A stretch of 64,000 nt of DNA from an uncultured bacterium (GTDB lineage Bacteria > Bacillota_I > Bacilli_A > RFN20 > CAG-826), in contig CASERQ010000004.1 of NCBI GenBank assembly GCA_949290395.1, positions 12,457-76,456 on the forward strand, given 5' to 3'. This document shows, piece after piece, positions 1 through 64,000 of the stretch (position 1 is the stretch's first letter; the number at the start of each line of letters is the position of its first letter). A program made the position numbers and the translations under genes. Under the pieces are notes generated by a model. That model had not been told where the DNA came from and ran no database searches. It was given only the letters and a program-made list of their open reading frames with translations.

Positions 1-510
1 CTTTTAAATGATAAAGACATTACTGGTTTAAACGAAAAAGAGTTAGCAAAGTTTAGGCAAAATGATATTGGATTTGTTTTCCAATTTTATAACTTAATTT
101 CTTCTTTAACTGCATATGAAAATATATATCTCGCTTCATCTTTAGTAAAAACTCATTTTGATCCTATGCAAATTTTAGAACTTGTTGGGTTAAAAAATAG
201 AGCTAATAATTTTCCAAGTCAATTATCAGGAGGAGAACAGCAAAGAATCTCAATTGCTAGAGCTTTAGTTAAAAATCCAACTCTTTTACTTTGCGATGAA
301 CCAACAGGTGCACTTGATTCTAAAACAGGTGTTGAAATCATGGATCTCCTTTATAGAGTTTGTAAGACTCAAAACAAAACCGTAATAGTAGTTACTCATA
401 ACAAAGCATTAACTGTAATTGCTGATAGAATTCTTGAAATTCAAGATGGGCATTTAATTAACAATTATCTTATTAAAAAACCTGGAAAAGTTAGTGATAT
501 AGTTTGGTAA
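1..510 (+). CDS. ABC transporter ATP-binding protein (MacB/LolD-like), 3' part; the gene begins upstream of the window
   Basis: Frame 1 is open from nt 1 ([10 protein letters not shown]...). Q-loop, ABC signature LSGGEQQR, Walker [13 protein letters not shown] and H-loop VTHN are present; stop at 508-510. Confidence 0.85.
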
Positions 511-511
511 T

Positions 512-3280
512 ATGCGCTTATTTAAAACTTTAGCAAAGAAATTATTCAGAGATATCTTTAAAAATTTTAAGCAATTTATCTCAATTGTTTTTATTATCGG
601 AATCTCTGTAACTTTATATGTAGGGCTTGATGCTAATGCTCAGTCTTTTGAAAATAGAGTTAATAATGTTTATCAAAAGACAAATGTGGCTGATGAATGG
701 ATTACAATAAGTCCTAATTTTGTCAATGAAGAAGAAATGGCAAGTGATCTTGCTTTTATAGAAGATTTAGCAGGAGATGATGAAGGAGGAATGGTTGAAA
801 CTAGGTTTTATCTTCCAACATCGTTAGCCTCTTTTTCTGTAAATGCTCTTGTAATGGACCATTTACCTAAAATAAATACTCCTTATGATATTGAAATGGT
901 TTATTACACCGATAAAGATTTCTTTTTTGTAGATAAAGCTTTAATTGAAAGATATGAAGAAGATACCAATACTGTTTTTAATGTTGGTGACACTTTACCT
1001 TTAAATATTGAATCTTCATTTTTAAAACAAGCAATAAATCAAATCACATCAGATCCAGAAAGTTTAACTATTATATTAGATAGCTTTATTGATGATTCAT
1101 CTCTTGATGAGACATTTAAAACACTTTTAAAAACTATATCATCTCAGTTTTCTAGTGAAATTGGTTCGATAATCAATAACATTGTTGGCGTTTTATTTTC
1201 TGAGAATCAAATTCAACTTAACTTAAAAGTTAATGGAATTATGTCTCATCCAGAAAATATTGATAATGGTGAGTTTTCAAATTCAAATTTCCTTATTTCA
1301 ACTAGGTTACTTTTAGGAAGCGTTGTTGAATATATTGGAAATAAATTTTCTTCTTCGATTTTAATAAGTGAAATCGAATCTTATATCGAAACAAGCGGAA
1401 ATACTTTAATAAATAATGTATTAACTAGAGTATTAGAGTATTTAAATGAAGGCAATAATGCATTAGCATTAGATGCTGCAATTATGGTAGTTGTTAATAC
1501 CCTTCAAAATGATATTAACGATGGAAATAATGCTGAACTTGAAGCATTTATTTCTAATCTTTATAACCAAATCGTCGTAAAACTCGCCCCAAATGTTGAT
1601 GTTGAGACTTTTGAGGTTGATGTTGAAAATCACTTTGCAAATAAAACTAATAACAACTTATTAGCGGCTTTAAAGCGTTCAAGCTATCCTTCAATGTTAC
1701 AAGTTGAAAATGATATCAATCAAGCAAAGCAACTTGCTCTTGTTTTTCCAATCATATTTTTTGTAGTCGCTTTATTGATTGTTTTAACTACAATATCTTC
1801 TTTAATCTTAAAAGACAGAGTACAAATTGGAACCTTTAAAGCGCTTGGAATTAGAAAGAGAAATATTGCTTTTTATTATCTTGCCGAGATGAATATTGTT
1901 TCTTTACTTGGCGTAATAATTGGGTTTATTGTTGGACCTTTATTATTGCCTTTCATCATGAATATAAAATATAACATTTTATATTCGTTACCACAAATGG
2001 AATATTATTTCCCATGGTTAACTGCTTTTATAGTATTTATTATTGTTGCTGTTTTGGTTAGCGGACTTACCTTAATTCTTTTATATAGTGAATTAAAAGA
2101 AATGCCAACTGAAACAATGAGAACAAAAGCTCCTAAGATTCAAAAATTTAAGGCACATAAACATATCATTAAAAACACATCATTTATGATGGCCATTCGT
2201 AATATTAAAGTTCACTTTGCTAAATCATTAATGGTTGTAATTGGTGTTATGGGTTGCACTGGATTATTAATCTGTGGAATGGGGATTGATGATACTTTAA
2301 ATTATGGTAAAAACTGTGATTTAGAAAATTTCTACGATTCAGACATTACAATAGGCTTAAATGGTTCTATGGATAGAGGTCTACTTACTGAAGAACTTTT
2401 AAGATATGAAGAAGTTGAAAAAGTAGAAGAATACAGTGTTATCGCAGGTAATATAAATGCTACAGATGCAACAATAACCACGCAAATCTACGGTGTAAAT
2501 CAAAATTCTGACTTTTTTAAATTTGATAAAGATACTATTGATGGAGTTTGGGAACCAAGCGGAATTGCTTTGACTGAATCAGTGGCTGAAGATTTAGGCG
2601 TACAAGTTGGAGATGAAGTTAATTTTGATATTAATGGAACAGTTTATACAAAAGAAGTTGTTTATATTTTCTATGCTTTCTTTGTAAATGGGGCATATCT
2701 TTATACCGACACTGAACCAGAACTTTTTAAGACTTCAACGAATTGTTGGGTTGATCTTAAAGAAGGAGTTAACGGCAATGCTTTTAAAGAAAAAGTTTTA
2801 GCAGAAAATACTCATGTTTCATCATGCGCAACAAAAGAAGATATGAGAGTAACTATTGATGGCTACATGTCTTCAATTGGAATGATGACAAATACTGTTA
2901 AAGTTTTTGCAATTTTACTCGCCATTGTTGTTTTAATTAATCTTTCCATATTAAATACCAATGAAAGAATGCGTGAACTTGCAACTTTAAAAGTTTTAGG
3001 TTTCTCTAGAACTAAAATTGTTATGTCTTTAACTATTGAAATGCTTATTTTAACTATAGTTGGTGGTTTACTCGGCTTAGCTATTGGTCTACCTTTAGAA
3101 TATTTAGTTTTAAGTGTTAATGAAACGCCTCTAGTCTCATGGTTATATCTAGTTTATCCAGAAACATATGTAATTTCTTTCTTTATAAGCGTCTTAACTG
3201 CTTCAGTTGTTAACTTATTTATGTATTTTAAAGTCGATAAGATTTCAATGAGCGAATCATTAAAGAGCGTCGACGAATAA
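512..3280 (+). CDS. FtsX/MacB-family ABC permease with very large extracytoplasmic domain (922 aa)
   Basis: N-terminal TM helix, about 380 aa hydrophilic domain, TM cluster, second large loop, C-terminal FtsX-like 3-TM bundle. Start is 1 nt after the upstream ATPase stop. Confidence 0.8.
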   Translation: MRLFKTLAKKLFRDIFKNFKQFISIVFIIGISVTLYVGLDANAQSFENRVNNVYQKTNVADEWITISPNFVNEEEMASDLAFIEDLAGDDEGGMVETRFYLPTSLASFSVNALVMDHLPKINTPYDIEMVYYTDKDFFFVDKALIERYEEDTNTVFNVGDTLPLNIESSFLKQAINQITSDPESLTIILDSFIDDSSLDETFKTLLKTISSQFSSEIGSIINNIVGVLFSENQIQLNLKVNGIMSHPENIDNGEFSNSNFLISTRLLLGSVVEYIGNKFSSSILISEIESYIETSGNTLINNVLTRVLEYLNEGNNALALDAAIMVVVNTLQNDINDGNNAELEAFISNLYNQIVVKLAPNVDVETFEVDVENHFANKTNNNLLAALKRSSYPSMLQVENDINQAKQLALVFPIIFFVVALLIVLTTISSLILKDRVQIGTFKALGIRKRNIAFYYLAEMNIVSLLGVIIGFIVGPLLLPFIMNIKYNILYSLPQMEYYFPWLTAFIVFIIVAVLVSGLTLILLYSELKEMPTETMRTKAPKIQKFKAHKHIIKNTSFMMAIRNIKVHFAKSLMVVIGVMGCTGLLICGMGIDDTLNYGKNCDLENFYDSDITIGLNGSMDRGLLTEELLRYEEVEKVEEYSVIAGNINATDATITTQIYGVNQNSDFFKFDKDTIDGVWEPSGIALTESVAEDLGVQVGDEVNFDINGTVYTKEVVYIFYAFFVNGAYLYTDTEPELFKTSTNCWVDLKEGVNGNAFKEKVLAENTHVSSCATKEDMRVTIDGYMSSIGMMTNTVKVFAILLAIVVLINLSILNTNERMRELATLKVLGFSRTKIVMSLTIEMLILTIVGGLLGLAIGLPLEYLVLSVNETPLVSWLYLVYPETYVISFFISVLTASVVNLFMYFKVDKISMSESLKSVDE

Positions 3281-3382
3281 TTTTAAATATTGGTCATAAT
3301 AAAAAATTTTTAAGAATTTTTATAATTATCTACTTTTTATATAGTAGAGGTCATATGCATCAAGCATAAGATTTTTTCTATC

Positions 3383-3720
3383 GCCAAAGGTTAAAGGCGT
3401 TAAAACTTGCTTATTAGTGAAAACCTAGTAAGTTATTGACAACAGGCGAGGCACTTAAAAAGTTAATAACCGAAAGGCTATAAACTAATAAGTTGTTAGG
3501 AGTTATGGAAAATGTCATATGTCTGATTCTGATTTTATTGATCATTCGAGAGATAAAGAAAGATGATGGCAGACATGACCATCATCACAACTAACAACCA
3601 CTTTATAAAGTGCTCTCGCCTCTTGTTTCAAGATTACGAGGTAAGGACATATTAGTAAAAGTTGAACGGAAAGGCAATAGAGGGGCAAAAAATTTCAGTC
3701 TGTCACTTGAACAATTAGAT
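3383..3720. ncRNA. GC-enriched structured element of unknown class between convergent genes; contains a candidate 29-aa hydrophobic ORF (3505..3594)
   Basis: Long-range complement caggcgaggcactt (3441-3455) / aagtgctctcgcctcttg (3609-3626). Nested complements gtcatatgtctg / cagacatgac and gatgatgg / ccatcatc. GC is well above the flanks. Confidence 0.3.
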
Positions 3721-3837
3721 ATACTGGAAATAATTTTATATTTTTATTGAAAATATACATATAAACAAATAACTTTCCAAAATTTGTGTAAAAAAAGATG
3801 CGGCAGGGCAATCTACCGCATCGTGAAGGGGTTATAT

Positions 3838-3868
3838 CCTCGGAGTACCGAGGTTTTTTTCTTTTTTG
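3838..3868 (+). terminator. Rho-independent terminator (cctcggagtaccgagg + T-run)
   Basis: Perfect 6-bp GC-rich stem with 4-nt loop followed by tttttttctttttt. It lies in a convergent intergenic region and implies a short plus-strand transcript ending here. Confidence 0.5.
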
Positions 3869-4045
3869 TGGGTATTAAAGGGGGGAGTATACCCACAACT
3901 ATATAAACAAGCGAACTATATTCTTGTTTATAAGCAAGTTAAGGCAATTACGGTGGAATTATATCTCTCAATAATTCCTAACAGATATCTTTTATACTAT
4001 TAATACAGGCTAGTTGAAAGTTTGTTGGAAAAATTTTAAATATTT

Positions 4046-4996
4046 TTAAAGATTTTTTTCTAGCGTTTCAATTTCGCCTTCTTCATTGAAAGTATAAGTA
4101 CAAACAATAGGCTTATCATCGACATTTTCTTCATTGTATGAACATTCATAATTCATAGAACCTTTATCGAAAACTTTGAAGATAAGTTTATTATTTAGTC
4201 CTTTTCGAGAAAGAATAAATTGATTATAGCCTTCTTTATTTAAAAAGTTACAATTAAAAATATTCTCTTGTTGATATTTAAATGAAAAATCAATTGATGA
4301 ATCTTTGTTTTCGGTTACGTTAATTGCGTAATCTTTATAAGGTATGGTTGTTGGATTTAATGAAATATTTAATAAACAGGAACGATCAACAACTTTTCCG
4401 CCAATATTAATTTCCATAATTGGCTCAGAAGCATTGAAAACGCTGCTCTTTGAGAAAAGATAAGCCTTAAATGAGTTAAGATCCTTCTTTTTAAATAAAA
4501 TATCGTAGTCTTTCTTTAAGAAATTATCTTTAATGGTTTCTTTAATATTGAATTTTTCATTATTTAATTCTTTTTCAGTATTTTCGAAAGAGTAATTAAT
4601 TCTATCTTTGTTAGTATAAGTGTAATTTAAAAAAGCAATGGTTGGTAAAGCGTGATCATTAATATAATTATCATCTAAGTTTATAGAATCCATAGTGTTA
4701 TTTTCGATAGCAAGTCGAGCTAAACCCAAAGATCCAACAATATGAGATGCGAAATTATAATTTTCGATGCTATCATAAACGCTTTCGATGTAAGTTAATG
4801 GTAATGCAAGTGTTAAACCTAAAACCGATGCAGCTACAGCGATATTAACCGCACCTAAAACAAATCCACCCTTATTAATGATTCTAGGTTTCTTACTGAC
4901 GAATGAAACTTCGCTCATTTTAAGGATGTCATTTGAGGTAATGTCGATTTGCTCGGTTTCAAATGCTTCTTTTATTTCATTTTCTAAGTTTTTCAT
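4046..4996 (-). CDS. Putative anti-sigma factor (single-pass membrane protein with extracytoplasmic domain)
   Basis: Overlaps the 3' end of the ECF sigma gene by 20 nt. Has a cytoplasmic N-terminal segment of about 45 aa, one TM helix (GGFVLGAVNIAVAASVLGLTLALPL) and a large C-terminal domain. No family motif recognised. Confidence 0.55.
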   Translation of the reverse strand: MKNLENEIKEAFETEQIDITSNDILKMSEVSFVSKKPRIINKGGFVLGAVNIAVAASVLGLTLALPLTYIESVYDSIENYNFASHIVGSLGLARLAIENNTMDSINLDDNYINDHALPTIAFLNYTYTNKDRINYSFENTEKELNNEKFNIKETIKDNFLKKDYDILFKKKDLNSFKAYLFSKSSVFNASEPIMEINIGGKVVDRSCLLNISLNPTTIPYKDYAINVTENKDSSIDFSFKYQQENIFNCNFLNKEGYNQFILSRKGLNNKLIFKVFDKGSMNYECSYNEENVDDKPIVCTYTFNEEGEIETLEKNL

Positions 4997-5513
4997 TTGT
5001 GAGAGCCTCTCTAACTTTTTTTAACCCCTCATTGTATTGCCATCTTACTGTGTTCTCGTTTCTTCCAAGGGTTTCAGCGATTTCCTTATATTCTAATCCG
5101 TTAATTAATCTGAGAATAATTACGTTAAAGACATCAGGAGTTAAAACCTCTTTCATAACGCGAATTATTTCACTGTGATCAACATAATCTTCTTCCTCAA
5201 TAGAAGCATTCTCTAATGGAAGTTCTGGATCTTCAACATATCTTTTATTCTTTTCGATATAGTTTAAAGAAAGATTACGTGAAGTAGTGTAAAGATAGCC
5301 AAGGATTGATCTATCTGGAGTCATGTCTCCTATATTCTTAATAAATTTAATATAAGTGTCGCTAAGAATATCTTCTGTAGCCTCCTTAGATTTTAAGTAA
5401 GAATATATGTTCGCAAAAATTTTACCTTTAGTGTCGCTATAGATTTCATTAAAGGCAGTTTTATCGCCTGCGATAAATCTTTGACATAACTTGTAAAGCT
5501 CAATATCCTTCAT
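4977..5513 (-). CDS. ECF-type RNA polymerase sigma-70 factor
   Basis: Region-2-like N-terminus and a C-terminal region-4 HTH (YKEIAETLGRNENTVRWQYNEGLKKVRE). 178 aa. Translationally coupled to the downstream membrane protein. Confidence 0.75.
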   Translation of the reverse strand: MKDIELYKLCQRFIAGDKTAFNEIYSDTKGKIFANIYSYLKSKEATEDILSDTYIKFIKNIGDMTPDRSILGYLYTTSRNLSLNYIEKNKRYVEDPELPLENASIEEEDYVDHSEIIRVMKEVLTPDVFNVIILRLINGLEYKEIAETLGRNENTVRWQYNEGLKKVREALTNEKLRK

Positions 5514-5582
5514 ATATTAATACAGATAAAAATAAAAATTGTTTGCGACGAATAAGAATAGTTTAATTTAGTATAAACTTTT

Positions 5583-5613
5583 TGTAAAACAAAAGAACGC
5601 TTTTTCGCGTTCT
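5583..5613 (-). terminator. Rho-independent terminator for typA
   Basis: On the minus strand reads gaacgc-gaaaaa-gcgttc followed by ttttgtttt. Confidence 0.6.
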
Positions 5614-5636
5614 TACCGTGTTTATTGGTGCTGGTG

Positions 5637-7451
5637 TTATTTATTTCTTGCTTCCCATTTCTTTCTTTGAGCATCGTTAAGAATTCTTTTTCTCATACGG
5701 AAGTAGTTTGGAGTAACTTCAACGAGCTCATCAGAGTTGATGTAATCTAAGCAAGCTTCAAGAGTCATCTTTCTTGGAGATTTTAAGACAACAGTTTGAT
5801 CTTTATTTGCGCTTCTTTGGTTTGTTAAGTTCTTGGTTTGACAAACATTAACACTTAAATCTGTATCGTATTTATTTTCGCCAACAATCATGCCCTCATA
5901 AATTTGTTCACCTGGATAGATAAACATAACACCTCTTTCTTCAACGTGTTGAATTGCATAAGGTGTAGATTGACCAGTTTCTGTTGCAACTAATACACCA
6001 ATTTGTCTTTCACCAATCTTACCAGTTGCGATTGGACGATATTCTCTAAAAGTATGTGCGATAATTCCATAACCTTTAGTTAAGGTTAAGAAGTTTGTAA
6101 CAAAGCCAATTAAACCTCTTGAAGGAATGATGTAATTGATTTTTGTATTTACATCCCCAGCATCCATATCGATGAGTTCAGCGTCTCTTGAACCAAGACT
6201 TGTCATAACGTCCCCAACAAAGTCGTTAGGGATTTCAACACTTAAATCTTCGTATGGTTCACATTTTTGTCCATCGATTTCTTTGATGATAACTTGAGGA
6301 CGAGAAACTTCGAGTTCGTAGCCTTCTCTTCTCATGTTTTCAATTAAGATACCAAGATGTAATTCGCCTCTTCCTGAAACAATCCAAGTTTCTGAATTAG
6401 GGACACGACTTACTTTTAATGAAACATCTTTTTGAGCTTCTTTGAAAAGACGATCTTCAATTTGTCTTGCTGTTAAAAGTTTTCCATCTTTTCCACTAAA
6501 TGGAGAAGAGTTGGTTCCAAAAGTCATTTGAAGAGTTGGTTCATCAATATGAAGTGGTGGAAGTGGATCAATAGCACCATTGTCACAAATTGTTTCGCCA
6601 ATATTAATATCTGGTAAACCAGCTACAGCAACTATTTCTCCCGCAGAAGCTTCTTCAATTTCAACTTTTTTAAGTCCATAGTAACCAATTAATTTTAAGA
6701 TTTTAAATTGCTTTGTGGAGCCATCAAGTCTTGCACAAGTTACGGTTTGACCAACTTTAATTGTACCTCTTTGAATTCTTCCAATAGCCATTCTTCCAAC
6801 ATAATCATTGTAATCAGAAAGAGCACATTGAAGTTGAAGTGGTCCTTCCTCTTGTACTTTTGGTTCAGGAATTTCTTTAACAATGAGATCGAAAATTGGA
6901 TCCATTCCTGGTTTTTGCATGCTTGGAGATGGGTCAAGTGAGCTTGTTCCATTTAATGCGCTAGTATAAGCAACCTTGAAATCTAAGAATTCATCTGGAG
7001 CACCAAGTTCGATAAATAAATTTAGAACTTCATCAACGGCTTTTTGCGGATTAGCATTTGCTCTATCAATTTTATTAATAACAACGACTGGTTTAACGTT
7101 TGCTTCAATAGCTTTTTTTAGAACGAAACGAGTTTGTGGCATTGTTCCTTCAAAAGCATCAACTAAAAGTAAACATCCATCGACCATGTGCATGATTCTT
7201 TCAACTTCGCCACCAAAATCAGCATGCCCTGGAGTATCAAGAATATTGATCTTGTAATCGTTATATTTGACAGAAGTAGTTTTAGCTAAAATTGTGATAC
7301 CTCTTTCTCTTTCAATTGCGTTTGAATCCATTGCTCTATCTTCTAACTTTTCGTTTTCTCTAAAAGTTCCGGAGCATTTTAAAAGTTGGTTAACTAATGT
7401 AGTTTTACCATGGTCAACGTGAGCGATAATTGCAACATTTCTCATTTTCAT
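5637..7451 (-). CDS. typA: GTP-binding translational GTPase TypA/BipA
   Basis: G1 [11 protein letters not shown]3 DTPGHADF, G4 NKID; EF-G-like domain architecture. Start chosen at MKMRNV (ATG 7449-7451) 7 nt downstream of an aaaggagg SD; the ORF track's earlier ATG has no SD. Confidence 0.9.
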
Positions 7452-7822
7452 AAGAGGTACCTCCTTTAAAAGCATTAATAAAAATATCACAATTGACTTT
7501 TAGTTTAAACAGCGAATATTTCATAGAAATATTCATTAAAAATCAGTCTTAAGATTAAAAATTACAATTTCAAAAAGCAATTTTGGATGTTATTTCATGA
7601 TGGATTTTCCAAAAACCCTGCAAAAGCCAACTTTTTTATAGTTTTTAAGAGTTTAAAAGTCTAATTTTATGTAGCGATTTTGAGAATTTAGAAGTCTTGT
7701 TTAGCAGATTTTAAGAAAACGCTTTCATAATTTAATGACAAATTGGCCACACGAAAATGACGATATTATAAAACTATGTTTTATACTTTAAAAAACCCAT
7801 ATACCTAGATATAATTTTAAAC

Positions 7823-10684
7823 ATGGCAATAAACGAGATTACTATTAAAGGGGCGAAGGTTAATAATCTTAAAGATATCAACTTAACAATCCCAAAAGAT
7901 AAATTGATTGTATTTACAGGAGTTAGCGGAAGTGGAAAGTCAACTCTTGCTTTTGATACTATTTTTGCTGAAGGCCAAAGAAGATATGTTGAATCTCTTT
8001 CTAGCTATGCAAGACAATTTTTAGGTAACTTTGAAAAACCTGATGTTGAATCAATTGAAGGATTATCTCCTGCAATTGCTATTGACCAAAAAAGTGTTTC
8101 TCATAACCCTAGATCAACTGTAGGAACGGTTACTGAGATTTACGATTATTTACGTTTACTTTATGCGCGAATTGGTATTCCTTATTGTCCAACGCACAAT
8201 GTTCCAATTGTAGCTTTTTCAATTCAAAAGATTACCGATATCATCATGAAAAATCCTTTAAACACAAGGATTCAAATTTTAGCTCCAATTGTTAGGAACG
8301 AAAAAGGAACTTTTAAAGACACAATTGCAAAAATTAGATCTAATGGTTTTACAAGAGTTAGAGTTGATGGAAATATGTCTTTAATTGAAGAAGTTTCTGA
8401 ATTAGAAAAGAACAAAAGACACAACATCGATATTGTTATCGATAGAATTGTTTTAAAACCAGAAAATAGAAGCCGTGTTTTTGAGGCGGTTGAACTTGCT
8501 AGTGAATGGGCAAATGGTTTTGTTCTTGTTTTAACTAATGAAGAAGAAAATTTATATAGTGAACATAACGCTTGTCCAGAATGTGGATTTACCGTTCCTA
8601 AGCTTGAACCACGTTTATTTTCATTTAATTCGCCTTTAGGATGTTGCCCTGTTTGTGGTGGACTTGGTATTTCTCAAGAAGTTGATATCAATTTATTGGT
8701 TCCTGATAAAACTAAATCAATTAATCAAGGCGCTATTGTTTATTATAAAAATATTGTTGGTTCTCAAAATTTAGATTGGCAACAATTTAAATATTTAATG
8801 GATCATTATCACATTGATTGTGATAAACCTTTTAAAGAATTAACTGAAGATGATATCGATATTATTTTAAATGGAAGTAGAGAGCCACTTCATTTTACTT
8901 TGCGTTCTTCAAGTGGAAATATCCAACATCGTGATGGCTATATTGAAGGCTTAAAAACTAGACTTGAAAGATTATATAAAGATACAACAAGTGAATTTAA
9001 TAGAGAATGGTATGGCTCTTTCTTAAAAGATAAAGAATGTACAAAATGCCATGGAGCTAGACTTAATGATCAAGTTTTAAGTGTTAAAATCGATGGATTA
9101 AATATCTATGAAGCAACTTGCTTGCCTTTAGATAAATTTTATGAATTTATTCATGGATTAAGAAGCAAGATAAGTGGACACGATTTAGCAGTTTCTCAAA
9201 TGATTATTACGGAAATTGAAAATAGAAGCAAATTCTTAATTGATGTCGGACTTGACTATCTAACACTTGCTAGAATGTCGATGACTTTAAGTGGTGGCGA
9301 ATCTCAAAGAATCAGACTTGCAACTCAAATTGGAAGTAAATTGTCTGGGGTTTTATATGTTTTAGATGAACCATCAATTGGACTTCACCAAAGAGACAGT
9401 GAAAAACTCATCGCAACTTTAAAAGAAATGAGAGATTTAGGAAACACTCTTATTGTTGTAGAACACGATGAAGAAATGATTCGCGCAGCTGATTTTATTG
9501 TTGATATCGGGCCTGGGGCAGGAGTTCATGGTGGCGAAGTTGTCGCAAGTGGCTCTTTAAAAGATATTGAAGATGCACCTAACTCAATAACTGGACAATA
9601 TTTATCTGGAAAAGAAGCAATCAGCGTTCCTTTAACTCGTAGAAAAGGAAATGGAAAATTCTTAGAAATCAAAGGGTGTACAATAAATAATCTTAAGAAT
9701 GTGAGCGCAAAATTCCCTCTTGGAAGTTTTATTTGTGTAACTGGCGTTAGTGGAAGTGGAAAATCCTCACTAGTTAACGAAACACTTTATAATTCAATTT
9801 ATGGAATTATGGAACATAAAGATGTAGATCATGGGCCATACACTGAATTATTAGGTTTAGAAAATATTGATAAAGTTATTAATATTTCTCAAGAACCAAT
9901 TGGAAGAACCCCAAGAAGTAACCCAGCAACATATGTTAAAGCATTTGATGATATAAGGGACATTTTTGCTCAAACAATTGATGCAAAAGCTCATGGATTT
10001 GATAAAGGTAGATTTTCTTTTAATGTGCCTGGCGGAAGATGTGAACATTGCCAAGGTGCAGGTGTTACAAGAATTCCAATGAATTTTTTACCAGATGTTT
10101 ATGTTAAATGTGATGAATGTGATGGTAAAAGATATAATGAAGAAACTTTACAAGTTACTTATAAAGGAAAAAACATCTATGATGTTTTAGAAATGACAAT
10201 TGAAGATGCTTATGAATTCTTTAAACCTCATGTATCTCTTGCAAGGAAACTTAAAACATTAATTGATGTTGGACTTGGTTATATTAAAGTTGGGCAACCT
10301 GCTACGACTTTATCAGGTGGTGAAGCTCAAAGAGTTAAACTTGCCTATTATTTACAAAGAAGATCAACCGGAAAAACTTTATATATATTAGATGAACCTA
10401 CAACAGGCTTACACGTTAATGATGTCAAAAAACTTTTAGAAGTCTTAGAAAGAATTGTTGATAATGGTGACACTGTCATTGTTATTGAACACAATTTAGA
10501 CGTTATAAAAGTTGCTGACTACATTATAGATTTAGGACCAGAAGGTGGTAATAAAGGGGGAACCATTATTGCAACTGGCACTCCAGAAAAAATTGCTCAA
10601 GTAGAAGAGAGCTTTACTGGGTTATACTTAAAGAGGGTCCTTTTAGAAGATCAAAAAAGAAAGGAGGCATTGAAGAATGAGTGA
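7823..10684 (+). CDS. uvrA: Excinuclease ABC subunit A
   Basis: 953 aa. Two ABC ATPase modules (GVSGSGKST twice), zinc-finger CxxC pairs, signature LSGGESQR / LSGGEAQR. Confidence 0.95.
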   Translation: MAINEITIKGAKVNNLKDINLTIPKDKLIVFTGVSGSGKSTLAFDTIFAEGQRRYVESLSSYARQFLGNFEKPDVESIEGLSPAIAIDQKSVSHNPRSTVGTVTEIYDYLRLLYARIGIPYCPTHNVPIVAFSIQKITDIIMKNPLNTRIQILAPIVRNEKGTFKDTIAKIRSNGFTRVRVDGNMSLIEEVSELEKNKRHNIDIVIDRIVLKPENRSRVFEAVELASEWANGFVLVLTNEEENLYSEHNACPECGFTVPKLEPRLFSFNSPLGCCPVCGGLGISQEVDINLLVPDKTKSINQGAIVYYKNIVGSQNLDWQQFKYLMDHYHIDCDKPFKELTEDDIDIILNGSREPLHFTLRSSSGNIQHRDGYIEGLKTRLERLYKDTTSEFNREWYGSFLKDKECTKCHGARLNDQVLSVKIDGLNIYEATCLPLDKFYEFIHGLRSKISGHDLAVSQMIITEIENRSKFLIDVGLDYLTLARMSMTLSGGESQRIRLATQIGSKLSGVLYVLDEPSIGLHQRDSEKLIATLKEMRDLGNTLIVVEHDEEMIRAADFIVDIGPGAGVHGGEVVASGSLKDIEDAPNSITGQYLSGKEAISVPLTRRKGNGKFLEIKGCTINNLKNVSAKFPLGSFICVTGVSGSGKSSLVNETLYNSIYGIMEHKDVDHGPYTELLGLENIDKVINISQEPIGRTPRSNPATYVKAFDDIRDIFAQTIDAKAHGFDKGRFSFNVPGGRCEHCQGAGVTRIPMNFLPDVYVKCDECDGKRYNEETLQVTYKGKNIYDVLEMTIEDAYEFFKPHVSLARKLKTLIDVGLGYIKVGQPATTLSGGEAQRVKLAYYLQRRSTGKTLYILDEPTTGLHVNDVKKLLEVLERIVDNGDTVIVIEHNLDVIKVADYIIDLGPEGGNKGGTIIATGTPEKIAQVEESFTGLYLKRVLLEDQKRKEALKNE

Positions 10685-12221
10685 TGTAATTTATTATATT
10701 GCAATGGCATTATTCTTAATTGGTGCTATTGGTTATGGTGTCTTTTTATATCGCACTATAAAAGATAAATTAAGATTGACATTCGATGTCTTAATCAAGA
10801 AAAATACTTTAGTTTTAGGGGGTTTTTCATTAGGAATAGTACTTTCTTTAGTATTATTTACCGTTGCGTTTTATGTGGATCCAGTAACTTTAAGTTATGT
10901 AAGTAGTAAGGAAGGACTTGTAATTGATGCTGGTCATCAATTCTTATCTTATTTCTTTATTATACTTTTTGCTGTTTCTATGATGGCTTTTATCACGGCC
11001 TTTTTCTATTATTTCTTCTTTAATAATTTTGAAGATAAATTTAGAAAATGGTTCAAGATAATAATGTATTCATCAATCCCACTCATGTTTGTTTTCTTCA
11101 TATTAATGAGTGAAGGGAACGCACCTTATTTGACTTATCCATTATGTAATTCTTTATATATTGGAAAACATGGAATCAAATTTATTAATACTTATTCTCA
11201 TCCAGAACCATTTTTTATTTATGAATCTGGAAGTGGATATGTGCTTGATGGCGGAATTTCCATTGCATTCTATGCAGTCTTTATTTTAAGCGGAGCTTTA
11301 CTTGTATTTGCTTTATCAGATCATTTAACTTACAAATATTATGGAAAACATGGTCTCTTAACAACTTGCTTTTTAATTGCTTTCCCTATGGGACTTATTG
11401 GCGCAAGATTATGGTATGTTGTTTTAGATATTTCTAAACTTGGTGGATCATCTCACTTTGTAACTAACCCTATTTCCATCCTTTATTTTAATGAAGGTGG
11501 ACTTGGCATTATGGGAGGCGCAATACTTGGAATTATTTCAGGAGTTGGCGTCATGCTTTACTTTAAATACATTAAAAAGAATCCTGATTTTACAAAAATG
11601 AGTTATTTAAGACTTGCTGATTTTATTGTTCCAGCAATTCTTATTGCTCAAGCTATTGGTAGATTTGGTAACTTCTTTAATGCTGAAGTTCATGGAAATG
11701 AAATTCCATTTAGTTCGCTTTCTTGGTTACCAACATTCATGCAATATAACTATCAATTTAATTATGCAACGCAAATTAGTGATTTAACTCAGGCTTATTT
11801 ACCTCTTTCAATCATGGAAACAATTACTAATTTAACAGGATATTTTGTAATCTATTTTGGAATTGTTAAAGGTTTAGGTAAATATCATGCTCCAGGAAGT
11901 GGAGTTGGCTGGTATCTTGTTTGGTATGGAGCAACAAGAGCTTTTCTTGAACCATTAAGATATGGCGAGTTTGAATATCAAGCAAGTGTTGATACAGCTT
12001 ATATTATGATTGCTGGAGGCCTTGCAATTGTTGCTTTCTTTATCGTATTTAAGATTTTAAAAGATAAAAAACTTTGGATCTTTAAAAATTCAACATTTAA
12101 AGATGAAATTTTAGTTAATGAAGAATTAAGTAACAAAGAATTATTAAGAAACGTAATTATTCTTGGCTCTTTCTTACTTATCATGATTATTGTAATTACG
12201 GTTTTATTTAATATATGGTAA
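10677..12221 (+). CDS. lgt: Prolipoprotein diacylglyceryl transferase, long form with extra N-terminal membrane domain
   Basis: Lgt signature GRFGNFFNAEVHG and G-rich motif in the C-terminal half. 514 aa, polytopic. Overlaps the uvrA stop by 8 nt. Confidence 0.8.
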   Translation: MSDVIYYIAMALFLIGAIGYGVFLYRTIKDKLRLTFDVLIKKNTLVLGGFSLGIVLSLVLFTVAFYVDPVTLSYVSSKEGLVIDAGHQFLSYFFIILFAVSMMAFITAFFYYFFFNNFEDKFRKWFKIIMYSSIPLMFVFFILMSEGNAPYLTYPLCNSLYIGKHGIKFINTYSHPEPFFIYESGSGYVLDGGISIAFYAVFILSGALLVFALSDHLTYKYYGKHGLLTTCFLIAFPMGLIGARLWYVVLDISKLGGSSHFVTNPISILYFNEGGLGIMGGAILGIISGVGVMLYFKYIKKNPDFTKMSYLRLADFIVPAILIAQAIGRFGNFFNAEVHGNEIPFSSLSWLPTFMQYNYQFNYATQISDLTQAYLPLSIMETITNLTGYFVIYFGIVKGLGKYHAPGSGVGWYLVWYGATRAFLEPLRYGEFEYQASVDTAYIMIAGGLAIVAFFIVFKILKDKKLWIFKNSTFKDEILVNEELSNKELLRNVIILGSFLLIMIIVITVLFNIW

Positions 12222-12859
12222 AACTTTTAATCTTTGATATGGATGGCACTCTTGTTGATACAGATGAAGTGCTATATCAAACATGGAAAGAATTATTTAT
12301 TAGATACAAACCAAAAGATTATAAAATTGATCGAGAATTTATAAGAGGATTTTCTGGACCACCAATTGAAGAATCAATTCATAGAGCTTTTCCAGAATTT
12401 GATCCTAAATTTATTAAAGAAAAATATACTGAAGCAACAAGAAAATATTACACTGATGAATTTTTAAGAATATTTCCTTCTTCAAAAGAAGTATTAGCGA
12501 AGCTCAAAGAAGAAGGCTATGTCTTAACAATTGGAACATCAAAAAATCGTAAAATGACTGAATATTGTTTAAAAAAGTTTGGTTTTTATGATTATTTTGA
12601 TTCAATGATTACTTCAACTGACCCTTACGCTCATAAACCAGATCCTGCAATTATTAATGCGCTAATAGAACGTTATAAGGTTAGCGAAAGTGAAACGCTT
12701 ATGATTGGTGATACATCTTTTGATGCATTAGCCGCAAGGAATGCTCACGTTAAATCAGTTCTTGTTAGGCTCTGTCCAAGAATCTATGAAAAAGATAAAT
12801 TACCTGATTATTTTGTAGATTCTTATGAAGAACTTTATAAATTGATCAAAACTTTATAA
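12215..12859 (+). CDS. HAD-superfamily hydrolase (PpaX-like pyrophosphatase/phosphatase)
   Basis: Motif I LIFDMDGTLVDT, motif III K, motif IV GDTSFD. Position directly after lgt mirrors the Bacillus hprK-lgt-yvoD-ppaX neighbourhood. Confidence 0.7.
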   Translation: MVKLLIFDMDGTLVDTDEVLYQTWKELFIRYKPKDYKIDREFIRGFSGPPIEESIHRAFPEFDPKFIKEKYTEATRKYYTDEFLRIFPSSKEVLAKLKEEGYVLTIGTSKNRKMTEYCLKKFGFYDYFDSMITSTDPYAHKPDPAIINALIERYKVSESETLMIGDTSFDALAARNAHVKSVLVRLCPRIYEKDKLPDYFVDSYEELYKLIKTL

Positions 12860-12883
12860 AAAAATTTAAGAATTTTATGAATT

Positions 12884-12914
12884 ACCTCCTTTGTATTAGT
12901 AAAGGAGGTTTTTT
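12884..12914 (+). terminator. Terminator/attenuator hairpin whose 3' arm contains the SD of the next gene
   Basis: 9-bp stem acctccttt (12884-12892) / aaaggaggt (12901-12909), 8-nt loop, six Ts. ATG of the following ABC gene is at 12916. Confidence 0.6.
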
Positions 12915-12915
12915 A

Positions 12916-14943
12916 ATGTTAGAAGTTAAAGGCATTTCTAAGTCTTTTAAGATAGATAACGAAAGAGAAAATGTAGTTTTAAATAACATTAACTTTTCTT
13001 TACCTGACAAAGGATTTTATTTTGTTATTGGAAAAAGTGGCTCAGGAAAATCAACTTTATTAAATATTCTTATGGGACTTATGAAACCAGATGAAGGTGA
13101 AGTTTTATATAAAAATAAAGATATAACAAAATTAAATTTAGAAGAGTTAAGCAACTTTTTAAAAGACGATATTGGAATTATTTTTCAATCATATAATTTG
13201 TTTGAAGATTTAACAGTTAAAGAAAATCTAGCAATAACAAGATCAATAAAAGGTATAGAAGGTTTAGAAAAAGAATCAACTTTATTATATCGTTATGGAT
13301 TAAGTGATAAACTTGAACAAAAAGTTTCTCTTTTAAGTGGTGGCGAAAAGCAAAGACTTGCTCTTGTTAGAAGTTTGCTGTCTAGCCCAAAAATCTTATT
13401 TTGCGATGAACCAACTGGTGCTTTAGATTCTTATAACAGCACTCTTTTGATGGACGAACTTAGAATTTTAAGTAGGGAAATTTTAGTTGTTTGTGTAAGT
13501 CACAATTTAGAGTTATTTAAAGAATATAATGATGGTTACATTCTTTTAGAAGATGGAAATATTAAGGAAAAGTGTCTTGATAAAAAGGTAAGTTCAATAA
13601 AAAAAGAAAGTGAAGATTTAGAAAAAGAAGTAAAAGGAGATAAAAAATATACCAACATTATTTCAAGAAAAAACATAAAGAAAAATACTAAATTTAATGT
13701 AATTAATTTGATTTCTGCAGGGTTTTCGATATTAATCATGGTAATTTCACTATTCTTTAATAGCGGGATCAAAAATGCTAAAACTACTTTCTTAAATAGT
13801 TATGGAGACTTTAATGTCTTTAGAGTTTCTAAAGTTAAGGAAGAAGAAATTGAAGATTCATTAATTAACTTAGTTAAGTCTGAAAAGCCAACTTATAGTG
13901 AAGTTCAAACCTTAGTTTATGATATAAAAGATTGTTTAATTTTTGATGATTATTCTTACTTTTTTTCGGGAGAAAAGAAAATAAGAGTGGATGGAAAAAG
14001 TTATGAAAATTTTACTTTAAAACCCTATTTTATAAAAACTCATGAAGCAAAAGACATCATTGTAAATGAGAATTTTGCACTTAAATATAAAGAAGTTTTC
14101 AATAAAAAATTGAATGTCGGAGATGAGATTTCTTTAGAAATTAATCAGAAATATGTCTATTACAATTCGACAAAACAAGAAAATATTGATGAAAATTTTA
14201 ATGTTGAGCTTACTTTCAATGTTAAAGAAATTCGCAAGGAGTTTTCTTATTTAAATTCGGCGACTTTATATTATTCACCAATTTACATTGAAGCAATTTT
14301 AAATAGTGAAACAGCAAGAAAAACAACTGAAATTGAAAATAAAGAAGTGTCGTTTTTAGATCTTTTAAACAATGCTTCATCAAGCGATCAAATTACAAAT
14401 TATTCTTATGATGTTATATCTTTAAATGATGAATCTTATTTAAAAATTAACGAGCTCATTGATAAGGAAAATAGTGGAAATTTAGAGATAACTAACGACT
14501 CAAAAATCGTTGTAGATTCATTCATCACACTTAGCGATAGTGTTTTTCTAGGAGTTAATATTTTCATATTTATTGCAGTTATTACATCGCTCTTTGTTTC
14601 AGGATTTTTAAGTTATTCTTCAAGTTTGAGAAATAGGAAAGAAAGTGCGATTTTATCAATTTTGGGCGCAAAACCTAAAGATATTATAAAAATTTATATA
14701 AAAGAAGAGATGAGTTACACACTAATTGGACTAATATTAGGTGTGATTTTATCAATACTTTTATCATTGATTTTGAACCATTATCTTAGTTCGTTTTTCA
14801 TTACATCGACTTTAATTAATATCAACTATTTAACTTTAATGGTCATATTTATTTTGCTTCTTATTCTTAATTATTCGGTTGATTTTTTGACATTAAAATT
14901 TCAAAAAAGTAAAAAGGTTTATGAGGAGTTAAAAGAAGCGTGA
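12916..14943 (+). CDS. Fused ABC ATPase-FtsX permease (MacB-like)
   Basis: N-terminal ABC ATPase ([26 protein letters not shown]), then TM, large loop, FtsX-like C-terminus. Start at MLEVKG with aaaggagg SD (ORF track start 12877 lacks an SD). Confidence 0.8.
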   Translation: MLEVKGISKSFKIDNERENVVLNNINFSLPDKGFYFVIGKSGSGKSTLLNILMGLMKPDEGEVLYKNKDITKLNLEELSNFLKDDIGIIFQSYNLFEDLTVKENLAITRSIKGIEGLEKESTLLYRYGLSDKLEQKVSLLSGGEKQRLALVRSLLSSPKILFCDEPTGALDSYNSTLLMDELRILSREILVVCVSHNLELFKEYNDGYILLEDGNIKEKCLDKKVSSIKKESEDLEKEVKGDKKYTNIISRKNIKKNTKFNVINLISAGFSILIMVISLFFNSGIKNAKTTFLNSYGDFNVFRVSKVKEEEIEDSLINLVKSEKPTYSEVQTLVYDIKDCLIFDDYSYFFSGEKKIRVDGKSYENFTLKPYFIKTHEAKDIIVNENFALKYKEVFNKKLNVGDEISLEINQKYVYYNSTKQENIDENFNVELTFNVKEIRKEFSYLNSATLYYSPIYIEAILNSETARKTTEIENKEVSFLDLLNNASSSDQITNYSYDVISLNDESYLKINELIDKENSGNLEITNDSKIVVDSFITLSDSVFLGVNIFIFIAVITSLFVSGFLSYSSSLRNRKESAILSILGAKPKDIIKIYIKEEMSYTLIGLILGVILSILLSLILNHYLSSFFITSTLININYLTLMVIFILLLILNYSVDFLTLKFQKSKKVYEELKEA

Positions 14944-17705
14944 AGATAGTCGTTAAGAATCTTACTAAAAAGTTTAAAGATAGAGTTTTATATAAGAATT
15001 TTTCTTTTGAATTCAAAGAGAAAACTTTTTATTCAATTGTTGGCGAAAGTGGATGTGGGAAGTCAACATTTCTTAATCTTCTATCATTAAACGACCCTGA
15101 TTTTGAAGGCGAAATTAACTATGGAGAGTTTTCTTATTCAAAGTTAACTGATAGCGAAAAACGAGATTTAAAAATTAAAAACTTTGGCTTTGTTTTTCAA
15201 AACTTTAACCTTTTTGAAGAGGATACTGTTTATAACAATTTAAGAGTAGTTCTTGATTCTATTGTAGATGAGAAAGAAGAAGTAAAACTTCGTCGCGTTG
15301 AAGAAATTCTAAAGATTCTTGATATAGAAAAACTTAAAGACTCTTATGTTAGAAATTTAAGTGGCGGCGAAAAACAAAGAGTTGCAATTGGAAGAGCGCT
15401 CATTACATCTCCAGAATATATATTTTGCGATGAACCAACTGGAAGTTTAGATGAAGAAAATACTATTAGAGTTTTTGAATTATTAAAGGAAATAAGTAGT
15501 TATTCAACAATCATTCTTGTTACTCATGATAAGAAAAACGCTGAAAAATACTCTGATTATATTTTAGAAATTAAGGATGAAAAGATTAGTCCTAGTTTTC
15601 ATAGTGTAAATTCTAGAGAAAATAGTATTCAAATTATGAATCTTAAAAAGAAGAAAAAATATGCATCATTATCGTCGAAATTTATATTTGGCCATTTTAA
15701 AAATCTTTTTAAAATAAGAAAAATTAGAAACCTTATTAAAAGTACATTATTGTCCTTATCTTTTATATCTGCTGGACTAGCAATTACTCTAACTTCGTCT
15801 TTAAATAATGGAATAACTTCCTCGTTTAGTTCTTTACTCAGCGATAACCAGATAGTAATAAAAAAGAAAAATTCTTCAAATAAAGTTATTGATTATTATT
15901 CTTCAAATAATCAGACAATCCAAGGTTTGCTTGCTAGATATCCTGAAGATATTCGAAGATATGGTGTTAATTATTTAGTGGATTTTGAAAATTATTTCAT
16001 CGATGGAAACGATCTTTATTCAATTAACTCAAATAACAAACGAAAATTAACGGGTTTTACTGCCCGTCACTTTAATGAATTCATTTATTTTAACTTAGAA
16101 GATGAATTAGTTATTTACCCAGAAATAAAAGAAGAACTTAAAGAAGATGAAATCGTACTTTCCCTTTCTTTTGATCAAATGAAAGAGATGTGCCTAGAAT
16201 TACAAATTTTAAGAAACTTTGAAAGTTTAGGAAATTATTTAAAGACAAATGATTATTATGTTTCTTTAGAACTTGCAAATTATTCTTGGCAGTATACTGA
16301 CGAACAAGTTTTTAAAATAAAAGGCGTTGTGTTTGATAACAAGAACCGAATTTATCATACTAGTCCAATTTTTAATGAAACAGTTTTTGAGGAAAAGATG
16401 AGGTTCCCGACTTCAAATAAAATAGATAAAGTTGAAGATTACCCGCGGATGTTTAAGAAGGTATATTTTATTGAAACAAAGACATTTCAAAGCTCTTTAT
16501 TGAATAAACTTTTCTATGATGAAAGATATAAAAATTTTATTTTTGATATTGATTCAAGCGAATATTCTCCTCTTAATTATGACTCCAAAAGTTTAAATAA
16601 TAAGATATACGTTTATGATGCTTTTAAAGATGCGATTGATATAGAAATTATTGATAATTTAAAGGAAAATGGAATTCATTTTGATAACTATTTTTATTCA
16701 ACTCCAGCTGGATATTTTAATAATGGAATGAGCATTTTTACTGGATTTAATAATCCAACATTTTTCTCTTTAGAGGAAGAGAAATTAGATAATATAATTG
16801 ATGCATATTCTAGAGTAAAAGCAGAAGAAATTTATAATATTGAGGTACCAGAAAATGTAGTCGATGCTTTTGCTTTAAAACCCACATCTGATAACGTTAA
16901 GTTTAAGGTTATTGATGAACCATTAAATCTTAGAGAAATTATAATTAGTAAGGGTTTTGCGGAGATTTTAAGTAAAAACATTGAAAATAACGAAGATATT
17001 TATGTGACAATGTTAGTAGAAAGTACCTTAAATGATGGTATTTTAGATACCACTTTTAGGACAATCAAACTTAAGATAAGAGCGATTATCGAAGAAGATA
17101 AAAGTGTCTCAATTTATCAAAACAAAGATTACTCAATTTCTTTATTTCGCGATCTATTTAAAGTATCTTCTTTTAGGTTAATTCCTAATTCAATTATTTT
17201 AGAAATGAATGAAAAAATCGATGAAGAAAACCTTAAAAAATTAAACACTTTATATGATGAGTATGAATTTCAAAATCCATTACTTGAAATAGAAAAAAGT
17301 GTAAATGAATCAACAAGTTTTCTTCGTTACATTCTTTATGCTTTTGCTTTAATAAGCTTAATTAGTTCAATCATTTTAAGCTTCATAATCACTTACATTA
17401 ATGCTAACGAACAGAGAAACGAAATTCGTTTATTAAAAATATTAGGCTTTAAAGATAAAGAGATTCTAAAGATGTTTGTAGTGGACAATATTTTTAGCTC
17501 TTTCCTTAGTATTTTAGTATCGTTTGCAAGTTTGATTTTTATAAATTTTCTTGTTGGGAATGCATTAGGGAAAGCGATAGGACTAACTCGTATTAATTTA
17601 TTTAACGCGCTATCAATCTTTACAATTTTAGCTTTAGCAATTCTTATAGTTTTCTTTGCAAGTTTTGGAACTAGAAGCGTAATTAAAGAAGAAGCCTTAA
17701 ATTAA
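14940..17705 (+). CDS. Fused ABC ATPase-FtsX permease (MacB-like) with about 550-aa extracytoplasmic domain
   Basis: GTG start overlapping the previous TGA. GESGCGKST, LSGGEKQR, CDEPTGSLD, then TM, huge loop, C-terminal FtsX TM bundle. Confidence 0.75.
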   Translation: MKIVVKNLTKKFKDRVLYKNFSFEFKEKTFYSIVGESGCGKSTFLNLLSLNDPDFEGEINYGEFSYSKLTDSEKRDLKIKNFGFVFQNFNLFEEDTVYNNLRVVLDSIVDEKEEVKLRRVEEILKILDIEKLKDSYVRNLSGGEKQRVAIGRALITSPEYIFCDEPTGSLDEENTIRVFELLKEISSYSTIILVTHDKKNAEKYSDYILEIKDEKISPSFHSVNSRENSIQIMNLKKKKKYASLSSKFIFGHFKNLFKIRKIRNLIKSTLLSLSFISAGLAITLTSSLNNGITSSFSSLLSDNQIVIKKKNSSNKVIDYYSSNNQTIQGLLARYPEDIRRYGVNYLVDFENYFIDGNDLYSINSNNKRKLTGFTARHFNEFIYFNLEDELVIYPEIKEELKEDEIVLSLSFDQMKEMCLELQILRNFESLGNYLKTNDYYVSLELANYSWQYTDEQVFKIKGVVFDNKNRIYHTSPIFNETVFEEKMRFPTSNKIDKVEDYPRMFKKVYFIETKTFQSSLLNKLFYDERYKNFIFDIDSSEYSPLNYDSKSLNNKIYVYDAFKDAIDIEIIDNLKENGIHFDNYFYSTPAGYFNNGMSIFTGFNNPTFFSLEEEKLDNIIDAYSRVKAEEIYNIEVPENVVDAFALKPTSDNVKFKVIDEPLNLREIIISKGFAEILSKNIENNEDIYVTMLVESTLNDGILDTTFRTIKLKIRAIIEEDKSVSIYQNKDYSISLFRDLFKVSSFRLIPNSIILEMNEKIDEENLKKLNTLYDEYEFQNPLLEIEKSVNESTSFLRYILYAFALISLISSIILSFIITYINANEQRNEIRLLKILGFKDKEILKMFVVDNIFSSFLSILVSFASLIFINFLVGNALGKAIGLTRINLFNALSIFTILALAILIVFFASFGTRSVIKEEALN

Positions 17706-17782
17706 GCATTAAAAGTTATACTTTTAATGATTTTTGATAAAGATTGCTATATAATTACTTCGATTTAGGAGAAATTATATTT

Positions 17783-18886
17783 ATGGGTTTAAAAGCAGGT
17801 ATTGTTGGACTTCCAAATGTTGGTAAATCAACTTTGTTTAACGCAATCACAAATAGTAATGTGGAAGCAGCAAATTATCCATTTGCAACAATCAAACCAA
17901 ATGTTGGAACTGTTATTGTTCCGGATGAGAGAGTTGATAACTTAGTAAAGATTTTTAATCCAAAAAAGACTATTTATTCAACTTTTGAGTTTTGTGATAT
18001 TGCTGGTCTTGTAAAAGGGGCAAGTAAAGGCGAAGGATTAGGAAATCAATTTTTATCTCATATTAGAGAAACGGATGCAATTATTGAAGTTGTCCGTTGC
18101 TTTGATGATCCTGAAATTATCCACGTTGAAAACACAGTCGATCCAATTAGAGATATTGAAATTATTAATCTTGAACTCGTTATGGCTGATTTAGAAACTT
18201 GCCAAAATAGACTTTCAAAGATTGAAAATAAAGCTCGTATCTCTAAAGACAAAGAAGCTTTAATTGAAGTTAATCTTTTAAACAAAGCTAAAGAATGTTT
18301 ACAAAACGAAAAGGCATTAAGAAGTTTAGAATTCAGTGAAGAAGAACTTAAAATTGCTAAAAACTTTAATTTTTTAACTTTAAAACCAATTATTTATGTC
18401 GCTAATGTTGCAGATAGTGATTTAAGTAATCTAGATGCTTCAAAATACTATAAAGCAGTTGAGAAATATGCTAGCAAAGAAGGGTCACAAGTTATTGCAA
18501 TAAGCTGTGAAATCGAAGCAGAGCTTTCTAGATATTCAAAAGAAGAAAAAGAAGAATTCTTAAAAACACTTGGCGTTGAGATGAGTGGATTAGATAAACT
18601 TGCCCGTAGTGCTTATAAATTATTAAATCTTTCTACTTTCTTTACGGTAGGAGCTGATGAAGTTAGAGCGTGGACTTTTAAAAACGGAATGAGTGCTCCA
18701 GATTGCGCTGGAATTATTCACACTGATTTTAAAAAAGGTTTCATCAAAGCTGAAGTTTATACTTATGAAGACATCATGAAATATAAAAACGAAACAGCTT
18801 TAAAAGAAGCTGGAAAATTAAGAATCGAAGGTAAAGATTATATTGCTAAAGATGGAGATATCTTCTTCTTTAGATTCAATGTTTAA
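17783..18886 (+). CDS. ychF: Ribosome-binding ATPase YchF
   Basis: MGLKAGIVGLPNVGKSTLFNA, OBG-type G domain with TGS C-terminus. aggag SD 8 nt upstream of ATG 17783. Confidence 0.9.
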   Translation: MGLKAGIVGLPNVGKSTLFNAITNSNVEAANYPFATIKPNVGTVIVPDERVDNLVKIFNPKKTIYSTFEFCDIAGLVKGASKGEGLGNQFLSHIRETDAIIEVVRCFDDPEIIHVENTVDPIRDIEIINLELVMADLETCQNRLSKIENKARISKDKEALIEVNLLNKAKECLQNEKALRSLEFSEEELKIAKNFNFLTLKPIIYVANVADSDLSNLDASKYYKAVEKYASKEGSQVIAISCEIEAELSRYSKEEKEEFLKTLGVEMSGLDKLARSAYKLLNLSTFFTVGADEVRAWTFKNGMSAPDCAGIIHTDFKKGFIKAEVYTYEDIMKYKNETALKEAGKLRIEGKDYIAKDGDIFFFRFNV

Positions 18887-18888
18887 TT

Positions 18889-19368
18889 ATGAAGATTGGT
18901 TTTAGTAAAGACATTCATATTTTAAAAAAAGGAATTCCTTTAATTTTAGGTGGAGTTAATATTCCTAATGATTATGGACTTGAAAGTCATAGTGATGGAG
19001 ATTGCTTAACGCACGCTATTGTTGAAGCAATATTTGGTGCATTAAACGTAGGCGATTTAGGCAAACACTTTCCACCAAATGATAATAAATATAAAGGCGT
19101 TTCTTCATTAACTTTTTTAGATTATGCTAAAGATTTATTAGAAAAAGAAGGTTATAAAGTAGAAAACATTGATGCCTTTATTTCTTGCGAAAAACCTAAA
19201 TTAAAAGGGTTTTTGGATAAAATGGGGGAAAATATTTCTCTTCATTTAGGAGTAGATGTTAGACGAATTTCTTTAAAAGCAGGAACTAACGAAGGAGTTG
19301 GGCCTGTTGGAAGAGAGGAAGCCATTGAAGCCTATTGTGTAGTGTTAATTAATGAGGTAACAAGATGA
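18889..19368 (+). CDS. ispF: 2-C-methyl-D-erythritol 2,4-cyclodiphosphate synthase
   Basis: 159 aa. Motifs SHSDGDCLTHAIVEAIFGA and conserved GxxxxHSDxD typical of IspF. Confidence 0.85.
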   Translation: MKIGFSKDIHILKKGIPLILGGVNIPNDYGLESHSDGDCLTHAIVEAIFGALNVGDLGKHFPPNDNKYKGVSSLTFLDYAKDLLEKEGYKVENIDAFISCEKPKLKGFLDKMGENISLHLGVDVRRISLKAGTNEGVGPVGREEAIEAYCVVLINEVTR

Positions 19369-20801
19369 GTGAAAAAGTAAGAGTAAGATATGCACCTTCT
19401 CCAACCGGATATTTACATATTGGTGGAGCAAGAAGTGCTTTGTTTAACTATTTATATGCTAAAAAATATAACGGGGATTTTGTTTTTAGAATTGAAGACA
19501 CCGATATTGAAAGAAATATTCCAGGAGCTGAAGAAAGTCAACTTCATGATTTAATTTGGCTTGGAATCATTCCAGATGAATCTCCAGAAAAACCAAATCC
19601 AAAATATGCTCCATATCGTCAAATGGCGAAATTAGATATTTATAAAGCTTATGCTCAAAAACTTGTTGATATGGGTGTTGCTTATGAATGTTATTGCTCT
19701 GAAGATGAACTTGCTGAAATGAAAGAAGAGCAACTTTCTAATGGCGTTAAATCCTTTAAATACAATAGACATTGTCTCCATCTTAGCGAAGAAGAAAAAG
19801 AAAAATATAGAAAAGAAGGTAGAAAACCTACTATTAGATTAAAGATGAGCGAAAATCATGAATTTAAATTTCATGATCTTGTAAGAGGAGATGTTTCATT
19901 TAATAGTAACGATATTGGTGATTTCGTTATTATGAAATCAAATGGAATCCCTACTTATAACTTTGCTGTTGTAATTGACGATCATCTTATGGAGATAACT
20001 CATGTTTTAAGAGGTGAGGAACACCTTTCAAATACACCAAAACAGTTACAAATCTATGAGTATTTTGGATGGGAGCCTCCAAAGTTTGGTCATATGACAA
20101 TTATTGTTAATCCAAATGGCAAGAAACTTTCAAAAAGAGACCACAACATTTTACAGTTTATGTCTCAATATAAAGAATTAGGATATATTCCAGAAGCTAT
20201 ATTTAATTTCTTGTTTTTACTTGGTTGGACAAGTGAAGACAATAAAGAAATTTTTACAAAAGAAGAAGCAATCGAAGCTTTTGATCCTGCTAGACTTTCT
20301 TCTTCACCATCAATGTTTGATAATAAGAGACTACTTTGGACAAATAGTTACTATATTAAACATATGAATGATGAAGATTACTTCTCTTTCATTCTTCCAT
20401 TTATTAAAAAGATTGATTTCTTAAAAGCTAAGACAGATGAAGAACTTAAAAAGATTGCTTTAATCTTTAAACAAGAAATTCACACTGGAGCTGAAATTAT
20501 TGATCTATTAAATGAGATTGTTGTAAGAAAAGAAAAACTTAGCGAAGAAGAAGAGACAGTTTTAGCAAAAGAAACTTCTCCAAAAGTTATTGAAGTTTTT
20601 AAGAAAAAGCTACAAAACCTAATTGAAATTAATGAAACTAGCGTTAAGGCTTTATTTAAAGAAACTCAAACTGAAACTGGTATTAAAGGAAAAGATTTAT
20701 ATATGCCAATTAGAATTAAATTAACTGGTGAAATGCATGGCATTGAAATGTTTAATATCATTGATATTTTAGGAAAAGAAGAGACACTTTCTAGACTTTA
20801 A
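19365..20801 (+). CDS. gltX: Glutamate--tRNA ligase
   Basis: HIGH-class signature (PSPTGYLHIGGARSALFNY), KMSKS-like KLSKR, 478 aa. Confidence 0.92.
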   Translation: MSEKVRVRYAPSPTGYLHIGGARSALFNYLYAKKYNGDFVFRIEDTDIERNIPGAEESQLHDLIWLGIIPDESPEKPNPKYAPYRQMAKLDIYKAYAQKLVDMGVAYECYCSEDELAEMKEEQLSNGVKSFKYNRHCLHLSEEEKEKYRKEGRKPTIRLKMSENHEFKFHDLVRGDVSFNSNDIGDFVIMKSNGIPTYNFAVVIDDHLMEITHVLRGEEHLSNTPKQLQIYEYFGWEPPKFGHMTIIVNPNGKKLSKRDHNILQFMSQYKELGYIPEAIFNFLFLLGWTSEDNKEIFTKEEAIEAFDPARLSSSPSMFDNKRLLWTNSYYIKHMNDEDYFSFILPFIKKIDFLKAKTDEELKKIALIFKQEIHTGAEIIDLLNEIVVRKEKLSEEEETVLAKETSPKVIEVFKKKLQNLIEINETSVKALFKETQTETGIKGKDLYMPIRIKLTGEMHGIEMFNIIDILGKEETLSRL

Positions 20802-20854
20802 TATATAGCAATTTAGCACTTATTTATTTATAATTTATGCGCGAGGTAAATGAA

Positions 20855-21265
20855 ATGACTGAAAATTATAAGAATGAATCAATGGTAGATGTTGCATATT
20901 CCTACCTTAAAGAAATCAATAGAAGCGTCAAATTTAATGAATTATACGATGCAGTTAGTGAAAGAATTGGTTTCTCACAAGTAGAAAAAGAAGATAAAAT
21001 CTCTGTTTTTTATACAAACTTATCCCTTGATGGAAGATTTGTTACATTAGGTAACAATGAATGGGATTTAAGAAGTAACCAAACATACGACAAAGTTCAT
21101 ATCGATATGGCTGATATCTATACTGATATGGATGAAGAAACAAAAGCTAATACTGATTTTGAAGAATACAGTAAAGAAGAGATCGAAGCTGAAGGTATTG
21201 AAGATGAAAGCGATGAAGAAGCTGATGACACCCCAGATTACGATCATCCAGCAAAACTTGATTAA
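20855..21265 (+). CDS. rpoE: DNA-directed RNA polymerase delta subunit
   Basis: N-terminal HARE-HTH-like domain similar to B. subtilis RpoE (FYTNLSLDGRFVTLGNNEWDLRS vs [23 protein letters not shown]) and a D/E-rich acidic tail. Start at MTENYK with gaggt SD. Confidence 0.85.
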   Translation: MTENYKNESMVDVAYSYLKEINRSVKFNELYDAVSERIGFSQVEKEDKISVFYTNLSLDGRFVTLGNNEWDLRSNQTYDKVHIDMADIYTDMDEETKANTDFEEYSKEEIEAEGIEDESDEEADDTPDYDHPAKLD

Positions 21266-21297
21266 TTAAGGAAATAATTTTTAGGAGGAAATAAATT

Positions 21298-22176
21298 ATG
21301 GCATTAGTTAGTGCTACCGAAATGATCAACAAAGCTCATGAAGGTCATTATGCAATTGCTGCTTTTAACATTAATAACCTTGAATGGACAAAATCCATCT
21401 TAGAAGCTGTTGAAGCAACAAAAACACCAGTTATCTTAGAAGTCTCTGAAGGTGCTGCAAAGTATATGTGCGGATATAAGACTGTTGCAACAATGGTCAA
21501 AAATATTCACGATGCATTACATATTACAGTTCCAGTTGCTTTACACCTTGATCATGGATCATATGAAGGAGCTAAAGCTTGTATTGAAGCAGGATTTACT
21601 TCAGTTATGTTTGATGGTTCCCACTATCCATTTGAAGAAAACTTAAAGAAGAGTAAAGAACTCATTGAACTTGCTCATTCAAAAGGAATTTCCATTGAAT
21701 GTGAAGTTGGTGGAATTGGCGGAAGTGAAGACGGCGTCACTTCAGCTGGAGAAAAAGCAGATCCAGAAGAATGTAGAATCATTGCTGAACTTGGTGTTGA
21801 TTTCTTAGCTGCTGGTATTGGAAATATTCATGGTATTTATCCTGCAGATTGGAAAGGTTTAGACTTTGATGTTTTAAAGAGAATTCAAGATGCAACAAAT
21901 GGTAAACCTCTTGTTTTACATGGCGGCACAGGAATTCCTTACGACATGGTTAGAAAAGCAATTACTCTTGGCGTAAGCAAAGTTAACGTCAATACTGAAC
22001 TTCAACTTGTGTTTGCAGACGCAACAAGAAAATACATTGAATCAGGTAAAGACTTAGATAAAGATAAGAAAGGCTTTGATCCAAGAAAGTTATTAAAACC
22101 TGGCTGCGAAGCAATTAAAGAAAAAGTTATTGATATCGTAAAGAACTTTGGTTCATACGGTAAAGCTGCTGAATAA
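21298..22176 (+). CDS. fba: Fructose-bisphosphate aldolase, class II
   Basis: HLDHG metal-binding motif, GGTGIP, 292 aa. ggagg SD. Confidence 0.92.
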   Translation: MALVSATEMINKAHEGHYAIAAFNINNLEWTKSILEAVEATKTPVILEVSEGAAKYMCGYKTVATMVKNIHDALHITVPVALHLDHGSYEGAKACIEAGFTSVMFDGSHYPFEENLKKSKELIELAHSKGISIECEVGGIGGSEDGVTSAGEKADPEECRIIAELGVDFLAAGIGNIHGIYPADWKGLDFDVLKRIQDATNGKPLVLHGGTGIPYDMVRKAITLGVSKVNVNTELQLVFADATRKYIESGKDLDKDKKGFDPRKLLKPGCEAIKEKVIDIVKNFGSYGKAAE

Positions 22177-22183
22177 TTAAATT

Positions 22184-22219
22184 AAATACTCTGCTTGGTT
22201 TAAAGCAGAGTATTTTTTT
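22184..22219 (+). terminator. Rho-independent terminator after fba
   Basis: aaatactctgcttt / aaagcagagtattt stem followed by a T-run. Confidence 0.75.
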
Positions 22220-22244
22220 CTCTAAAAGGAGGAGTTGAATTAAT

Positions 22245-23024
22245 ATGTATCAAAAAGAATTAGGGCTTATGTTAGTTGCTGCAAAAGAAGCAAGTAAAAA
22301 CATTATGAAATATTATAAAGAAGGATTTCATACTGAATATAAAGATGATGATTCTCCTGTTACAGAAGCTGATAAAACAAGCGATGTTTTAATTAGAAAT
22401 ATTTTAAGTAAAGAATTTCCTGGATATGCTTTTTTAACTGAAGAAAGTCGCGATGATAAATCAAGATTAAATAACGACTTTGTATTTATTATTGACCCAC
22501 TTGATGGAACAGAAGATTACGTTCATAAAGATGATGAATTCACAGTAAATATTGCTTTATGTTATAAGCATGAAATAGTTGCTAGTGTTATAGCAGCTCC
22601 TGCTTTTAATGAATATTATTTTGCTGTTCTTAATGAAGGCGCTTATAAAATTGATGCTAATGGGAACAAGACAAAATTACATGTTTCAGATAAAACAAAT
22701 GACTTAACTTGCTTTACAAGTGTCTACCATTTAGCAGAGAAAGAAGTCGAAACAATTAAAAAGCATAGTGATAAAATATGTTATAGTGTCAAAAAAGGTA
22801 GTAGTCTAAAAGGGTGTTACATTGCTGAAGGCAAGGGAGAAATTTCATATAGATTAACCTCTGGAACCAAAGAATGGGACACCGCAGCCTTTGATTTAAT
22901 AGTAAGAGAAGCTGGTGGATTTGTAGTCAAACTTGATGGCACAAGAATGATATATAATAGGGAAGAAGTAAGAAATTTAGAACCTTATATAATTGTAAAT
23001 AAACTTGAAAATATCTTAATTTAA
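22245..23024 (+). CDS. Inositol monophosphatase / 3'(2'),5'-bisphosphate nucleotidase family protein
   Basis: IMPase motifs FLTEESRDD, IIDPLDGTEDY, WDTAA. aaggagg SD. Confidence 0.8.
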   Translation: MYQKELGLMLVAAKEASKNIMKYYKEGFHTEYKDDDSPVTEADKTSDVLIRNILSKEFPGYAFLTEESRDDKSRLNNDFVFIIDPLDGTEDYVHKDDEFTVNIALCYKHEIVASVIAAPAFNEYYFAVLNEGAYKIDANGNKTKLHVSDKTNDLTCFTSVYHLAEKEVETIKKHSDKICYSVKKGSSLKGCYIAEGKGEISYRLTSGTKEWDTAAFDLIVREAGGFVVKLDGTRMIYNREEVRNLEPYIIVNKLENILI

Positions 23025-23337
23025 TAAGGTTTTGCGGTGTTTTTTATCTTTAAATCACACTTATTTAAGAATGGGTAAAACATAAATTGCTCATTCTTTT
23101 TTTCTGTATAGACGCCTATATGTAAACATATAGGAGGTTAAAAACTAAAAATTTTTAACTCTGTAAAACTTTAAAAAATGAAAAAAATTTCATCCTGAAA
23201 TCGAAAAACTTTTGTTAATAATAGATATAGGCTTGCGCTTATGAACAAGAAACTTATTGGTTTAATATCTGCTGCTGTCCTAACCGTTTGTGCTGGGGTT
23301 CTCAAAAAAATAATATTTAGTTAATAATAAGAAATAA

Positions 23338-23364
23338 GAAAAGCGGACAACCGCTTTTTCTTTT
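23338..23364 (+). terminator. Rho-independent terminator (aagcgg acaa ccgctt + T-run)
   Basis: Follows a 27-codon signal-peptide-like mini-ORF (23241..23324). Confidence 0.55.
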
Positions 23365-23438
23365 GCTCTGAGCCAAAAATATCATAAAACTTACATTTTT
23401 TTACAATTTTATATATAAGTTTATGTTATAATACGCAC

Positions 23439-24212
23439 ATGAATGAACTTGAAATAAAAGGCATAAGTAAGAAATTTAAACTATCTAAAAAGCAACAAAA
23501 AACTAATAAAACAAATAATGAATATTTAGTAGCACTTAAAGATTTTTCTTTATCTCTTCATGAAGGAGAAATTTATGGCTTACTTGGTCCTAATGGTGCC
23601 GGTAAAACAACAGCATTAAGAATAATTGCTTCTTTAATAAGTGTTGATGGAGGAGAAATATTCTTAAATAATGAAAACATATATAAAGATATAAGTGCAT
23701 ATCGCAAAATGATTGGTTTTTTAACGAGTGAACTAAAACTTGATGATTTCTTTACGCCTGATTATACCTTTACTTATATTTCTAGATTATATGGATTAAG
23801 TGAAGAAAAGATTAAAGAAAGAAAAGAAGAACTCTTTAATAGATTTGGTATTACTTCTTTTAAAGATGTGAAGATTCATGATTTATCAACAGGTATGAAA
23901 CAAAAAGTTTCTCTTGCTGTTTCTTTATGTAATGATCCTGAAATTATCATCTTTGATGAGCCAACTAATGGACTTGATATTGTTGCTAGTAAAGATGTCG
24001 AAGACTATCTTTTATCATTAAAGAAAGAAAATAAAATTATTCTAATTTCTACTCACATTTTTTCTATCATTGAGAAGCTTTGCGACAGAGTCGCAATCAT
24101 CTTAGATGGTGAATTAAAATTAAGTGGCCATTTAAAAGAAATTACAAAAGAAAAATCTTTAGATGATGTTTTCTTTGAGTTATATGAGGAGCATTCTAAT
24201 GAAAAACATTAA
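23439..24212 (+). CDS. ABC transporter ATP-binding protein (ABC-2 type exporter)
   Basis: GLLGPNGAGKTT, LSTGMKQK, IIFDEPTNGLD. A TATAAT box ends 9 nt before the ATG and there is no SD, so possibly leaderless. Confidence 0.85.
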   Translation: MNELEIKGISKKFKLSKKQQKTNKTNNEYLVALKDFSLSLHEGEIYGLLGPNGAGKTTALRIIASLISVDGGEIFLNNENIYKDISAYRKMIGFLTSELKLDDFFTPDYTFTYISRLYGLSEEKIKERKEELFNRFGITSFKDVKIHDLSTGMKQKVSLAVSLCNDPEIIIFDEPTNGLDIVASKDVEDYLLSLKKENKIILISTHIFSIIEKLCDRVAIILDGELKLSGHLKEITKEKSLDDVFFELYEEHSNEKH

Positions 24213-25422
24213 AACCATCTTTTTAAAAGAAATGAAAAGGTTCTTTACTGAACCTAGAATGCTTGCAGCATTATTTTTACCAGGAATTATTATTTGTCTT
24301 ATCTATAGTTTATTGGGTGGCTTTATGGAATCAAATTTCTCTATAAATTCTGGAGAACCATCAAATTATACATATAACATTGCTTATACTGATAACTTTC
24401 AAAGCGAAGCACAAAATGATATCGAACCATTAATTATCCAAAGTTTTGAAAGTTATGTTTCTTTAGAAGAAACAACAAACACAGTTAATGTAACTTCCTT
24501 AAAAGTAAGTGAAGTAGAAAACATTAAAGAAGAAGTTGTTAAAGGAAACTATGATTTACTTCTTGTTTTTGATGATAAATTTGAAGAAAAGATATTCTTA
24601 AACGAAAACGAAACTAAACCTAATCTTTCCCTTTTTTATAATGGTGCAAACGAAACTTCAACATATGTATATAGCTTATTTTCTTCTTTTATTACAACAA
24701 CTTATACAAATTATACAGTTAACATAAAAGATAATAACTTCGTAGAAGCTAATTTAAGTAATGAAGATTATACTTTTAAAAATATTATGAGTTTTGTTTT
24801 ACCTCTTGTAACAATCTCTTTACTTTTCTCAACTGTAATGTCTGTATGTCCTGAAGCAATAGCTGGAGAAAAAGAAAGAGGAACTCTTGCTTCAATACTT
24901 TTAACTCCTATTAAAAGAAGTGAACTTGCAATTGGTAAAATCCTTGCCTTAATTGTTGTTAGTTTAGCAAGTGGTATTGTGTCTTTCCTTGGACTTATTA
25001 TTTCTCTTCCTAAGTTATATGGAGGAGGAATGACTTTAACTAACCTTTTCTCACTTGGCTCTTTTATCATGCTTTTATTACTTATGATAACTTCTCTTCT
25101 TGTTTTTGTTGCTTTAGGTTTATGCGTTTCTTCATTTTCTAAATCTATTAAAGAAGCAAGTTCTTATCTTACTCCTTTAATGACAATTTTAATGATTGCT
25201 GCAATTGTTCCTTTTAGTGTCGATATGAGTAATATTGGCTTTGCTTTTATTCCACTTTTAAACATTGTTTCATCAATGAATCTATTACTTAAAGAGAGTG
25301 CATTAAATATTTTGTTACCTTATTTTTCAATAACAGTTGTGATAAATATTCTTTTAACAGCGGTTTTAATATTTATAATTACAAAGTTATTTAATAGCGA
25401 AAACATAATGTTTCAACGTTAA
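24199..25422 (+). CDS. ABC-2 family transporter permease
   Basis: N-terminal TM, extracytoplasmic loop of about 150 aa, five C-terminal TMs. Start at MKNIKTIF with gagga SD, overlapping the upstream stop by 14 nt. Confidence 0.75.
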   Translation: MKNIKTIFLKEMKRFFTEPRMLAALFLPGIIICLIYSLLGGFMESNFSINSGEPSNYTYNIAYTDNFQSEAQNDIEPLIIQSFESYVSLEETTNTVNVTSLKVSEVENIKEEVVKGNYDLLLVFDDKFEEKIFLNENETKPNLSLFYNGANETSTYVYSLFSSFITTTYTNYTVNIKDNNFVEANLSNEDYTFKNIMSFVLPLVTISLLFSTVMSVCPEAIAGEKERGTLASILLTPIKRSELAIGKILALIVVSLASGIVSFLGLIISLPKLYGGGMTLTNLFSLGSFIMLLLLMITSLLVFVALGLCVSSFSKSIKEASSYLTPLMTILMIAAIVPFSVDMSNIGFAFIPLLNIVSSMNLLLKESALNILLPYFSITVVINILLTAVLIFIITKLFNSENIMFQR

Positions 25423-25462
25423 ATAAGTTGAGATTTGCAAGGTTTTTAGTTAAAACAATAGT

Positions 25463-25506
25463 AAAACAAAAAGCGAGACAAGTGTGATATGTCTCGCTTT
25501 TTAAAA
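25463..25506. terminator. Bidirectional rho-independent terminator between convergent genes
   Basis: aagcgagaca / tgtctcgctt 10-bp stem flanked by A-run and T-run. Confidence 0.7.
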
Positions 25507-25523
25507 GGTTTAATTAAAAGAAA

Positions 25524-25808
25524 TTAGTTTTGAGATTTGATATTTCTCATTGCTTCTTGGACGGCGGCTTTATCACTAGCAAGTCTAACAGCAATAACTC
25601 CAGGCACCTCTTCCATCAAAATAACTTCGATTCCTTCTTCGATGTCATTATTAATTAATGCGCAACCTTCACAAGCTCCATGAATATTTACATAAACTAT
25701 TCCATCTTCAAAAGAATCAAAAGTAACATCCCCTCCATCTCTTTGAAGGAATGGTCTTATTTTATCTAATGTTTTAATAATAAGTTTTTCTGTTTGTTCG
25801 TTATCCAT
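25524..25808 (-). CDS. NifU C-terminal-domain (Nfu-type) Fe-S cluster assembly protein
   Basis: 94 aa, conserved GACxGC motif (HGACEGCA). YutI-like. Confidence 0.75.
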   Translation of the reverse strand: MDNEQTEKLIIKTLDKIRPFLQRDGGDVTFDSFEDGIVYVNIHGACEGCALINNDIEEGIEVILMEEVPGVIAVRLASDKAAVQEAMRNIKSQN

Positions 25809-25952
25809 AAAATCACCTTAAATATTCTATTCATCTTGCTAGATAAAATAAAGAAAAATACTAAATTAAATTTTTAGAAATTTTCTTAGTATTTATATTA
25901 TTCAAAATTACTTTTTATTTTTTGGAGTTCGGTAAATGTTTATAATTTATTT

Positions 25953-28541
25953 ATGTTTAAAATCGAGAACTTAGGAAAGATATATAAAAGCTCTAAAAAG
26001 ATAGAAACTGTTGCGTTAAAAAATATAAATCTTGTTTTACCTAATAAAGGTTTTGTTATTGTTTTGGGAAAATCAGGAAGTGGGAAATCCACTTTATTAA
26101 ATCTACTTTCAGCGTTAGACAACAAAACAAGTGGAAAAATATATTTTAATAATCTTGATTATGATGCTTTAAGTGCTCAAGAAAAAACAACTTTAACTAA
26201 CAAAGAATTTGGCTTTGCTTTTCAAAGAGATGCTTTAATTAAAGAATTCACAGTTTATGATAATCTCCGACTTGTTTTAAATATTTTAGGCAAAGATATA
26301 AGTTTAGAAGAGTTAAAATCTTATTTAAAAGATTTTGATTTAAGTGAGGATTATTTAAAAAAATATCCTAGTGAACTTTCGGCTGGAGAAAGAGCCCGTG
26401 TTTCTTTATTAAGAGCTTTGATTAAAAAACCTAAAGTTTTGTTTGCTGATGAACCAACAGGAAATGTTGATCATAAAACAGCTCTTCTTGTTTTAAACAT
26501 TTTAGAAAAATATTCTAAAGAAATGCTTGTTATTATGGTTACTCATAATCAAGATGATGCCTATAAATATGCTGATAGATTAATCTTTCTTCAAGATGGA
26601 GTAGTTATTAAAGATTTAACAAAAAGAAAAGAAACAAGAAATGATTTTTATATCGATAAAAATGGTAACTTATATTTACCATACGCAAAAGCATTAAATG
26701 ATACTGAATTGCTCCTTTTAAATAACAAAAAACCAAATGCTAGAATCTATCAAAACAAATACGATTTTTATGAAACAAGTATTAAAGATATTGAACCTCA
26801 AATAATTGAGACAAAAAAGACTAAAACTAAAAATCATTTTAACTACGCTTTAAAATTACTTTTTAAGCGTTCTTTTTTTGTATGCTTGATGAGTTTTATA
26901 GTAGCTTTTTTAATGGTTGTAGGAAATATAGGTTACAATTTGTCGATTTATAGCTCTTCTCAAAGTAGAGAAAACTATAAAGCTATCCTAAACGAAAATC
27001 CAGTATATGCTAATAGAAAAGTAATTGATGATATTAATGATTTAATAACTTCTTTAGAAGAGATTGATGAAGAAACAATTAGTGAAATAGAAAGCAGATA
27101 CGATGGAAACGTTTATAGAATGTATCCTATAACAATGTTTAGTTATGGAACAACATTTAGGAAATCTGGTTATTTTTCTTGTGCTAAAGAGCCTTATATT
27201 TATAATCAAACTAATGGAACGCTTGTTTGTGATGTTGATTATTTAAGAGATTTATTTGGCATAGATGGTGAGCTAAAACTTGCTGCAGGAGAAATAAAAG
27301 AAAACTCAAGTGGCGTTATAATTACTGACTACCTAGCTGACTCTTTAAAGTATTCTTCAAATAATGGAGTATTTTATCCAGCTCCTTATGAGGACTTATT
27401 AAAAGTAAAGTTCCCTTTTAATTTAAAAATTGATGCAATCATTGAAACTAATTATGAAGGAAAGTTTAAAGAAGAACTTGCTACAATTCCTTCAGCCATC
27501 ACAACCTATGTAACTCATGCAATGCTTTATGATAAGTTATTTGATTATTATTCGGTTTTGTTTTCGGTGAATCAAAATTTTATAAATGATTATATAGAAT
27601 CAGCTTTAAATTCTGACCATCGAATATTTGATGCTTACTTTAATAAAAACGCGGTAACAGTAAATGATAAAAAGGCTACTTGTGATTTTACTGATTTAAG
27701 AATAAGTTTTGATGAAGCTTTAAATAAAGGTGAAGTTATTCTTAACTTAGATTTATATAACAAAATTATGGGAAGTGAATTTTATTCTCTTGATGAGCTT
27801 AAAAAAGAAGACTACGAAAATCTAAATGTTAAACTAGACAGCTACACGTCTTATTTTACTGATGCACCTAAAATAACTTTAAATAGTTTAAAGTTAAAAA
27901 CTATGTATCCATTTAATGGTTCGATGAAAATGTTTGTTTCTAAAGAAGATTTTAAAGATATTTTGCTTGCTTCTTATGTACCAGTTAGACTCTATTTTAA
28001 TGGACTAAAATTAAATCCCTCTTTAGCAAGTTTTTTAGAAAAAGAAGGCCTTTCTGAATACTTTTTGATGGATAACGCACTTTTAAATATAGAAGAAGTA
28101 GTTTTGATCTTTTCTGATGTTTTTAAAACTTTAGTGATAGTAATGCTTGTATTATCTTTATTTTTTGTGATTTTAATTGTTACTTTAGTTTTAAGAAAAG
28201 ACAAAGGAAATATAGGAATATTTAGAGCACTAGGTTTACAGATTAAAGACATCAATAAGTTATATATTTTGACTTTTATTGCTGTTTTAATCTTAGGAAT
28301 ATTCTTCTTATTTTTAGGTACATATTTAGGAAATATGCTCTGTAATTCTTTACTAGTAAACGGCTTTGAAATGTATATGGATTATGCAACTTTATATGGC
28401 TTAACTTTCCTAGATTATAATATTGTTTCAACTCTAATTTTAGGAGTCATCCTTGTTGTTTTTGTTTTAGTTTCCTTAATCATTCCTTATTTTGTTATTA
28501 AGAAAAATAAACCTATAGATATACTTAGGAATAATGAATAA
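25953..28541 (+). CDS. Fused ABC ATPase-FtsX permease (MacB-like) with large extracytoplasmic domain
   Basis: GKSGSGKST, LSAGERAR, ADEPTGNVD, then TM, about 400-aa loop, FtsX-type C-terminus. Confidence 0.75.
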   Translation: MFKIENLGKIYKSSKKIETVALKNINLVLPNKGFVIVLGKSGSGKSTLLNLLSALDNKTSGKIYFNNLDYDALSAQEKTTLTNKEFGFAFQRDALIKEFTVYDNLRLVLNILGKDISLEELKSYLKDFDLSEDYLKKYPSELSAGERARVSLLRALIKKPKVLFADEPTGNVDHKTALLVLNILEKYSKEMLVIMVTHNQDDAYKYADRLIFLQDGVVIKDLTKRKETRNDFYIDKNGNLYLPYAKALNDTELLLLNNKKPNARIYQNKYDFYETSIKDIEPQIIETKKTKTKNHFNYALKLLFKRSFFVCLMSFIVAFLMVVGNIGYNLSIYSSSQSRENYKAILNENPVYANRKVIDDINDLITSLEEIDEETISEIESRYDGNVYRMYPITMFSYGTTFRKSGYFSCAKEPYIYNQTNGTLVCDVDYLRDLFGIDGELKLAAGEIKENSSGVIITDYLADSLKYSSNNGVFYPAPYEDLLKVKFPFNLKIDAIIETNYEGKFKEELATIPSAITTYVTHAMLYDKLFDYYSVLFSVNQNFINDYIESALNSDHRIFDAYFNKNAVTVNDKKATCDFTDLRISFDEALNKGEVILNLDLYNKIMGSEFYSLDELKKEDYENLNVKLDSYTSYFTDAPKITLNSLKLKTMYPFNGSMKMFVSKEDFKDILLASYVPVRLYFNGLKLNPSLASFLEKEGLSEYFLMDNALLNIEEVVLIFSDVFKTLVIVMLVLSLFFVILIVTLVLRKDKGNIGIFRALGLQIKDINKLYILTFIAVLILGIFFLFLGTYLGNMLCNSLLVNGFEMYMDYATLYGLTFLDYNIVSTLILGVILVVFVLVSLIIPYFVIKKNKPIDILRNNE

Positions 28542-28593
28542 TTAGTAATCGTTCTTTGAATCTTATAGTATAGTTTTCTTAGATTTTTGCTTT

Positions 28594-29943
28594 TTAAAAA
28601 TACAAGGTTTCTTCTAAAGGCACATTTTCTATAAACATGATGTAGTAGATTGGTAAGTAAATGACTTTCTCTTTTTTGTATACTGTTCTTTCGTTTGACA
28701 AAACATATCCGTGTTTTATTTTATATTCGCTATTTGAAAGAAATTTATTGAGTGCACTATGAACCGTATAATCTTTGCCAGATTTAACTTCGATAGGTAA
28801 AGTGCAGAGATTATTATAGTTATCAATAAGATAGTCTACTTCGCCTTTCAGTCTATTGTCGTAATAATATAATTCATATCCATGAGCTATAAGTTCGCTT
28901 GCTACAACATTTTCATAAACTGAGCCAAGATTAATACTTTTCTTATCATCAAGAACGGCATGAATGTTAGTTCCGTATAAAATGTTAGTGAGTAGACCGA
29001 CATCATTTAAATATAGTTTTAATAGATTTTTAGTTTCCGAACTTTTTAGTGGATAGACTGGATTAGAAATGGCTTTAACTTCTAACGAGATCCCTGCATT
29101 AATGAGATAATCAAATTCATCAGCATAAGCAGAAAATCTTGATCCCTTTTTATCTTCTATATCTTTTACTACAAGACGTTTTTTCTTGTTTTCTAGATTC
29201 GATGGGATTAAATCATATATTCGAGAAATTTTTAATTTATGTTCCTTGTCATACTTTGAAGCGTCGGCTTTATAGTATTCGTGTATTTCACTTTGGAGTT
29301 CTCTAACAAGTTTAATGTTATGTGTAGCAAGATAAGTGTTAACAACGTCAGGAAGCCCGCCGACTAGAAGATATTTCCTGAATAAATCCATTAGCCTGTT
29401 ATGAAGATTTTCGTCGAGGCTTTCAAGATTAATAAATTTATTTCGAATTGTTTCAATTGCGAATTTGTTAAATCCATTAGCTATAAGGAACTCTTCAAAA
29501 TCTAAAGGGTACATACGTATTTTACGAATGCTACCCATTGGAATAGAAGTTGTGTTGGCTAGAGTCACTCCAAGAAGAGAACCGCTAGCGATATATGTAA
29601 ATCTATCTTCATCTTTTAAAAATTTTAATAGTGTAAGTAAATCAGGATATTGTTGGATTTCGTCAATAAAAATTATCGTATCTTTTTTTGAACCAAGTTT
29701 ACTCCCAGCAACAGCACTTAATTCTAAGTAAAAATCCTCGGTAGTTTTAACTTCCGAAAAAAGTTTATCGCCGTTAAAATCTTCTACCATATTGATTTCA
29801 ACAAAGTTAGGAAAAAGTTGTTCGGCAACTCTTCTGACTATAAAAGTTTTACCAACTTGTCTTGCGCCATCGATTATTAGAATTTTTTTGGAATTTAATC
29901 TTAAATGATCTTCTATTGTTTTTTCTATTTTTCTAAATAACAT
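28594..29943 (-). CDS. AAA+ superfamily ATPase of the COG1373/DUF4143 type
   Basis: Walker A GARQVGKT, Walker B IFIDEIQ, C-terminal DUF4143-like region. 449 aa. Confidence 0.65.
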   Translation of the reverse strand: MLFRKIEKTIEDHLRLNSKKILIIDGARQVGKTFIVRRVAEQLFPNFVEINMVEDFNGDKLFSEVKTTEDFYLELSAVAGSKLGSKKDTIIFIDEIQQYPDLLTLLKFLKDEDRFTYIASGSLLGVTLANTTSIPMGSIRKIRMYPLDFEEFLIANGFNKFAIETIRNKFINLESLDENLHNRLMDLFRKYLLVGGLPDVVNTYLATHNIKLVRELQSEIHEYYKADASKYDKEHKLKISRIYDLIPSNLENKKKRLVVKDIEDKKGSRFSAYADEFDYLINAGISLEVKAISNPVYPLKSSETKNLLKLYLNDVGLLTNILYGTNIHAVLDDKKSINLGSVYENVVASELIAHGYELYYYDNRLKGEVDYLIDNYNNLCTLPIEVKSGKDYTVHSALNKFLSNSEYKIKHGYVLSNERTVYKKEKVIYLPIYYIMFIENVPLEETLYF

Positions 29944-29965
29944 TGATAACTCCTAACATGACTTT

Positions 29966-30098
29966 TACACTTTTCAATATAATTTTAGTCATCAAAATTA
30001 CACTTTTCAATAAAAATTCTGGTTTAAAAATACACTTTTCAATAAATTTTCACTATTAAAAAATACACTTTTCAAAATAATTAACATAGTTAATTTGG
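29966..30098. repeat. Four tandem degenerate direct repeats (period 32-33 nt) with conserved core ACACTTTTCAA(T/A)A
   Basis: Core starts at 29967, 30000, 30032 and 30065. Directly upstream of the COG1373 ATPase start (minus strand). Confidence 0.7.
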
Positions 30099-30619
30099 AG
30101 TGGCGACTTTAAATTCAAATTAAAATTTCATAAAATAATGAAGATTTGCAAGTTTAAGATGCAAAAATGAAAGATAATTGTGCAAATGATATATGGCTTT
30201 CCATCAAGAAACGTCAATATGATAAAAGCTGTAAAACCATCTTTATTTCTTGGAAGAATTTAACTAGGCAAATAATGTCTTAATGAAGTTGTTGAAGTCT
30301 TATAAAGAATAGTTCTTTTAAAACAAAAAATATGTAGGTAAAAAATGCTAAAAATATAAAAATAAATCTAAGTTTCGGTCCAATTTCGTCAAAAAGCGGA
30401 GTTTAACGAGTTACATCTCATTTGATTTAAATTGCGTCAATAAAGATAAGTAAATATATTACATTAATAAACAACGAAAAACCTATATTAAAAAGTAAAA
30501 ACTATGCAAATCCTTAGTATTTTTTATTTTTTAAAGAGTGAGATTTGAGAGGAGACTTAATATAGTCCGTTGGTTCGAACCTTTTTAAAGTCGCAATTTT
30601 ACTTCCTGGATCTCAAGGC

Positions 30620-30647
30620 ACAAAAAAAGACGAATTTCTTCGTCTCA
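30620..30647 (-). terminator. Rho-independent terminator of the tRNA operon
   Basis: Minus strand reads agacgaa-gaaa-ttcgtct followed by ttttttt. Confidence 0.7.
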
Positions 30648-30708
30648 CTCTATATTACGATTTGTATCTTGCTCTTAGCTTGATACAGGTTCGGGTTTTT
30701 AAGTTTTG

Positions 30709-30797
30709 TGGTGCCCGGGACCGGAATCGAACCGGTACGGTATTGCTACCACAGGATTTTAAGTCCTGCGCGTCTACCTATTCCGCCACCTGGGCAC
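30709..30797 (-). tRNA. tRNA-Leu (anticodon TAA), class II, CCA encoded
   Basis: Reverse complement gtgcccaggtggcggaataggtagacgcgcaggacttaaaatcctg...ggttcgattccggtcccgggcacca. Long variable arm. Confidence 0.85.
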
Positions 30798-30802
30798 GAT
30801 AG

Positions 30803-30878
30803 TGGTGATCCACTGGAGATTCGAACTCCAGACCCCTTGATTAAAAGTCAAGTGCTCTACCGACTGAGCTAGTGGATC
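30803..30878 (-). tRNA. tRNA-Lys (anticodon TTT), CCA encoded
   Basis: Reverse complement gatccactagctcagtcggtagagcacttgacttttaatcaagg...ttcgaatctccagtggatcacca. Confidence 0.85.
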
Positions 30879-30887
30879 ATATGTTAA

Positions 30888-30963
30888 TGGCTGGGGTGGC
30901 TGGACTCGAACCAGCGAAATGACAGAGTCAAAGTCTGTTGCCTTACCTCTTGGCTACACCCCA
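30888..30963 (-). tRNA. tRNA-Gln (anticodon TTG), CCA encoded
   Basis: Reverse complement tggggtgtagccaagaggtaaggcaacagactttgactctgtc...ggttcgagtccagccaccccagcca. Confidence 0.85.
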
Positions 30964-30971
30964 AGACCTTT

Positions 30972-31055
30972 TGGTGGGAGGGGGCAGATTCGAACTGCCG
31001 AACCCGAAGGAATTGATTTACAGTCAACCGCGTTTAGCCACTTCGCTACCCTCCC
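30972..31055 (-). tRNA. tRNA-Tyr (anticodon GTA), class II, CCA encoded
   Basis: Reverse complement gggagggtagcgaagtggctaaacgcggttgactgtaaatcaa...ttcgaatctgccccctcccacca. Confidence 0.85.
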
Positions 31056-31075
31056 GGCTATATATTTCACGTTAA

Positions 31076-31151
31076 TGGTGGATGTTACAGGGCTTGAACC
31101 TATGACCTCCGCCGTGTAAAGGCGATGCTCTCCCAGCTGAGCTAAACATCC
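31076..31151 (-). tRNA. tRNA-Val (anticodon TAC), CCA encoded
   Basis: Reverse complement ggatgtttagctcagctgggagagcatcgcctttacacggcgg...ggttcaagccctgtaacatccacca. Confidence 0.85.
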
Positions 31152-31175
31152 GTTCTACGACTAACGCGCTTAATA

Positions 31176-31203
31176 AATATATCAAAGGTGCTAAATTGTG
31201 TCA
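31176..31203 (-). promoter_or_regulatory. Sigma-70 promoter of the tRNA operon (TTGACA - 16 nt - TATATT)
   Basis: Minus strand reads ttgaca caatttagcacctttga tatatt, about 25 nt upstream of tRNA-Val. Flanked by tcaaaggtgc / gcacctttga inverted repeats. Confidence 0.6.
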
Positions 31204-31298
31204 ATAAAATTTTTGACGAATTTTAAGCGCACCTTTGATAATGAGAAGCAATTAACTTAGCTTATTTTAAGCGCGTTGCCTTAAAGATTTTTAATTAA

Positions 31299-32588
31299 TT
31301 AGAATCCAGGTTTTCCAAGTAAATGGAACATGTTTTTCTTATAGACTTCAACACCTGGTTGGTTGAATGGGTTAAGTCCATTAAGGTAAGCACTCATAGC
31401 GCAAGCCTTCATATGGAAATAAAGAAGTTCGCCAAGAGTTCTAGGAGTAAGTTTATCAATAGTTAAGGTGATATTTGGAACGTTTCCAACGTGTCCATGA
31501 GCTTGAAGAGTTCCTTCATAAGCTTTTTTATTAACATAAGATAATTTTTTACCGGCAATGTAATTTAAGTTATCTAAGTTATCTTTATCGTAAGGAATTG
31601 TTACATCAGCATTTGGTTCTTCAATATAGGTAACAGTTTCAAATAAGATTTTACTTCCCTCTTGAATGAATTGTCCTAAAGAGTGGAGGTCTGTTGTAAA
31701 GATACAACTTGTAACAAGAAGTGATTTTCCTTCTTTTCCTTCAGATTCATCATAGAGTTGTTTGATCCAGCCGTTTAAACATTCAAGACGTGGTTCATAA
31801 GCTGTGACCATTTCAACTTTACAGCCTCTTAAATATAATGCGTGTCTTTCAAGAGCATATTTATAAGCTTCGTTTTGATCTAAATCTTCACTTGAATAGT
31901 TTTTGACCCCATCCTTAAGGCCTTTAATGAATTCATTAATATCAATTCCAGCACAAGCAATAGGGAATAAACCAACAGGAGACATAACTGAGAATCTTCC
32001 ACCAATATCTCCAGGAAGTTCAAATGTTTCATATCCTTCAGTATCACTAAGTTGTCTTAATGCACCTTTTTCTTTATCAGTAATTGCAACGATTGCATCT
32101 TTTGCTTTTTCTTTTCCATAACGAGCTTCAGCAAGTTCTTTAAGGATTCTAAAAGAAATGGATGTTTCAGTAGTAGTACCTGATTTAGAAATAACACAAA
32201 CACAGAAATCTTTATCTTTGATGAAATTTAATACTTCGTTTGTATAGTTTGGATCAAGTGTGTTTCCTAAATAGACAATTTTCATTTTGTCTGTAGAATA
32301 TAAGCCATTAATTGCTTCAATAACAGCACGAGGACCAAGATATGATCCACCAATTCCACAAACAACTAAGACTTCAAAGTTATCTCTAAAGAAATTAGCT
32401 TTTTTGATAATTCGATCAATTTCGCTTCTTTCAAGTCTTACTGGATAATCAAGCCAGCCAAGGAAATCTCCACCAGCTCCAGTTTTATCAACAATAATTT
32501 TATTAATTTCTCTTACTCTATCTTTCCAAATAGAAGGAATATAGAGATCATCTTGTTTACAATATTCAAATCCGACTTTAATACTCAT
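31299..32588 (-). CDS. pgi: Glucose-6-phosphate isomerase
   Basis: 429 aa, Firmicutes-type PGI. Sugar-isomerase (SIS) motifs including GGRFS. Confidence 0.9.
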   Translation of the reverse strand: MSIKVGFEYCKQDDLYIPSIWKDRVREINKIIVDKTGAGGDFLGWLDYPVRLERSEIDRIIKKANFFRDNFEVLVVCGIGGSYLGPRAVIEAINGLYSTDKMKIVYLGNTLDPNYTNEVLNFIKDKDFCVCVISKSGTTTETSISFRILKELAEARYGKEKAKDAIVAITDKEKGALRQLSDTEGYETFELPGDIGGRFSVMSPVGLFPIACAGIDINEFIKGLKDGVKNYSSEDLDQNEAYKYALERHALYLRGCKVEMVTAYEPRLECLNGWIKQLYDESEGKEGKSLLVTSCIFTTDLHSLGQFIQEGSKILFETVTYIEEPNADVTIPYDKDNLDNLNYIAGKKLSYVNKKAYEGTLQAHGHVGNVPNITLTIDKLTPRTLGELLYFHMKACAMSAYLNGLNPFNQPGVEVYKKNMFHLLGKPGF

Positions 32589-32970
32589 TTTTGCTTTCCC
32601 TTTCTAACTCTTCATTTATCATCTTAGGAAGTGATTTTTCGAGTTTTGAAAAATCAATTTCTTTTAGATACGCAGTAATTTTTTTGGAAGGAAGTATTTC
32701 CCTATATGGATTTAAATCACTTGGTAAATCTTTAATTGAGACGTTTAAGAATTTTGTATCTTTATCGACCCTTTTAATAGTTACTGTGATTTCATCTCCA
32801 ACTGAAAAATAACTATAGATATTGTTTACAAAGTTTGTTGAAATCTCGCTTATATGAAGTAGCCCAATATAGCCATTATCAAAAGAAAGAAAGGCACCAT
32901 ATTTTTTGATGCTTGTTATGATTCCTTCGACAATATCTCCTTCAATGTATGGACTATTTCCCAAAATCAA
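32578..32970 (-). CDS. S1 RNA-binding domain protein (YugI / general stress protein 13-like)
   Basis: 130 aa. S1 fold signature GDIVEGIITSIKKYGAFLSF...GLLHISEIS. Confidence 0.7.
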   Translation of the reverse strand: MILGNSPYIEGDIVEGIITSIKKYGAFLSFDNGYIGLLHISEISTNFVNNIYSYFSVGDEITVTIKRVDKDTKFLNVSIKDLPSDLNPYREILPSKKITAYLKEIDFSKLEKSLPKMINEELERESKNEY

Positions 32971-33655
32971 TATCCTCCGCTAATTTTTCAAATATTTTTA
33001 AATCGTCTTTAGTTGTGATTTTAAAATTTAATTCACTACCTTCAACAATTTTAATTTTGGCTCCACAAGACATAGCAATAGAAGTGTCATCTAAGAAAGT
33101 AAAGTTATTACTTTCTTTAGCTTTTAAATGAGCCTGGTAAATTATAGCAAATTTAAAGGCTTGTGGTGTTTGAAGTTTATATAAATGATTACGATTTATT
33201 GAATTTAAAATGTTACCATTTTCTTCTTTACATAAAGAATCTATTAAAGGTGTTGCAATTGTCGCTCCTTCATTTGTCTTTAATGTATTAATAAGTTCTA
33301 AGATATTTTCCTTTTTTATAAGTGCTCTACAAGCATCATGAATTAAAACAAAATCATCAGGTTTTGCAAGGTTTTTGACTGAGTTTAAAGCGTTAAAAAC
33401 GCTTTCTTGACGGGTAGAGCCACCTAAAACATACTTTACATTATGCTTAAAAGAATGAGTTAAAAGATACTCTTTTATAAAGTTTTCGTAATCTTTATTT
33501 ATTACTAAGTAGATATCATTAGTCTCTTTTAAGTTATCAAAAGTAAATAAAGGATATTCAAAAATATAATGATTTTTAACCTCAATAAATTGCTTTGGAG
33601 TTTCTCCTCCAAAGCGCGTTGATGATCCAGCAAGTAGAAGTATAATATGTGTCAT
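32954..33655 (-). CDS. ispD: 2-C-methyl-D-erythritol 4-phosphate cytidylyltransferase
   Basis: N-terminal LLAGSSTRFGGETPKQF nucleotidyltransferase motif, 233 aa. Confidence 0.8.
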   Translation of the reverse strand: MTHIILLLAGSSTRFGGETPKQFIEVKNHYIFEYPLFTFDNLKETNDIYLVINKDYENFIKEYLLTHSFKHNVKYVLGGSTRQESVFNALNSVKNLAKPDDFVLIHDACRALIKKENILELINTLKTNEGATIATPLIDSLCKEENGNILNSINRNHLYKLQTPQAFKFAIIYQAHLKAKESNNFTFLDDTSIAMSCGAKIKIVEGSELNFKITTKDDLKIFEKLAEDIDFGK

Positions 33656-34488
33656 TATAATTTTTCTTCGATTTTTTCGCGTTTTAATTCAAGAGTTTCG
33701 CGAATTGAAATACCATCAATTATAAGTTTAACAACTTTTTCAAGTTCGGAATTAGAAGAGTAGTCAGCTTTACAAATATAATTTACTCTTCCATCTTCAA
33801 ATAGATGAGCGACTTTGTCTTGTCCGTTTTTAGGATAAACCGCAATTGAAGATCCACCATTTTCTTTAACAAGAATCATACAAGGAACATCAGTTAATCC
33901 ATCTCCCATATAAATCATATTTTGATAAATAATACGTCTTTTAGGAGTTTTTTCGTTGATTTCTTTATCATCGTTGGTGTTTATTACGCCTTTTGAGATT
34001 CTAAAAATGTATTGCGTTTTAAGAGTGTAGTTAACAGTGGTGCGTGGCCAAAAAGCAAGACCATTTTCATCATAAAGATATTCGCTACCAAAGACTTGTT
34101 TAAATTCTTTAAATATAGGACAACCTTCAACAATTTCTTTGTTGCCGCTTGTGATGAGATAGTGCTCTGCAATAAGCCCTCTTTGAGCGGCGTATTCATT
34201 GATTCTCGAAAACCAAGTGGTGACGCCATCAAAAAATTTGATGTTTTTGCCGCACTCCTTGAGAAACTCTTTATTAAGAGGAATGTTTTCTTCTTTAGCG
34301 CACTTTATCATCATATATAGATAACCTAAGATTTTATCCATATCATATTTTTTACAAAATTCTTCTGTGAGTGCCCAAAACTCTTCTGGAGTATATCCAA
34401 GTTTTGGTATGAAACTAAAATTTTGCATGTCTTGAAGAGCTAAAGTTCGATCAAAGTCATACATTAAAGCGATAATTGGTTTTGCCAT
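33655..34488 (-). CDS. HAD-superfamily hydrolase
   Basis: Motif I YDFDRTL at N-terminus, motif IV GDGLTDVP. 277 aa. Confidence 0.6.
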   Translation of the reverse strand: MAKPIIALMYDFDRTLALQDMQNFSFIPKLGYTPEEFWALTEEFCKKYDMDKILGYLYMMIKCAKEENIPLNKEFLKECGKNIKFFDGVTTWFSRINEYAAQRGLIAEHYLITSGNKEIVEGCPIFKEFKQVFGSEYLYDENGLAFWPRTTVNYTLKTQYIFRISKGVINTNDDKEINEKTPKRRIIYQNMIYMGDGLTDVPCMILVKENGGSSIAVYPKNGQDKVAHLFEDGRVNYICKADYSSNSELEKVVKLIIDGISIRETLELKREKIEEKL

Positions 34489-34508
34489 ATTTTCTTTACC
34501 TCGAAATT

Positions 34509-34538
34509 ATTCTATCAAATTAAGTAGATTTTAGTCAA
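34509..34538 (-). promoter_or_regulatory. Sigma-70 promoter for the HAD-ispD-S1-pgi operon (TTGACT - 18 nt - TAGAAT)
   Basis: Minus strand reads ttgact aaaatctacttaatttga tagaat, then gaggtaaag SD. Overlaps the divergent start region of the 34560 gene. Confidence 0.55.
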
Positions 34539-34559
34539 AAAAGGTGGTATTTTACGGGT

Positions 34560-35114
34560 ATGTTTCTAAATGTTTTACTTTCTACTAGAGAAACAGTAAT
34601 AACTGTAATTCTTATAATAATAGGAGTGGCTTTACTTGCTTATTTGATTTTGCTTAGTGTCTCCTTTTATTTTATGCATTACTTTAAAAGAGACATTAAT
34701 ATTAAAAAAGATTCCATTAATTTAATTCTTTTTCAAAAGATTGATTTATTAATTAAGTTATCTTTAATTATGGAACCATTTTTAGAAGAGAATAATCCTT
34801 TAAGATTAATGAGTGATAACAAAGAGTTTAAGTTATATCAAAAGATTGAACCAAGTGAATTTGAAGAGTTTTATGTATATACTGAAAAAATGCTTCAACT
34901 AGCTCAAAAAGTTTATATTGATTCTGACTTAAATGAATATAAGAAAACTGTTGAAGAAATCTTTTTAACAATAGAAGAGTTAAATCAAAAATATTTCCAA
35001 GCCACTCAACTTTATAACACCTCAGTTATTGCTTATAATTATTGGTACAATTTATTCTCAACAAAATGGGTTAAAAAATTATTTTTCATGAAAACTATAG
35101 ATTCAATCAAATAG
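34560..35114 (+). CDS. Hypothetical membrane-anchored protein
   Basis: N-terminal TM helix (ITVILIIIGVALLAYLILLSV), 184 aa. No family motif recognised. Confidence 0.45.
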   Translation: MFLNVLLSTRETVITVILIIIGVALLAYLILLSVSFYFMHYFKRDINIKKDSINLILFQKIDLLIKLSLIMEPFLEENNPLRLMSDNKEFKLYQKIEPSEFEEFYVYTEKMLQLAQKVYIDSDLNEYKKTVEEIFLTIEELNQKYFQATQLYNTSVIAYNYWYNLFSTKWVKKLFFMKTIDSIK

Positions 35115-35128
35115 ATGGAGGTACAAAA

Positions 35129-36826
35129 ATGAAATTTGAAGATATGAAGCTTAGAGTTCCTAATTTAAATAGGATCGAAGCACAAACTAGAGTTTTAACT
35201 GATTTACTTAAAAATGCTCAAAATGAAAATGACGCTATTAAAGCAGTTAACAAATATTTTCGCTTAGAAAATGATGTTAATAGCGATATCACAATTATTA
35301 CAATTCGCTTTACTTTAGATACGCAAAATGAAACATATCGTAAGGCTCAAGAAAAGGTAGATGAAATCTCGCCTCTAATCAATAATTATTTTAAAAGATT
35401 TGAAAAAGCAATGCTTGAATCAAGCTTTAGAGATGCATTAGAAAAGAAATTTGGAAAACTTCTTTTCACTCAAATTGAAAATGGGTTTAAAACATTTGAT
35501 GAAAAAATCATCCCTGAACTTCAAGAAGAAAATAAACTTGTAAGTGAATATGAAGCTTTACTTGCTAGCGCTGAACTTCACTATAAAGGAGAAGTACTTA
35601 ATCTTTCTCAAATTGGCAAATATATGTCTAGTGAAGATAGAGAAACCCGTATTGAAGCCGCAAAACTTTATTATGGATTCTTGAGTGAAAACGACGCAAA
35701 ACTTGGAGAAATTTACGATAAACTTGTAAAAGTTAGAACCAAGATGGCTAGAGAACTTGGATACGAAAACTATATCAAATTTGGCTATCTTAGACTTGGA
35801 AGAGTAGATTATGATGCAAAACTTGTTGAAGGATATAGAGAACAAATTAAACGTGATGTTGTACCTCTTGTCCATCAATTAAGAAAAAAACAAGCCAAGA
35901 GACTTGGCTTTAAAAACCCAATTTTCCTTGACTATAATCTTTTCTATAAGGGGGGCAATCCTAAACCAATTGGCCCAACAAGTTATCTTGTAGAATCAGC
36001 AAGTAAGATGTATCACGAAATGAATGAAGAAAGTGGTAAGTTCTTCGACTTCATGGTTGAAAATAACTTAATGGATTTAGACGCTAAAAAAGGAAAACAA
36101 GGCGGAGGATATATGACTTATATTCCTCGCTACAAAGCTCCATTTATTTTCGCTAATTCAAATGGAACATCAGGAGATGTTGATACACTTACTCACGAAG
36201 TAGGACACGCTTTCCAAGGATATTTATGTAGAAATATTAAAGTCCCAAGTTATCAATCTCCAACCTTAGAAGCTTGTGAAATTGATTCAATGTCGATGGA
36301 ATTTTTTGCTTATCCATGGATGAATCTTTTCTTTGGAGAAAATGCTACAAAATATAAGATGCATCATTTAGATGGCGCTATCTCTTTCTTACCATATGGA
36401 GCAGAAGTTGATGAATTCCAACACTTTGTTTATGAACATCCTGAAGCAACACATGAAGAAAGATGTGCTAAATGGAGTAAACTTGAAAAAGTCTATCGTC
36501 CATGGCTTGATTTCGGCGATTTTGAGTATCTTAAAAATGGCAAAATGTGGATTAGACAACATCACATTTATGGAACGCCATTCTATTATATCGACTATAC
36601 TTTAGCTCAAGTTTTAGCTCTTCAATTTAAATGTGAAATGGACAAAAATAGAGATAAAGCATTTAAGAAATATATTAAGCTCTTAAAGATGGGAGGAAAA
36701 TATCCTTTCTTAACTCTTGTTGAAAAAGATCATTTAAGAAATCCATTTATTGATGGAAACGTCATTAAAGTAATTAAACCTCAAATGAAAGTTCTTAAAG
36801 CTTTAGAAAAAGAAATTGAAGGATAG
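35129..36826 (+). CDS. pepF: Oligoendopeptidase F (M3B family)
   Basis: 565 aa. Zinc motif HEVGHAFQG and downstream E. ggagg SD. Confidence 0.85.
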   Translation: MKFEDMKLRVPNLNRIEAQTRVLTDLLKNAQNENDAIKAVNKYFRLENDVNSDITIITIRFTLDTQNETYRKAQEKVDEISPLINNYFKRFEKAMLESSFRDALEKKFGKLLFTQIENGFKTFDEKIIPELQEENKLVSEYEALLASAELHYKGEVLNLSQIGKYMSSEDRETRIEAAKLYYGFLSENDAKLGEIYDKLVKVRTKMARELGYENYIKFGYLRLGRVDYDAKLVEGYREQIKRDVVPLVHQLRKKQAKRLGFKNPIFLDYNLFYKGGNPKPIGPTSYLVESASKMYHEMNEESGKFFDFMVENNLMDLDAKKGKQGGGYMTYIPRYKAPFIFANSNGTSGDVDTLTHEVGHAFQGYLCRNIKVPSYQSPTLEACEIDSMSMEFFAYPWMNLFFGENATKYKMHHLDGAISFLPYGAEVDEFQHFVYEHPEATHEERCAKWSKLEKVYRPWLDFGDFEYLKNGKMWIRQHHIYGTPFYYIDYTLAQVLALQFKCEMDKNRDKAFKKYIKLLKMGGKYPFLTLVEKDHLRNPFIDGNVIKVIKPQMKVLKALEKEIEG

Positions 36827-36854
36827 AAGTAATAAGATTCTTAGAAAAAAATTA

Positions 36855-36884
36855 AAATAGCTTGCCCTGAGGCAAGCTATTTTA
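36855..36884. terminator. Bidirectional terminator between pepF and the TSCPD gene
   Basis: aatagcttgcc ctga ggcaagctatt stem-loop with flanking A/T runs. Confidence 0.65.
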
Positions 36885-37148
36885 CTAATTTTCTTTTAAT
36901 ATATCTGCAATTGCTAAGGCAAGTTGATCAGGACAACTTGTAGGTTTTCTCGCGCACGTTGTCCCTTTTAAGATATCTTTAATTTCTTCTAAGGTTCTTC
37001 CTTTACAAAGTTTTGCAACGCCCGCTGTATTTCCAGGGCATCCATATAAGAAAGAAACGCTATCTATAATGTGAGTTGAATCATCATAAGTGATTGTTAC
37101 ACTTTGAGAACAAGTGCCCACATTTTTATGAGTATATGTTTTAAGCAT
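36885..37148 (-). CDS. TSCPD-domain protein
   Basis: 87 aa with the eponymous TSCPDQL motif and conserved Cys residues. Confidence 0.6.
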   Translation of the reverse strand: MLKTYTHKNVGTCSQSVTITYDDSTHIIDSVSFLYGCPGNTAGVAKLCKGRTLEEIKDILKGTTCARKPTSCPDQLALAIADILKEN

Positions 37149-37729
37149 TAAAGTTTAACAATTTCTCCATAGACTTCGCCAAAGCAGTTTCCTGCATTGC
37201 ATTCATCGGTATCGATATGCATTGCAAGTGCATAGCTTGGAGAAACTCTAATTACTGTATCACCAAATACAATGTTTCTGCCATTATTTGCTTCAACTTT
37301 AACCCAAACAATGTCACCACTTTTTACATTAAACTTTTCTGCATCAGCTGGAGTCATATGAATATGACGTTTAGCAATGATACAACCTTCTTTAAGTTCA
37401 ATGGTTTTACCATTTTCTGGGTTTTTAATTGTAATAGGTGCGCTACCTTTAATATCGCCACTTTCTCTAACTGGAGCTTTGATTCCAAGAGTTCTTGCTT
37501 CAGTAGCGCTGATTTCAACTTGATTATCTTTTCTTTCTGGTCCAAGAATTGAAGCGAGCATGCTTCCTTTTGGTCCAATGATTTCTAATTTAGTAGTAGA
37601 TGCATATTGTCCTGGTTGGGAAAGCATTTTCTTTGGAGTTAACTCAAAATCTGGGCTAAATAAATAATCTAATGCTTCTCTTGTAACGTGAACGTGTCTT
37701 GCACTGGTTTCGACTAAAATCTTATCCAT
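37148..37729 (-). CDS. PduL-type phosphate acyltransferase (phosphate propanoyl/acetyl-transferase)
   Basis: Two PduL repeats with SARHVHV and AKRHIHM motifs, 193 aa. Confidence 0.6.
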   Translation of the reverse strand: MDKILVETSARHVHVTREALDYLFSPDFELTPKKMLSQPGQYASTTKLEIIGPKGSMLASILGPERKDNQVEISATEARTLGIKAPVRESGDIKGSAPITIKNPENGKTIELKEGCIIAKRHIHMTPADAEKFNVKSGDIVWVKVEANNGRNIVFGDTVIRVSPSYALAMHIDTDECNAGNCFGEVYGEIVKL

Positions 37730-37878
37730 TAATATTTCCTCCTCTTTAGCCGTATTTTATTATATCAAGTTTTGCTAATCGTGTGAGAAGAAAACGCACA
37801 ATATTGAAGCAGAGAATATGCTAAAAGTGAAAATTAGAGATTTACAAAGTTGATGATCTATGGTAGATTAATATGCAC

Positions 37879-37963
37879 GCGCGAGTGGCGGAACTGGTAG
37901 ACGCGTACGTTTGAGGGGCGTATAGGTATTCCTGTGTGAGTTCGATTCTCATCCCGCGCACCA
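37879..37963 (+). tRNA. tRNA-Leu (anticodon GAG), class II, CCA encoded
   Basis: gcgcgag-tg-gcggaactggtagacgc...anticodon loop ttGAGgg...gagttcgattctcatcccgcgcacca. One A/C mismatch in the acceptor stem. Confidence 0.75.
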
Positions 37964-37976
37964 CTATAAATCTTAT

Positions 37977-38018
37977 CCCCTATTTCACTAGAAGTTGAAA
38001 TAGGGGTTTTCTTTTGCT
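37977..38018 (+). terminator. Rho-independent terminator after tRNA-Leu(GAG)
   Basis: cccctatttcac / gtgaaatagggg-like stem (cccctatttcactagaagttgaaatagggg) followed by ttttctttt. Confidence 0.7.
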
Positions 38019-38316
38019 TAAAAGAGAACTTCGAAAAATAACCGTTTCGAACTTTCTCGGACTTCGGCTCTTAAGATTTTAAAAGGTGAATGCTGTGTGT
38101 TTTGAAGCGATAATCTCGCAAAATTCATATTATTTTTAGAAAAACTACTTAAATTTGTGCTTTTAATATTTTAATTTAAGCTTCTAATAATTCGGACAAG
38201 TTCGATAATAAGTTCGAACTATGTTTTTGACTTCTAACAACCTTCCCAACAAAATATTTAAAATTCTATGCTAATATAATATTGAAAAAGAATTAATTAT
38301 TATTTTTGGGGATAAT

Positions 38317-38778
38317 ATGACTTTACAAGCAATCTCTAATTTAGAAAATTACATTACGACTATTATATTTGGATGTGTAGCAATTATTTATAATCTTTTA
38401 TTTTTAGTATTAGGTATTATTTTTGTTATCAAGAAAACTGATCTTAATTATACTTTTGGATATAGAAGTGCTTTTGCTTTATCTTCAGCAAATAGATGGA
38501 GATGGTGTAATAAAGTATTCTTTTTCTCTGTATTTATAACTCAACCAATATTTTTAATTATGAATGTTGCAATTTTTATAGTTTCCTTAATTTATACCTT
38601 GTCATTTGCTTGGATTGTTCTTTCTTTTGCGATATCAATAGCAATACTAATTCCTATATCACTATTTGTTGAAATATACGGAAGAAGAAAGTTTAAAGAT
38701 GAAGATATAGGAGAAGTTAAGCCTTTAATAGAAAACGAGCAATCTAAAAAGCAAGAGATTGATGAGTTTTGGAGCTGA
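38317..38778 (+). CDS. Hypothetical small integral membrane protein
   Basis: 153 aa, 3-4 predicted TM helices, charged C-terminal tail. First gene of the accessory island. Confidence 0.45.
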   Translation: MTLQAISNLENYITTIIFGCVAIIYNLLFLVLGIIFVIKKTDLNYTFGYRSAFALSSANRWRWCNKVFFFSVFITQPIFLIMNVAIFIVSLIYTLSFAWIVLSFAISIAILIPISLFVEIYGRRKFKDEDIGEVKPLIENEQSKKQEIDEFWS

Positions 38779-38864
38779 TTGAACTGTATTGAGCCGCTAT
38801 AAAGTCGAATAACAGCGATTATTGACGTTTTCAATACGAAATCGATATTTTCTGAAAATTAATT

Positions 38865-39893
38865 TTACTCAATAATCTCTTTTTGTTGTTTTTCATTTGT
38901 ATTCTTATTTTCATATTTTTTAATACTCTTAAAGCCAAAATAATAGAAATTTCTCAATCTATTAGATAACTCCTCATTATCTAAAACTAAAGCATCGCTC
39001 CCAAAACGTAAAAAGTATTGGAATAGTTGGTTAATAGAAGCCTCAAAATAGTAAATATCATCTTCAATTAATATTGGTTTAGGTCGATTAATAAATATTT
39101 TTGTATAAGACTTTTGGCCTTTTTTAGTTAATTTAATTTTACATTTTATTATCGGAGAATTTATAAAGTGTGGCTCGTTTTTATCTAGATCTTTCTCTAT
39201 TTTTTCCTTTAAAGATGGAGATAAGTTGTCCTTAAAAGATCTAGAAACTCGCAAATCTTTTAATTTATAGAGGTTAATTACGTTATATGTAGTGGATGTG
39301 TAATAAATTAAATAGGCAAATTGTCTATCTTTTGAATTAAAAATACCTAATGGAGACACTTCGTATTTTATTTCTGTCCCCTTGTTATTTATAACTTTAA
39401 AGAAAATTTGTTTGTTGTTTTTAATGGCACTTTTAATTAAATCTATTTCTTCTTTAAATATAATTCTTTCTCTTTCGTCTTGATTAAGCTTTGCGTATTC
39501 ATTAAATAATTTCCTCAAATAACCGCTTAGAGTAAAGATGTATGAGTACTCGCTATATTCAATATCAAGTAAAGCGCCTTCAGATTCTTTTGTTGATATA
39601 AATGTTAATTCGCAATCTTTTTTAGTATCTGATTCTTCGTTTTTTTCTTTTATTTTCAATATTTCATGAACTAAATCTTCCTTGTTTTTATTGTCTTTTA
39701 AAAGGAGAAGTAGGTTATTTTCAAGCTTGCTAATTTTACTATTGATTACTTCATAGTAATTAGAAATTAGTCGATTAATAAACCTATTTTTGTTTGAACT
39801 GCCATCATTTTTTGCAAATCTAAAAGCATCAATATCATTTAGTAATACTGAATACGTGTAATATGATAACATTACTTTATATTTGTGTGACAT
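38865..39893 (-). CDS. Hypothetical protein (342 aa)
   Basis: Long ORF with K/E/N-rich composition. No recognisable catalytic motif. Confidence 0.45.
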   Translation of the reverse strand: MSHKYKVMLSYYTYSVLLNDIDAFRFAKNDGSSNKNRFINRLISNYYEVINSKISKLENNLLLLLKDNKNKEDLVHEILKIKEKNEESDTKKDCELTFISTKESEGALLDIEYSEYSYIFTLSGYLRKLFNEYAKLNQDERERIIFKEEIDLIKSAIKNNKQIFFKVINNKGTEIKYEVSPLGIFNSKDRQFAYLIYYTSTTYNVINLYKLKDLRVSRSFKDNLSPSLKEKIEKDLDKNEPHFINSPIIKCKIKLTKKGQKSYTKIFINRPKPILIEDDIYYFEASINQLFQYFLRFGSDALVLDNEELSNRLRNFYYFGFKSIKKYENKNTNEKQQKEIIE

Positions 39894-40019
39894 AAGTATA
39901 TATTTTATCTACCTTTTATTTATTAAATTTATCAAATAGTACGATATTTATCAATAAAATTACATACTATATAATTTTTATTTTCTAGCATTTCACTTAA
40001 TAAAATTTACACTTATAAT

Positions 40020-40600
40020 GTTCATGTAACCTGATGAAGTTGGTCTTACAGACCGTCAGGATTCTTAGAATGTGAGTGGTTTAATAAGGATACTTGTTAA
40101 ATGACGAATATCTTATATAGAGATATATAAGGAAGGCTATTAAATTAACCTTATTCTAAGAAGTGCTTTTATTAAATTTTAAAAGTTAAAGCAACGAGTG
40201 ATCCGGATCTATAAGTGACTAAAAGCTAGCTGGTCCGCCATACTGCTAGTAGTGTGAGAGACTACCAGGTAAGAGGCAAACTCAATAAGGATCTCTGAGG
40301 TGACGTTTAAGCAATTAAACTATAAGGATTGCAAAGGTACGAGTAGCTAAATATAGACTCAGCTTGGCGAATGAATGGTTATCTTTTTAGGAAAGTAATA
40401 CCGACGTTTAGTGAAAGTTACTAGGTTTATCTAGTTTAATCTTTAAGTCTTCGATAGAAGATGGGGTTAGTAGTGTATAAGTCGCTCTTATACGCTTGGG
40501 CTAACTTCGATTAATGGCTGAAGAAACAGAGTTTAATAAAAGTAAGGCGAAGGCCTACGCTTTAAAAATATTTACCCATCAATAAATGGGTAAATATTTT
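40020..40600 (+). ncRNA. Candidate large structured RNA of unknown class (about 575 nt)
   Basis: Strong GC enrichment against AT-rich flanks; no ORF over 40 codons. Putative promoter (tttcac...17 nt...tataat at 40013-40018). Strong terminator aaaaatatttacccatcaataaatgggtaaatattttttt at 40563-40600. Confidence 0.4.
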
Positions 40601-40737
40601 TTTATTATTCGATTTCTTTAAGTAATATTTTATTGATTTAGTAAATGCCTCGTGACAGCATTTTCATGTTCATACAACTTCATGTTGCATCATTCTTCTT
40701 TAAATATATTGGATGATTTATAAATTTAATTTTTTAA

Positions 40738-40772
40738 AATGTCCAAAAATTCGGACATTTATTTTTTTGTAT
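40738..40772 (+). terminator. Hairpin + T-run (aaatgtcc aaaaattc ggacattt atttttttg), terminator-like
   Basis: 8-bp stem and T7 tract about 50 nt upstream of the FtsH-like gene. Could be an attenuator or the end of a short transcript. Confidence 0.45.
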
Positions 40773-40821
40773 TTAGAACGATAAAAAATCTGGTTTAGAT
40801 TTAAGGCAAGGAGATTTAGAA

Positions 40822-42051
40822 ATGGAAAAAAATGTATTCTTAAAAAACGTTTATGGTTATAAAAAGATTAAAGATGAGTTGTTCTTAATTAGAAGTTGGT
40901 ATCTAGATGAAAAAATTAAGGAAGAAAAGAAAGAGTTTCTTCCTAAAGGTATCCTTTTCTATGGTGAACCAGGCAATGGCAAAACTTTATTATTAAGGGA
41001 ATATTCAAAAAGCTTTGGTTTTAAGGTGTTTGTATTTGAAGGAAAGGAGGAAAACTTAAACAAGAATTTAATTAGTATTTACGAGAACGCCAAAAAAGAA
41101 AAAAATGCAATTGTTGTTATTGATGAATTAGATAGGTTGGTTAAAAGAGATGATAAATTAGAAAGAATCCTACAAACCCAACTTGATGGTCTTAATAACG
41201 AAGGAACTGTCCTCACTTTAGCAAGTGCTAACGATTACGATGCCTTGCCAGATGCTTTATTAAGAGAAGGTCGATTTGATAGAAAATTCTGTATTGATGT
41301 CGAAGATAAAAAAGATAATAAAGAAATTTTAGAAAAGCTTTTAAAAGAAAGAGAATTTAATATTAATGAATATGAACTTGAAGAATTAAACCTGCAATTA
41401 TTTGGTGAACCCATCAGTAAAATCAAATCCCTCTTGAATAGCGTATGCTTTAGATATGGGAAAAGTGCAAGCATTGATGATTTCTTAAAGGAATATTCTT
41501 TTAACGAATCAGGACATATTCAAGATGATAACTTAAATGTACCGGATTATGTTGCTGTTCATGAAGCAGGACACGCTTTATATGCAAAATTATTCGCTAA
41601 AAGATTAATTTTCTTAAGAGTAAATTGTAATAAAGAAGGTGGGAAAACGCACTGCTCTAGTTATGATAATATTCAAGACAGCGTTTATTGCTATAATCGT
41701 ATCGAAACGTCTCTTGCAGGAATGGCAGCAGAAGAAATTATCTTCGGCAAGCATAATGTTGGATGTAACAATGATATGAAAAAAGCATACGAAATGTCTT
41801 ATACAATTATGAATAATTCTATGCTTAATGGGTTAGATTTCTACTCACCAGCCCTTTATACAATTAATAACGGTCCTTCTGAATATGAAATGATGAAACA
41901 TGGAATTAGAACAAGTAAATTTATTGAAAAAGAGTTTAAACTCGTTAAAAAAAGATTAAAAAAATATAAAAAAGAAATCTTATTAATCGCAAAAATTATT
42001 AAAGAAAAGAGATGTTTGACTAGAGACGACATTAAAAATGTATTAGATTAA
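40822..42051 (+). CDS. Soluble FtsH-like AAA+ ATPase / M41 zinc-metalloprotease fusion (no TM or periplasmic domain)
   Basis: Walker A GEPGNGKT, Walker B VVIDELD, AAA arginine finger LREGRFDRKF (cf. FtsH RPGRFDR), HEXXH HEAGHAL, FtsH-like LAGMAAEEIIFG. aaggag SD. Confidence 0.8.
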   Translation: MEKNVFLKNVYGYKKIKDELFLIRSWYLDEKIKEEKKEFLPKGILFYGEPGNGKTLLLREYSKSFGFKVFVFEGKEENLNKNLISIYENAKKEKNAIVVIDELDRLVKRDDKLERILQTQLDGLNNEGTVLTLASANDYDALPDALLREGRFDRKFCIDVEDKKDNKEILEKLLKEREFNINEYELEELNLQLFGEPISKIKSLLNSVCFRYGKSASIDDFLKEYSFNESGHIQDDNLNVPDYVAVHEAGHALYAKLFAKRLIFLRVNCNKEGGKTHCSSYDNIQDSVYCYNRIETSLAGMAAEEIIFGKHNVGCNNDMKKAYEMSYTIMNNSMLNGLDFYSPALYTINNGPSEYEMMKHGIRTSKFIEKEFKLVKKRLKKYKKEILLIAKIIKEKRCLTRDDIKNVLD

Positions 42052-42084
42052 TTCAAAATGAGAATAAAAAAGAAGGAGTTAAAT

Positions 42085-43536
42085 ATGACATACGATATCA
42101 CTCGACTAGTAGAATTCGTGTTAAAAAAGTATAGTGATTATTACCATCCAATGTATAAGTCAGATGTACATAAAAAGGTTAATGAGTTAATTCGATTAGA
42201 AGACCACGAAGCAAAAGATATCGATAGAAAAACTATTTATAGTGCTATTGAAAAGCTAAAGAACGGGCCAAAAGAAACTAAAATTGTTGATTGTGAAAAC
42301 AAAAGAAAAATTTATTTCGATAATTGGGAAAAACTTAATGACTTTATAATTCTCTTTAGTAAACTTGATCCTGAAAATAAACAAGGGGCTCTAGATTTAT
42401 TTAAGGATGAAATTAGCGAATACCAGTATAAGAATTTCCAAAATATCATCAATGAAAACTTTAATAAAAGTGGCGATATTTATAAAAGCAAAAGCCGAAT
42501 TCTTCGTGAAAATCAAAATAAAATTACAGATATTATTAAAGAAAGAAAATGTGCAAGAATTACCGATTTTAATGGAGACACAAAAAATATTATCCCTCGA
42601 GAAGTTTTATTAAATTCTGACGGCAATATTTGTGTTAAAGGAATCACATTTAACGATCAAAGAACTAGAGGAAAAGTAATGGCAATAGACTTTTCAAATA
42701 TTAGAGAAGTTGATGAGGTAAGTTTTTTTGACATCGAAGCTATTTGTGACAACGTATGTAGAAATGTGAATCCAGAGGATAAAAAGGAGATTAAAGAATA
42801 TTATTCAAAGATGAACTTCCTTTCAACAGATAACTTATTTACTGCTGATTCAATTGAAGATATTTTAAAGAATGAAGATTTAAAAATTTATGTTGAAGAT
42901 GAAGTCATGTATTATTCTTATTCAACCGACGAATTAGATTTTGATCTTTTTTTCGATTTTATGAATGAGAAATTGGGTGAATTCAAAAAGAATGATAAAT
43001 TACTTAATAAAATAAAAAAAGTCTTCTATTCATCATTATTTTTGCAAAATAATAAAGGTGACAATTGCTGGGAAGACAAAAAGAGTATTGCTGAAGATTT
43101 AAACGATCTTGCAAAGATTACAGAATACGACATCGTCTATTATTCAATTCTAAAAAAACTATATGTTGATGGGGATAAATATGAATGCGCGAAAGCAATA
43201 GAAGTAGATAAACTTATTAAACGTCCTAAGCAATATGTTTCTGATTATGATGAATTCGATACATTAGCTAGTGTTACATGTGCTAAAAGAAGGATTGACT
43301 GGGCCTTATTCTTGGTTCACCAAAACACCCATTTTCTTTGTTATAAAGGCTGCGACAAAAAAATATTTAAAAAATTAATTTTGCTGGTCGAAGAAAATTG
43401 TGAATTTAACTCTTACCTTATGACTATTCTTAAATCTGCTTTAGAGAAAGCGGGAATCGTTGTATTAAAGAATTCTCAAGCTGACAATTTAGAAGAAATT
43501 AAAAAAATGTATTTCAAATACTTTGATATTGAATAA
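42085..43536 (+). CDS. Hypothetical protein co-transcribed with the FtsH-like gene; N-terminal wHTH-like segment
   Basis: Begins 34 nt after the upstream stop with gaaggag SD. N-terminus RKTIYSAIEKL resembles the HTH of DeoR/WYL-type regulators; the rest has no recognised domain. Confidence 0.45.
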   Translation: MTYDITRLVEFVLKKYSDYYHPMYKSDVHKKVNELIRLEDHEAKDIDRKTIYSAIEKLKNGPKETKIVDCENKRKIYFDNWEKLNDFIILFSKLDPENKQGALDLFKDEISEYQYKNFQNIINENFNKSGDIYKSKSRILRENQNKITDIIKERKCARITDFNGDTKNIIPREVLLNSDGNICVKGITFNDQRTRGKVMAIDFSNIREVDEVSFFDIEAICDNVCRNVNPEDKKEIKEYYSKMNFLSTDNLFTADSIEDILKNEDLKIYVEDEVMYYSYSTDELDFDLFFDFMNEKLGEFKKNDKLLNKIKKVFYSSLFLQNNKGDNCWEDKKSIAEDLNDLAKITEYDIVYYSILKKLYVDGDKYECAKAIEVDKLIKRPKQYVSDYDEFDTLASVTCAKRRIDWALFLVHQNTHFLCYKGCDKKIFKKLILLVEENCEFNSYLMTILKSALEKAGIVVLKNSQADNLEEIKKMYFKYFDIE

Positions 43537-43820
43537 TTAGAATGGTAGAAATTGTCAACGTGTGAAGAACAAAACTTTAAAAAATTTGAGAAATTGTTTT
43601 TATTTCTTAAACTATTTCAGGAATTAAATCTTTAATAAAATCAGTAGTTTCATATGTGATAGGTAAAGATAGTAAGCCATTAAAAATTTGCTTATTCAGC
43701 ATTTTAGTCTAACTAATTCAAAATATAAATTGAACTTAGCTTATGCTATTTTAGAATCATAGTAAAATCCATGTTATTCATTAATTTATATTTAAGAATT
43801 ATGTATGAAAGGAGCATGTT

Positions 43821-44636
43821 ATGGAAAAAACAGATTTTATGAAACTTATAATAGATAATGTTTCAAATTTTAAAGGCAGCGTTGGAAAAAGGTACCTTTC
43901 ATGGGAATATTGTTATGAAGAATTTTATAAAGCGATAGAAGATGTAAAAAACGGGAAAAGCATTGATAATAATAGATATTTATATCTGAGTCTTCATTTA
44001 GCATTTTATCTTGCTTCCTGGGGCATGTATCGAGGATCTTCGTTTCTTTTGAAATTCGACTATAAAGTTCATTTACCAACAGTAAAATTGATTTTAAATG
44101 AAAAATATTCTTCATTGCTTTGTTTTAATCGGGACAAAACAGCCAAGAATTATAATCAAAATTTGGAACTGTTATTTGGGAAGGATGGCAATGAAGGTTT
44201 GGTGCAGGAAATTAAAGACATCTATCTAAAGTTAAAGTTAGAAGTAAAAAATTCTAAAAATAATAGCACAATAGTTAGTGTTAGCGATGAAACCGATGCT
44301 AAGGAAAATAGCGATGAATATGTATCTGAGATCTTAGTAAGTAAGATTTTATTGGGAACTTTAGGGTGTGTTCCTGCATACGATACTATGCTAAAAAGAG
44401 CTTTAAAATCAGCAAGAGATGATTATGGACTTAAAATTTGTTCTAAGTTCGGAAAAAAATCTATTGAAAGCATAGTTGGATTTTGTAATGACATGAAAAA
44501 GTTGCTTGATAATAGAGAAAAAATATTTTTAGAAAACAATGTTAAAATAGAATATCCACTGATGAAAATTTTAGATATGGGTCTTTGGGAAATTGGAAAA
44601 CAAGAGATTGACAAAGAAAAAGAGGGAACGAAATGA
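43821..44636 (+). CDS. Hypothetical protein (271 aa)
   Basis: aaaggag SD. No motif recognised. Confidence 0.45.
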   Translation: MEKTDFMKLIIDNVSNFKGSVGKRYLSWEYCYEEFYKAIEDVKNGKSIDNNRYLYLSLHLAFYLASWGMYRGSSFLLKFDYKVHLPTVKLILNEKYSSLLCFNRDKTAKNYNQNLELLFGKDGNEGLVQEIKDIYLKLKLEVKNSKNNSTIVSVSDETDAKENSDEYVSEILVSKILLGTLGCVPAYDTMLKRALKSARDDYGLKICSKFGKKSIESIVGFCNDMKKLLDNREKIFLENNVKIEYPLMKILDMGLWEIGKQEIDKEKEGTK

Positions 44637-44940
44637 AGAAGAAATACGTCAATTTTCGCACTTTTATTCGCATGCATTCCTTCTAACGTTTTGCTGAAAA
44701 TATAACAAAGCCTTTAAATTGATTTATTTAGTTAAATTGTAACTTTGCTTGTTAGAGCAATACTGGGTTCTTAGAAGAAAAATAAATAGGAGATGTTGTT
44801 GCCAAGGCTTTTAAAGTAATTTTAGGGCAGTTTAGATAAAATTAATTAATTTAAAATAAGGTACGTTAAAAGTAAAGTTAATCTCATAGAATAAAATAAT
44901 ATTTTGGGAAAAATTAAAACTTTTGATTGGAGTAAAGCTT

Positions 44941-45702
44941 ATGACACAAAAAGTAATTGTAGAAAATGTTGAAATGGAGAAGATATCAAAATTATTAGAG
45001 TTAAAGGAAGAGTACTTGTCCACCCTTGATGATAAAATATACAATAGTTTACTTGTATTAAGGAAATATTTAGAAGTCGATAAATCTTATAATGGTAAAT
45101 TTACGACCTTTAAATATAACAAGAATACGAAATTAATTATTGTTGGCACTATAACTCCGCCAGAAACTGATTTTTATTACTGTAAATATAGCAAGAAACC
45201 AAATTATAATACTTTGAATTATTTATTCGACTATTATAAAGACAAAGTCACTTTAATAGAGGATGAAAGATACAAAGAAGATATAAACAATTTAAAAAAG
45301 GATCTTGCAAACGATAAAAATAATAAAAATTATTATATCGACTTGTTAATAAATGCGCTTAATGATAGAGGGGTTTTATTCTTGGATGTAGTCAAAAAAG
45401 TTTTGAGACCTGCTTCCTCTAAAGATGCAGATTTTGTTTGCTTATCTTTGGATTGGGAAAGTTTTTTAGAACCTTTAAAAGATTTTTTTGCTAAGGATTC
45501 GTCGCTTAAGATTGTTACAAACAGCTTAGATGCTGAAGGTTATTTTAAAAAAATAATCAAAAAAGTGAATGTTAAAACAGGATCTAATTATAAATTTAAA
45601 GAAAATATGAAGAATTACAAACGTCTCACACAAATAACAAGGGGAGAAAAAATGAAAAACAAGAATAAAGAAGAACGGGGGGAATTATTAAGTAGCTTAT
45701 AA
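44941..45702 (+). CDS. Hypothetical protein (254 aa)
   Basis: Start at MTQKV (ggag SD). Lys/Asn-rich C-terminus. Confidence 0.4.
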   Translation: MTQKVIVENVEMEKISKLLELKEEYLSTLDDKIYNSLLVLRKYLEVDKSYNGKFTTFKYNKNTKLIIVGTITPPETDFYYCKYSKKPNYNTLNYLFDYYKDKVTLIEDERYKEDINNLKKDLANDKNNKNYYIDLLINALNDRGVLFLDVVKKVLRPASSKDADFVCLSLDWESFLEPLKDFFAKDSSLKIVTNSLDAEGYFKKIIKKVNVKTGSNYKFKENMKNYKRLTQITRGEKMKNKNKEERGELLSSL

Positions 45703-46070
45703 ATCTTTTTTAAAACTATTGCCGATTTCTTTCTTATTTTTCTTAATATAACTTTAAAAATAATCTATAGAAGTTATGCCTGAAAATTAAACAAATTAAA
45801 TTCGATGTATTATTAAAAATATATTGGTGGTTGCATCTTTTTATGTTTTTATAATTAAACAAATTAAGAGATATAATTTATAAATGATTAGTGAAGATTA
45901 ATCTAAATATTGGGAATGAAAATATTCCTGTTCCCGTCAAATCAATACCATAAGAGTGCACATAAAATTTGCATTATTTTCTTAATAATGTACATATATT
46001 AGAACATTTTGGGATGTTTTCAGTTTTTATTTTCCTAAAGCCTATAATGTATCATGCAGGAGGAAAATAG

Positions 46071-46697
46071 ATGATATTCAGCAGTGAAATTAAATTAAAA
46101 AGTTATATTGAAGTTCTTAAAAATGAACCTTTAAATGCGATTATTGAAGAATATAAAGGTTTTGTTAAACTCACAGATGTTGTTGATTTTTTTATAAAAA
46201 GAATAGCTTTTACATTTGCAAAAATTTCTAAAGAAATTAAAAACTATTATATTAAAGATAAGAATTTTAAAGAATTAGAAAAATATTCATATAATATATG
46301 TCACCGAGCTTATTTAAGACTAAATAATCTGGATTTAATCTTAAAAAATCAAAGTTTTGAAAAGTTGATTGAATTATATAAAGACTCTGTTATTAGTAAA
46401 GTTCCCGATTTATCAAACAAAGCAAGCATGTTGAAAGATATAAAAAGACTTTATAATGTTTATTTTGAACGTAATGGTAAATTTAGTGAACTTAAAGATA
46501 AAATATTTAGGGCTAAAGCCGTCTGTCTAGCTTGTTTAGAAAAATTTGGGGTAAAAATTCCTAATACAGAAGGACTTTTTATGCACGCTTTTGTCGCGGA
46601 TTATTTTTATGAAACAGAAGCTCTTAAAAAGGCTAACGCACTTGCAGAAGACTTTTATTTATTAGAATTATTTTCTATTTGCTCGAGTTTGAATTAG
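46071..46697 (+). CDS. Hypothetical protein (208 aa)
   Basis: caggagg SD and TATAAT box upstream. No motif recognised. Confidence 0.45.
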   Translation: MIFSSEIKLKSYIEVLKNEPLNAIIEEYKGFVKLTDVVDFFIKRIAFTFAKISKEIKNYYIKDKNFKELEKYSYNICHRAYLRLNNLDLILKNQSFEKLIELYKDSVISKVPDLSNKASMLKDIKRLYNVYFERNGKFSELKDKIFRAKAVCLACLEKFGVKIPNTEGLFMHAFVADYFYETEALKKANALAEDFYLLELFSICSSLN

Positions 46698-46715
46698 AAT
46701 TTGTGGAGGTTGTAG

Positions 46716-47429
46716 ATGCTTTATATTGATTATGTTATTAAAGAAAGATATATAAACGAAACATTTAAAAATATTACTAGAAATGAAGATGCTTTAGATA
46801 CATTGAATAAAGAGTCATTTAATTTGCGTGTTCAAAAAAATCTTTTAAACGAAGTATACCTCGATCTATTAGCGTTCTTAGATAAGTTATTAATTTCAGG
46901 CAGAAAATATAATGGTCCTGAAATTTATGATTATAAAGAAATATTAGAAGAATTTCTTAAAAATATCAAAATGAAAATTCATGAAACAAATACAAATCTT
47001 CATAAAGCAACTCATATTGAAGTTAGTTTATTTAATTGTGTTGATGTAAATGAAGATTTGATTATTTATAAAAGATTCATCAAATTCAATAAATTTCCTA
47101 AATATTTAAAGCAGAAAAATATAGATGATTATAAGTTGTTTCTATCTTGTGAATTTGATGATTGCTTTGGCGCAGGCGGACTACTTACTAAAATAAAAGG
47201 TGTAATTACTGATCTTAGCGATTATGTAGAGCTATTTGAACAACAAGTGATCGACAGCAAAAGTAAACTTGAAGAAGCATTAAGTAACTGCAAGTATTTC
47301 ACAAACGACCTTCCAGTGTTAACAAGAGGAAGCAGTTTTGAGATGCTTTATTCATTTTTACTCACGAAATTATTAAATGGATTAAAGAAAATATATAACG
47401 AAGGAGTTGGTTATGTGACTCTGAATTAA
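46716..47429 (+). CDS. Hypothetical protein (237 aa)
   Basis: gtggagg SD, 18 nt after the previous stop (co-transcribed pair). Confidence 0.45.
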   Translation: MLYIDYVIKERYINETFKNITRNEDALDTLNKESFNLRVQKNLLNEVYLDLLAFLDKLLISGRKYNGPEIYDYKEILEEFLKNIKMKIHETNTNLHKATHIEVSLFNCVDVNEDLIIYKRFIKFNKFPKYLKQKNIDDYKLFLSCEFDDCFGAGGLLTKIKGVITDLSDYVELFEQQVIDSKSKLEEALSNCKYFTNDLPVLTRGSSFEMLYSFLLTKLLNGLKKIYNEGVGYVTLN

Positions 47430-47542
47430 TTTTGCATTATTAAATAACTTTTAATGCGCTTTAAAATGAAAATATTTTTGAAGCAATATTTTGTTATTCA
47501 TGATTAATCTTTAATATGAAAATTGAAAGGTAATTAAATAGA

Positions 47543-48118
47543 TTGAATCAATTATTAAAAATTATAAAAGAAAGGAGTTTTATCATTAAAATAATTTTAT
47601 TGGATAGAAACTATATGATGGTTTTAGCACGGCAAAAATATTTTGAGAGTGAAAAAGAAGTTGAAATAGTTTGTGATGCAGTAGAACATTATTTATCAAA
47701 AAACTTTGTTGATGGAATCGTAACTCCGGGAAATTCTTATGGAATAATGACTGGCGGCTTTGATAAAGGTATTAGAAATTATTTTGGTTTGGCTTTAGAG
47801 AATAAAATCCAAAATTATATAGATTCAAATTTGCATTTTAAACAACAAGTTGGAACAAGTTTTATTATTGAAGGTGGCAAAAATAATATTAAAGTTATTC
47901 ATACACCTACAATGGAAGAACCTTCTGAAATTAAAGATTTAAACGTAATTTACCTTTCCACTATGTCTTCTTTAAAACTTGCAAAGAAAAACGATTTAAA
48001 TTCTGTAATTCTCCCTGCTTTTGGTGGAGCAACAGGGAAAGTAAATTTCTTTAAAGTTTCTGAATTAATGTATAAAGCTTTCAAAGATTTTAAGAAGCAA
48101 TCACTTAAATGCGTGTAA
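47543..48118 (+). CDS. Macro-domain-like protein (putative ADP-ribose binding/processing)
   Basis: VDGIVTPGNSYGIMTGGFDKGIRNYFG aligns to the macro core [27 protein letters not shown] (N-G-GG-D-G-I-G positions conserved). Start uncertain: TTG 47543 or ATG 47615. Confidence 0.45.
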   Translation: MNQLLKIIKERSFIIKIILLDRNYMMVLARQKYFESEKEVEIVCDAVEHYLSKNFVDGIVTPGNSYGIMTGGFDKGIRNYFGLALENKIQNYIDSNLHFKQQVGTSFIIEGGKNNIKVIHTPTMEEPSEIKDLNVIYLSTMSSLKLAKKNDLNSVILPAFGGATGKVNFFKVSELMYKAFKDFKKQSLKCV

Positions 48119-48184
48119 AAATAATTTAAAAGGGTTATATTGTATTGAAAGGTTATTGAGTAATTTTGATTAAAAAATTATATT

Positions 48185-49411
48185 ATGAGTAAATTTTCAA
48201 CAAGTGAAATTCATCGCATTGAACTTTTAATCACTATTTCTTATTTATTAAAATTTAGTGATTCAAAACATCCTGTTTCGCAACTTGATATTTGTCGTTA
48301 TGCTACAAATTTTGGTTTGAAGTTTGATGAAAATAATCTTGCTGGAAATGACATTAGAAGACAAAGAATTAAAGATGTTTTAGTTTTTCTTGAAGATCTT
48401 TCGAATAGAAATTTCATTGATTTTCCTTTTAAAGTTTTGTCTACGGATAAAGGAAAATATTATATAGAGAATAAGTTTCGTCTTTCAAAAGGGGATATTT
48501 TTAATGTTGTTTTATCTATTGAAAATAATAGGTACATCAAAGACGAAGTGTCGAAAGACTTAATTGATAAAATATTAAACATTTTATCTTCAAAATATGA
48601 AAAAATCGATTTTGAGGCTACATTAAAACAGGTAATTTCTCCAAAACGCAAGTGTTCGAATTATACAGCAGCATCCCTTAGTAAGTTGATGAATGCCATA
48701 AAAAAAGAGAGAATAGTTCAGCTAAGGCAATTAAAATATGAATATGATGAGATTAAAAAAGATTTCATTTTAAAAGACGTGAAAAAATGGTATCGAGTTT
48801 ATACAATTAAAGAATATAATGGCAAATTATATGCTTTGTTAATTGCTGTTGTTGATGGGGAAATCATTTTAGAGGACGTTAGATCTATCTACATTACAGG
48901 TCAAAAAAAGCGGACTTTTGCAGAAGATTTCGTTAAAAATAGAGATTTAAATCGTTTATTTATTGAAAATAACGTTAACGGAAAATCGATAGATGCTTAT
49001 ATAAAAGAAGCTAAAATGCCTTTAAATCCAAATACAAAGAAGATATCTTTCTCTTTTAAAGGATTGTATTTAAGAATGATAGAAACATCGTTTAGAGATT
49101 ATTTTTCTGAAACTTTAAATTTTGTAATTTGTAATGATTTTAAAATTGAAAATACGGGCAATGAGACAAGACTTATTAGTTTAGATTCTCAATCTTCGGA
49201 AAAACTGACGGAGAAATACATGTTATCTAAAATAATTGATGAGAACATTAACGTCATTGTCAATATTTCAATTAATATGGACGGCTTTACAAATTGGATA
49301 TTATCCAATCCATTGATACCGCAAATAATTACAGTTTATAATGGTCATATAAATAAAACTTTAGCTCAACATTTTCAAGCGTTAGCAAAGAAATACGAAA
49401 AATATCTATAG
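48185..49411 (+). CDS. Hypothetical protein with N-terminal HTH-like and central WYL-like beta-rich segment (putative regulator)
   Basis: N-terminus IHRIELLITISYLLKFSDSKHPVSQLDICRYATNFGL is HTH-like. KWYRVYTIKEYNGKLYALLIAVVDGEIILEDVRSIYI resembles the WYL core (WYL...RxFRLDRI). Confidence 0.35.
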   Translation: MSKFSTSEIHRIELLITISYLLKFSDSKHPVSQLDICRYATNFGLKFDENNLAGNDIRRQRIKDVLVFLEDLSNRNFIDFPFKVLSTDKGKYYIENKFRLSKGDIFNVVLSIENNRYIKDEVSKDLIDKILNILSSKYEKIDFEATLKQVISPKRKCSNYTAASLSKLMNAIKKERIVQLRQLKYEYDEIKKDFILKDVKKWYRVYTIKEYNGKLYALLIAVVDGEIILEDVRSIYITGQKKRTFAEDFVKNRDLNRLFIENNVNGKSIDAYIKEAKMPLNPNTKKISFSFKGLYLRMIETSFRDYFSETLNFVICNDFKIENTGNETRLISLDSQSSEKLTEKYMLSKIIDENINVIVNISINMDGFTNWILSNPLIPQIITVYNGHINKTLAQHFQALAKKYEKYL

Positions 49412-49816
49412 GCATAATTTTTGAGTTTATTTTTACTAAAAATTAGTATAAAAAGCGCCGACGTTGGTAGTCTTATATTCCCAAATGTGACGCTTTTTAT
49501 TTTATTTTTATCACTTACCTTTTTAACTAAAAAATGACTTAAGTTCAATTTGTGCTTTTTTATTTTTTGAATATTTTAGTTGCTACATCAAAAACACCAT
49601 CTAAATATTAATGGTTATATATTTAATTTTTGTTCACTTCTATGAACATTTTTGATTTTAAACGCAAATAAGTTCATTTAATAATTAAACTATCATCAAG
49701 GAGGAATGAATTGCAAATTGACTTAAATTTACATAAAAACTTTTAAATAACAAAAAACAACCAAAAATCAATTTTATGAAAGTTTTGCATGGTTTTCGTC
49801 TATTTATTTATAGAAA

Positions 49817-50110
49817 ATGAAATTGGAGTTTGAGATTAGTGATGATGATTACAAAATGCTGCAAAAGTATTTTTCTCTAAACGGAGAAACCTTAGAAAGC
49901 ATTATTCAAAGTAAAATCAAAGAAGGTCTAAAAAGTATAGAAACAATTAAAAAAGAGAATGAAAAAAATAAAGTTGCGATGAAAATTATAAAAAATATAA
50001 AAGAGAGGAGACTTGTAGATTTGAGTATTGTCAAAATACAAAAAATATATAATATAGGTTTTCCGCTTTCGGGAAAGATATATTTTTATCACAAGTTGTT
50101 CGTTGAATAG
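49817..50110 (+). CDS. Hypothetical small protein (97 aa) immediately upstream of the second FtsH-like gene
   Basis: ORF ends at the second FtsH-like gene, 38 nt before its start at 50151. No SD. Helical, K/E-rich. Confidence 0.35.
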   Translation: MKLEFEISDDDYKMLQKYFSLNGETLESIIQSKIKEGLKSIETIKKENEKNKVAMKIIKNIKERRLVDLSIVKIQKIYNIGFPLSGKIYFYHKLFVE

Positions 50111-50150
50111 TAAATATAGATTATTAAAAAAAGAAAGGAAATTTATAGAT

Positions 50151-51482
50151 ATGGAGAATCAAAAAGTTTTTGGCAAAGTAATTGGTTGTGAAACGCAAAT
50201 TAATGAGTTAATTAATATTATTAACTGGTTTAAAAATAGTGAGAAAAACAAAATGAAGGGACTAGATGTACCTAGAGGTATTATTCTTTATGGAAAGCCA
50301 GGAAATGGTAAATCATTAATAATGAGAGAATTAAAAAATTATCTGAGTGATACTCCATGCTATGTTTATAATCGCGAGTCTTTCAATGTCGTCAAAGAAC
50401 TTAATAATCTCTTTCAGAAAGCAAGCTTAGACAGTAAAGCTGTTATTTTAATCGATGAATTAGATTTATTAATTGACAAAGATAAAAGTGTAGTTAGATG
50501 TTTACAAGAAAATCTCGATGGAATCGAAGAAGTTAGTAAAAATATATTAGTAGTCACGGCTTGTAACTATTTATACGATATACCTGAGCCTCTAAAAAGA
50601 AGAGGAAGATTATCGTCATTAATTGCTTTTTCTTGTCCCAACACAGACGAAATTATCAAGCTTGTTAAAAATCAGATTGATAAATATGGTCTTAATAAAG
50701 AAATAGCTGAAGATGATGAATTGATTAATGCTTTTAATGGTGATTCATTTGTAACTATTAAGTCGATGATTGATGAAACGATTTTAACAAAGGGATCTTT
50801 TGATATAAATAGTGACGATATTATTGAAACTATATATAAATATGAAAATGGATCGATTAAAAATAAAGAAAAATCTCCATTTAATGTCGCAATACATGAA
50901 GCTGGTCATATTATATTAAATTTAAAGTATGCTCACGCAAATAAATTAAGTGGGGTAAAAATTAATGGCGGTCAAGGTTATTGTGTTTCTAAACAAACAA
51001 ACGAGTCAACTAAATATAGTGATTTTTTAAATAGGGCAGAAATTTTCTTGGCTGGGAGACAAGCCGAAAGAATTTTCTTCAAAGAAGGTAGTATTGGATG
51101 TAGCGATGATTTAGAAAGTGCAAGGCACATTGTTTATTCACTTGTTAATAGTTGCGGCTATTTAGGTTTAGGGTATGTACTTCCTAAAGAACATAATAGA
51201 AATCATAGTGTCTCTGCTTTCAAACTCAATAAGAACGAAAAGAAAGAAGAAAAAATTCTAAAAAGATTAGACAAAAAAGTTTACCGATATTTAAAAGGCA
51301 AAAAGAAATTGGTATATAATTTGGCTGAAGCTATTTACGAAAAAGGATATATGACAGCTAAAGAGATAAAAAGATTTGTTGAAAATTATTATAGTCGTTC
51401 TCAACAAAGCCTGCCTAATATCGAGAATAAAAAAGTTATACAACAAGAAATTTTTGATTTAAATAAATTGAAAGCTTTCTAA
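50151..51482 (+). CDS. Soluble FtsH-like AAA+ ATPase / M41 zinc-metalloprotease fusion, paralog 2
   Basis: N-terminus MENQKVFGKVIGCETQINEL parallels paralog 1 MEKNVFLKNVYGYKKIKDEL. GKPGNGKS, ILIDELD, HEAGHII, FLAGRQAERIFF. SD aaaggaaa; ORF-track TTG 50103 is less likely. Confidence 0.75.
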   Translation: MENQKVFGKVIGCETQINELINIINWFKNSEKNKMKGLDVPRGIILYGKPGNGKSLIMRELKNYLSDTPCYVYNRESFNVVKELNNLFQKASLDSKAVILIDELDLLIDKDKSVVRCLQENLDGIEEVSKNILVVTACNYLYDIPEPLKRRGRLSSLIAFSCPNTDEIIKLVKNQIDKYGLNKEIAEDDELINAFNGDSFVTIKSMIDETILTKGSFDINSDDIIETIYKYENGSIKNKEKSPFNVAIHEAGHIILNLKYAHANKLSGVKINGGQGYCVSKQTNESTKYSDFLNRAEIFLAGRQAERIFFKEGSIGCSDDLESARHIVYSLVNSCGYLGLGYVLPKEHNRNHSVSAFKLNKNEKKEEKILKRLDKKVYRYLKGKKKLVYNLAEAIYEKGYMTAKEIKRFVENYYSRSQQSLPNIENKKVIQQEIFDLNKLKAF

Positions 51483-51827
51483 TTTGCAAAAGTAAAACAT
51501 CTATTTAGCAATAGCGATTTCTGTAAAAGGTAGTAAAGTCATGCTACCTTTTTTTGTTTTTCTTTATAAACTTTTTTAAAAAAGATTTTTTTATATCGAT
51601 TTTGCGAGTTTTTTAGAATAAGCTTATAAAATATGAAACCAAAAAACTAATAATGTCTAAGATAAGGCAAACAATTGAATATCATAAAGAAATTACCATA
51701 AAAATTGATTTCGAACTGTGGTCTATAAGCGTTTCTTATTTTAGTTTTATTATCCTAGAGCGTTTTTTGTCGCTTATATAAAATCACATGCTTAGATAGC
51801 AGTATAATTGACCTTTGAAATTTATTA

Positions 51828-52367
51828 TTAACTTTTCTCGATTATTAAAAATAAGTCAATTTTACTTTCTTCTGCAATATTTATATTCTTGTTTGTATTA
51901 CTAACGGCTGCATACAAAAAGAAGTTAAAATATAAATTTTCTTTAAAATTCTTATTTGAAAAGATATTTGCTTTTAAATAATATTTCCCACTAGTGATAT
52001 TTAATATGGCTTCATTTTTGTCGATGACTAAATTAAAATCCCATTCATCATCAATCTTTGAATAAGATATATTTTGCAATTTAAGCTTACTCCATTCTTC
52101 GTTTGTTAACTCTTCTAATTGATTTATTAATCTAAAGAGATTTAAAATCTCATCGGCTTTTGCTTTAGCGTTTTCGTCGTTAAAGAACTTATCATCCATA
52201 CATAAGTAAGCTTCTAATGAATAAGGAAGCCCTAATTCACCAAATAAACTAAAGCTATATGTTTGTATTAAATTCTTAACATTATCTAAAAAAGAGCGAT
52301 AAGTAATATTAAAATCTAATGTTGTTATAAGTTCTTTGCTGTTTAGTAGCAAGGAGTATTTATTCAT
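51828..52367 (-). CDS. Hypothetical protein (179 aa)
   Basis: Single ORF on the opposite strand at the island's distal edge. Confidence 0.4.
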   Translation of the reverse strand: MNKYSLLLNSKELITTLDFNITYRSFLDNVKNLIQTYSFSLFGELGLPYSLEAYLCMDDKFFNDENAKAKADEILNLFRLINQLEELTNEEWSKLKLQNISYSKIDDEWDFNLVIDKNEAILNITSGKYYLKANIFSNKNFKENLYFNFFLYAAVSNTNKNINIAEESKIDLFLIIEKS

Positions 52368-52802
52368 ATTTTTTAATTTTAGTATTTTTATGGAAAATAG
52401 TTAAATATCTTCCACAAAACGGAATAGGTTCTTTTTTTGACTTATCAAGAAATGCTTTCATATTTCTAGTTAAGTTGTTATTTTTGTTAAGAACCTTATC
52501 ATCATTATGCACAATTCAAAGGGCTTTTACCATAAAAAAGTATTCAAATTTTACTATCTTTTGTTGCAATTACTTTGTTAAATTAAAAGGGTTTTGTTTT
52601 GTTTTTTTTAAGATTTGTGCGTTTTGTCAGGTTCAAATTCTCGTGCCATAAATATATTCATAAAAGCTTTGGATAAATTTATGGAGTGTATCCTTTATTT
52701 AATCGTTTGTGCTTGGATTGCCTCTTATTTATATCAATTTCTAAAAAGTCAAAAAAGTATATTTTTATAACTTTTATATACATGTAAGCGAAAATATCTT
52801 GT

Positions 52803-52824
52803 TGTTATAATGTAAGCGCTTACA
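52803..52824 (+). promoter_or_regulatory. rhaB promoter: extended -10 (TGtTATAAT) overlapped by a perfect consensus cre palindrome TGTAAGCGCTTACA
   Basis: tgttataat at 52803-52811; cre at 52811-52824; extra half-site tgtaagcg at 52783-52790. Confidence 0.65.
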
Positions 52825-52826
52825 AT

Positions 52827-54260
52827 ATGAAAGTCATAGCAGTCGATTTAGGAGCAACTAGTGGAAGAGTAGTTGTTGTAACATTTAATGAAGGAATAAT
52901 CGAAACCGAAATTATTCATCGTTTTTCATCATACTTAATTAATGAAAACGACACATTAAAATGGGATTTAGAGAAGATTTTTTCTAATATCAGTGTTGGA
53001 ATTAATAAAAGTTTGGATTTATATAATGATATAAAGAGTATCGGAATTGACTCCTTTGGTTGCGATTATATTAAAATCGAAGACTTGAATACTTTAAAAG
53101 CAAGAGCATATCGTGACGTATCAAATATTGAATTTTCAAAGAAGTTATTAAGCAAACATAATTATCAAGAAATATATAAAGAAAGCGGAATACAATTTTT
53201 ACCATTTAATACAATTTTTCAACTCTATCAAGATAAAGAAAGAGGAGAATTATCGAAAGTTTTGATGATTCCTGATTATTTAAATTATAGATTAACTAAT
53301 GTATTTTCTTCTGAATTAACTAATTTATCAACAACTGGAATGCTTGATAAAAGCACTCAAACTATCTCAAGAAAGTTGACTGATTTAATTAATTTAAAAG
53401 AAAATCCATTTTACAAAACGTATAAACCAGGTGAAAAAATAGGTGAATACATTTATAAAGATAGAAAAGTTGATGTTATTTCTGTTTGTAGTCATGATAC
53501 TGCAAGTGCTGTTTTTGCAACGCCTCTTGATGAGGGAAGTTGCTATATATCTAGCGGAACTTGGTCTTTATTTGGTGATTTGTTAGATAAACCAATCGCA
53601 AACGAACTTTCTTATAAATATAACTTTACAAATGAAGTTGGTTATAATGGGAAAATTCGTTTTTTAAAAAACATAATGGGTCAATTTATTGTAGAAGAAG
53701 TCAAAAAAGAGTTTGAGAAAGATCAAAATCGCGAAATTAAGTATCAAGAAGTCACTTCTAAAATAAAAGGGATGTCAAACGATGTTTATATTGATGTTGA
53801 TTTTAAAGATTTCCAAACTCCAGGAAACATGAGAGAAAAGATTAATAAATATTTAAAGTCTACAAATCAACACGAACTTAAATCTGTTTATGAGTTTGTA
53901 CTTTGTATTTATGAATCGTTAGCTTATAAATACAGAATTGTATTTGAAAAACTTAAAGAATTAACAAAGAAAGAATATAAAAAATTGTTTGTTATAGGTG
54001 GAGCGAATCAATCTGAAGTTTTAAATAACTTAGTCGCAAACTATTTAAACATTGATGTTTATATTGGAGAAAGCGAGGCTTCAACTATAGGGAACGCTCT
54101 TGTTCAATTTGTTTCTTTAAATGAACTAAATGAAGAGAGCAAAGATGAAGTTTTGCAAAACAGAATTAAAAAGATAATAAAACCAACAATAGCAAAGGGC
54201 TTAATTGATTTAAAAATCAAAGAAATAAATAAAGTTTTAGGAGGTTTTTTGAATGAATAA
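52827..54260 (+). CDS. rhaB: Rhamnulokinase
   Basis: FGGY kinase N-terminus MKVIAVDLGATSGR. Operon context with rhaA/rhaD. Confidence 0.8.
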   Translation: MKVIAVDLGATSGRVVVVTFNEGIIETEIIHRFSSYLINENDTLKWDLEKIFSNISVGINKSLDLYNDIKSIGIDSFGCDYIKIEDLNTLKARAYRDVSNIEFSKKLLSKHNYQEIYKESGIQFLPFNTIFQLYQDKERGELSKVLMIPDYLNYRLTNVFSSELTNLSTTGMLDKSTQTISRKLTDLINLKENPFYKTYKPGEKIGEYIYKDRKVDVISVCSHDTASAVFATPLDEGSCYISSGTWSLFGDLLDKPIANELSYKYNFTNEVGYNGKIRFLKNIMGQFIVEEVKKEFEKDQNREIKYQEVTSKIKGMSNDVYIDVDFKDFQTPGNMREKINKYLKSTNQHELKSVYEFVLCIYESLAYKYRIVFEKLKELTKKEYKKLFVIGGANQSEVLNNLVANYLNIDVYIGESEASTIGNALVQFVSLNELNEESKDEVLQNRIKKIIKPTIAKGLIDLKIKEINKVLGGFLNE

Positions 54261-55509
54261 AGAAGTTTTACAACGTTATGAAAGCGCTAAGAAAGCCTAT
54301 AAAAAAATAGGTGTTGATACTGATGAAGCTATCAAAAAATTATCTAATATAAAAATTTCTCTTCATTGCTGGCAAGGTGATGATGTTAAAGGATTTCTTT
54401 CTAATGAGGACTTAAGTGGTGGTATTCAATCAACAGGTAATTATCCTTATAGAGCAAGAAACGTTCAAGAATTAAGACAAGATATTGAAAAAGTTTTAAG
54501 TTTACTTCCTGGAAAATTCAAAGTTAACCTTCATTCAACTTACTTAGATACAAATGAAACAGTAACTTTAGATAAAATTGAACCACGTCATTATGAAAGC
54601 TGGGTAAAGTGGGCTAAGAAAGTAGGAGTTGGTTTGGATTTTAATCCAACTTGTTTCTCTCATCCTTTAGCAGCAGAAGGTTTTACTTTATCTTCGCCAA
54701 ATGATGAAATTAGGAATTTCTGGATTGAACATTGTAAAAGAGCTAGAAAAATTGGCGAATATTTTGGTAAAGAACTTGGTGAACCAGCTGTTACAAATAT
54801 CTGGATTCCAGATGGCATGAAGGATATTCCTTATAATAGAACTTATTATAGAGAAAGATTAAAAGATGCTTTAGACCAAATTTTTGAAGAAAAAATCAAT
54901 CCAAAATATAACATTGACGCTCTTGAATCAAAGTTATTTGGTATTGGTTTAGAGAGTTACACTGTTGGTAGTAATGAATTTCATTTAGGTTATGCTGCTA
55001 AAAATAATATTGCGCTTACATTAGACTCTGGACACTTCCATCCTACTGAATATATAAGCGATAAGATTAGTGCTGTTTTACTATTTGTTCCACATTTATT
55101 ACTTCATGTTTCTCGTCCTGTTAGATGGGATAGCGATCATGTTGTTATTCTTGATGATGAATTAAATGAAATTGCTCATAGTCTCGTTAGAACAAATTTA
55201 ATTGAAAAAACAAGTATTGGTCTTGATTTCTTTGATGGATCAATTAATAGAATTGCAGCTTGGGTAATTGGAACGAGATCAACCTTAAAAGCTTTATTAA
55301 AGGCATACTTAGAACCAACTGAATATTTAAAGAAGATTGAACTTGATGGAAATTACACTGATAGATTAGCAATTATTGAAGAACTTAAAGCTTTCCCATT
55401 TGGCGATGTTTTCGACTATTATTGTGAACTTAATGGTGTTCCAACAGGTCTTGATGCCTTAAAAGAAATTCATAGTTACGAAAAGAATGTTTTAGCAAAA
55501 AGAGGTTAA
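54253..55509 (+). CDS. rhaA: L-rhamnose isomerase
   Basis: Near-colinear match to E. coli RhaA blocks (HCWQGDDV, GGIQSTGNYP, NIWIPDGMKDI, SGHFHPTE, LLLHVSRPVRWDSDHVV, GLDFFD, INRIAAWVIGTR). Confidence 0.95.
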   Translation: MNKEVLQRYESAKKAYKKIGVDTDEAIKKLSNIKISLHCWQGDDVKGFLSNEDLSGGIQSTGNYPYRARNVQELRQDIEKVLSLLPGKFKVNLHSTYLDTNETVTLDKIEPRHYESWVKWAKKVGVGLDFNPTCFSHPLAAEGFTLSSPNDEIRNFWIEHCKRARKIGEYFGKELGEPAVTNIWIPDGMKDIPYNRTYYRERLKDALDQIFEEKINPKYNIDALESKLFGIGLESYTVGSNEFHLGYAAKNNIALTLDSGHFHPTEYISDKISAVLLFVPHLLLHVSRPVRWDSDHVVILDDELNEIAHSLVRTNLIEKTSIGLDFFDGSINRIAAWVIGTRSTLKALLKAYLEPTEYLKKIELDGNYTDRLAIIEELKAFPFGDVFDYYCELNGVPTGLDALKEIHSYEKNVLAKRG

Positions 55510-55512
55510 GTT

Positions 55513-56340
55513 ATGAAAGTTTTAGAAGCAAAGTTTGTTCAAGATTTTATTAATTTATGTAATGAGGGCTATTTAAAAGGATGGCACGAAAGAAACGGTG
55601 GTAACTTAACTTATCGAATAAAAGACGAAGAAATATCTTTAATTTGCGAGGAATTTAATTATAATAATGAATTTAGAGATATAGGAACAGAAGTAAAAGA
55701 TTTGGCTAATGAATACTTTTTAGTTACAGGAAGTGGCAAGTTCATGATGAACGTTAAAAGAGATCCTGAAGGAAGTATTTGTATTATTAAAGTTGATGAA
55801 ACTGGAACTAAATATCAAATTGTTTGGGGTTTAGTAAATGGCGGACATCCTACAAGTGAATTACCAAGTCACTTAATGAATATGGAAGTCATTAAAAAAA
55901 GAACTAATGGAAAATATAGAGTGGTTTACCATTGTCATGCAACAAACGTAATTGCCCTTACCTTTGTCTTACCTTTAGATGAAAAAGTCTTTACTCGTGA
56001 ACTCTGGCAAATGGCTACTGAATGTTGCATTGTTTTCCCAAGTGGCGTAGGAATCTGCAAATGGATGGTGCCGGGCGGAAGAGAAATTGCAGTTGAAACT
56101 TCAAAACTAGTTAAAGAGTATGATGCTGTAATTTGGGCTCACCATGGCTTATTCAGTGTTGGCGAAGACTTTGATTCAACATTTGGACTCGCCGACACAA
56201 TTGAAAAGAGTGCTGAAATCTTAGTTAAGGTTCTTTCTATCACTGATAAGAAATTACAAACAATCACAGATAAAGAACTCCTTTCTTTAGAAAAAGATTT
56301 CAACGTTAAGTTAAATAGAAAATTCATTAATGAGGACTAA
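55513..56340 (+). CDS. rhaD: Rhamnulose-1-phosphate aldolase
   Basis: Class II aldolase/adducin blocks matching E. coli RhaD ([27 protein letters not shown]). Confidence 0.9.
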
Positions 56341-56342
56341 TT

Positions 56343-58064
56343 ATGGCTACAGCTGAACAAAAACTAGAAAAAAGAAATGAAAAAATTAAACAAAAAGCTT
56401 TAGAGAAACAACGAATTCGTATTCATGACAGAATGAATGCTTATGAAAAGAAGCATAAAAGAGAAAGAAAAATTGCTCCAAAAGATTCTTTTATTTCTTT
56501 ACAACATATCAATAAAATTTATGACAACCATGTCCAAGCAGTTTTTGATTTTAACTTGGAAATTAAAAAACATGAATTTATTGTTTTTGTTGGTCCTTCT
56601 GGTTGTGGTAAATCTACTACACTTAGAATGATTGCTGGCTTAGAAGATATAACCAGTGGCGATCTTTATATTGATAAAACATATGCAAATGAACTTGAGC
56701 CAAAAAATAGAGATATCGCAATGGTCTTCCAAAGTTACGCTCTTTATCCTCATATGAGCGTATTTGGAAACATGGCTTTTGGTCTTAAAATTAGAAAAGT
56801 TCCTAGAGTTGTTTATGACAAAGAAGGTAATGAAGTTAAAGAAATTGCTAAAGGTTTAATTAGAGATTATAAAAGAGAGAAAAATAAATTAACTAAATTT
56901 TTAGCTGAAGCACAAAAAGAAAATAAAGAAGAGCAAATCAAGCTCTTAAACGAAGCTATTAAAGAACTTGATGAAAAGATTGAATATCTATCCACTCATG
57001 AAGTTACCAAAATTAGAAATCAACATCTTCCAAAAGAAGAAATTGAAAAAAGAGTTACTGAAGCTAGTGAAATTCTTCAAATTAAAGAATATCTATCTCG
57101 TAAGCCAAAAGCTCTCAGCGGTGGACAATGTCAAAGAGTTGCTTTAGGTAGAGCGATTGTTAGAAATGCAAAAGTCTTCTTAATGGATGAACCATTATCC
57201 AATCTTGATGCTAAGCTACGTGTTAGCATGAGAAGTGAAATTATTAAACTTCATAACAAACTCAATGCAACAACAATTTACGTTACTCATGATCAAACTG
57301 AAGCTATGACAATGGCAACACGTATTGTTGTTATGAATAAAGGTTATATTCAACAAATTGGTACACCAATTGAAATTTATAATCATCCAGCAAACATTTT
57401 CGTTGCAACCTTTATTGGAAGCCCTGCAATGAATCTTTATGAAGTTGAGTTAGATGTAGATTCTATTGTTTTTGAAAACGGACTTAAGATTAAACTTCCT
57501 CATGAATTCTCATTGGCAAGTACAAAGTTCTTTGAAGAATATCCAATTGAATTAGAAAAAGAACTCGCAGAATACGAAGAAAATTTTGCTGAAAGAAATG
57601 AATTAAGAGATAAAATTAATCATTTAAGAGAGGTTTTGGCTAAGCAAAATAAAGATTTAGTCAAGAATCTTATTAATAAAGAGATTGAAAAACTTACTCA
57701 TGAATTAAATGTTGTCGAAAATAGTGATGAAAAGAGAAATTACTTAATTAATGCTATTAAGGAATATAAAGAAACTAACGTAAATACCAAACGTAAGTTA
57801 GTGTTTGGTATTAGACCAGAAGACATTTATCAAGAAGGTCATGTTGATACCGAAGGAACATTATCTCAAAAGTTTGATTTAGATATTTCTGTTGCTGAAC
57901 TTTTAGGTAATGAATATTTCTTACACTGTGATTTTGCTAATAAAGAAATTGTTGCAAAAGTAACAGCCAAAAAACTTATTAATGTTGATGAGAAAGTTTC
58001 TATCTATTTAGACTTAAGCAAAGCACATTTGTTTGATAAAATATCTACTAAATTAATTAAGTAA
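56343..58064 (+). CDS. Sugar ABC transporter ATP-binding protein (MsmK/MalK-like) with K/E-rich N-terminal extension and two coiled-coil insertions
   Basis: [34 protein letters not shown]-loop VTHD. 573 aa versus about 370 for canonical MalK. One insert lies between Q-loop and signature, one in the C-terminal regulatory domain. Confidence 0.8.
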
Positions 58065-58067
58065 TTT

Positions 58068-59414
58068 ATGCAAAAAGAAATTTATTCTAAATATAAAAAC
58101 GAAGTTCCTGCGACTTTTGGAAGAAGAGCGGAAGCTTCCTTGATTGATAGTTTAATTATTGTTGTTCTAAGTTTTTTATTGATAATTGGGGGAGTTGAGA
58201 TATTAGGCATCACCCCTTTTTATCAAACTTGGAATAATAATTTAAATGAGGCGAGAATTGCTTGTTATAAAATTGAAGAAGAGGCAAAACTCTATGAGTT
58301 TACAGACAATGAAGATGGTCAATATCTTAATCTTGTTCAGCCAGAAGACACCTTTGAAGACTACGCCTTAAGACAAATTTTAGTAGTTTACGAAAAAGAT
58401 AAAGATAACTTTCTCGCTCTTACTAATCAAACTGAAATTTCAAATCCAAAAGGCTTAACACCTGCAAGTTATGAAACTGATAATTTAGCTTACTTTTTCT
58501 CCACTTATGTTCCTGAACATAATGAGTATCAAGGAATTGAGTATGACTTGATGGATATGAAAGGAAAAAGTGGCGCAGAATTTTATTATCAAATCTTAAA
58601 TGATAATGCAGTTGATACAACAATGTATGTTTTAGACTATGAAAATTACACTTTACCATATCTAAAAACAGAGTTTGCTGCTAATTTATATCGTTATTTA
58701 TTTTTAGATCAATCAAATTTCCAAGTTGGTCTTACTTCTTACAACTTACTTGCTAAAAACTATCAAAACATGTGGAATCTTGCAGTTGATGAATTAATTG
58801 ATAGTTCACGCTACCAAGAACACTATCAAATTTATATGGAAAATTATGCTTATTCTTCATATGGAGTTGATGTTGTTTGTGTTCTTGCATATCTTGTTTC
58901 GTTTTTATTAGCGTTTGTTTTACCAAATATAATTTTTAAAACATCCACTAGCTGGGGTAAATATTTCTTAAAGATGAGTGCAGTAAGAACTGACTCAGAA
59001 AATCCAACTTTCTTAAATTATTTCTTAAAACATCTTGTTAATTTCTTTTCATATGCACCTTTATTATTAATAAGTTGCTTCTTTGGAGGAGGATTAGATA
59101 CCGGATGGATGTATCCTGTCTTTGAAATTGGAGAAGTAGGATTCTCGTTATTTAATATCACTGCAATTCTTTTAGTATTACCAATTGTCAGCGTTATTCT
59201 TGTTCTTGCAAGAAGCAAAAAGCAATCTTTAAGTGATTTAGCTGGTTCATTAACAATTGTAGATACAAGATATTATGTAGATCCTGAAGAATTTACAGAA
59301 GAAAAGAAAAAAGAAATCGAAGAAAAAGATAAAGATAAAATAGTTAATGTTGAAAAAACATATTTTGATTCAAGTTGCTTCAATAGTAAAGAGGATGAAA
59401 ATAAAGAAAGTTAG
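58068..59414 (+). CDS. RDD-family membrane protein
   Basis: N-terminal RDD motif region FGRRAEASLIDSLIIVVLSF. Several TM helices, 448 aa. Confidence 0.55.
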   Translation: MQKEIYSKYKNEVPATFGRRAEASLIDSLIIVVLSFLLIIGGVEILGITPFYQTWNNNLNEARIACYKIEEEAKLYEFTDNEDGQYLNLVQPEDTFEDYALRQILVVYEKDKDNFLALTNQTEISNPKGLTPASYETDNLAYFFSTYVPEHNEYQGIEYDLMDMKGKSGAEFYYQILNDNAVDTTMYVLDYENYTLPYLKTEFAANLYRYLFLDQSNFQVGLTSYNLLAKNYQNMWNLAVDELIDSSRYQEHYQIYMENYAYSSYGVDVVCVLAYLVSFLLAFVLPNIIFKTSTSWGKYFLKMSAVRTDSENPTFLNYFLKHLVNFFSYAPLLLISCFFGGGLDTGWMYPVFEIGEVGFSLFNITAILLVLPIVSVILVLARSKKQSLSDLAGSLTIVDTRYYVDPEEFTEEKKKEIEEKDKDKIVNVEKTYFDSSCFNSKEDENKES

Positions 59415-60269
59415 GATAAATTTTTATATTTAGAAGGAACAATCCCGTAATAATTCTTAAACTCTTTTGAAAAATAAAATTGATTTTTATAGCCAACACT
59501 TTCAGCAACTTGAAGAACACTAAAATTATTTTGGCTTAAAAGTTCGCTAGCTTTTTCCATTCTTATCTTAATCAAATATTGAATTGGAGTAATCTTAGCG
59601 TATTTCTTAAAAAGTCTAGTTAAATACGATTGAGTAAAATAAAAATGGTTGGCAATTATTGCGATATTTAAATCGGGATCGTTGTAGTTATCTTCTATAT
59701 AACGTTTGATTTTAATGATTTTAAGTTCATGTTTATTTAAATCAGTATTTTCAATTTTTCTTTGGCAATCATTGATGAGAGAAGCAAAAATATCGAGCAA
59801 AAAATTCGTAGAATATATGGTATCTGTGTCTTTTTTTCTTTTTGTATAGATATTTTTGTAATAGTCGATTGTTTTTAAAACACTATTAAAAGAAGTGATT
59901 TTAAAGAAATACTCCTTAGCAAAGTTAGTATTCGCTAAAAGTTTAGGAACGGCATCTCCATCAAATTCAAACCAAACATACTCCCAAGGTTTTTCGTTAT
60001 CTTGTTTATATATAAATGTTTTATTAGGAGGTATTAAAAAGCAGCTCCCTGGTCCTAATGTTGTTTTTGTATTATCAAATTCTATATGGCCATAGCCGTT
60101 AAGAATTACGTGAAAGGTGTAAAGTGGTTTTTTAATAGTAAGAGTAGGTTTGTTGCTCTTACATCTTTCATAGCCGACAACTGAAATGCGAATATCATTA
60201 AATAGATTATGATTGATGTATTTATAATATAAGGCATTTCTCAAATTTATATTATTCATGTAATTCATT
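59411..60269 (-). CDS. AraC-family transcriptional regulator (cupin + HTH), probable rhamnose-cluster regulator
   Basis: C-terminal AraC HTH YLTRLFKKYAKITPIQYLIKIRMEKASELL...YKNQFYFSKEFKNYYGIVPS. Start ambiguous (60269 or 60325). Divergent from the ABC permease genes. Confidence 0.75.
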
Positions 60270-60344
60270 TTAAAACAAAATATGAAAATGTCAAAAAAAT
60301 ATATATATTTATCAATTCCATACATGTTAATGGAATTATTTGCT

Positions 60345-60366
60345 TGATAAAATGTAAGCGCTTACA
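60345..60366 (+). promoter_or_regulatory. Promoter of the permease/SBP operon with a second perfect cre palindrome TGTAAGCGCTTACA
   Basis: tgataaaat extended -10-like at 60345-60353; cre at 60353-60366; aaaaggacaaaac SD region follows. Confidence 0.6.
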
Positions 60367-60383
60367 TAAAAGGACAAAACAAA

Positions 60384-61346
60384 ATGGAAAGAACACTAAG
60401 ATTTGAAGACTTGGTAAGAAAGCCTAAAAACAGAACTTTTGCCAATAAGATTGGTTTGGTTTTAATTTTGATGGCTTTACCAGCTGTAGTTTATATATTT
60501 ATCTTTCATTACATGCCTTTAGAAGGGTTAATTATTGCTTTTAAAGATTATAATTCCTTCCAAGGTATGTTTAATTCTCCTTGGACAAGCATGGGTGGGT
60601 TCCAACATTTTTATAACTTCGTAACTTCACCTAATTTCTGGCAGATTTTGAGAAACACTTTAGTTTTAAGTGTCTTATCAATCTTGTTTAATTCACTTTT
60701 ACCAATTATCTTTGCTCTTTTCTTAAATGAAATCAGAGCAAAAGGATATAAAAAGACCATACAACTTATAATGTATGCTCCTTACTTTATTTCAACTGTT
60801 GTTTTAGTTGGTATGTTATTTGCTTTCTTTGATGCAGATAGTGGTATCTTTACAAACATTCTGGTTTCGTTAGGTTTTGAAAAACAAAACTTAATGGAAA
60901 ATCCAGATGCATTTGCAATGATTTATGTTTTAAGTGGCGTTTGGCAAGGTTTAGGTTGGTGGAGCATTGTTTATATGGGAACTTTAGCTAACGTCGATCC
61001 TAATTTACATGATGCTGCAATTATTGATGGTGCTGGCAGATTTAGAAGAATTTTCTATATCAATTTACCAGCAATCATCCCTATGGCAGTCATTATGTTT
61101 ATCATGTCAATCGGCAACATCTTAAATGTTGGATTTGAAAAAGTTTGGTTAATGCAACTTTCAACCAACTTATCAACGAGTGAAATCATATCGACTTATG
61201 TTTATAGAATTTCCTTCCCATCATTTGGATTACCTCAATTCTCTTATGCAACAGCTATTGGCTTATTTAACAGTGTTATCAATATCATAATTCTTTGGGC
61301 CGCTAACTTTATAAGTAAGAAAGTTAGTAACAATTCTCTTTGGTAG
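60384..61346 (+). CDS. Sugar ABC transporter permease (LplB/MalF-like)
   Basis: 6 TMs. EAA-loop region (IDGAGRFRRIFYINLPAI). Confidence 0.8.
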   Translation: MERTLRFEDLVRKPKNRTFANKIGLVLILMALPAVVYIFIFHYMPLEGLIIAFKDYNSFQGMFNSPWTSMGGFQHFYNFVTSPNFWQILRNTLVLSVLSILFNSLLPIIFALFLNEIRAKGYKKTIQLIMYAPYFISTVVLVGMLFAFFDADSGIFTNILVSLGFEKQNLMENPDAFAMIYVLSGVWQGLGWWSIVYMGTLANVDPNLHDAAIIDGAGRFRRIFYINLPAIIPMAVIMFIMSIGNILNVGFEKVWLMQLSTNLSTSEIISTYVYRISFPSFGLPQFSYATAIGLFNSVINIIILWAANFISKKVSNNSLW

Positions 61347-61355
61347 GTAGTAGTT

Positions 61356-62225
61356 ATGAATAGAAGAGCGACTAAAAAAGACAAAATATTTAATGGGATT
61401 CTCATGGCAGTCATGGGACTCATCGCAATCTTATTCTTAATACCATTAATTCACGTTCTTGCTTGTAGTTTTTCAAGCGCAGATCAAGTTGTTGCTGGTA
61501 ACGTTGGTTTGCTTCCAATAGATTTTACTATTGATGGATACAAAGAAGTTTTTAACGAAGAAAGTTTATCTCGTGGTTTCTTAAATTCTTTATTCTACAC
61601 AGCAGTTGGCACAATTATTCAAGTTACTCTCCAATTGCTTTGTGCTTATCCATTAAGTAGAAGAGATTTTAAAGGGAGAAAAATTCTTAATATATTCCTT
61701 GTTTTAACAATGTTTGTAAGTGGTGGAATGATTCCAACCTACTTGCTCATCTCTCAATTGCATATGATCAATACAATTTGGGCAATTATTATTCCTGGTT
61801 GTGTTAGCGTATTTAACATTATTGTTATTCGTACATATATTGAATCAAGTATTCCAAACGAAATCCAAGAAGCTGCAAAGATTGATGGATGTGGAGATTT
61901 TGCAATTTTCTTAAAGATAATTATTCCTCTTTCTAGACCAATAATTGCAGTTATGATTCTTTATGCGGTTGTCGGATATTGGAACAATTACTTCAATGCT
62001 TTACTTTATGTACAAGATACAAGTTTGTTCCCACTCCAAAAAGTTTTACAAGATTTATTAATCACTAATACCAGCAGTGTTGGTGGTGGTGATGTAGATA
62101 TTAATATGGCTGAACAATTAAAATACGTAACTATTGTTGTTAGTAGCTTACCACTTTTAGTTATTTATCCATTCTTCCAAAAATATTTTGAAAAAGGCGT
62201 TATTGTTGGGGGCGTTAAAGGTTAA
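61356..62225 (+). CDS. Sugar ABC transporter permease (LplC/MalG-like)
   Basis: 6 TMs. EAA motif EAAKIDGCGDFAIFLKIIIPL. Confidence 0.8.
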   Translation: MNRRATKKDKIFNGILMAVMGLIAILFLIPLIHVLACSFSSADQVVAGNVGLLPIDFTIDGYKEVFNEESLSRGFLNSLFYTAVGTIIQVTLQLLCAYPLSRRDFKGRKILNIFLVLTMFVSGGMIPTYLLISQLHMINTIWAIIIPGCVSVFNIIVIRTYIESSIPNEIQEAAKIDGCGDFAIFLKIIIPLSRPIIAVMILYAVVGYWNNYFNALLYVQDTSLFPLQKVLQDLLITNTSSVGGGDVDINMAEQLKYVTIVVSSLPLLVIYPFFQKYFEKGVIVGGVKG

Positions 62226-62239
62226 TCGGAGGCTCATTT

Positions 62240-63964
62240 ATGAAAAAAAGTTGTTTGTTAGTTTTATTAGGCGTTGCGCTCAGTGGAATAACACTAGCAA
62301 GTTGTGGAGGAAGTAATGCAACTGGATATAATCCAGATAACTTCCTACCAAATGGTACAGCAGAGAATCCTTATCAAATTGTTAAGGAACCTGTTACTAT
62401 CGAAATTTTTGCACCACATAGCGCAGGAAATCCTGAATATAACACTCTTAAAATGTTCACTCATTTAGAGAAAATTACTAATTTAAAATTCAATTTTACA
62501 ACTGTTGATACAGGTGGATATGCAAATAGAAGAGCTTCTATTTGGGAAGATGCAAACTATAAACCTGATTTATTCTTATTTAATAATCCAATTGCAGAGC
62601 AAGTTCAATTCCAAGAAATGGGATTTAACGCTTTTGTTCCTTTTAATGATACTAACTATACAATTAAACCTGGAACAACTATAGCTGGCGTTAGTCAAGA
62701 AGTTCAAGTTGGGAGTCTTATTGATAATTATATGCCTAACTATAAAGCAGGACTTGAAAGTAACTGGGGAGTTGATAGAGCTAAAGAAGATGCAGAAGCT
62801 ATTGCAACATTAAAAGATGGCAAAATGTATTGCTCTTTATCGGTTAAGACTGTTCCAAGAGATTTAACATTTAAAATGTTTATTAATGAAACTTGGATTA
62901 ACAATTTAAATTCCCGTTATAACTTAGGATTGAAATCACCAGATGAAATTAAAACAATTGAAGATTATTTAGAAATCTTAAGAGCATTTAAACAATATGA
63001 CGCTAACCAAAATGGTGATCCAAATGATGAAGTTCCTGTTACTTCAAAGTCTTTAGAATACTTAAGAAACTTTATTCTTGCTTCTTATGGATATGTCCAA
63101 GGTGGCGTTGAAATTGAAAATGATGGAAGTGCATTTACGTATGTTCCTTATACTGAAGCTTATAGAAATTATTTAAAAATTGCTAATACGATGTGGACTG
63201 AAGGCTTAATGGATGCTTCAACTTTCTCAATCACAACTGATGCGCAAATGGCAACAAAAGGCCAGCAAGGTGTTTTAGGAAGCTTTTCAAGCGCTGCTCC
63301 TTATATTGCAGTTGGCTATGAATATGATGATCAATATAAAGCTTTTGGCCCTTTAACAAGTGAATACTATACTGGTACACCATTACAACTTGGTTATGGC
63401 ACATTTATTCCAGATGGTGCATGTATTCCTCAAACTAGTGCTTATGTTAGAGAAGTTGCTAGATTACTCGACATTATGTATAGCGATTTAGGAGCTCAAC
63501 TTATTTCTTATGGTGTTGAAAACGAAGACTGGACCTGGGATGATGCTGATCATACATCTTGGACATTCCACGTCCCTGATACTTGGACTGGAAACCAAGA
63601 AGATTATAGAGCAACTATAACTCCAAACGTTGGTAGTGGTAGTGCTTTATTCTGGGACAATGAGTTTGTTGGAAAAATGAACGATGATATTATCGAAGAC
63701 TTAAATGCAATGAGCGAAAGATATATGCCTTATCTTAAAGTTCCAGAACCATCAAATTATAAATTTACAAGTACAGAATATAATGAAATTTCTCGTATTA
63801 AAGCTGCTTTAGATCCTCAACTTGAATACTTAGAAGCAAGTTTTATTAGAGGCGAAAGAGATCCATATAATGATGCGGATTGGGAAGCCTTCAAAACTGC
63901 TTTAAAAGGATATGGAGCAGACGAATTACTTGGATATTATAATACAATGTTATCAAGGTACTGA
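62240..63964 (+). CDS. Extracellular solute-binding lipoprotein (family 1, LplA-like) for the ABC sugar transporter
   Basis: Signal peptide with lipobox LASC. 574 aa. Immediately follows the two permeases. Confidence 0.75.
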   Translation: MKKSCLLVLLGVALSGITLASCGGSNATGYNPDNFLPNGTAENPYQIVKEPVTIEIFAPHSAGNPEYNTLKMFTHLEKITNLKFNFTTVDTGGYANRRASIWEDANYKPDLFLFNNPIAEQVQFQEMGFNAFVPFNDTNYTIKPGTTIAGVSQEVQVGSLIDNYMPNYKAGLESNWGVDRAKEDAEAIATLKDGKMYCSLSVKTVPRDLTFKMFINETWINNLNSRYNLGLKSPDEIKTIEDYLEILRAFKQYDANQNGDPNDEVPVTSKSLEYLRNFILASYGYVQGGVEIENDGSAFTYVPYTEAYRNYLKIANTMWTEGLMDASTFSITTDAQMATKGQQGVLGSFSSAAPYIAVGYEYDDQYKAFGPLTSEYYTGTPLQLGYGTFIPDGACIPQTSAYVREVARLLDIMYSDLGAQLISYGVENEDWTWDDADHTSWTFHVPDTWTGNQEDYRATITPNVGSGSALFWDNEFVGKMNDDIIEDLNAMSERYMPYLKVPEPSNYKFTSTEYNEISRIKAALDPQLEYLEASFIRGERDPYNDADWEAFKTALKGYGADELLGYYNTMLSRY

Positions 63965-63966
63965 TT

Positions 63967-64000
63967 ATGAAACTTAAGAAAATAGCGTTGTTTTGCACGA
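63967..64000 (+). CDS. 5' end of a further ORF (MKLKKIALFCT...), truncated by the window
   Basis: ATG 3 nt after the upstream stop. Only 11 codons visible. Confidence 0.3.
   Translation, partial: MKLKKIALFCT

Follow-up and report, generated by a model that had tools for sequence, protein, structure and literature searches.

P2, encoded by the last gene of a conserved cassette in a low-GC island, belongs, as an intact protein, to a distinct and undescribed branch of FtsH-type proteases without a membrane anchor. The gene is found in a 64,000-nucleotide stretch of DNA, called here the window, to whose first letter all coordinates refer. We give even chances to the hypothesis that P2 serves a conflict system linked to ADP-ribosylation as an ATP-switched protease that does not thread its substrates, under transcriptional control by WYL and ribbon-helix-helix (RHH) proteins.

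The P2 gene and its product

P2 (50151..51482, +) lies within the uninterrupted ORF 50103..51482 (+). All its homologues begin at the position of the ATG at 50151 (MENQKVF...), which fixes the length of the protein at 443 amino acids. Protein sequence analysis identifies a soluble AAA+/M41 zinc metalloprotease, as proposed in the preliminary description: the Pfam AAA and Peptidase_M41 domains are recognised with 62.5 and 61.2 bits, each above its gathering score, there is no hydrophobic segment, and the motifs GKPGNGKS, ILIDELD, HEAGHIIL and AGRQAERIFF quoted there are all found in the ORF. The putative ribosome-binding site GAAAGGA (50133..50139, +), read from the sequence, is positioned 11 nt 5' of the ATG, and an intrinsic-terminator-like hairpin followed by a T-run (51525..51552, +) is found 43 nt 3' of the P2 stop codon. 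P2 closes a small putative unit composed of the gene of the 97-residue protein w97, P2 and this terminator. The unit is downstream of w408, the gene of a WYL-type regulator, and ends a cassette that is conserved in related genomes. The stretch from w408 to w97 shows no canonical terminator.

A soluble family apart from membrane FtsH

FtsH-type proteases are membrane-anchored, substrate-threading machines, and FtsH pulls its substrates with both pore loops. The soluble AAA-M41 family, to which P2 and the second protease of the island, P1, belong, counts at least 120 clusters whose members all keep the Walker A and HExxH motifs. An alignment of 26 sequences has as invariant positions G-PG-GK[ST], DE-D, N139 and R150/R153 (Walker A/B, sensor-1 asparagine and arginine fingers) together with the M41 zinc site formed by H249, E250 and H253 (HExxH) and by the third-ligand aspartate D320. 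The family profile matches the solved cytosolic regions of FtsH over its full length (E about 1e-62 to 1e-54). Like FtsH, YME1 and AFG3L2, the family has a classic-clade AAA+ module that includes the second region of homology and, C-terminal to it, an M41 domain with HExxH and the aspartate; unlike these proteins, it has neither transmembrane helices nor a periplasmic domain. P1 and P2 have no 19-residue hydrophobic window and start approximately 40 residues before Walker A, while two such windows are present in membrane FtsH loci. The two proteins are not FtsH equivalogs, scoring 100.5 (P1) and 106.6 bits (P2) in the NCBIfam FtsH equivalog model TIGR01241, whose cut-off is 600, and phylogeny places them in a soluble clade apart from membrane FtsH. 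The family is also patchy and carried in variable islands, unlike the universal FtsH.

A uniform departure from FtsH concerns the two pore loops. Pore loop 1 has a 6-residue deletion and no aromatic-hydrophobic-Gly motif (FVG), and the pore loop 2 region that follows Walker B is 8-12 residues shorter, in all 120 members checked. Between Walker A and Walker B, 111 of the 120 members have a spacing of 45 residues and all have 43-46, against 51 in membrane FtsH; from Walker B to the (L/M)DG motif it is 16 residues in 120/120 members against 24-28. Judged from these sequences, both pore loops are shortened throughout the family, with loss of the loops that pull the substrate. Soluble AAA-M41 proteases may have a non-canonical translocation path. 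The catalytic domains of YME1L deprived of their anchor are monomeric and require forced hexamerisation (PMC5095350). Our literature search found no paper or experiment on this family or on a soluble FtsH-like defence protein. A viral origin was considered and rejected, IMG/VR having only distant FtsH-like genes (at most 28% identity), mostly of giant viruses, and no relative of WYL-342, the WYL-domain protein of the island described below.

The second copy in the island

P1 (40822..42051, +) is a 409-residue soluble AAA+/M41 protease of a sister subclade with the same AAA and M41 domains as P2. The two proteins align end to end with 28% identity (E 3e-40) and belong to different subclades of one soluble clade. 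They are old divergent paralogs, in agreement with the shared architecture and low identity noted previously. P1 is 35% identical to an AAA-M41 protein of locus L019 that is encoded near a ROOL RNA. A third copy or fragment of the protease is absent from the 64,000-nt window. The suggestion of a sensor/effector pair, or of paralogs that mark the borders of a composite element, is not borne out, as the two proteins are not a conserved pair across related loci. In L002 a P2 ortholog with 71% identity ends the same cassette with no P1 upstream, and in L010 and L244 a single AAA-M41 gene heads the cassette instead. Loci L012 and L019 have two copies that are not orthologous pairs.

The gene of w492 (42058..43536, +) starts 6 nt after P1 and is found in this strain only. 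The w492 amino terminus is colinear with the winged helix-turn-helix (wHTH) of w408. The similarity is not significant (hhalign E 0.32) and is limited to the wHTH region, so that kinship of w492 with w408 is not established.

The conserved cassette

The conserved unit is a cassette of w259, w208, w237, a Macro-domain protein, the WYL-type regulator and one AAA-M41 protease, which adopts two gene orders elsewhere and is located at different genomic places in related genomes. The position of w259 (44941..45702, +) in the cassette varies with the type of locus. It is followed here by w208 (46071..46697, +) and w237 (46716..47429, +), which have no recognisable domain; w237 is conserved in L002, L010, L012 and L243. 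The Macro-domain protein (47615..48118, +; Pfam Macro, E 2.5e-13) has an ADP-ribose binding or hydrolase fold and shows 68-76% identity in all cassette loci. The 408-residue w408 (48185..49411, +) is a conserved AAA-M41 neighbour with the fold of wHTH-WYL-WCX regulators: an N-terminal winged helix, a central WYL barrel and a C-terminal extension.

Searches of Pfam, NCBIfam, PHROGs and PADLOC with the partner proteins w97, w208, w237, w259, w271, w492 and w179 gave nothing usable. Profile searches of PDB sequences with w259, w237 and w208 yielded spurious or no matches, leaving w259 without a database match and w237 without one in any of these five resources. The idea, gained from reading the sequence, that w259 resembles a uracil-DNA-glycosylase is supported by no tool.

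w97 and the candidate operator

The 97-codon ORF preceding P2 (w97, 49817..50110, +) exists as reported and is rich in lysine, glutamate and isoleucine (17 K, 10 E, 14 I). It shares 53-75% identity among five sequences, and its homologues found were 4 clusters and one more distant homolog only. From the L002 ortholog it differs by synonymous changes in 29 codons and non-synonymous changes in 26, indicating that w97 is a real coding gene under purifying selection. The previously proposed translational coupling of w97 to P2 does not hold in a strict sense, because the w97 TAG ends at 50110, leaving a gap of 40 nt to an ATG with its own ribosome-binding site. The two genes overlap only when P2 is taken to begin at the non-conserved TTG at 50103.

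The fold of w97 can be assigned only weakly. Its N-terminus is RHH-like in sequence, with a weak PDB profile match to the RHH protein HP0222 (E 0.03), and its C-terminus carries an invariant YNIGFPLSGKI segment resembling the FtsK-gamma helix-turn-helix. Residues 64-89 align by hhalign to Pfam-verified FtsK_gamma domains with E 0.005 (L017 protein) and 0.09 (L019 fusion), while w97 itself gives no match to Pfam FtsK_gamma up to E 10. The AF2 model has a pLDDT of 70 and its fold search is dominated by long-helix matches.

Within the 405 nt that separate w408 from w97 lies the palindrome TGTTC-N8-GAACA (49631..49648), a candidate operator. The window has a single copy, where 0.08 would be expected, and the palindrome is kept in the orthologous spacer of L002.

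Genomic neighbourhoods of the family

The low-GC island is bordered at its left edge by a tRNA-Leu(GAG) gene (37879..37963, +). A search of the island borders for direct repeats of att type gave just a 12-nt chance match. Six of about 15 lineages have ADP-ribose hydrolases, of three kinds in all, near soluble AAA-M41 genes. The enzyme is a Macro protein in the cassette lineage, PARG in L020 and ARH in both L017 and L019. Two further loci picked blind were both positive, L246 having an ARH gene and L248 a Macro and an ARH gene. No Macro, PARG or ARH hydrolase was found in the control sets of 71 membrane-FtsH, 80 viral and 64 ROOL loci. Defence-type neighbours of the family include McrBC, GmrSD, a Cas4-like nuclease, AAA_13, HipA, Fic, HAD_SAK_2, a restriction-modification pair, SNF2 and an SLFN helicase, and the family recurs beside WYL-type and FtsK-gamma-type DNA-binding proteins. 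Several of its members (L008, L015) are surrounded by housekeeping genes and have no defence gene closer than 10 kb.

A ROOL RNA and its WYL neighbour

A full-length ROOL RNA (RF03087; 40007..40576, +) is positioned 246 nt upstream of P1 and 9.6 kb from P2. It scores 195.5 bits with the covariance model, over model positions 1-574 (E 4e-43; gathering score 99.1). Divergent from it, across a spacer of 113 nt, is the gene of WYL-342 (38865..39893, -), a 342-residue WYL-domain protein (PADLOC WYL, E 1e-11) whose orthologs, with 73-74% identity, adjoin ROOL in L010, L012 and L243. Downstream of the L012 ortholog comes an AAA-M41 gene in the same orientation. In L019, an independent and divergent ROOL is found between two AAA-M41 genes. 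The WYL regulators, the Macro-domain cassette and the ROOL RNA ahead of P1 had gone unnoticed in the preliminary description.

To our knowledge, ROOL is an abundant and structurally solved RNA without known function or partner. Its position beside a tRNA gene is shared with the ROOL loci described in the literature (PMC12286853, PMC5737381). Typical loci are, however, tRNA arrays of phages or prophages scoring 285-367 bits, unlike the ROOL studied here, which belongs to a lower-scoring subclass (195-202 bits) located in a chromosomal island beside WYL and AAA-M41 genes. In the literature searched there is no report of a link between ROOL and WYL proteins or of such a ROOL context. An exact 31-nt ROOL core had no match in the metagenome and viral sets. 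A degenerate ROOL pattern retrieved 64 loci, of which 11 out of 11 submitted to Rfam were true ROOL in tRNA arrays. These 64 loci have no AAA-M41, WYL-342 or w408 homolog, and a universal ROOL association is therefore rejected.

Comparison with known systems

Curated defence-system models give no match to the proteases beyond weak generic AAA matches (IetA, 40 bits). IetA, the best PADLOC match of both paralogs, is part of IetAS, likewise a defence-associated pairing of an AAA ATPase and a protease. The match is weak (32-40 bits, with values of 40 and 36 bits among them) and limited to the generic AAA region, however, and the protease of P1 and P2 is a fused M41 domain, unlike the separate S8 subtilase IetS; no IetS or other subtilase is found in the island. 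Compared with DarTG, the Macro protein gives a weak PADLOC match to DarG (E 1.8e-6), and the cassette proteins have no match to DarT/DUF4433.

CapW, BrxR, DriD and PafBC are wHTH-WYL-WCX regulators found beside the systems that they control, and members of this class such as CapW and DriD sense single-stranded DNA or DNA damage. We know of no case in which such a regulator controls an AAA-M41 protease. Unlike these four proteins, w408 is longer, has extra helices and gives no Pfam WYL match. CapW is reported to sense single-stranded DNA (PMC11662680).

The arrangement of w97 and P2 is also reminiscent of ImmA-ImmR, IrrE-DdrO and CapP-CapH, in which the gene of a zinc metalloprotease is found beside that of a small DNA-binding protein in a mobile or defence context. 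The proteases of these pairs are ATP-independent M78/COG2856 enzymes, whereas P2 is an M41 protease with an ATPase.

Hypotheses on the role of P2

The hypothesis to which we give even chances assigns P2 the role of protease component in an anti-phage, anti-mobile-element or anti-toxin system linked to ADP-ribosylation. Its ATPase would be an assembly or conformational switch and not a threading motor; P2 would therefore probably cut specific targets rather than degrade unfolded chains processively. Such a target may be another product of the cassette, a protein that carries ADP-ribose or an incoming ADP-ribosyltransferase. Expression would be kept in check by the WYL regulator w408 and, through the conserved palindrome, by the RHH-like w97.

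P2 could otherwise work in a protease-repressor switch, which we hold to be unlikely. Upon activation by a signal it would cleave its DNA-binding neighbour (w97 and/or w408), as ImmA cleaves ImmR, IrrE cleaves DdrO and CapP cleaves CapH, and repression of the cassette would be lifted. The repeated position of AAA-M41 genes beside genes of DNA-binding proteins argues for such a role: w97 and w408 in this island, members of the w408 family in L008 and L070, and WYL-345 directly upstream in L012. A protease fused to an FtsK_gamma DNA-binding domain in L019 and the palindrome upstream of w97 point in the same direction, and the apparent loss of the pore loops is compatible with site-specific cutting. 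However, the known switches of this kind use peptidases without ATPase, many family members (L004, L006, L014-L016) have no adjacent DNA-binding gene, the small ORF of L008 is unrelated to w97, and the link to ADP-ribose hydrolases is left unexplained. A function centred on RNA and not on ADP-ribosylation, in which the AAA-M41 and WYL proteins are partners or regulators of a ROOL nanocage of phage-like inheritance, is very unlikely. It would account for the proximity of ROOL to P1, for the ROOL-WYL pair kept in three other loci, for the arrangement in L019 and for the lack of ROOL in 151 control FtsH loci, but not for the 64 ROOL loci devoid of these proteins nor for the distance of P2 from ROOL. 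Moreover, ROOL is absent from most soluble AAA-M41 loci, the link being limited to two distant, independent lineages.

The intact catalytic sites of P2 and the presence of some homologues among metabolic genes (L008, L246) would suit a cytosolic quality-control protease that supplements membrane FtsH. We find this highly improbable: P2 resides in a low-GC island beside a tRNA gene, the family is patchy and its cassette changes location among related genomes, the two copies share just 28% identity, and, as read from the alignment, the protein has lost the pore loops on which unfolding depends. Even the 'metabolic' loci are small insertions with ARH or WYL genes. The probability that P1 and P2 are decaying fragments of a housekeeping ftsH, an explanation raised with the initial description, is next to nil. 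Frameshifts and stop remnants are absent from both ORFs, which are uninterrupted, cover positions 18-429 of the 430 of the family profile and retain all catalytic residues. At least 120 clusters have the same short architecture, and exact and near-exact copies are present in several metagenomes.

Significance

The conservation of ATPase and zinc sites in a large soluble branch that lacks the anchor and threading loops suggests a different use of the FtsH scaffold, probably regulated assembly and specific cleavage. The recurrent pairing of the family with macro-domain, PARG and ARH enzymes, to which the pairing with WYL proteins adds, suggests that conflict or repair systems built around ADP-ribosylation form a class not yet described. 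It is conceivable, although decidedly unlikely, that the soluble AAA-M41 protease and the adjacent WYL protein are the first protein partners or regulators tied to a ROOL subclass, the island being a ribonucleoprotein conflict system in which an ATP-switched protease and an ADP-ribose hydrolase cooperate with an RNA nanocage. If true, this would provide a testable genetic context for ROOL. That a ROOL subclass has, in two distant lineages, a conserved WYL gene and these proteases as neighbours is a side observation that may matter more, as a rare genetic handle on this RNA.

Soluble FtsH-type proteases P1 and P2

The protease P2 (50151..51482, + strand) gives hits to Pfam AAA (62.5 bits) and Peptidase_M41 (61.2 bits), each above the gathering score, and the four P2 motifs quoted in the preliminary description are all found in its sequence. 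Its paralog P1 (40822..42051, + strand, 409 amino acids) has the same two Pfam domains, AAA and Peptidase_M41. The two proteins align end to end with 28% identity (E 3e-40), in agreement with the earlier reading of a common architecture and low identity. A profile of the family spans both proteins (its positions 18-429 of 430) with no frameshift, and its scan of the window gives no other match. The window is thus devoid of a canonical ftsH, of its fragments and of frameshifted copies, which refutes the alternative that P1 and P2 are ftsH pseudogenes. On the NCBIfam model for FtsH equivalogs (cut-off 600), P2 and P1 reach 106.6 and 100.5 bits, respectively. A hydrophobic segment was sought in both proteins and none was found.

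Among 5.8 billion proteins searched by word index, 200 relatives were retrieved; the best 120 are 312-532 amino acids long with AAA plus M41 domains only. Walker A, Walker B, the sensor-1 Asn, the Arg fingers and HExxH are invariant in a 26-sequence alignment, as is the Asp that acts as third zinc ligand in FtsH structures. Over its full length the family profile can be aligned with solved FtsH cytosolic regions, among them 7zbh, 6gcn, 4ww0 and 2ce7 (E 1e-62 to 1e-54), and profile comparison reveals no solved structure closer to the family. The family differs from them by a 6-residue gap exactly at the aromatic pore-1 loop of classic AAA+ proteins and by an 8-residue gap after Walker B, at the site of pore loop 2. 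When 120 family members are compared with ten membrane FtsH proteins encoded in fetched loci, the distance from Walker A to Walker B is 45 residues in 111/120 (43-46 in all) versus 51 in membrane FtsH, and that from Walker B to (L/M)DG is 16 residues in 120/120 versus 24-28. A neighbour-joining tree of a joint alignment groups the soluble proteins in a single clade apart from membrane FtsH; P2 and its L002 ortholog belong to the main subclade, P1 to a sister subclade with L018, L019a and L020. The conserved motifs, loop gaps, tree and absent hydrophobic segment together define an intact soluble protease family that, judged from its sequences, is derived from FtsH, catalytically intact, and without membrane anchor or translocation loops.

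Scanning a single genome for each species gives seven close soluble loci (L014-L020) together with L070 and L075, the other matches being membrane FtsH. IMG/VR holds no close relative of the family, and the searchable literature has no description of it. Since the anchor of YME1L drives hexamerisation while its bare catalytic domains are monomeric (PMC5095350), regulated assembly would be a reasonable mode of control for the soluble proteins.

The w97 gene and its junction with P2

The 38-52 kb stretch has a G+C content of 25-27%, lower than the ~28% of the window. Its w97 ORF (49817..50110, + strand, 97 amino acids) precedes a long ORF (50103..51482, + strand) that holds P2. The ATG at 50151 is the start in all homologues (MENQKVF / MERNEVF), giving P2 443 amino acids, and a GAAAGGA ribosome-binding site (50133-50139) lies 11 nt 5' of it. 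As the w97 TAG is at 50108-50110 and P2 has its own ribosome-binding site, the genes are co-oriented and closely spaced without overlap, and the translational coupling proposed beforehand is not supported in its strict sense. A terminator-like hairpin is found 3' of P2. A perfect 7-bp hairpin (TTTTCCGCTTTCGGGAAA, 50059..50076) lies 30 nt 5' of the w97 stop codon, within the coding stretch of w97 that is best conserved (GFPLSGK); it may be a codon coincidence or an attenuator before P2.

Relatives of w97 are found in only four clusters of a large database, to which L010 and L243 add a copy of 53% identity. The 29 synonymous versus 26 non-synonymous codon differences from the L002 ortholog indicate purifying selection. 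The best profile match among PDB sequences is the ribbon-helix-helix protein HP0222 (E 0.03, residues 5-43), and in the AlphaFold model (pLDDT 70) the N-terminus is extended, residues 9-21 and 26-62 are helical, and the C-terminal part forms two more short helices. By eye, the motif SIxKIQKxYNIGFPLSGKI, invariant at the C-terminus, resembles the helix-turn-helix of FtsK-gamma. Pfam does not detect FtsK_gamma in it, and hhalign of the motif on Pfam-verified FtsK_gamma segments gives E 0.005 with an L017 protein and 0.09 with an L019 protein. w97 is probably a small DNA-binding protein.

A conserved cassette with one protease

The contigs of exact and close relatives were traced. In L002 and L003 the P2 ortholog (71% identity) is the last gene of the order w259, w208, w237, Macro (macro-domain protein, 47615..48118, + strand, in the window), w408 (WYL-type regulator, 48185..49411), w97, AAA-M41, as in the window, and no paralog 1 is found 5' of the block. 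L010/L011, L012/L013 and L243-245 have the order AAA-M41, w208, w237, Macro, w259, w408, with McrBC directly before; L012 carries a second AAA-M41 on the opposite strand behind a WYL gene. The conserved unit is a six-gene cassette that includes the macro-domain protein and the WYL-type regulator, with one AAA-M41 at one end or the other. The two gene orders and the L002 cassette lacking paralog 1 show that the cassette, not the paralog pair, is the unit, and the reading of the two proteases as a delimiting or sensor-effector pair is not supported.

The surroundings of the cassette differ from genome to genome; in the window it lies just 3' of tRNA-Leu(GAG), and no integrase or att repeat was found. 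The 405-nt w408-w97 spacer is kept in length in L002, as is its TGTTC-N8-GAACA palindrome, which is unique in the window (expected 0.08). Two motifs are invariant in w259 (44941..45702), IVGTxTP..FYY..NTL..LF and F(L/I)DV..V.R..S.D, and by reading they resemble family-6-type uracil/hypoxanthine-DNA glycosylases; Pfam, NCBIfam and PDB sequences give no supporting match. The two genes 3' of P1, w492 (42058..43536) and w271 (43821..44636), were found only in contigs of this strain. At its N-terminus w492 reads LKKYSDYYHP, similar to the LLKFSDSKHP with which the winged helix of w408 begins, but without significance (hhalign E 0.32). Elsewhere in the window, a cluster of five genes for tRNAs (Leu, Lys, Gln, Tyr, Val; 30709..31151, - strand) lies ~7 kb before the island, and 512..3280, 12877..17705 and 25953..28541 encode very large proteins with an ABC ATPase fused to FtsX-type permease domains. 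The remainder is ordinary chromosome (UvrA, Lgt, YchF, GltX).

ADP-ribose hydrolases, defence genes and DNA-binding partners

Genes for ADP-ribose hydrolases, for DNA-binding proteins and for defence recur around the soluble family. ADP-ribose removal is the most consistent theme: the cassette has Macro, L020 a fusion of nucleotidyltransferase and PARG, and L017 and L019 an ADP-ribosylglycohydrolase (ARH). Two more family members, picked blindly for their long contigs alone, were both positive, L246 with ARH two genes 3' and L248 with Macro plus ARH. The association reaches 6 of ~15 independent lineages, and the same queries find no Macro, ARH or PARG in 71 membrane-FtsH, 80 viral or 64 ROOL loci. 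The L246 (10001..14788: AAA-M41, small ORF, ARH, 253-aa protein, short FtsK/SpoIIIE-type ATPase) and L248 (10001..15576: AAA-M41, 218-aa protein, Macro, DUF2130, ARH) segments are compact insertions amid sugar-metabolism genes and may represent the system in its minimal form.

Defence-type neighbours are GmrSD, Cas4/DUF2779 nuclease, AAA_13, HipA, Fic, the HAD domain of 'Swiss Army Knife' RNA-repair proteins, a restriction-modification pair, SNF2, SLFN-type helicase, patatin and AAA_14/DUF4143. DNA-binding partners recur beyond WYL proteins and w97, as an FtsK_gamma-HAD protein in L017 and as an FtsK_gamma domain fused to the C-terminus of the second AAA-M41 of L019.

ROOL RNA next to P1

An Rfam scan of the island finds a full-length ROOL RNA (RF03087; 40007..40576, + strand; 195.5 bits, gathering 99.1), separated by 113 nt from a divergently transcribed WYL gene (38865..39893, - strand) and 246 nt upstream of P1. 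The WYL-ROOL pair is shared with L010 (ROOL at 13595..14168), L012 (14815..15381) and L243 (7096..7669), with 73-74% identity of the WYL protein and the same spacer, in which a CTTATAAT box directly 5' of the RNA start and a ACGATATTTATCAAT block are conserved. L019, a separate Bacilli MAG from horse faeces obtained through AAA-M41 homology alone, has a strongly diverged ROOL (12991..13540, - strand, 201 bits). There (8876..16381) it lies between a P1-type AAA-M41, 35% identical to P1, and the second AAA-M41, which is followed by ARH.

Searched with an nhmmer ROOL profile, 151 control FtsH loci and the remaining soluble loci yield no copy, and 64 ROOL loci collected by a degenerate pattern (L174-L237) have no homolog of AAA-M41, of the 342-aa WYL protein or of w408. 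All 11 of those tested are true ROOL (285-367 bits) in dense tRNA arrays. One locus, L212, has >20 tRNAs, and in the metagenomic contig L204 a DUF3800-VIII RNA motif (4223..4289) lies directly 5' of a tRNA-ROOL-tRNA cluster. The ROOL/AAA-M41 link is limited to a lower-scoring ROOL subclass and is seen in two independent lineages, L019 and that of the cassette; ROOL seems to have two separate genomic contexts with different score classes. The RNA is described (PMC12286853, PMC5737381) as phage- or prophage-borne and near tRNAs, with neither a function nor a partner protein known for it; the searchable literature does not link it to WYL proteins.

Proposed role of P2

Three rival explanations are considered less likely. 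The locus could be a self-contained protease-repressor switch. It could be a module centred on ROOL, which lies upstream of P1 here and stands apart from AAA-M41 in the pattern-fetched loci. P2 could also be a housekeeping paralog. We privilege the hypothesis of a conflict system tied to ADP-ribosylation in which P2 would be the protease; ATP would serve to switch it and not to thread substrates, and its expression would be controlled by w408 and w97.
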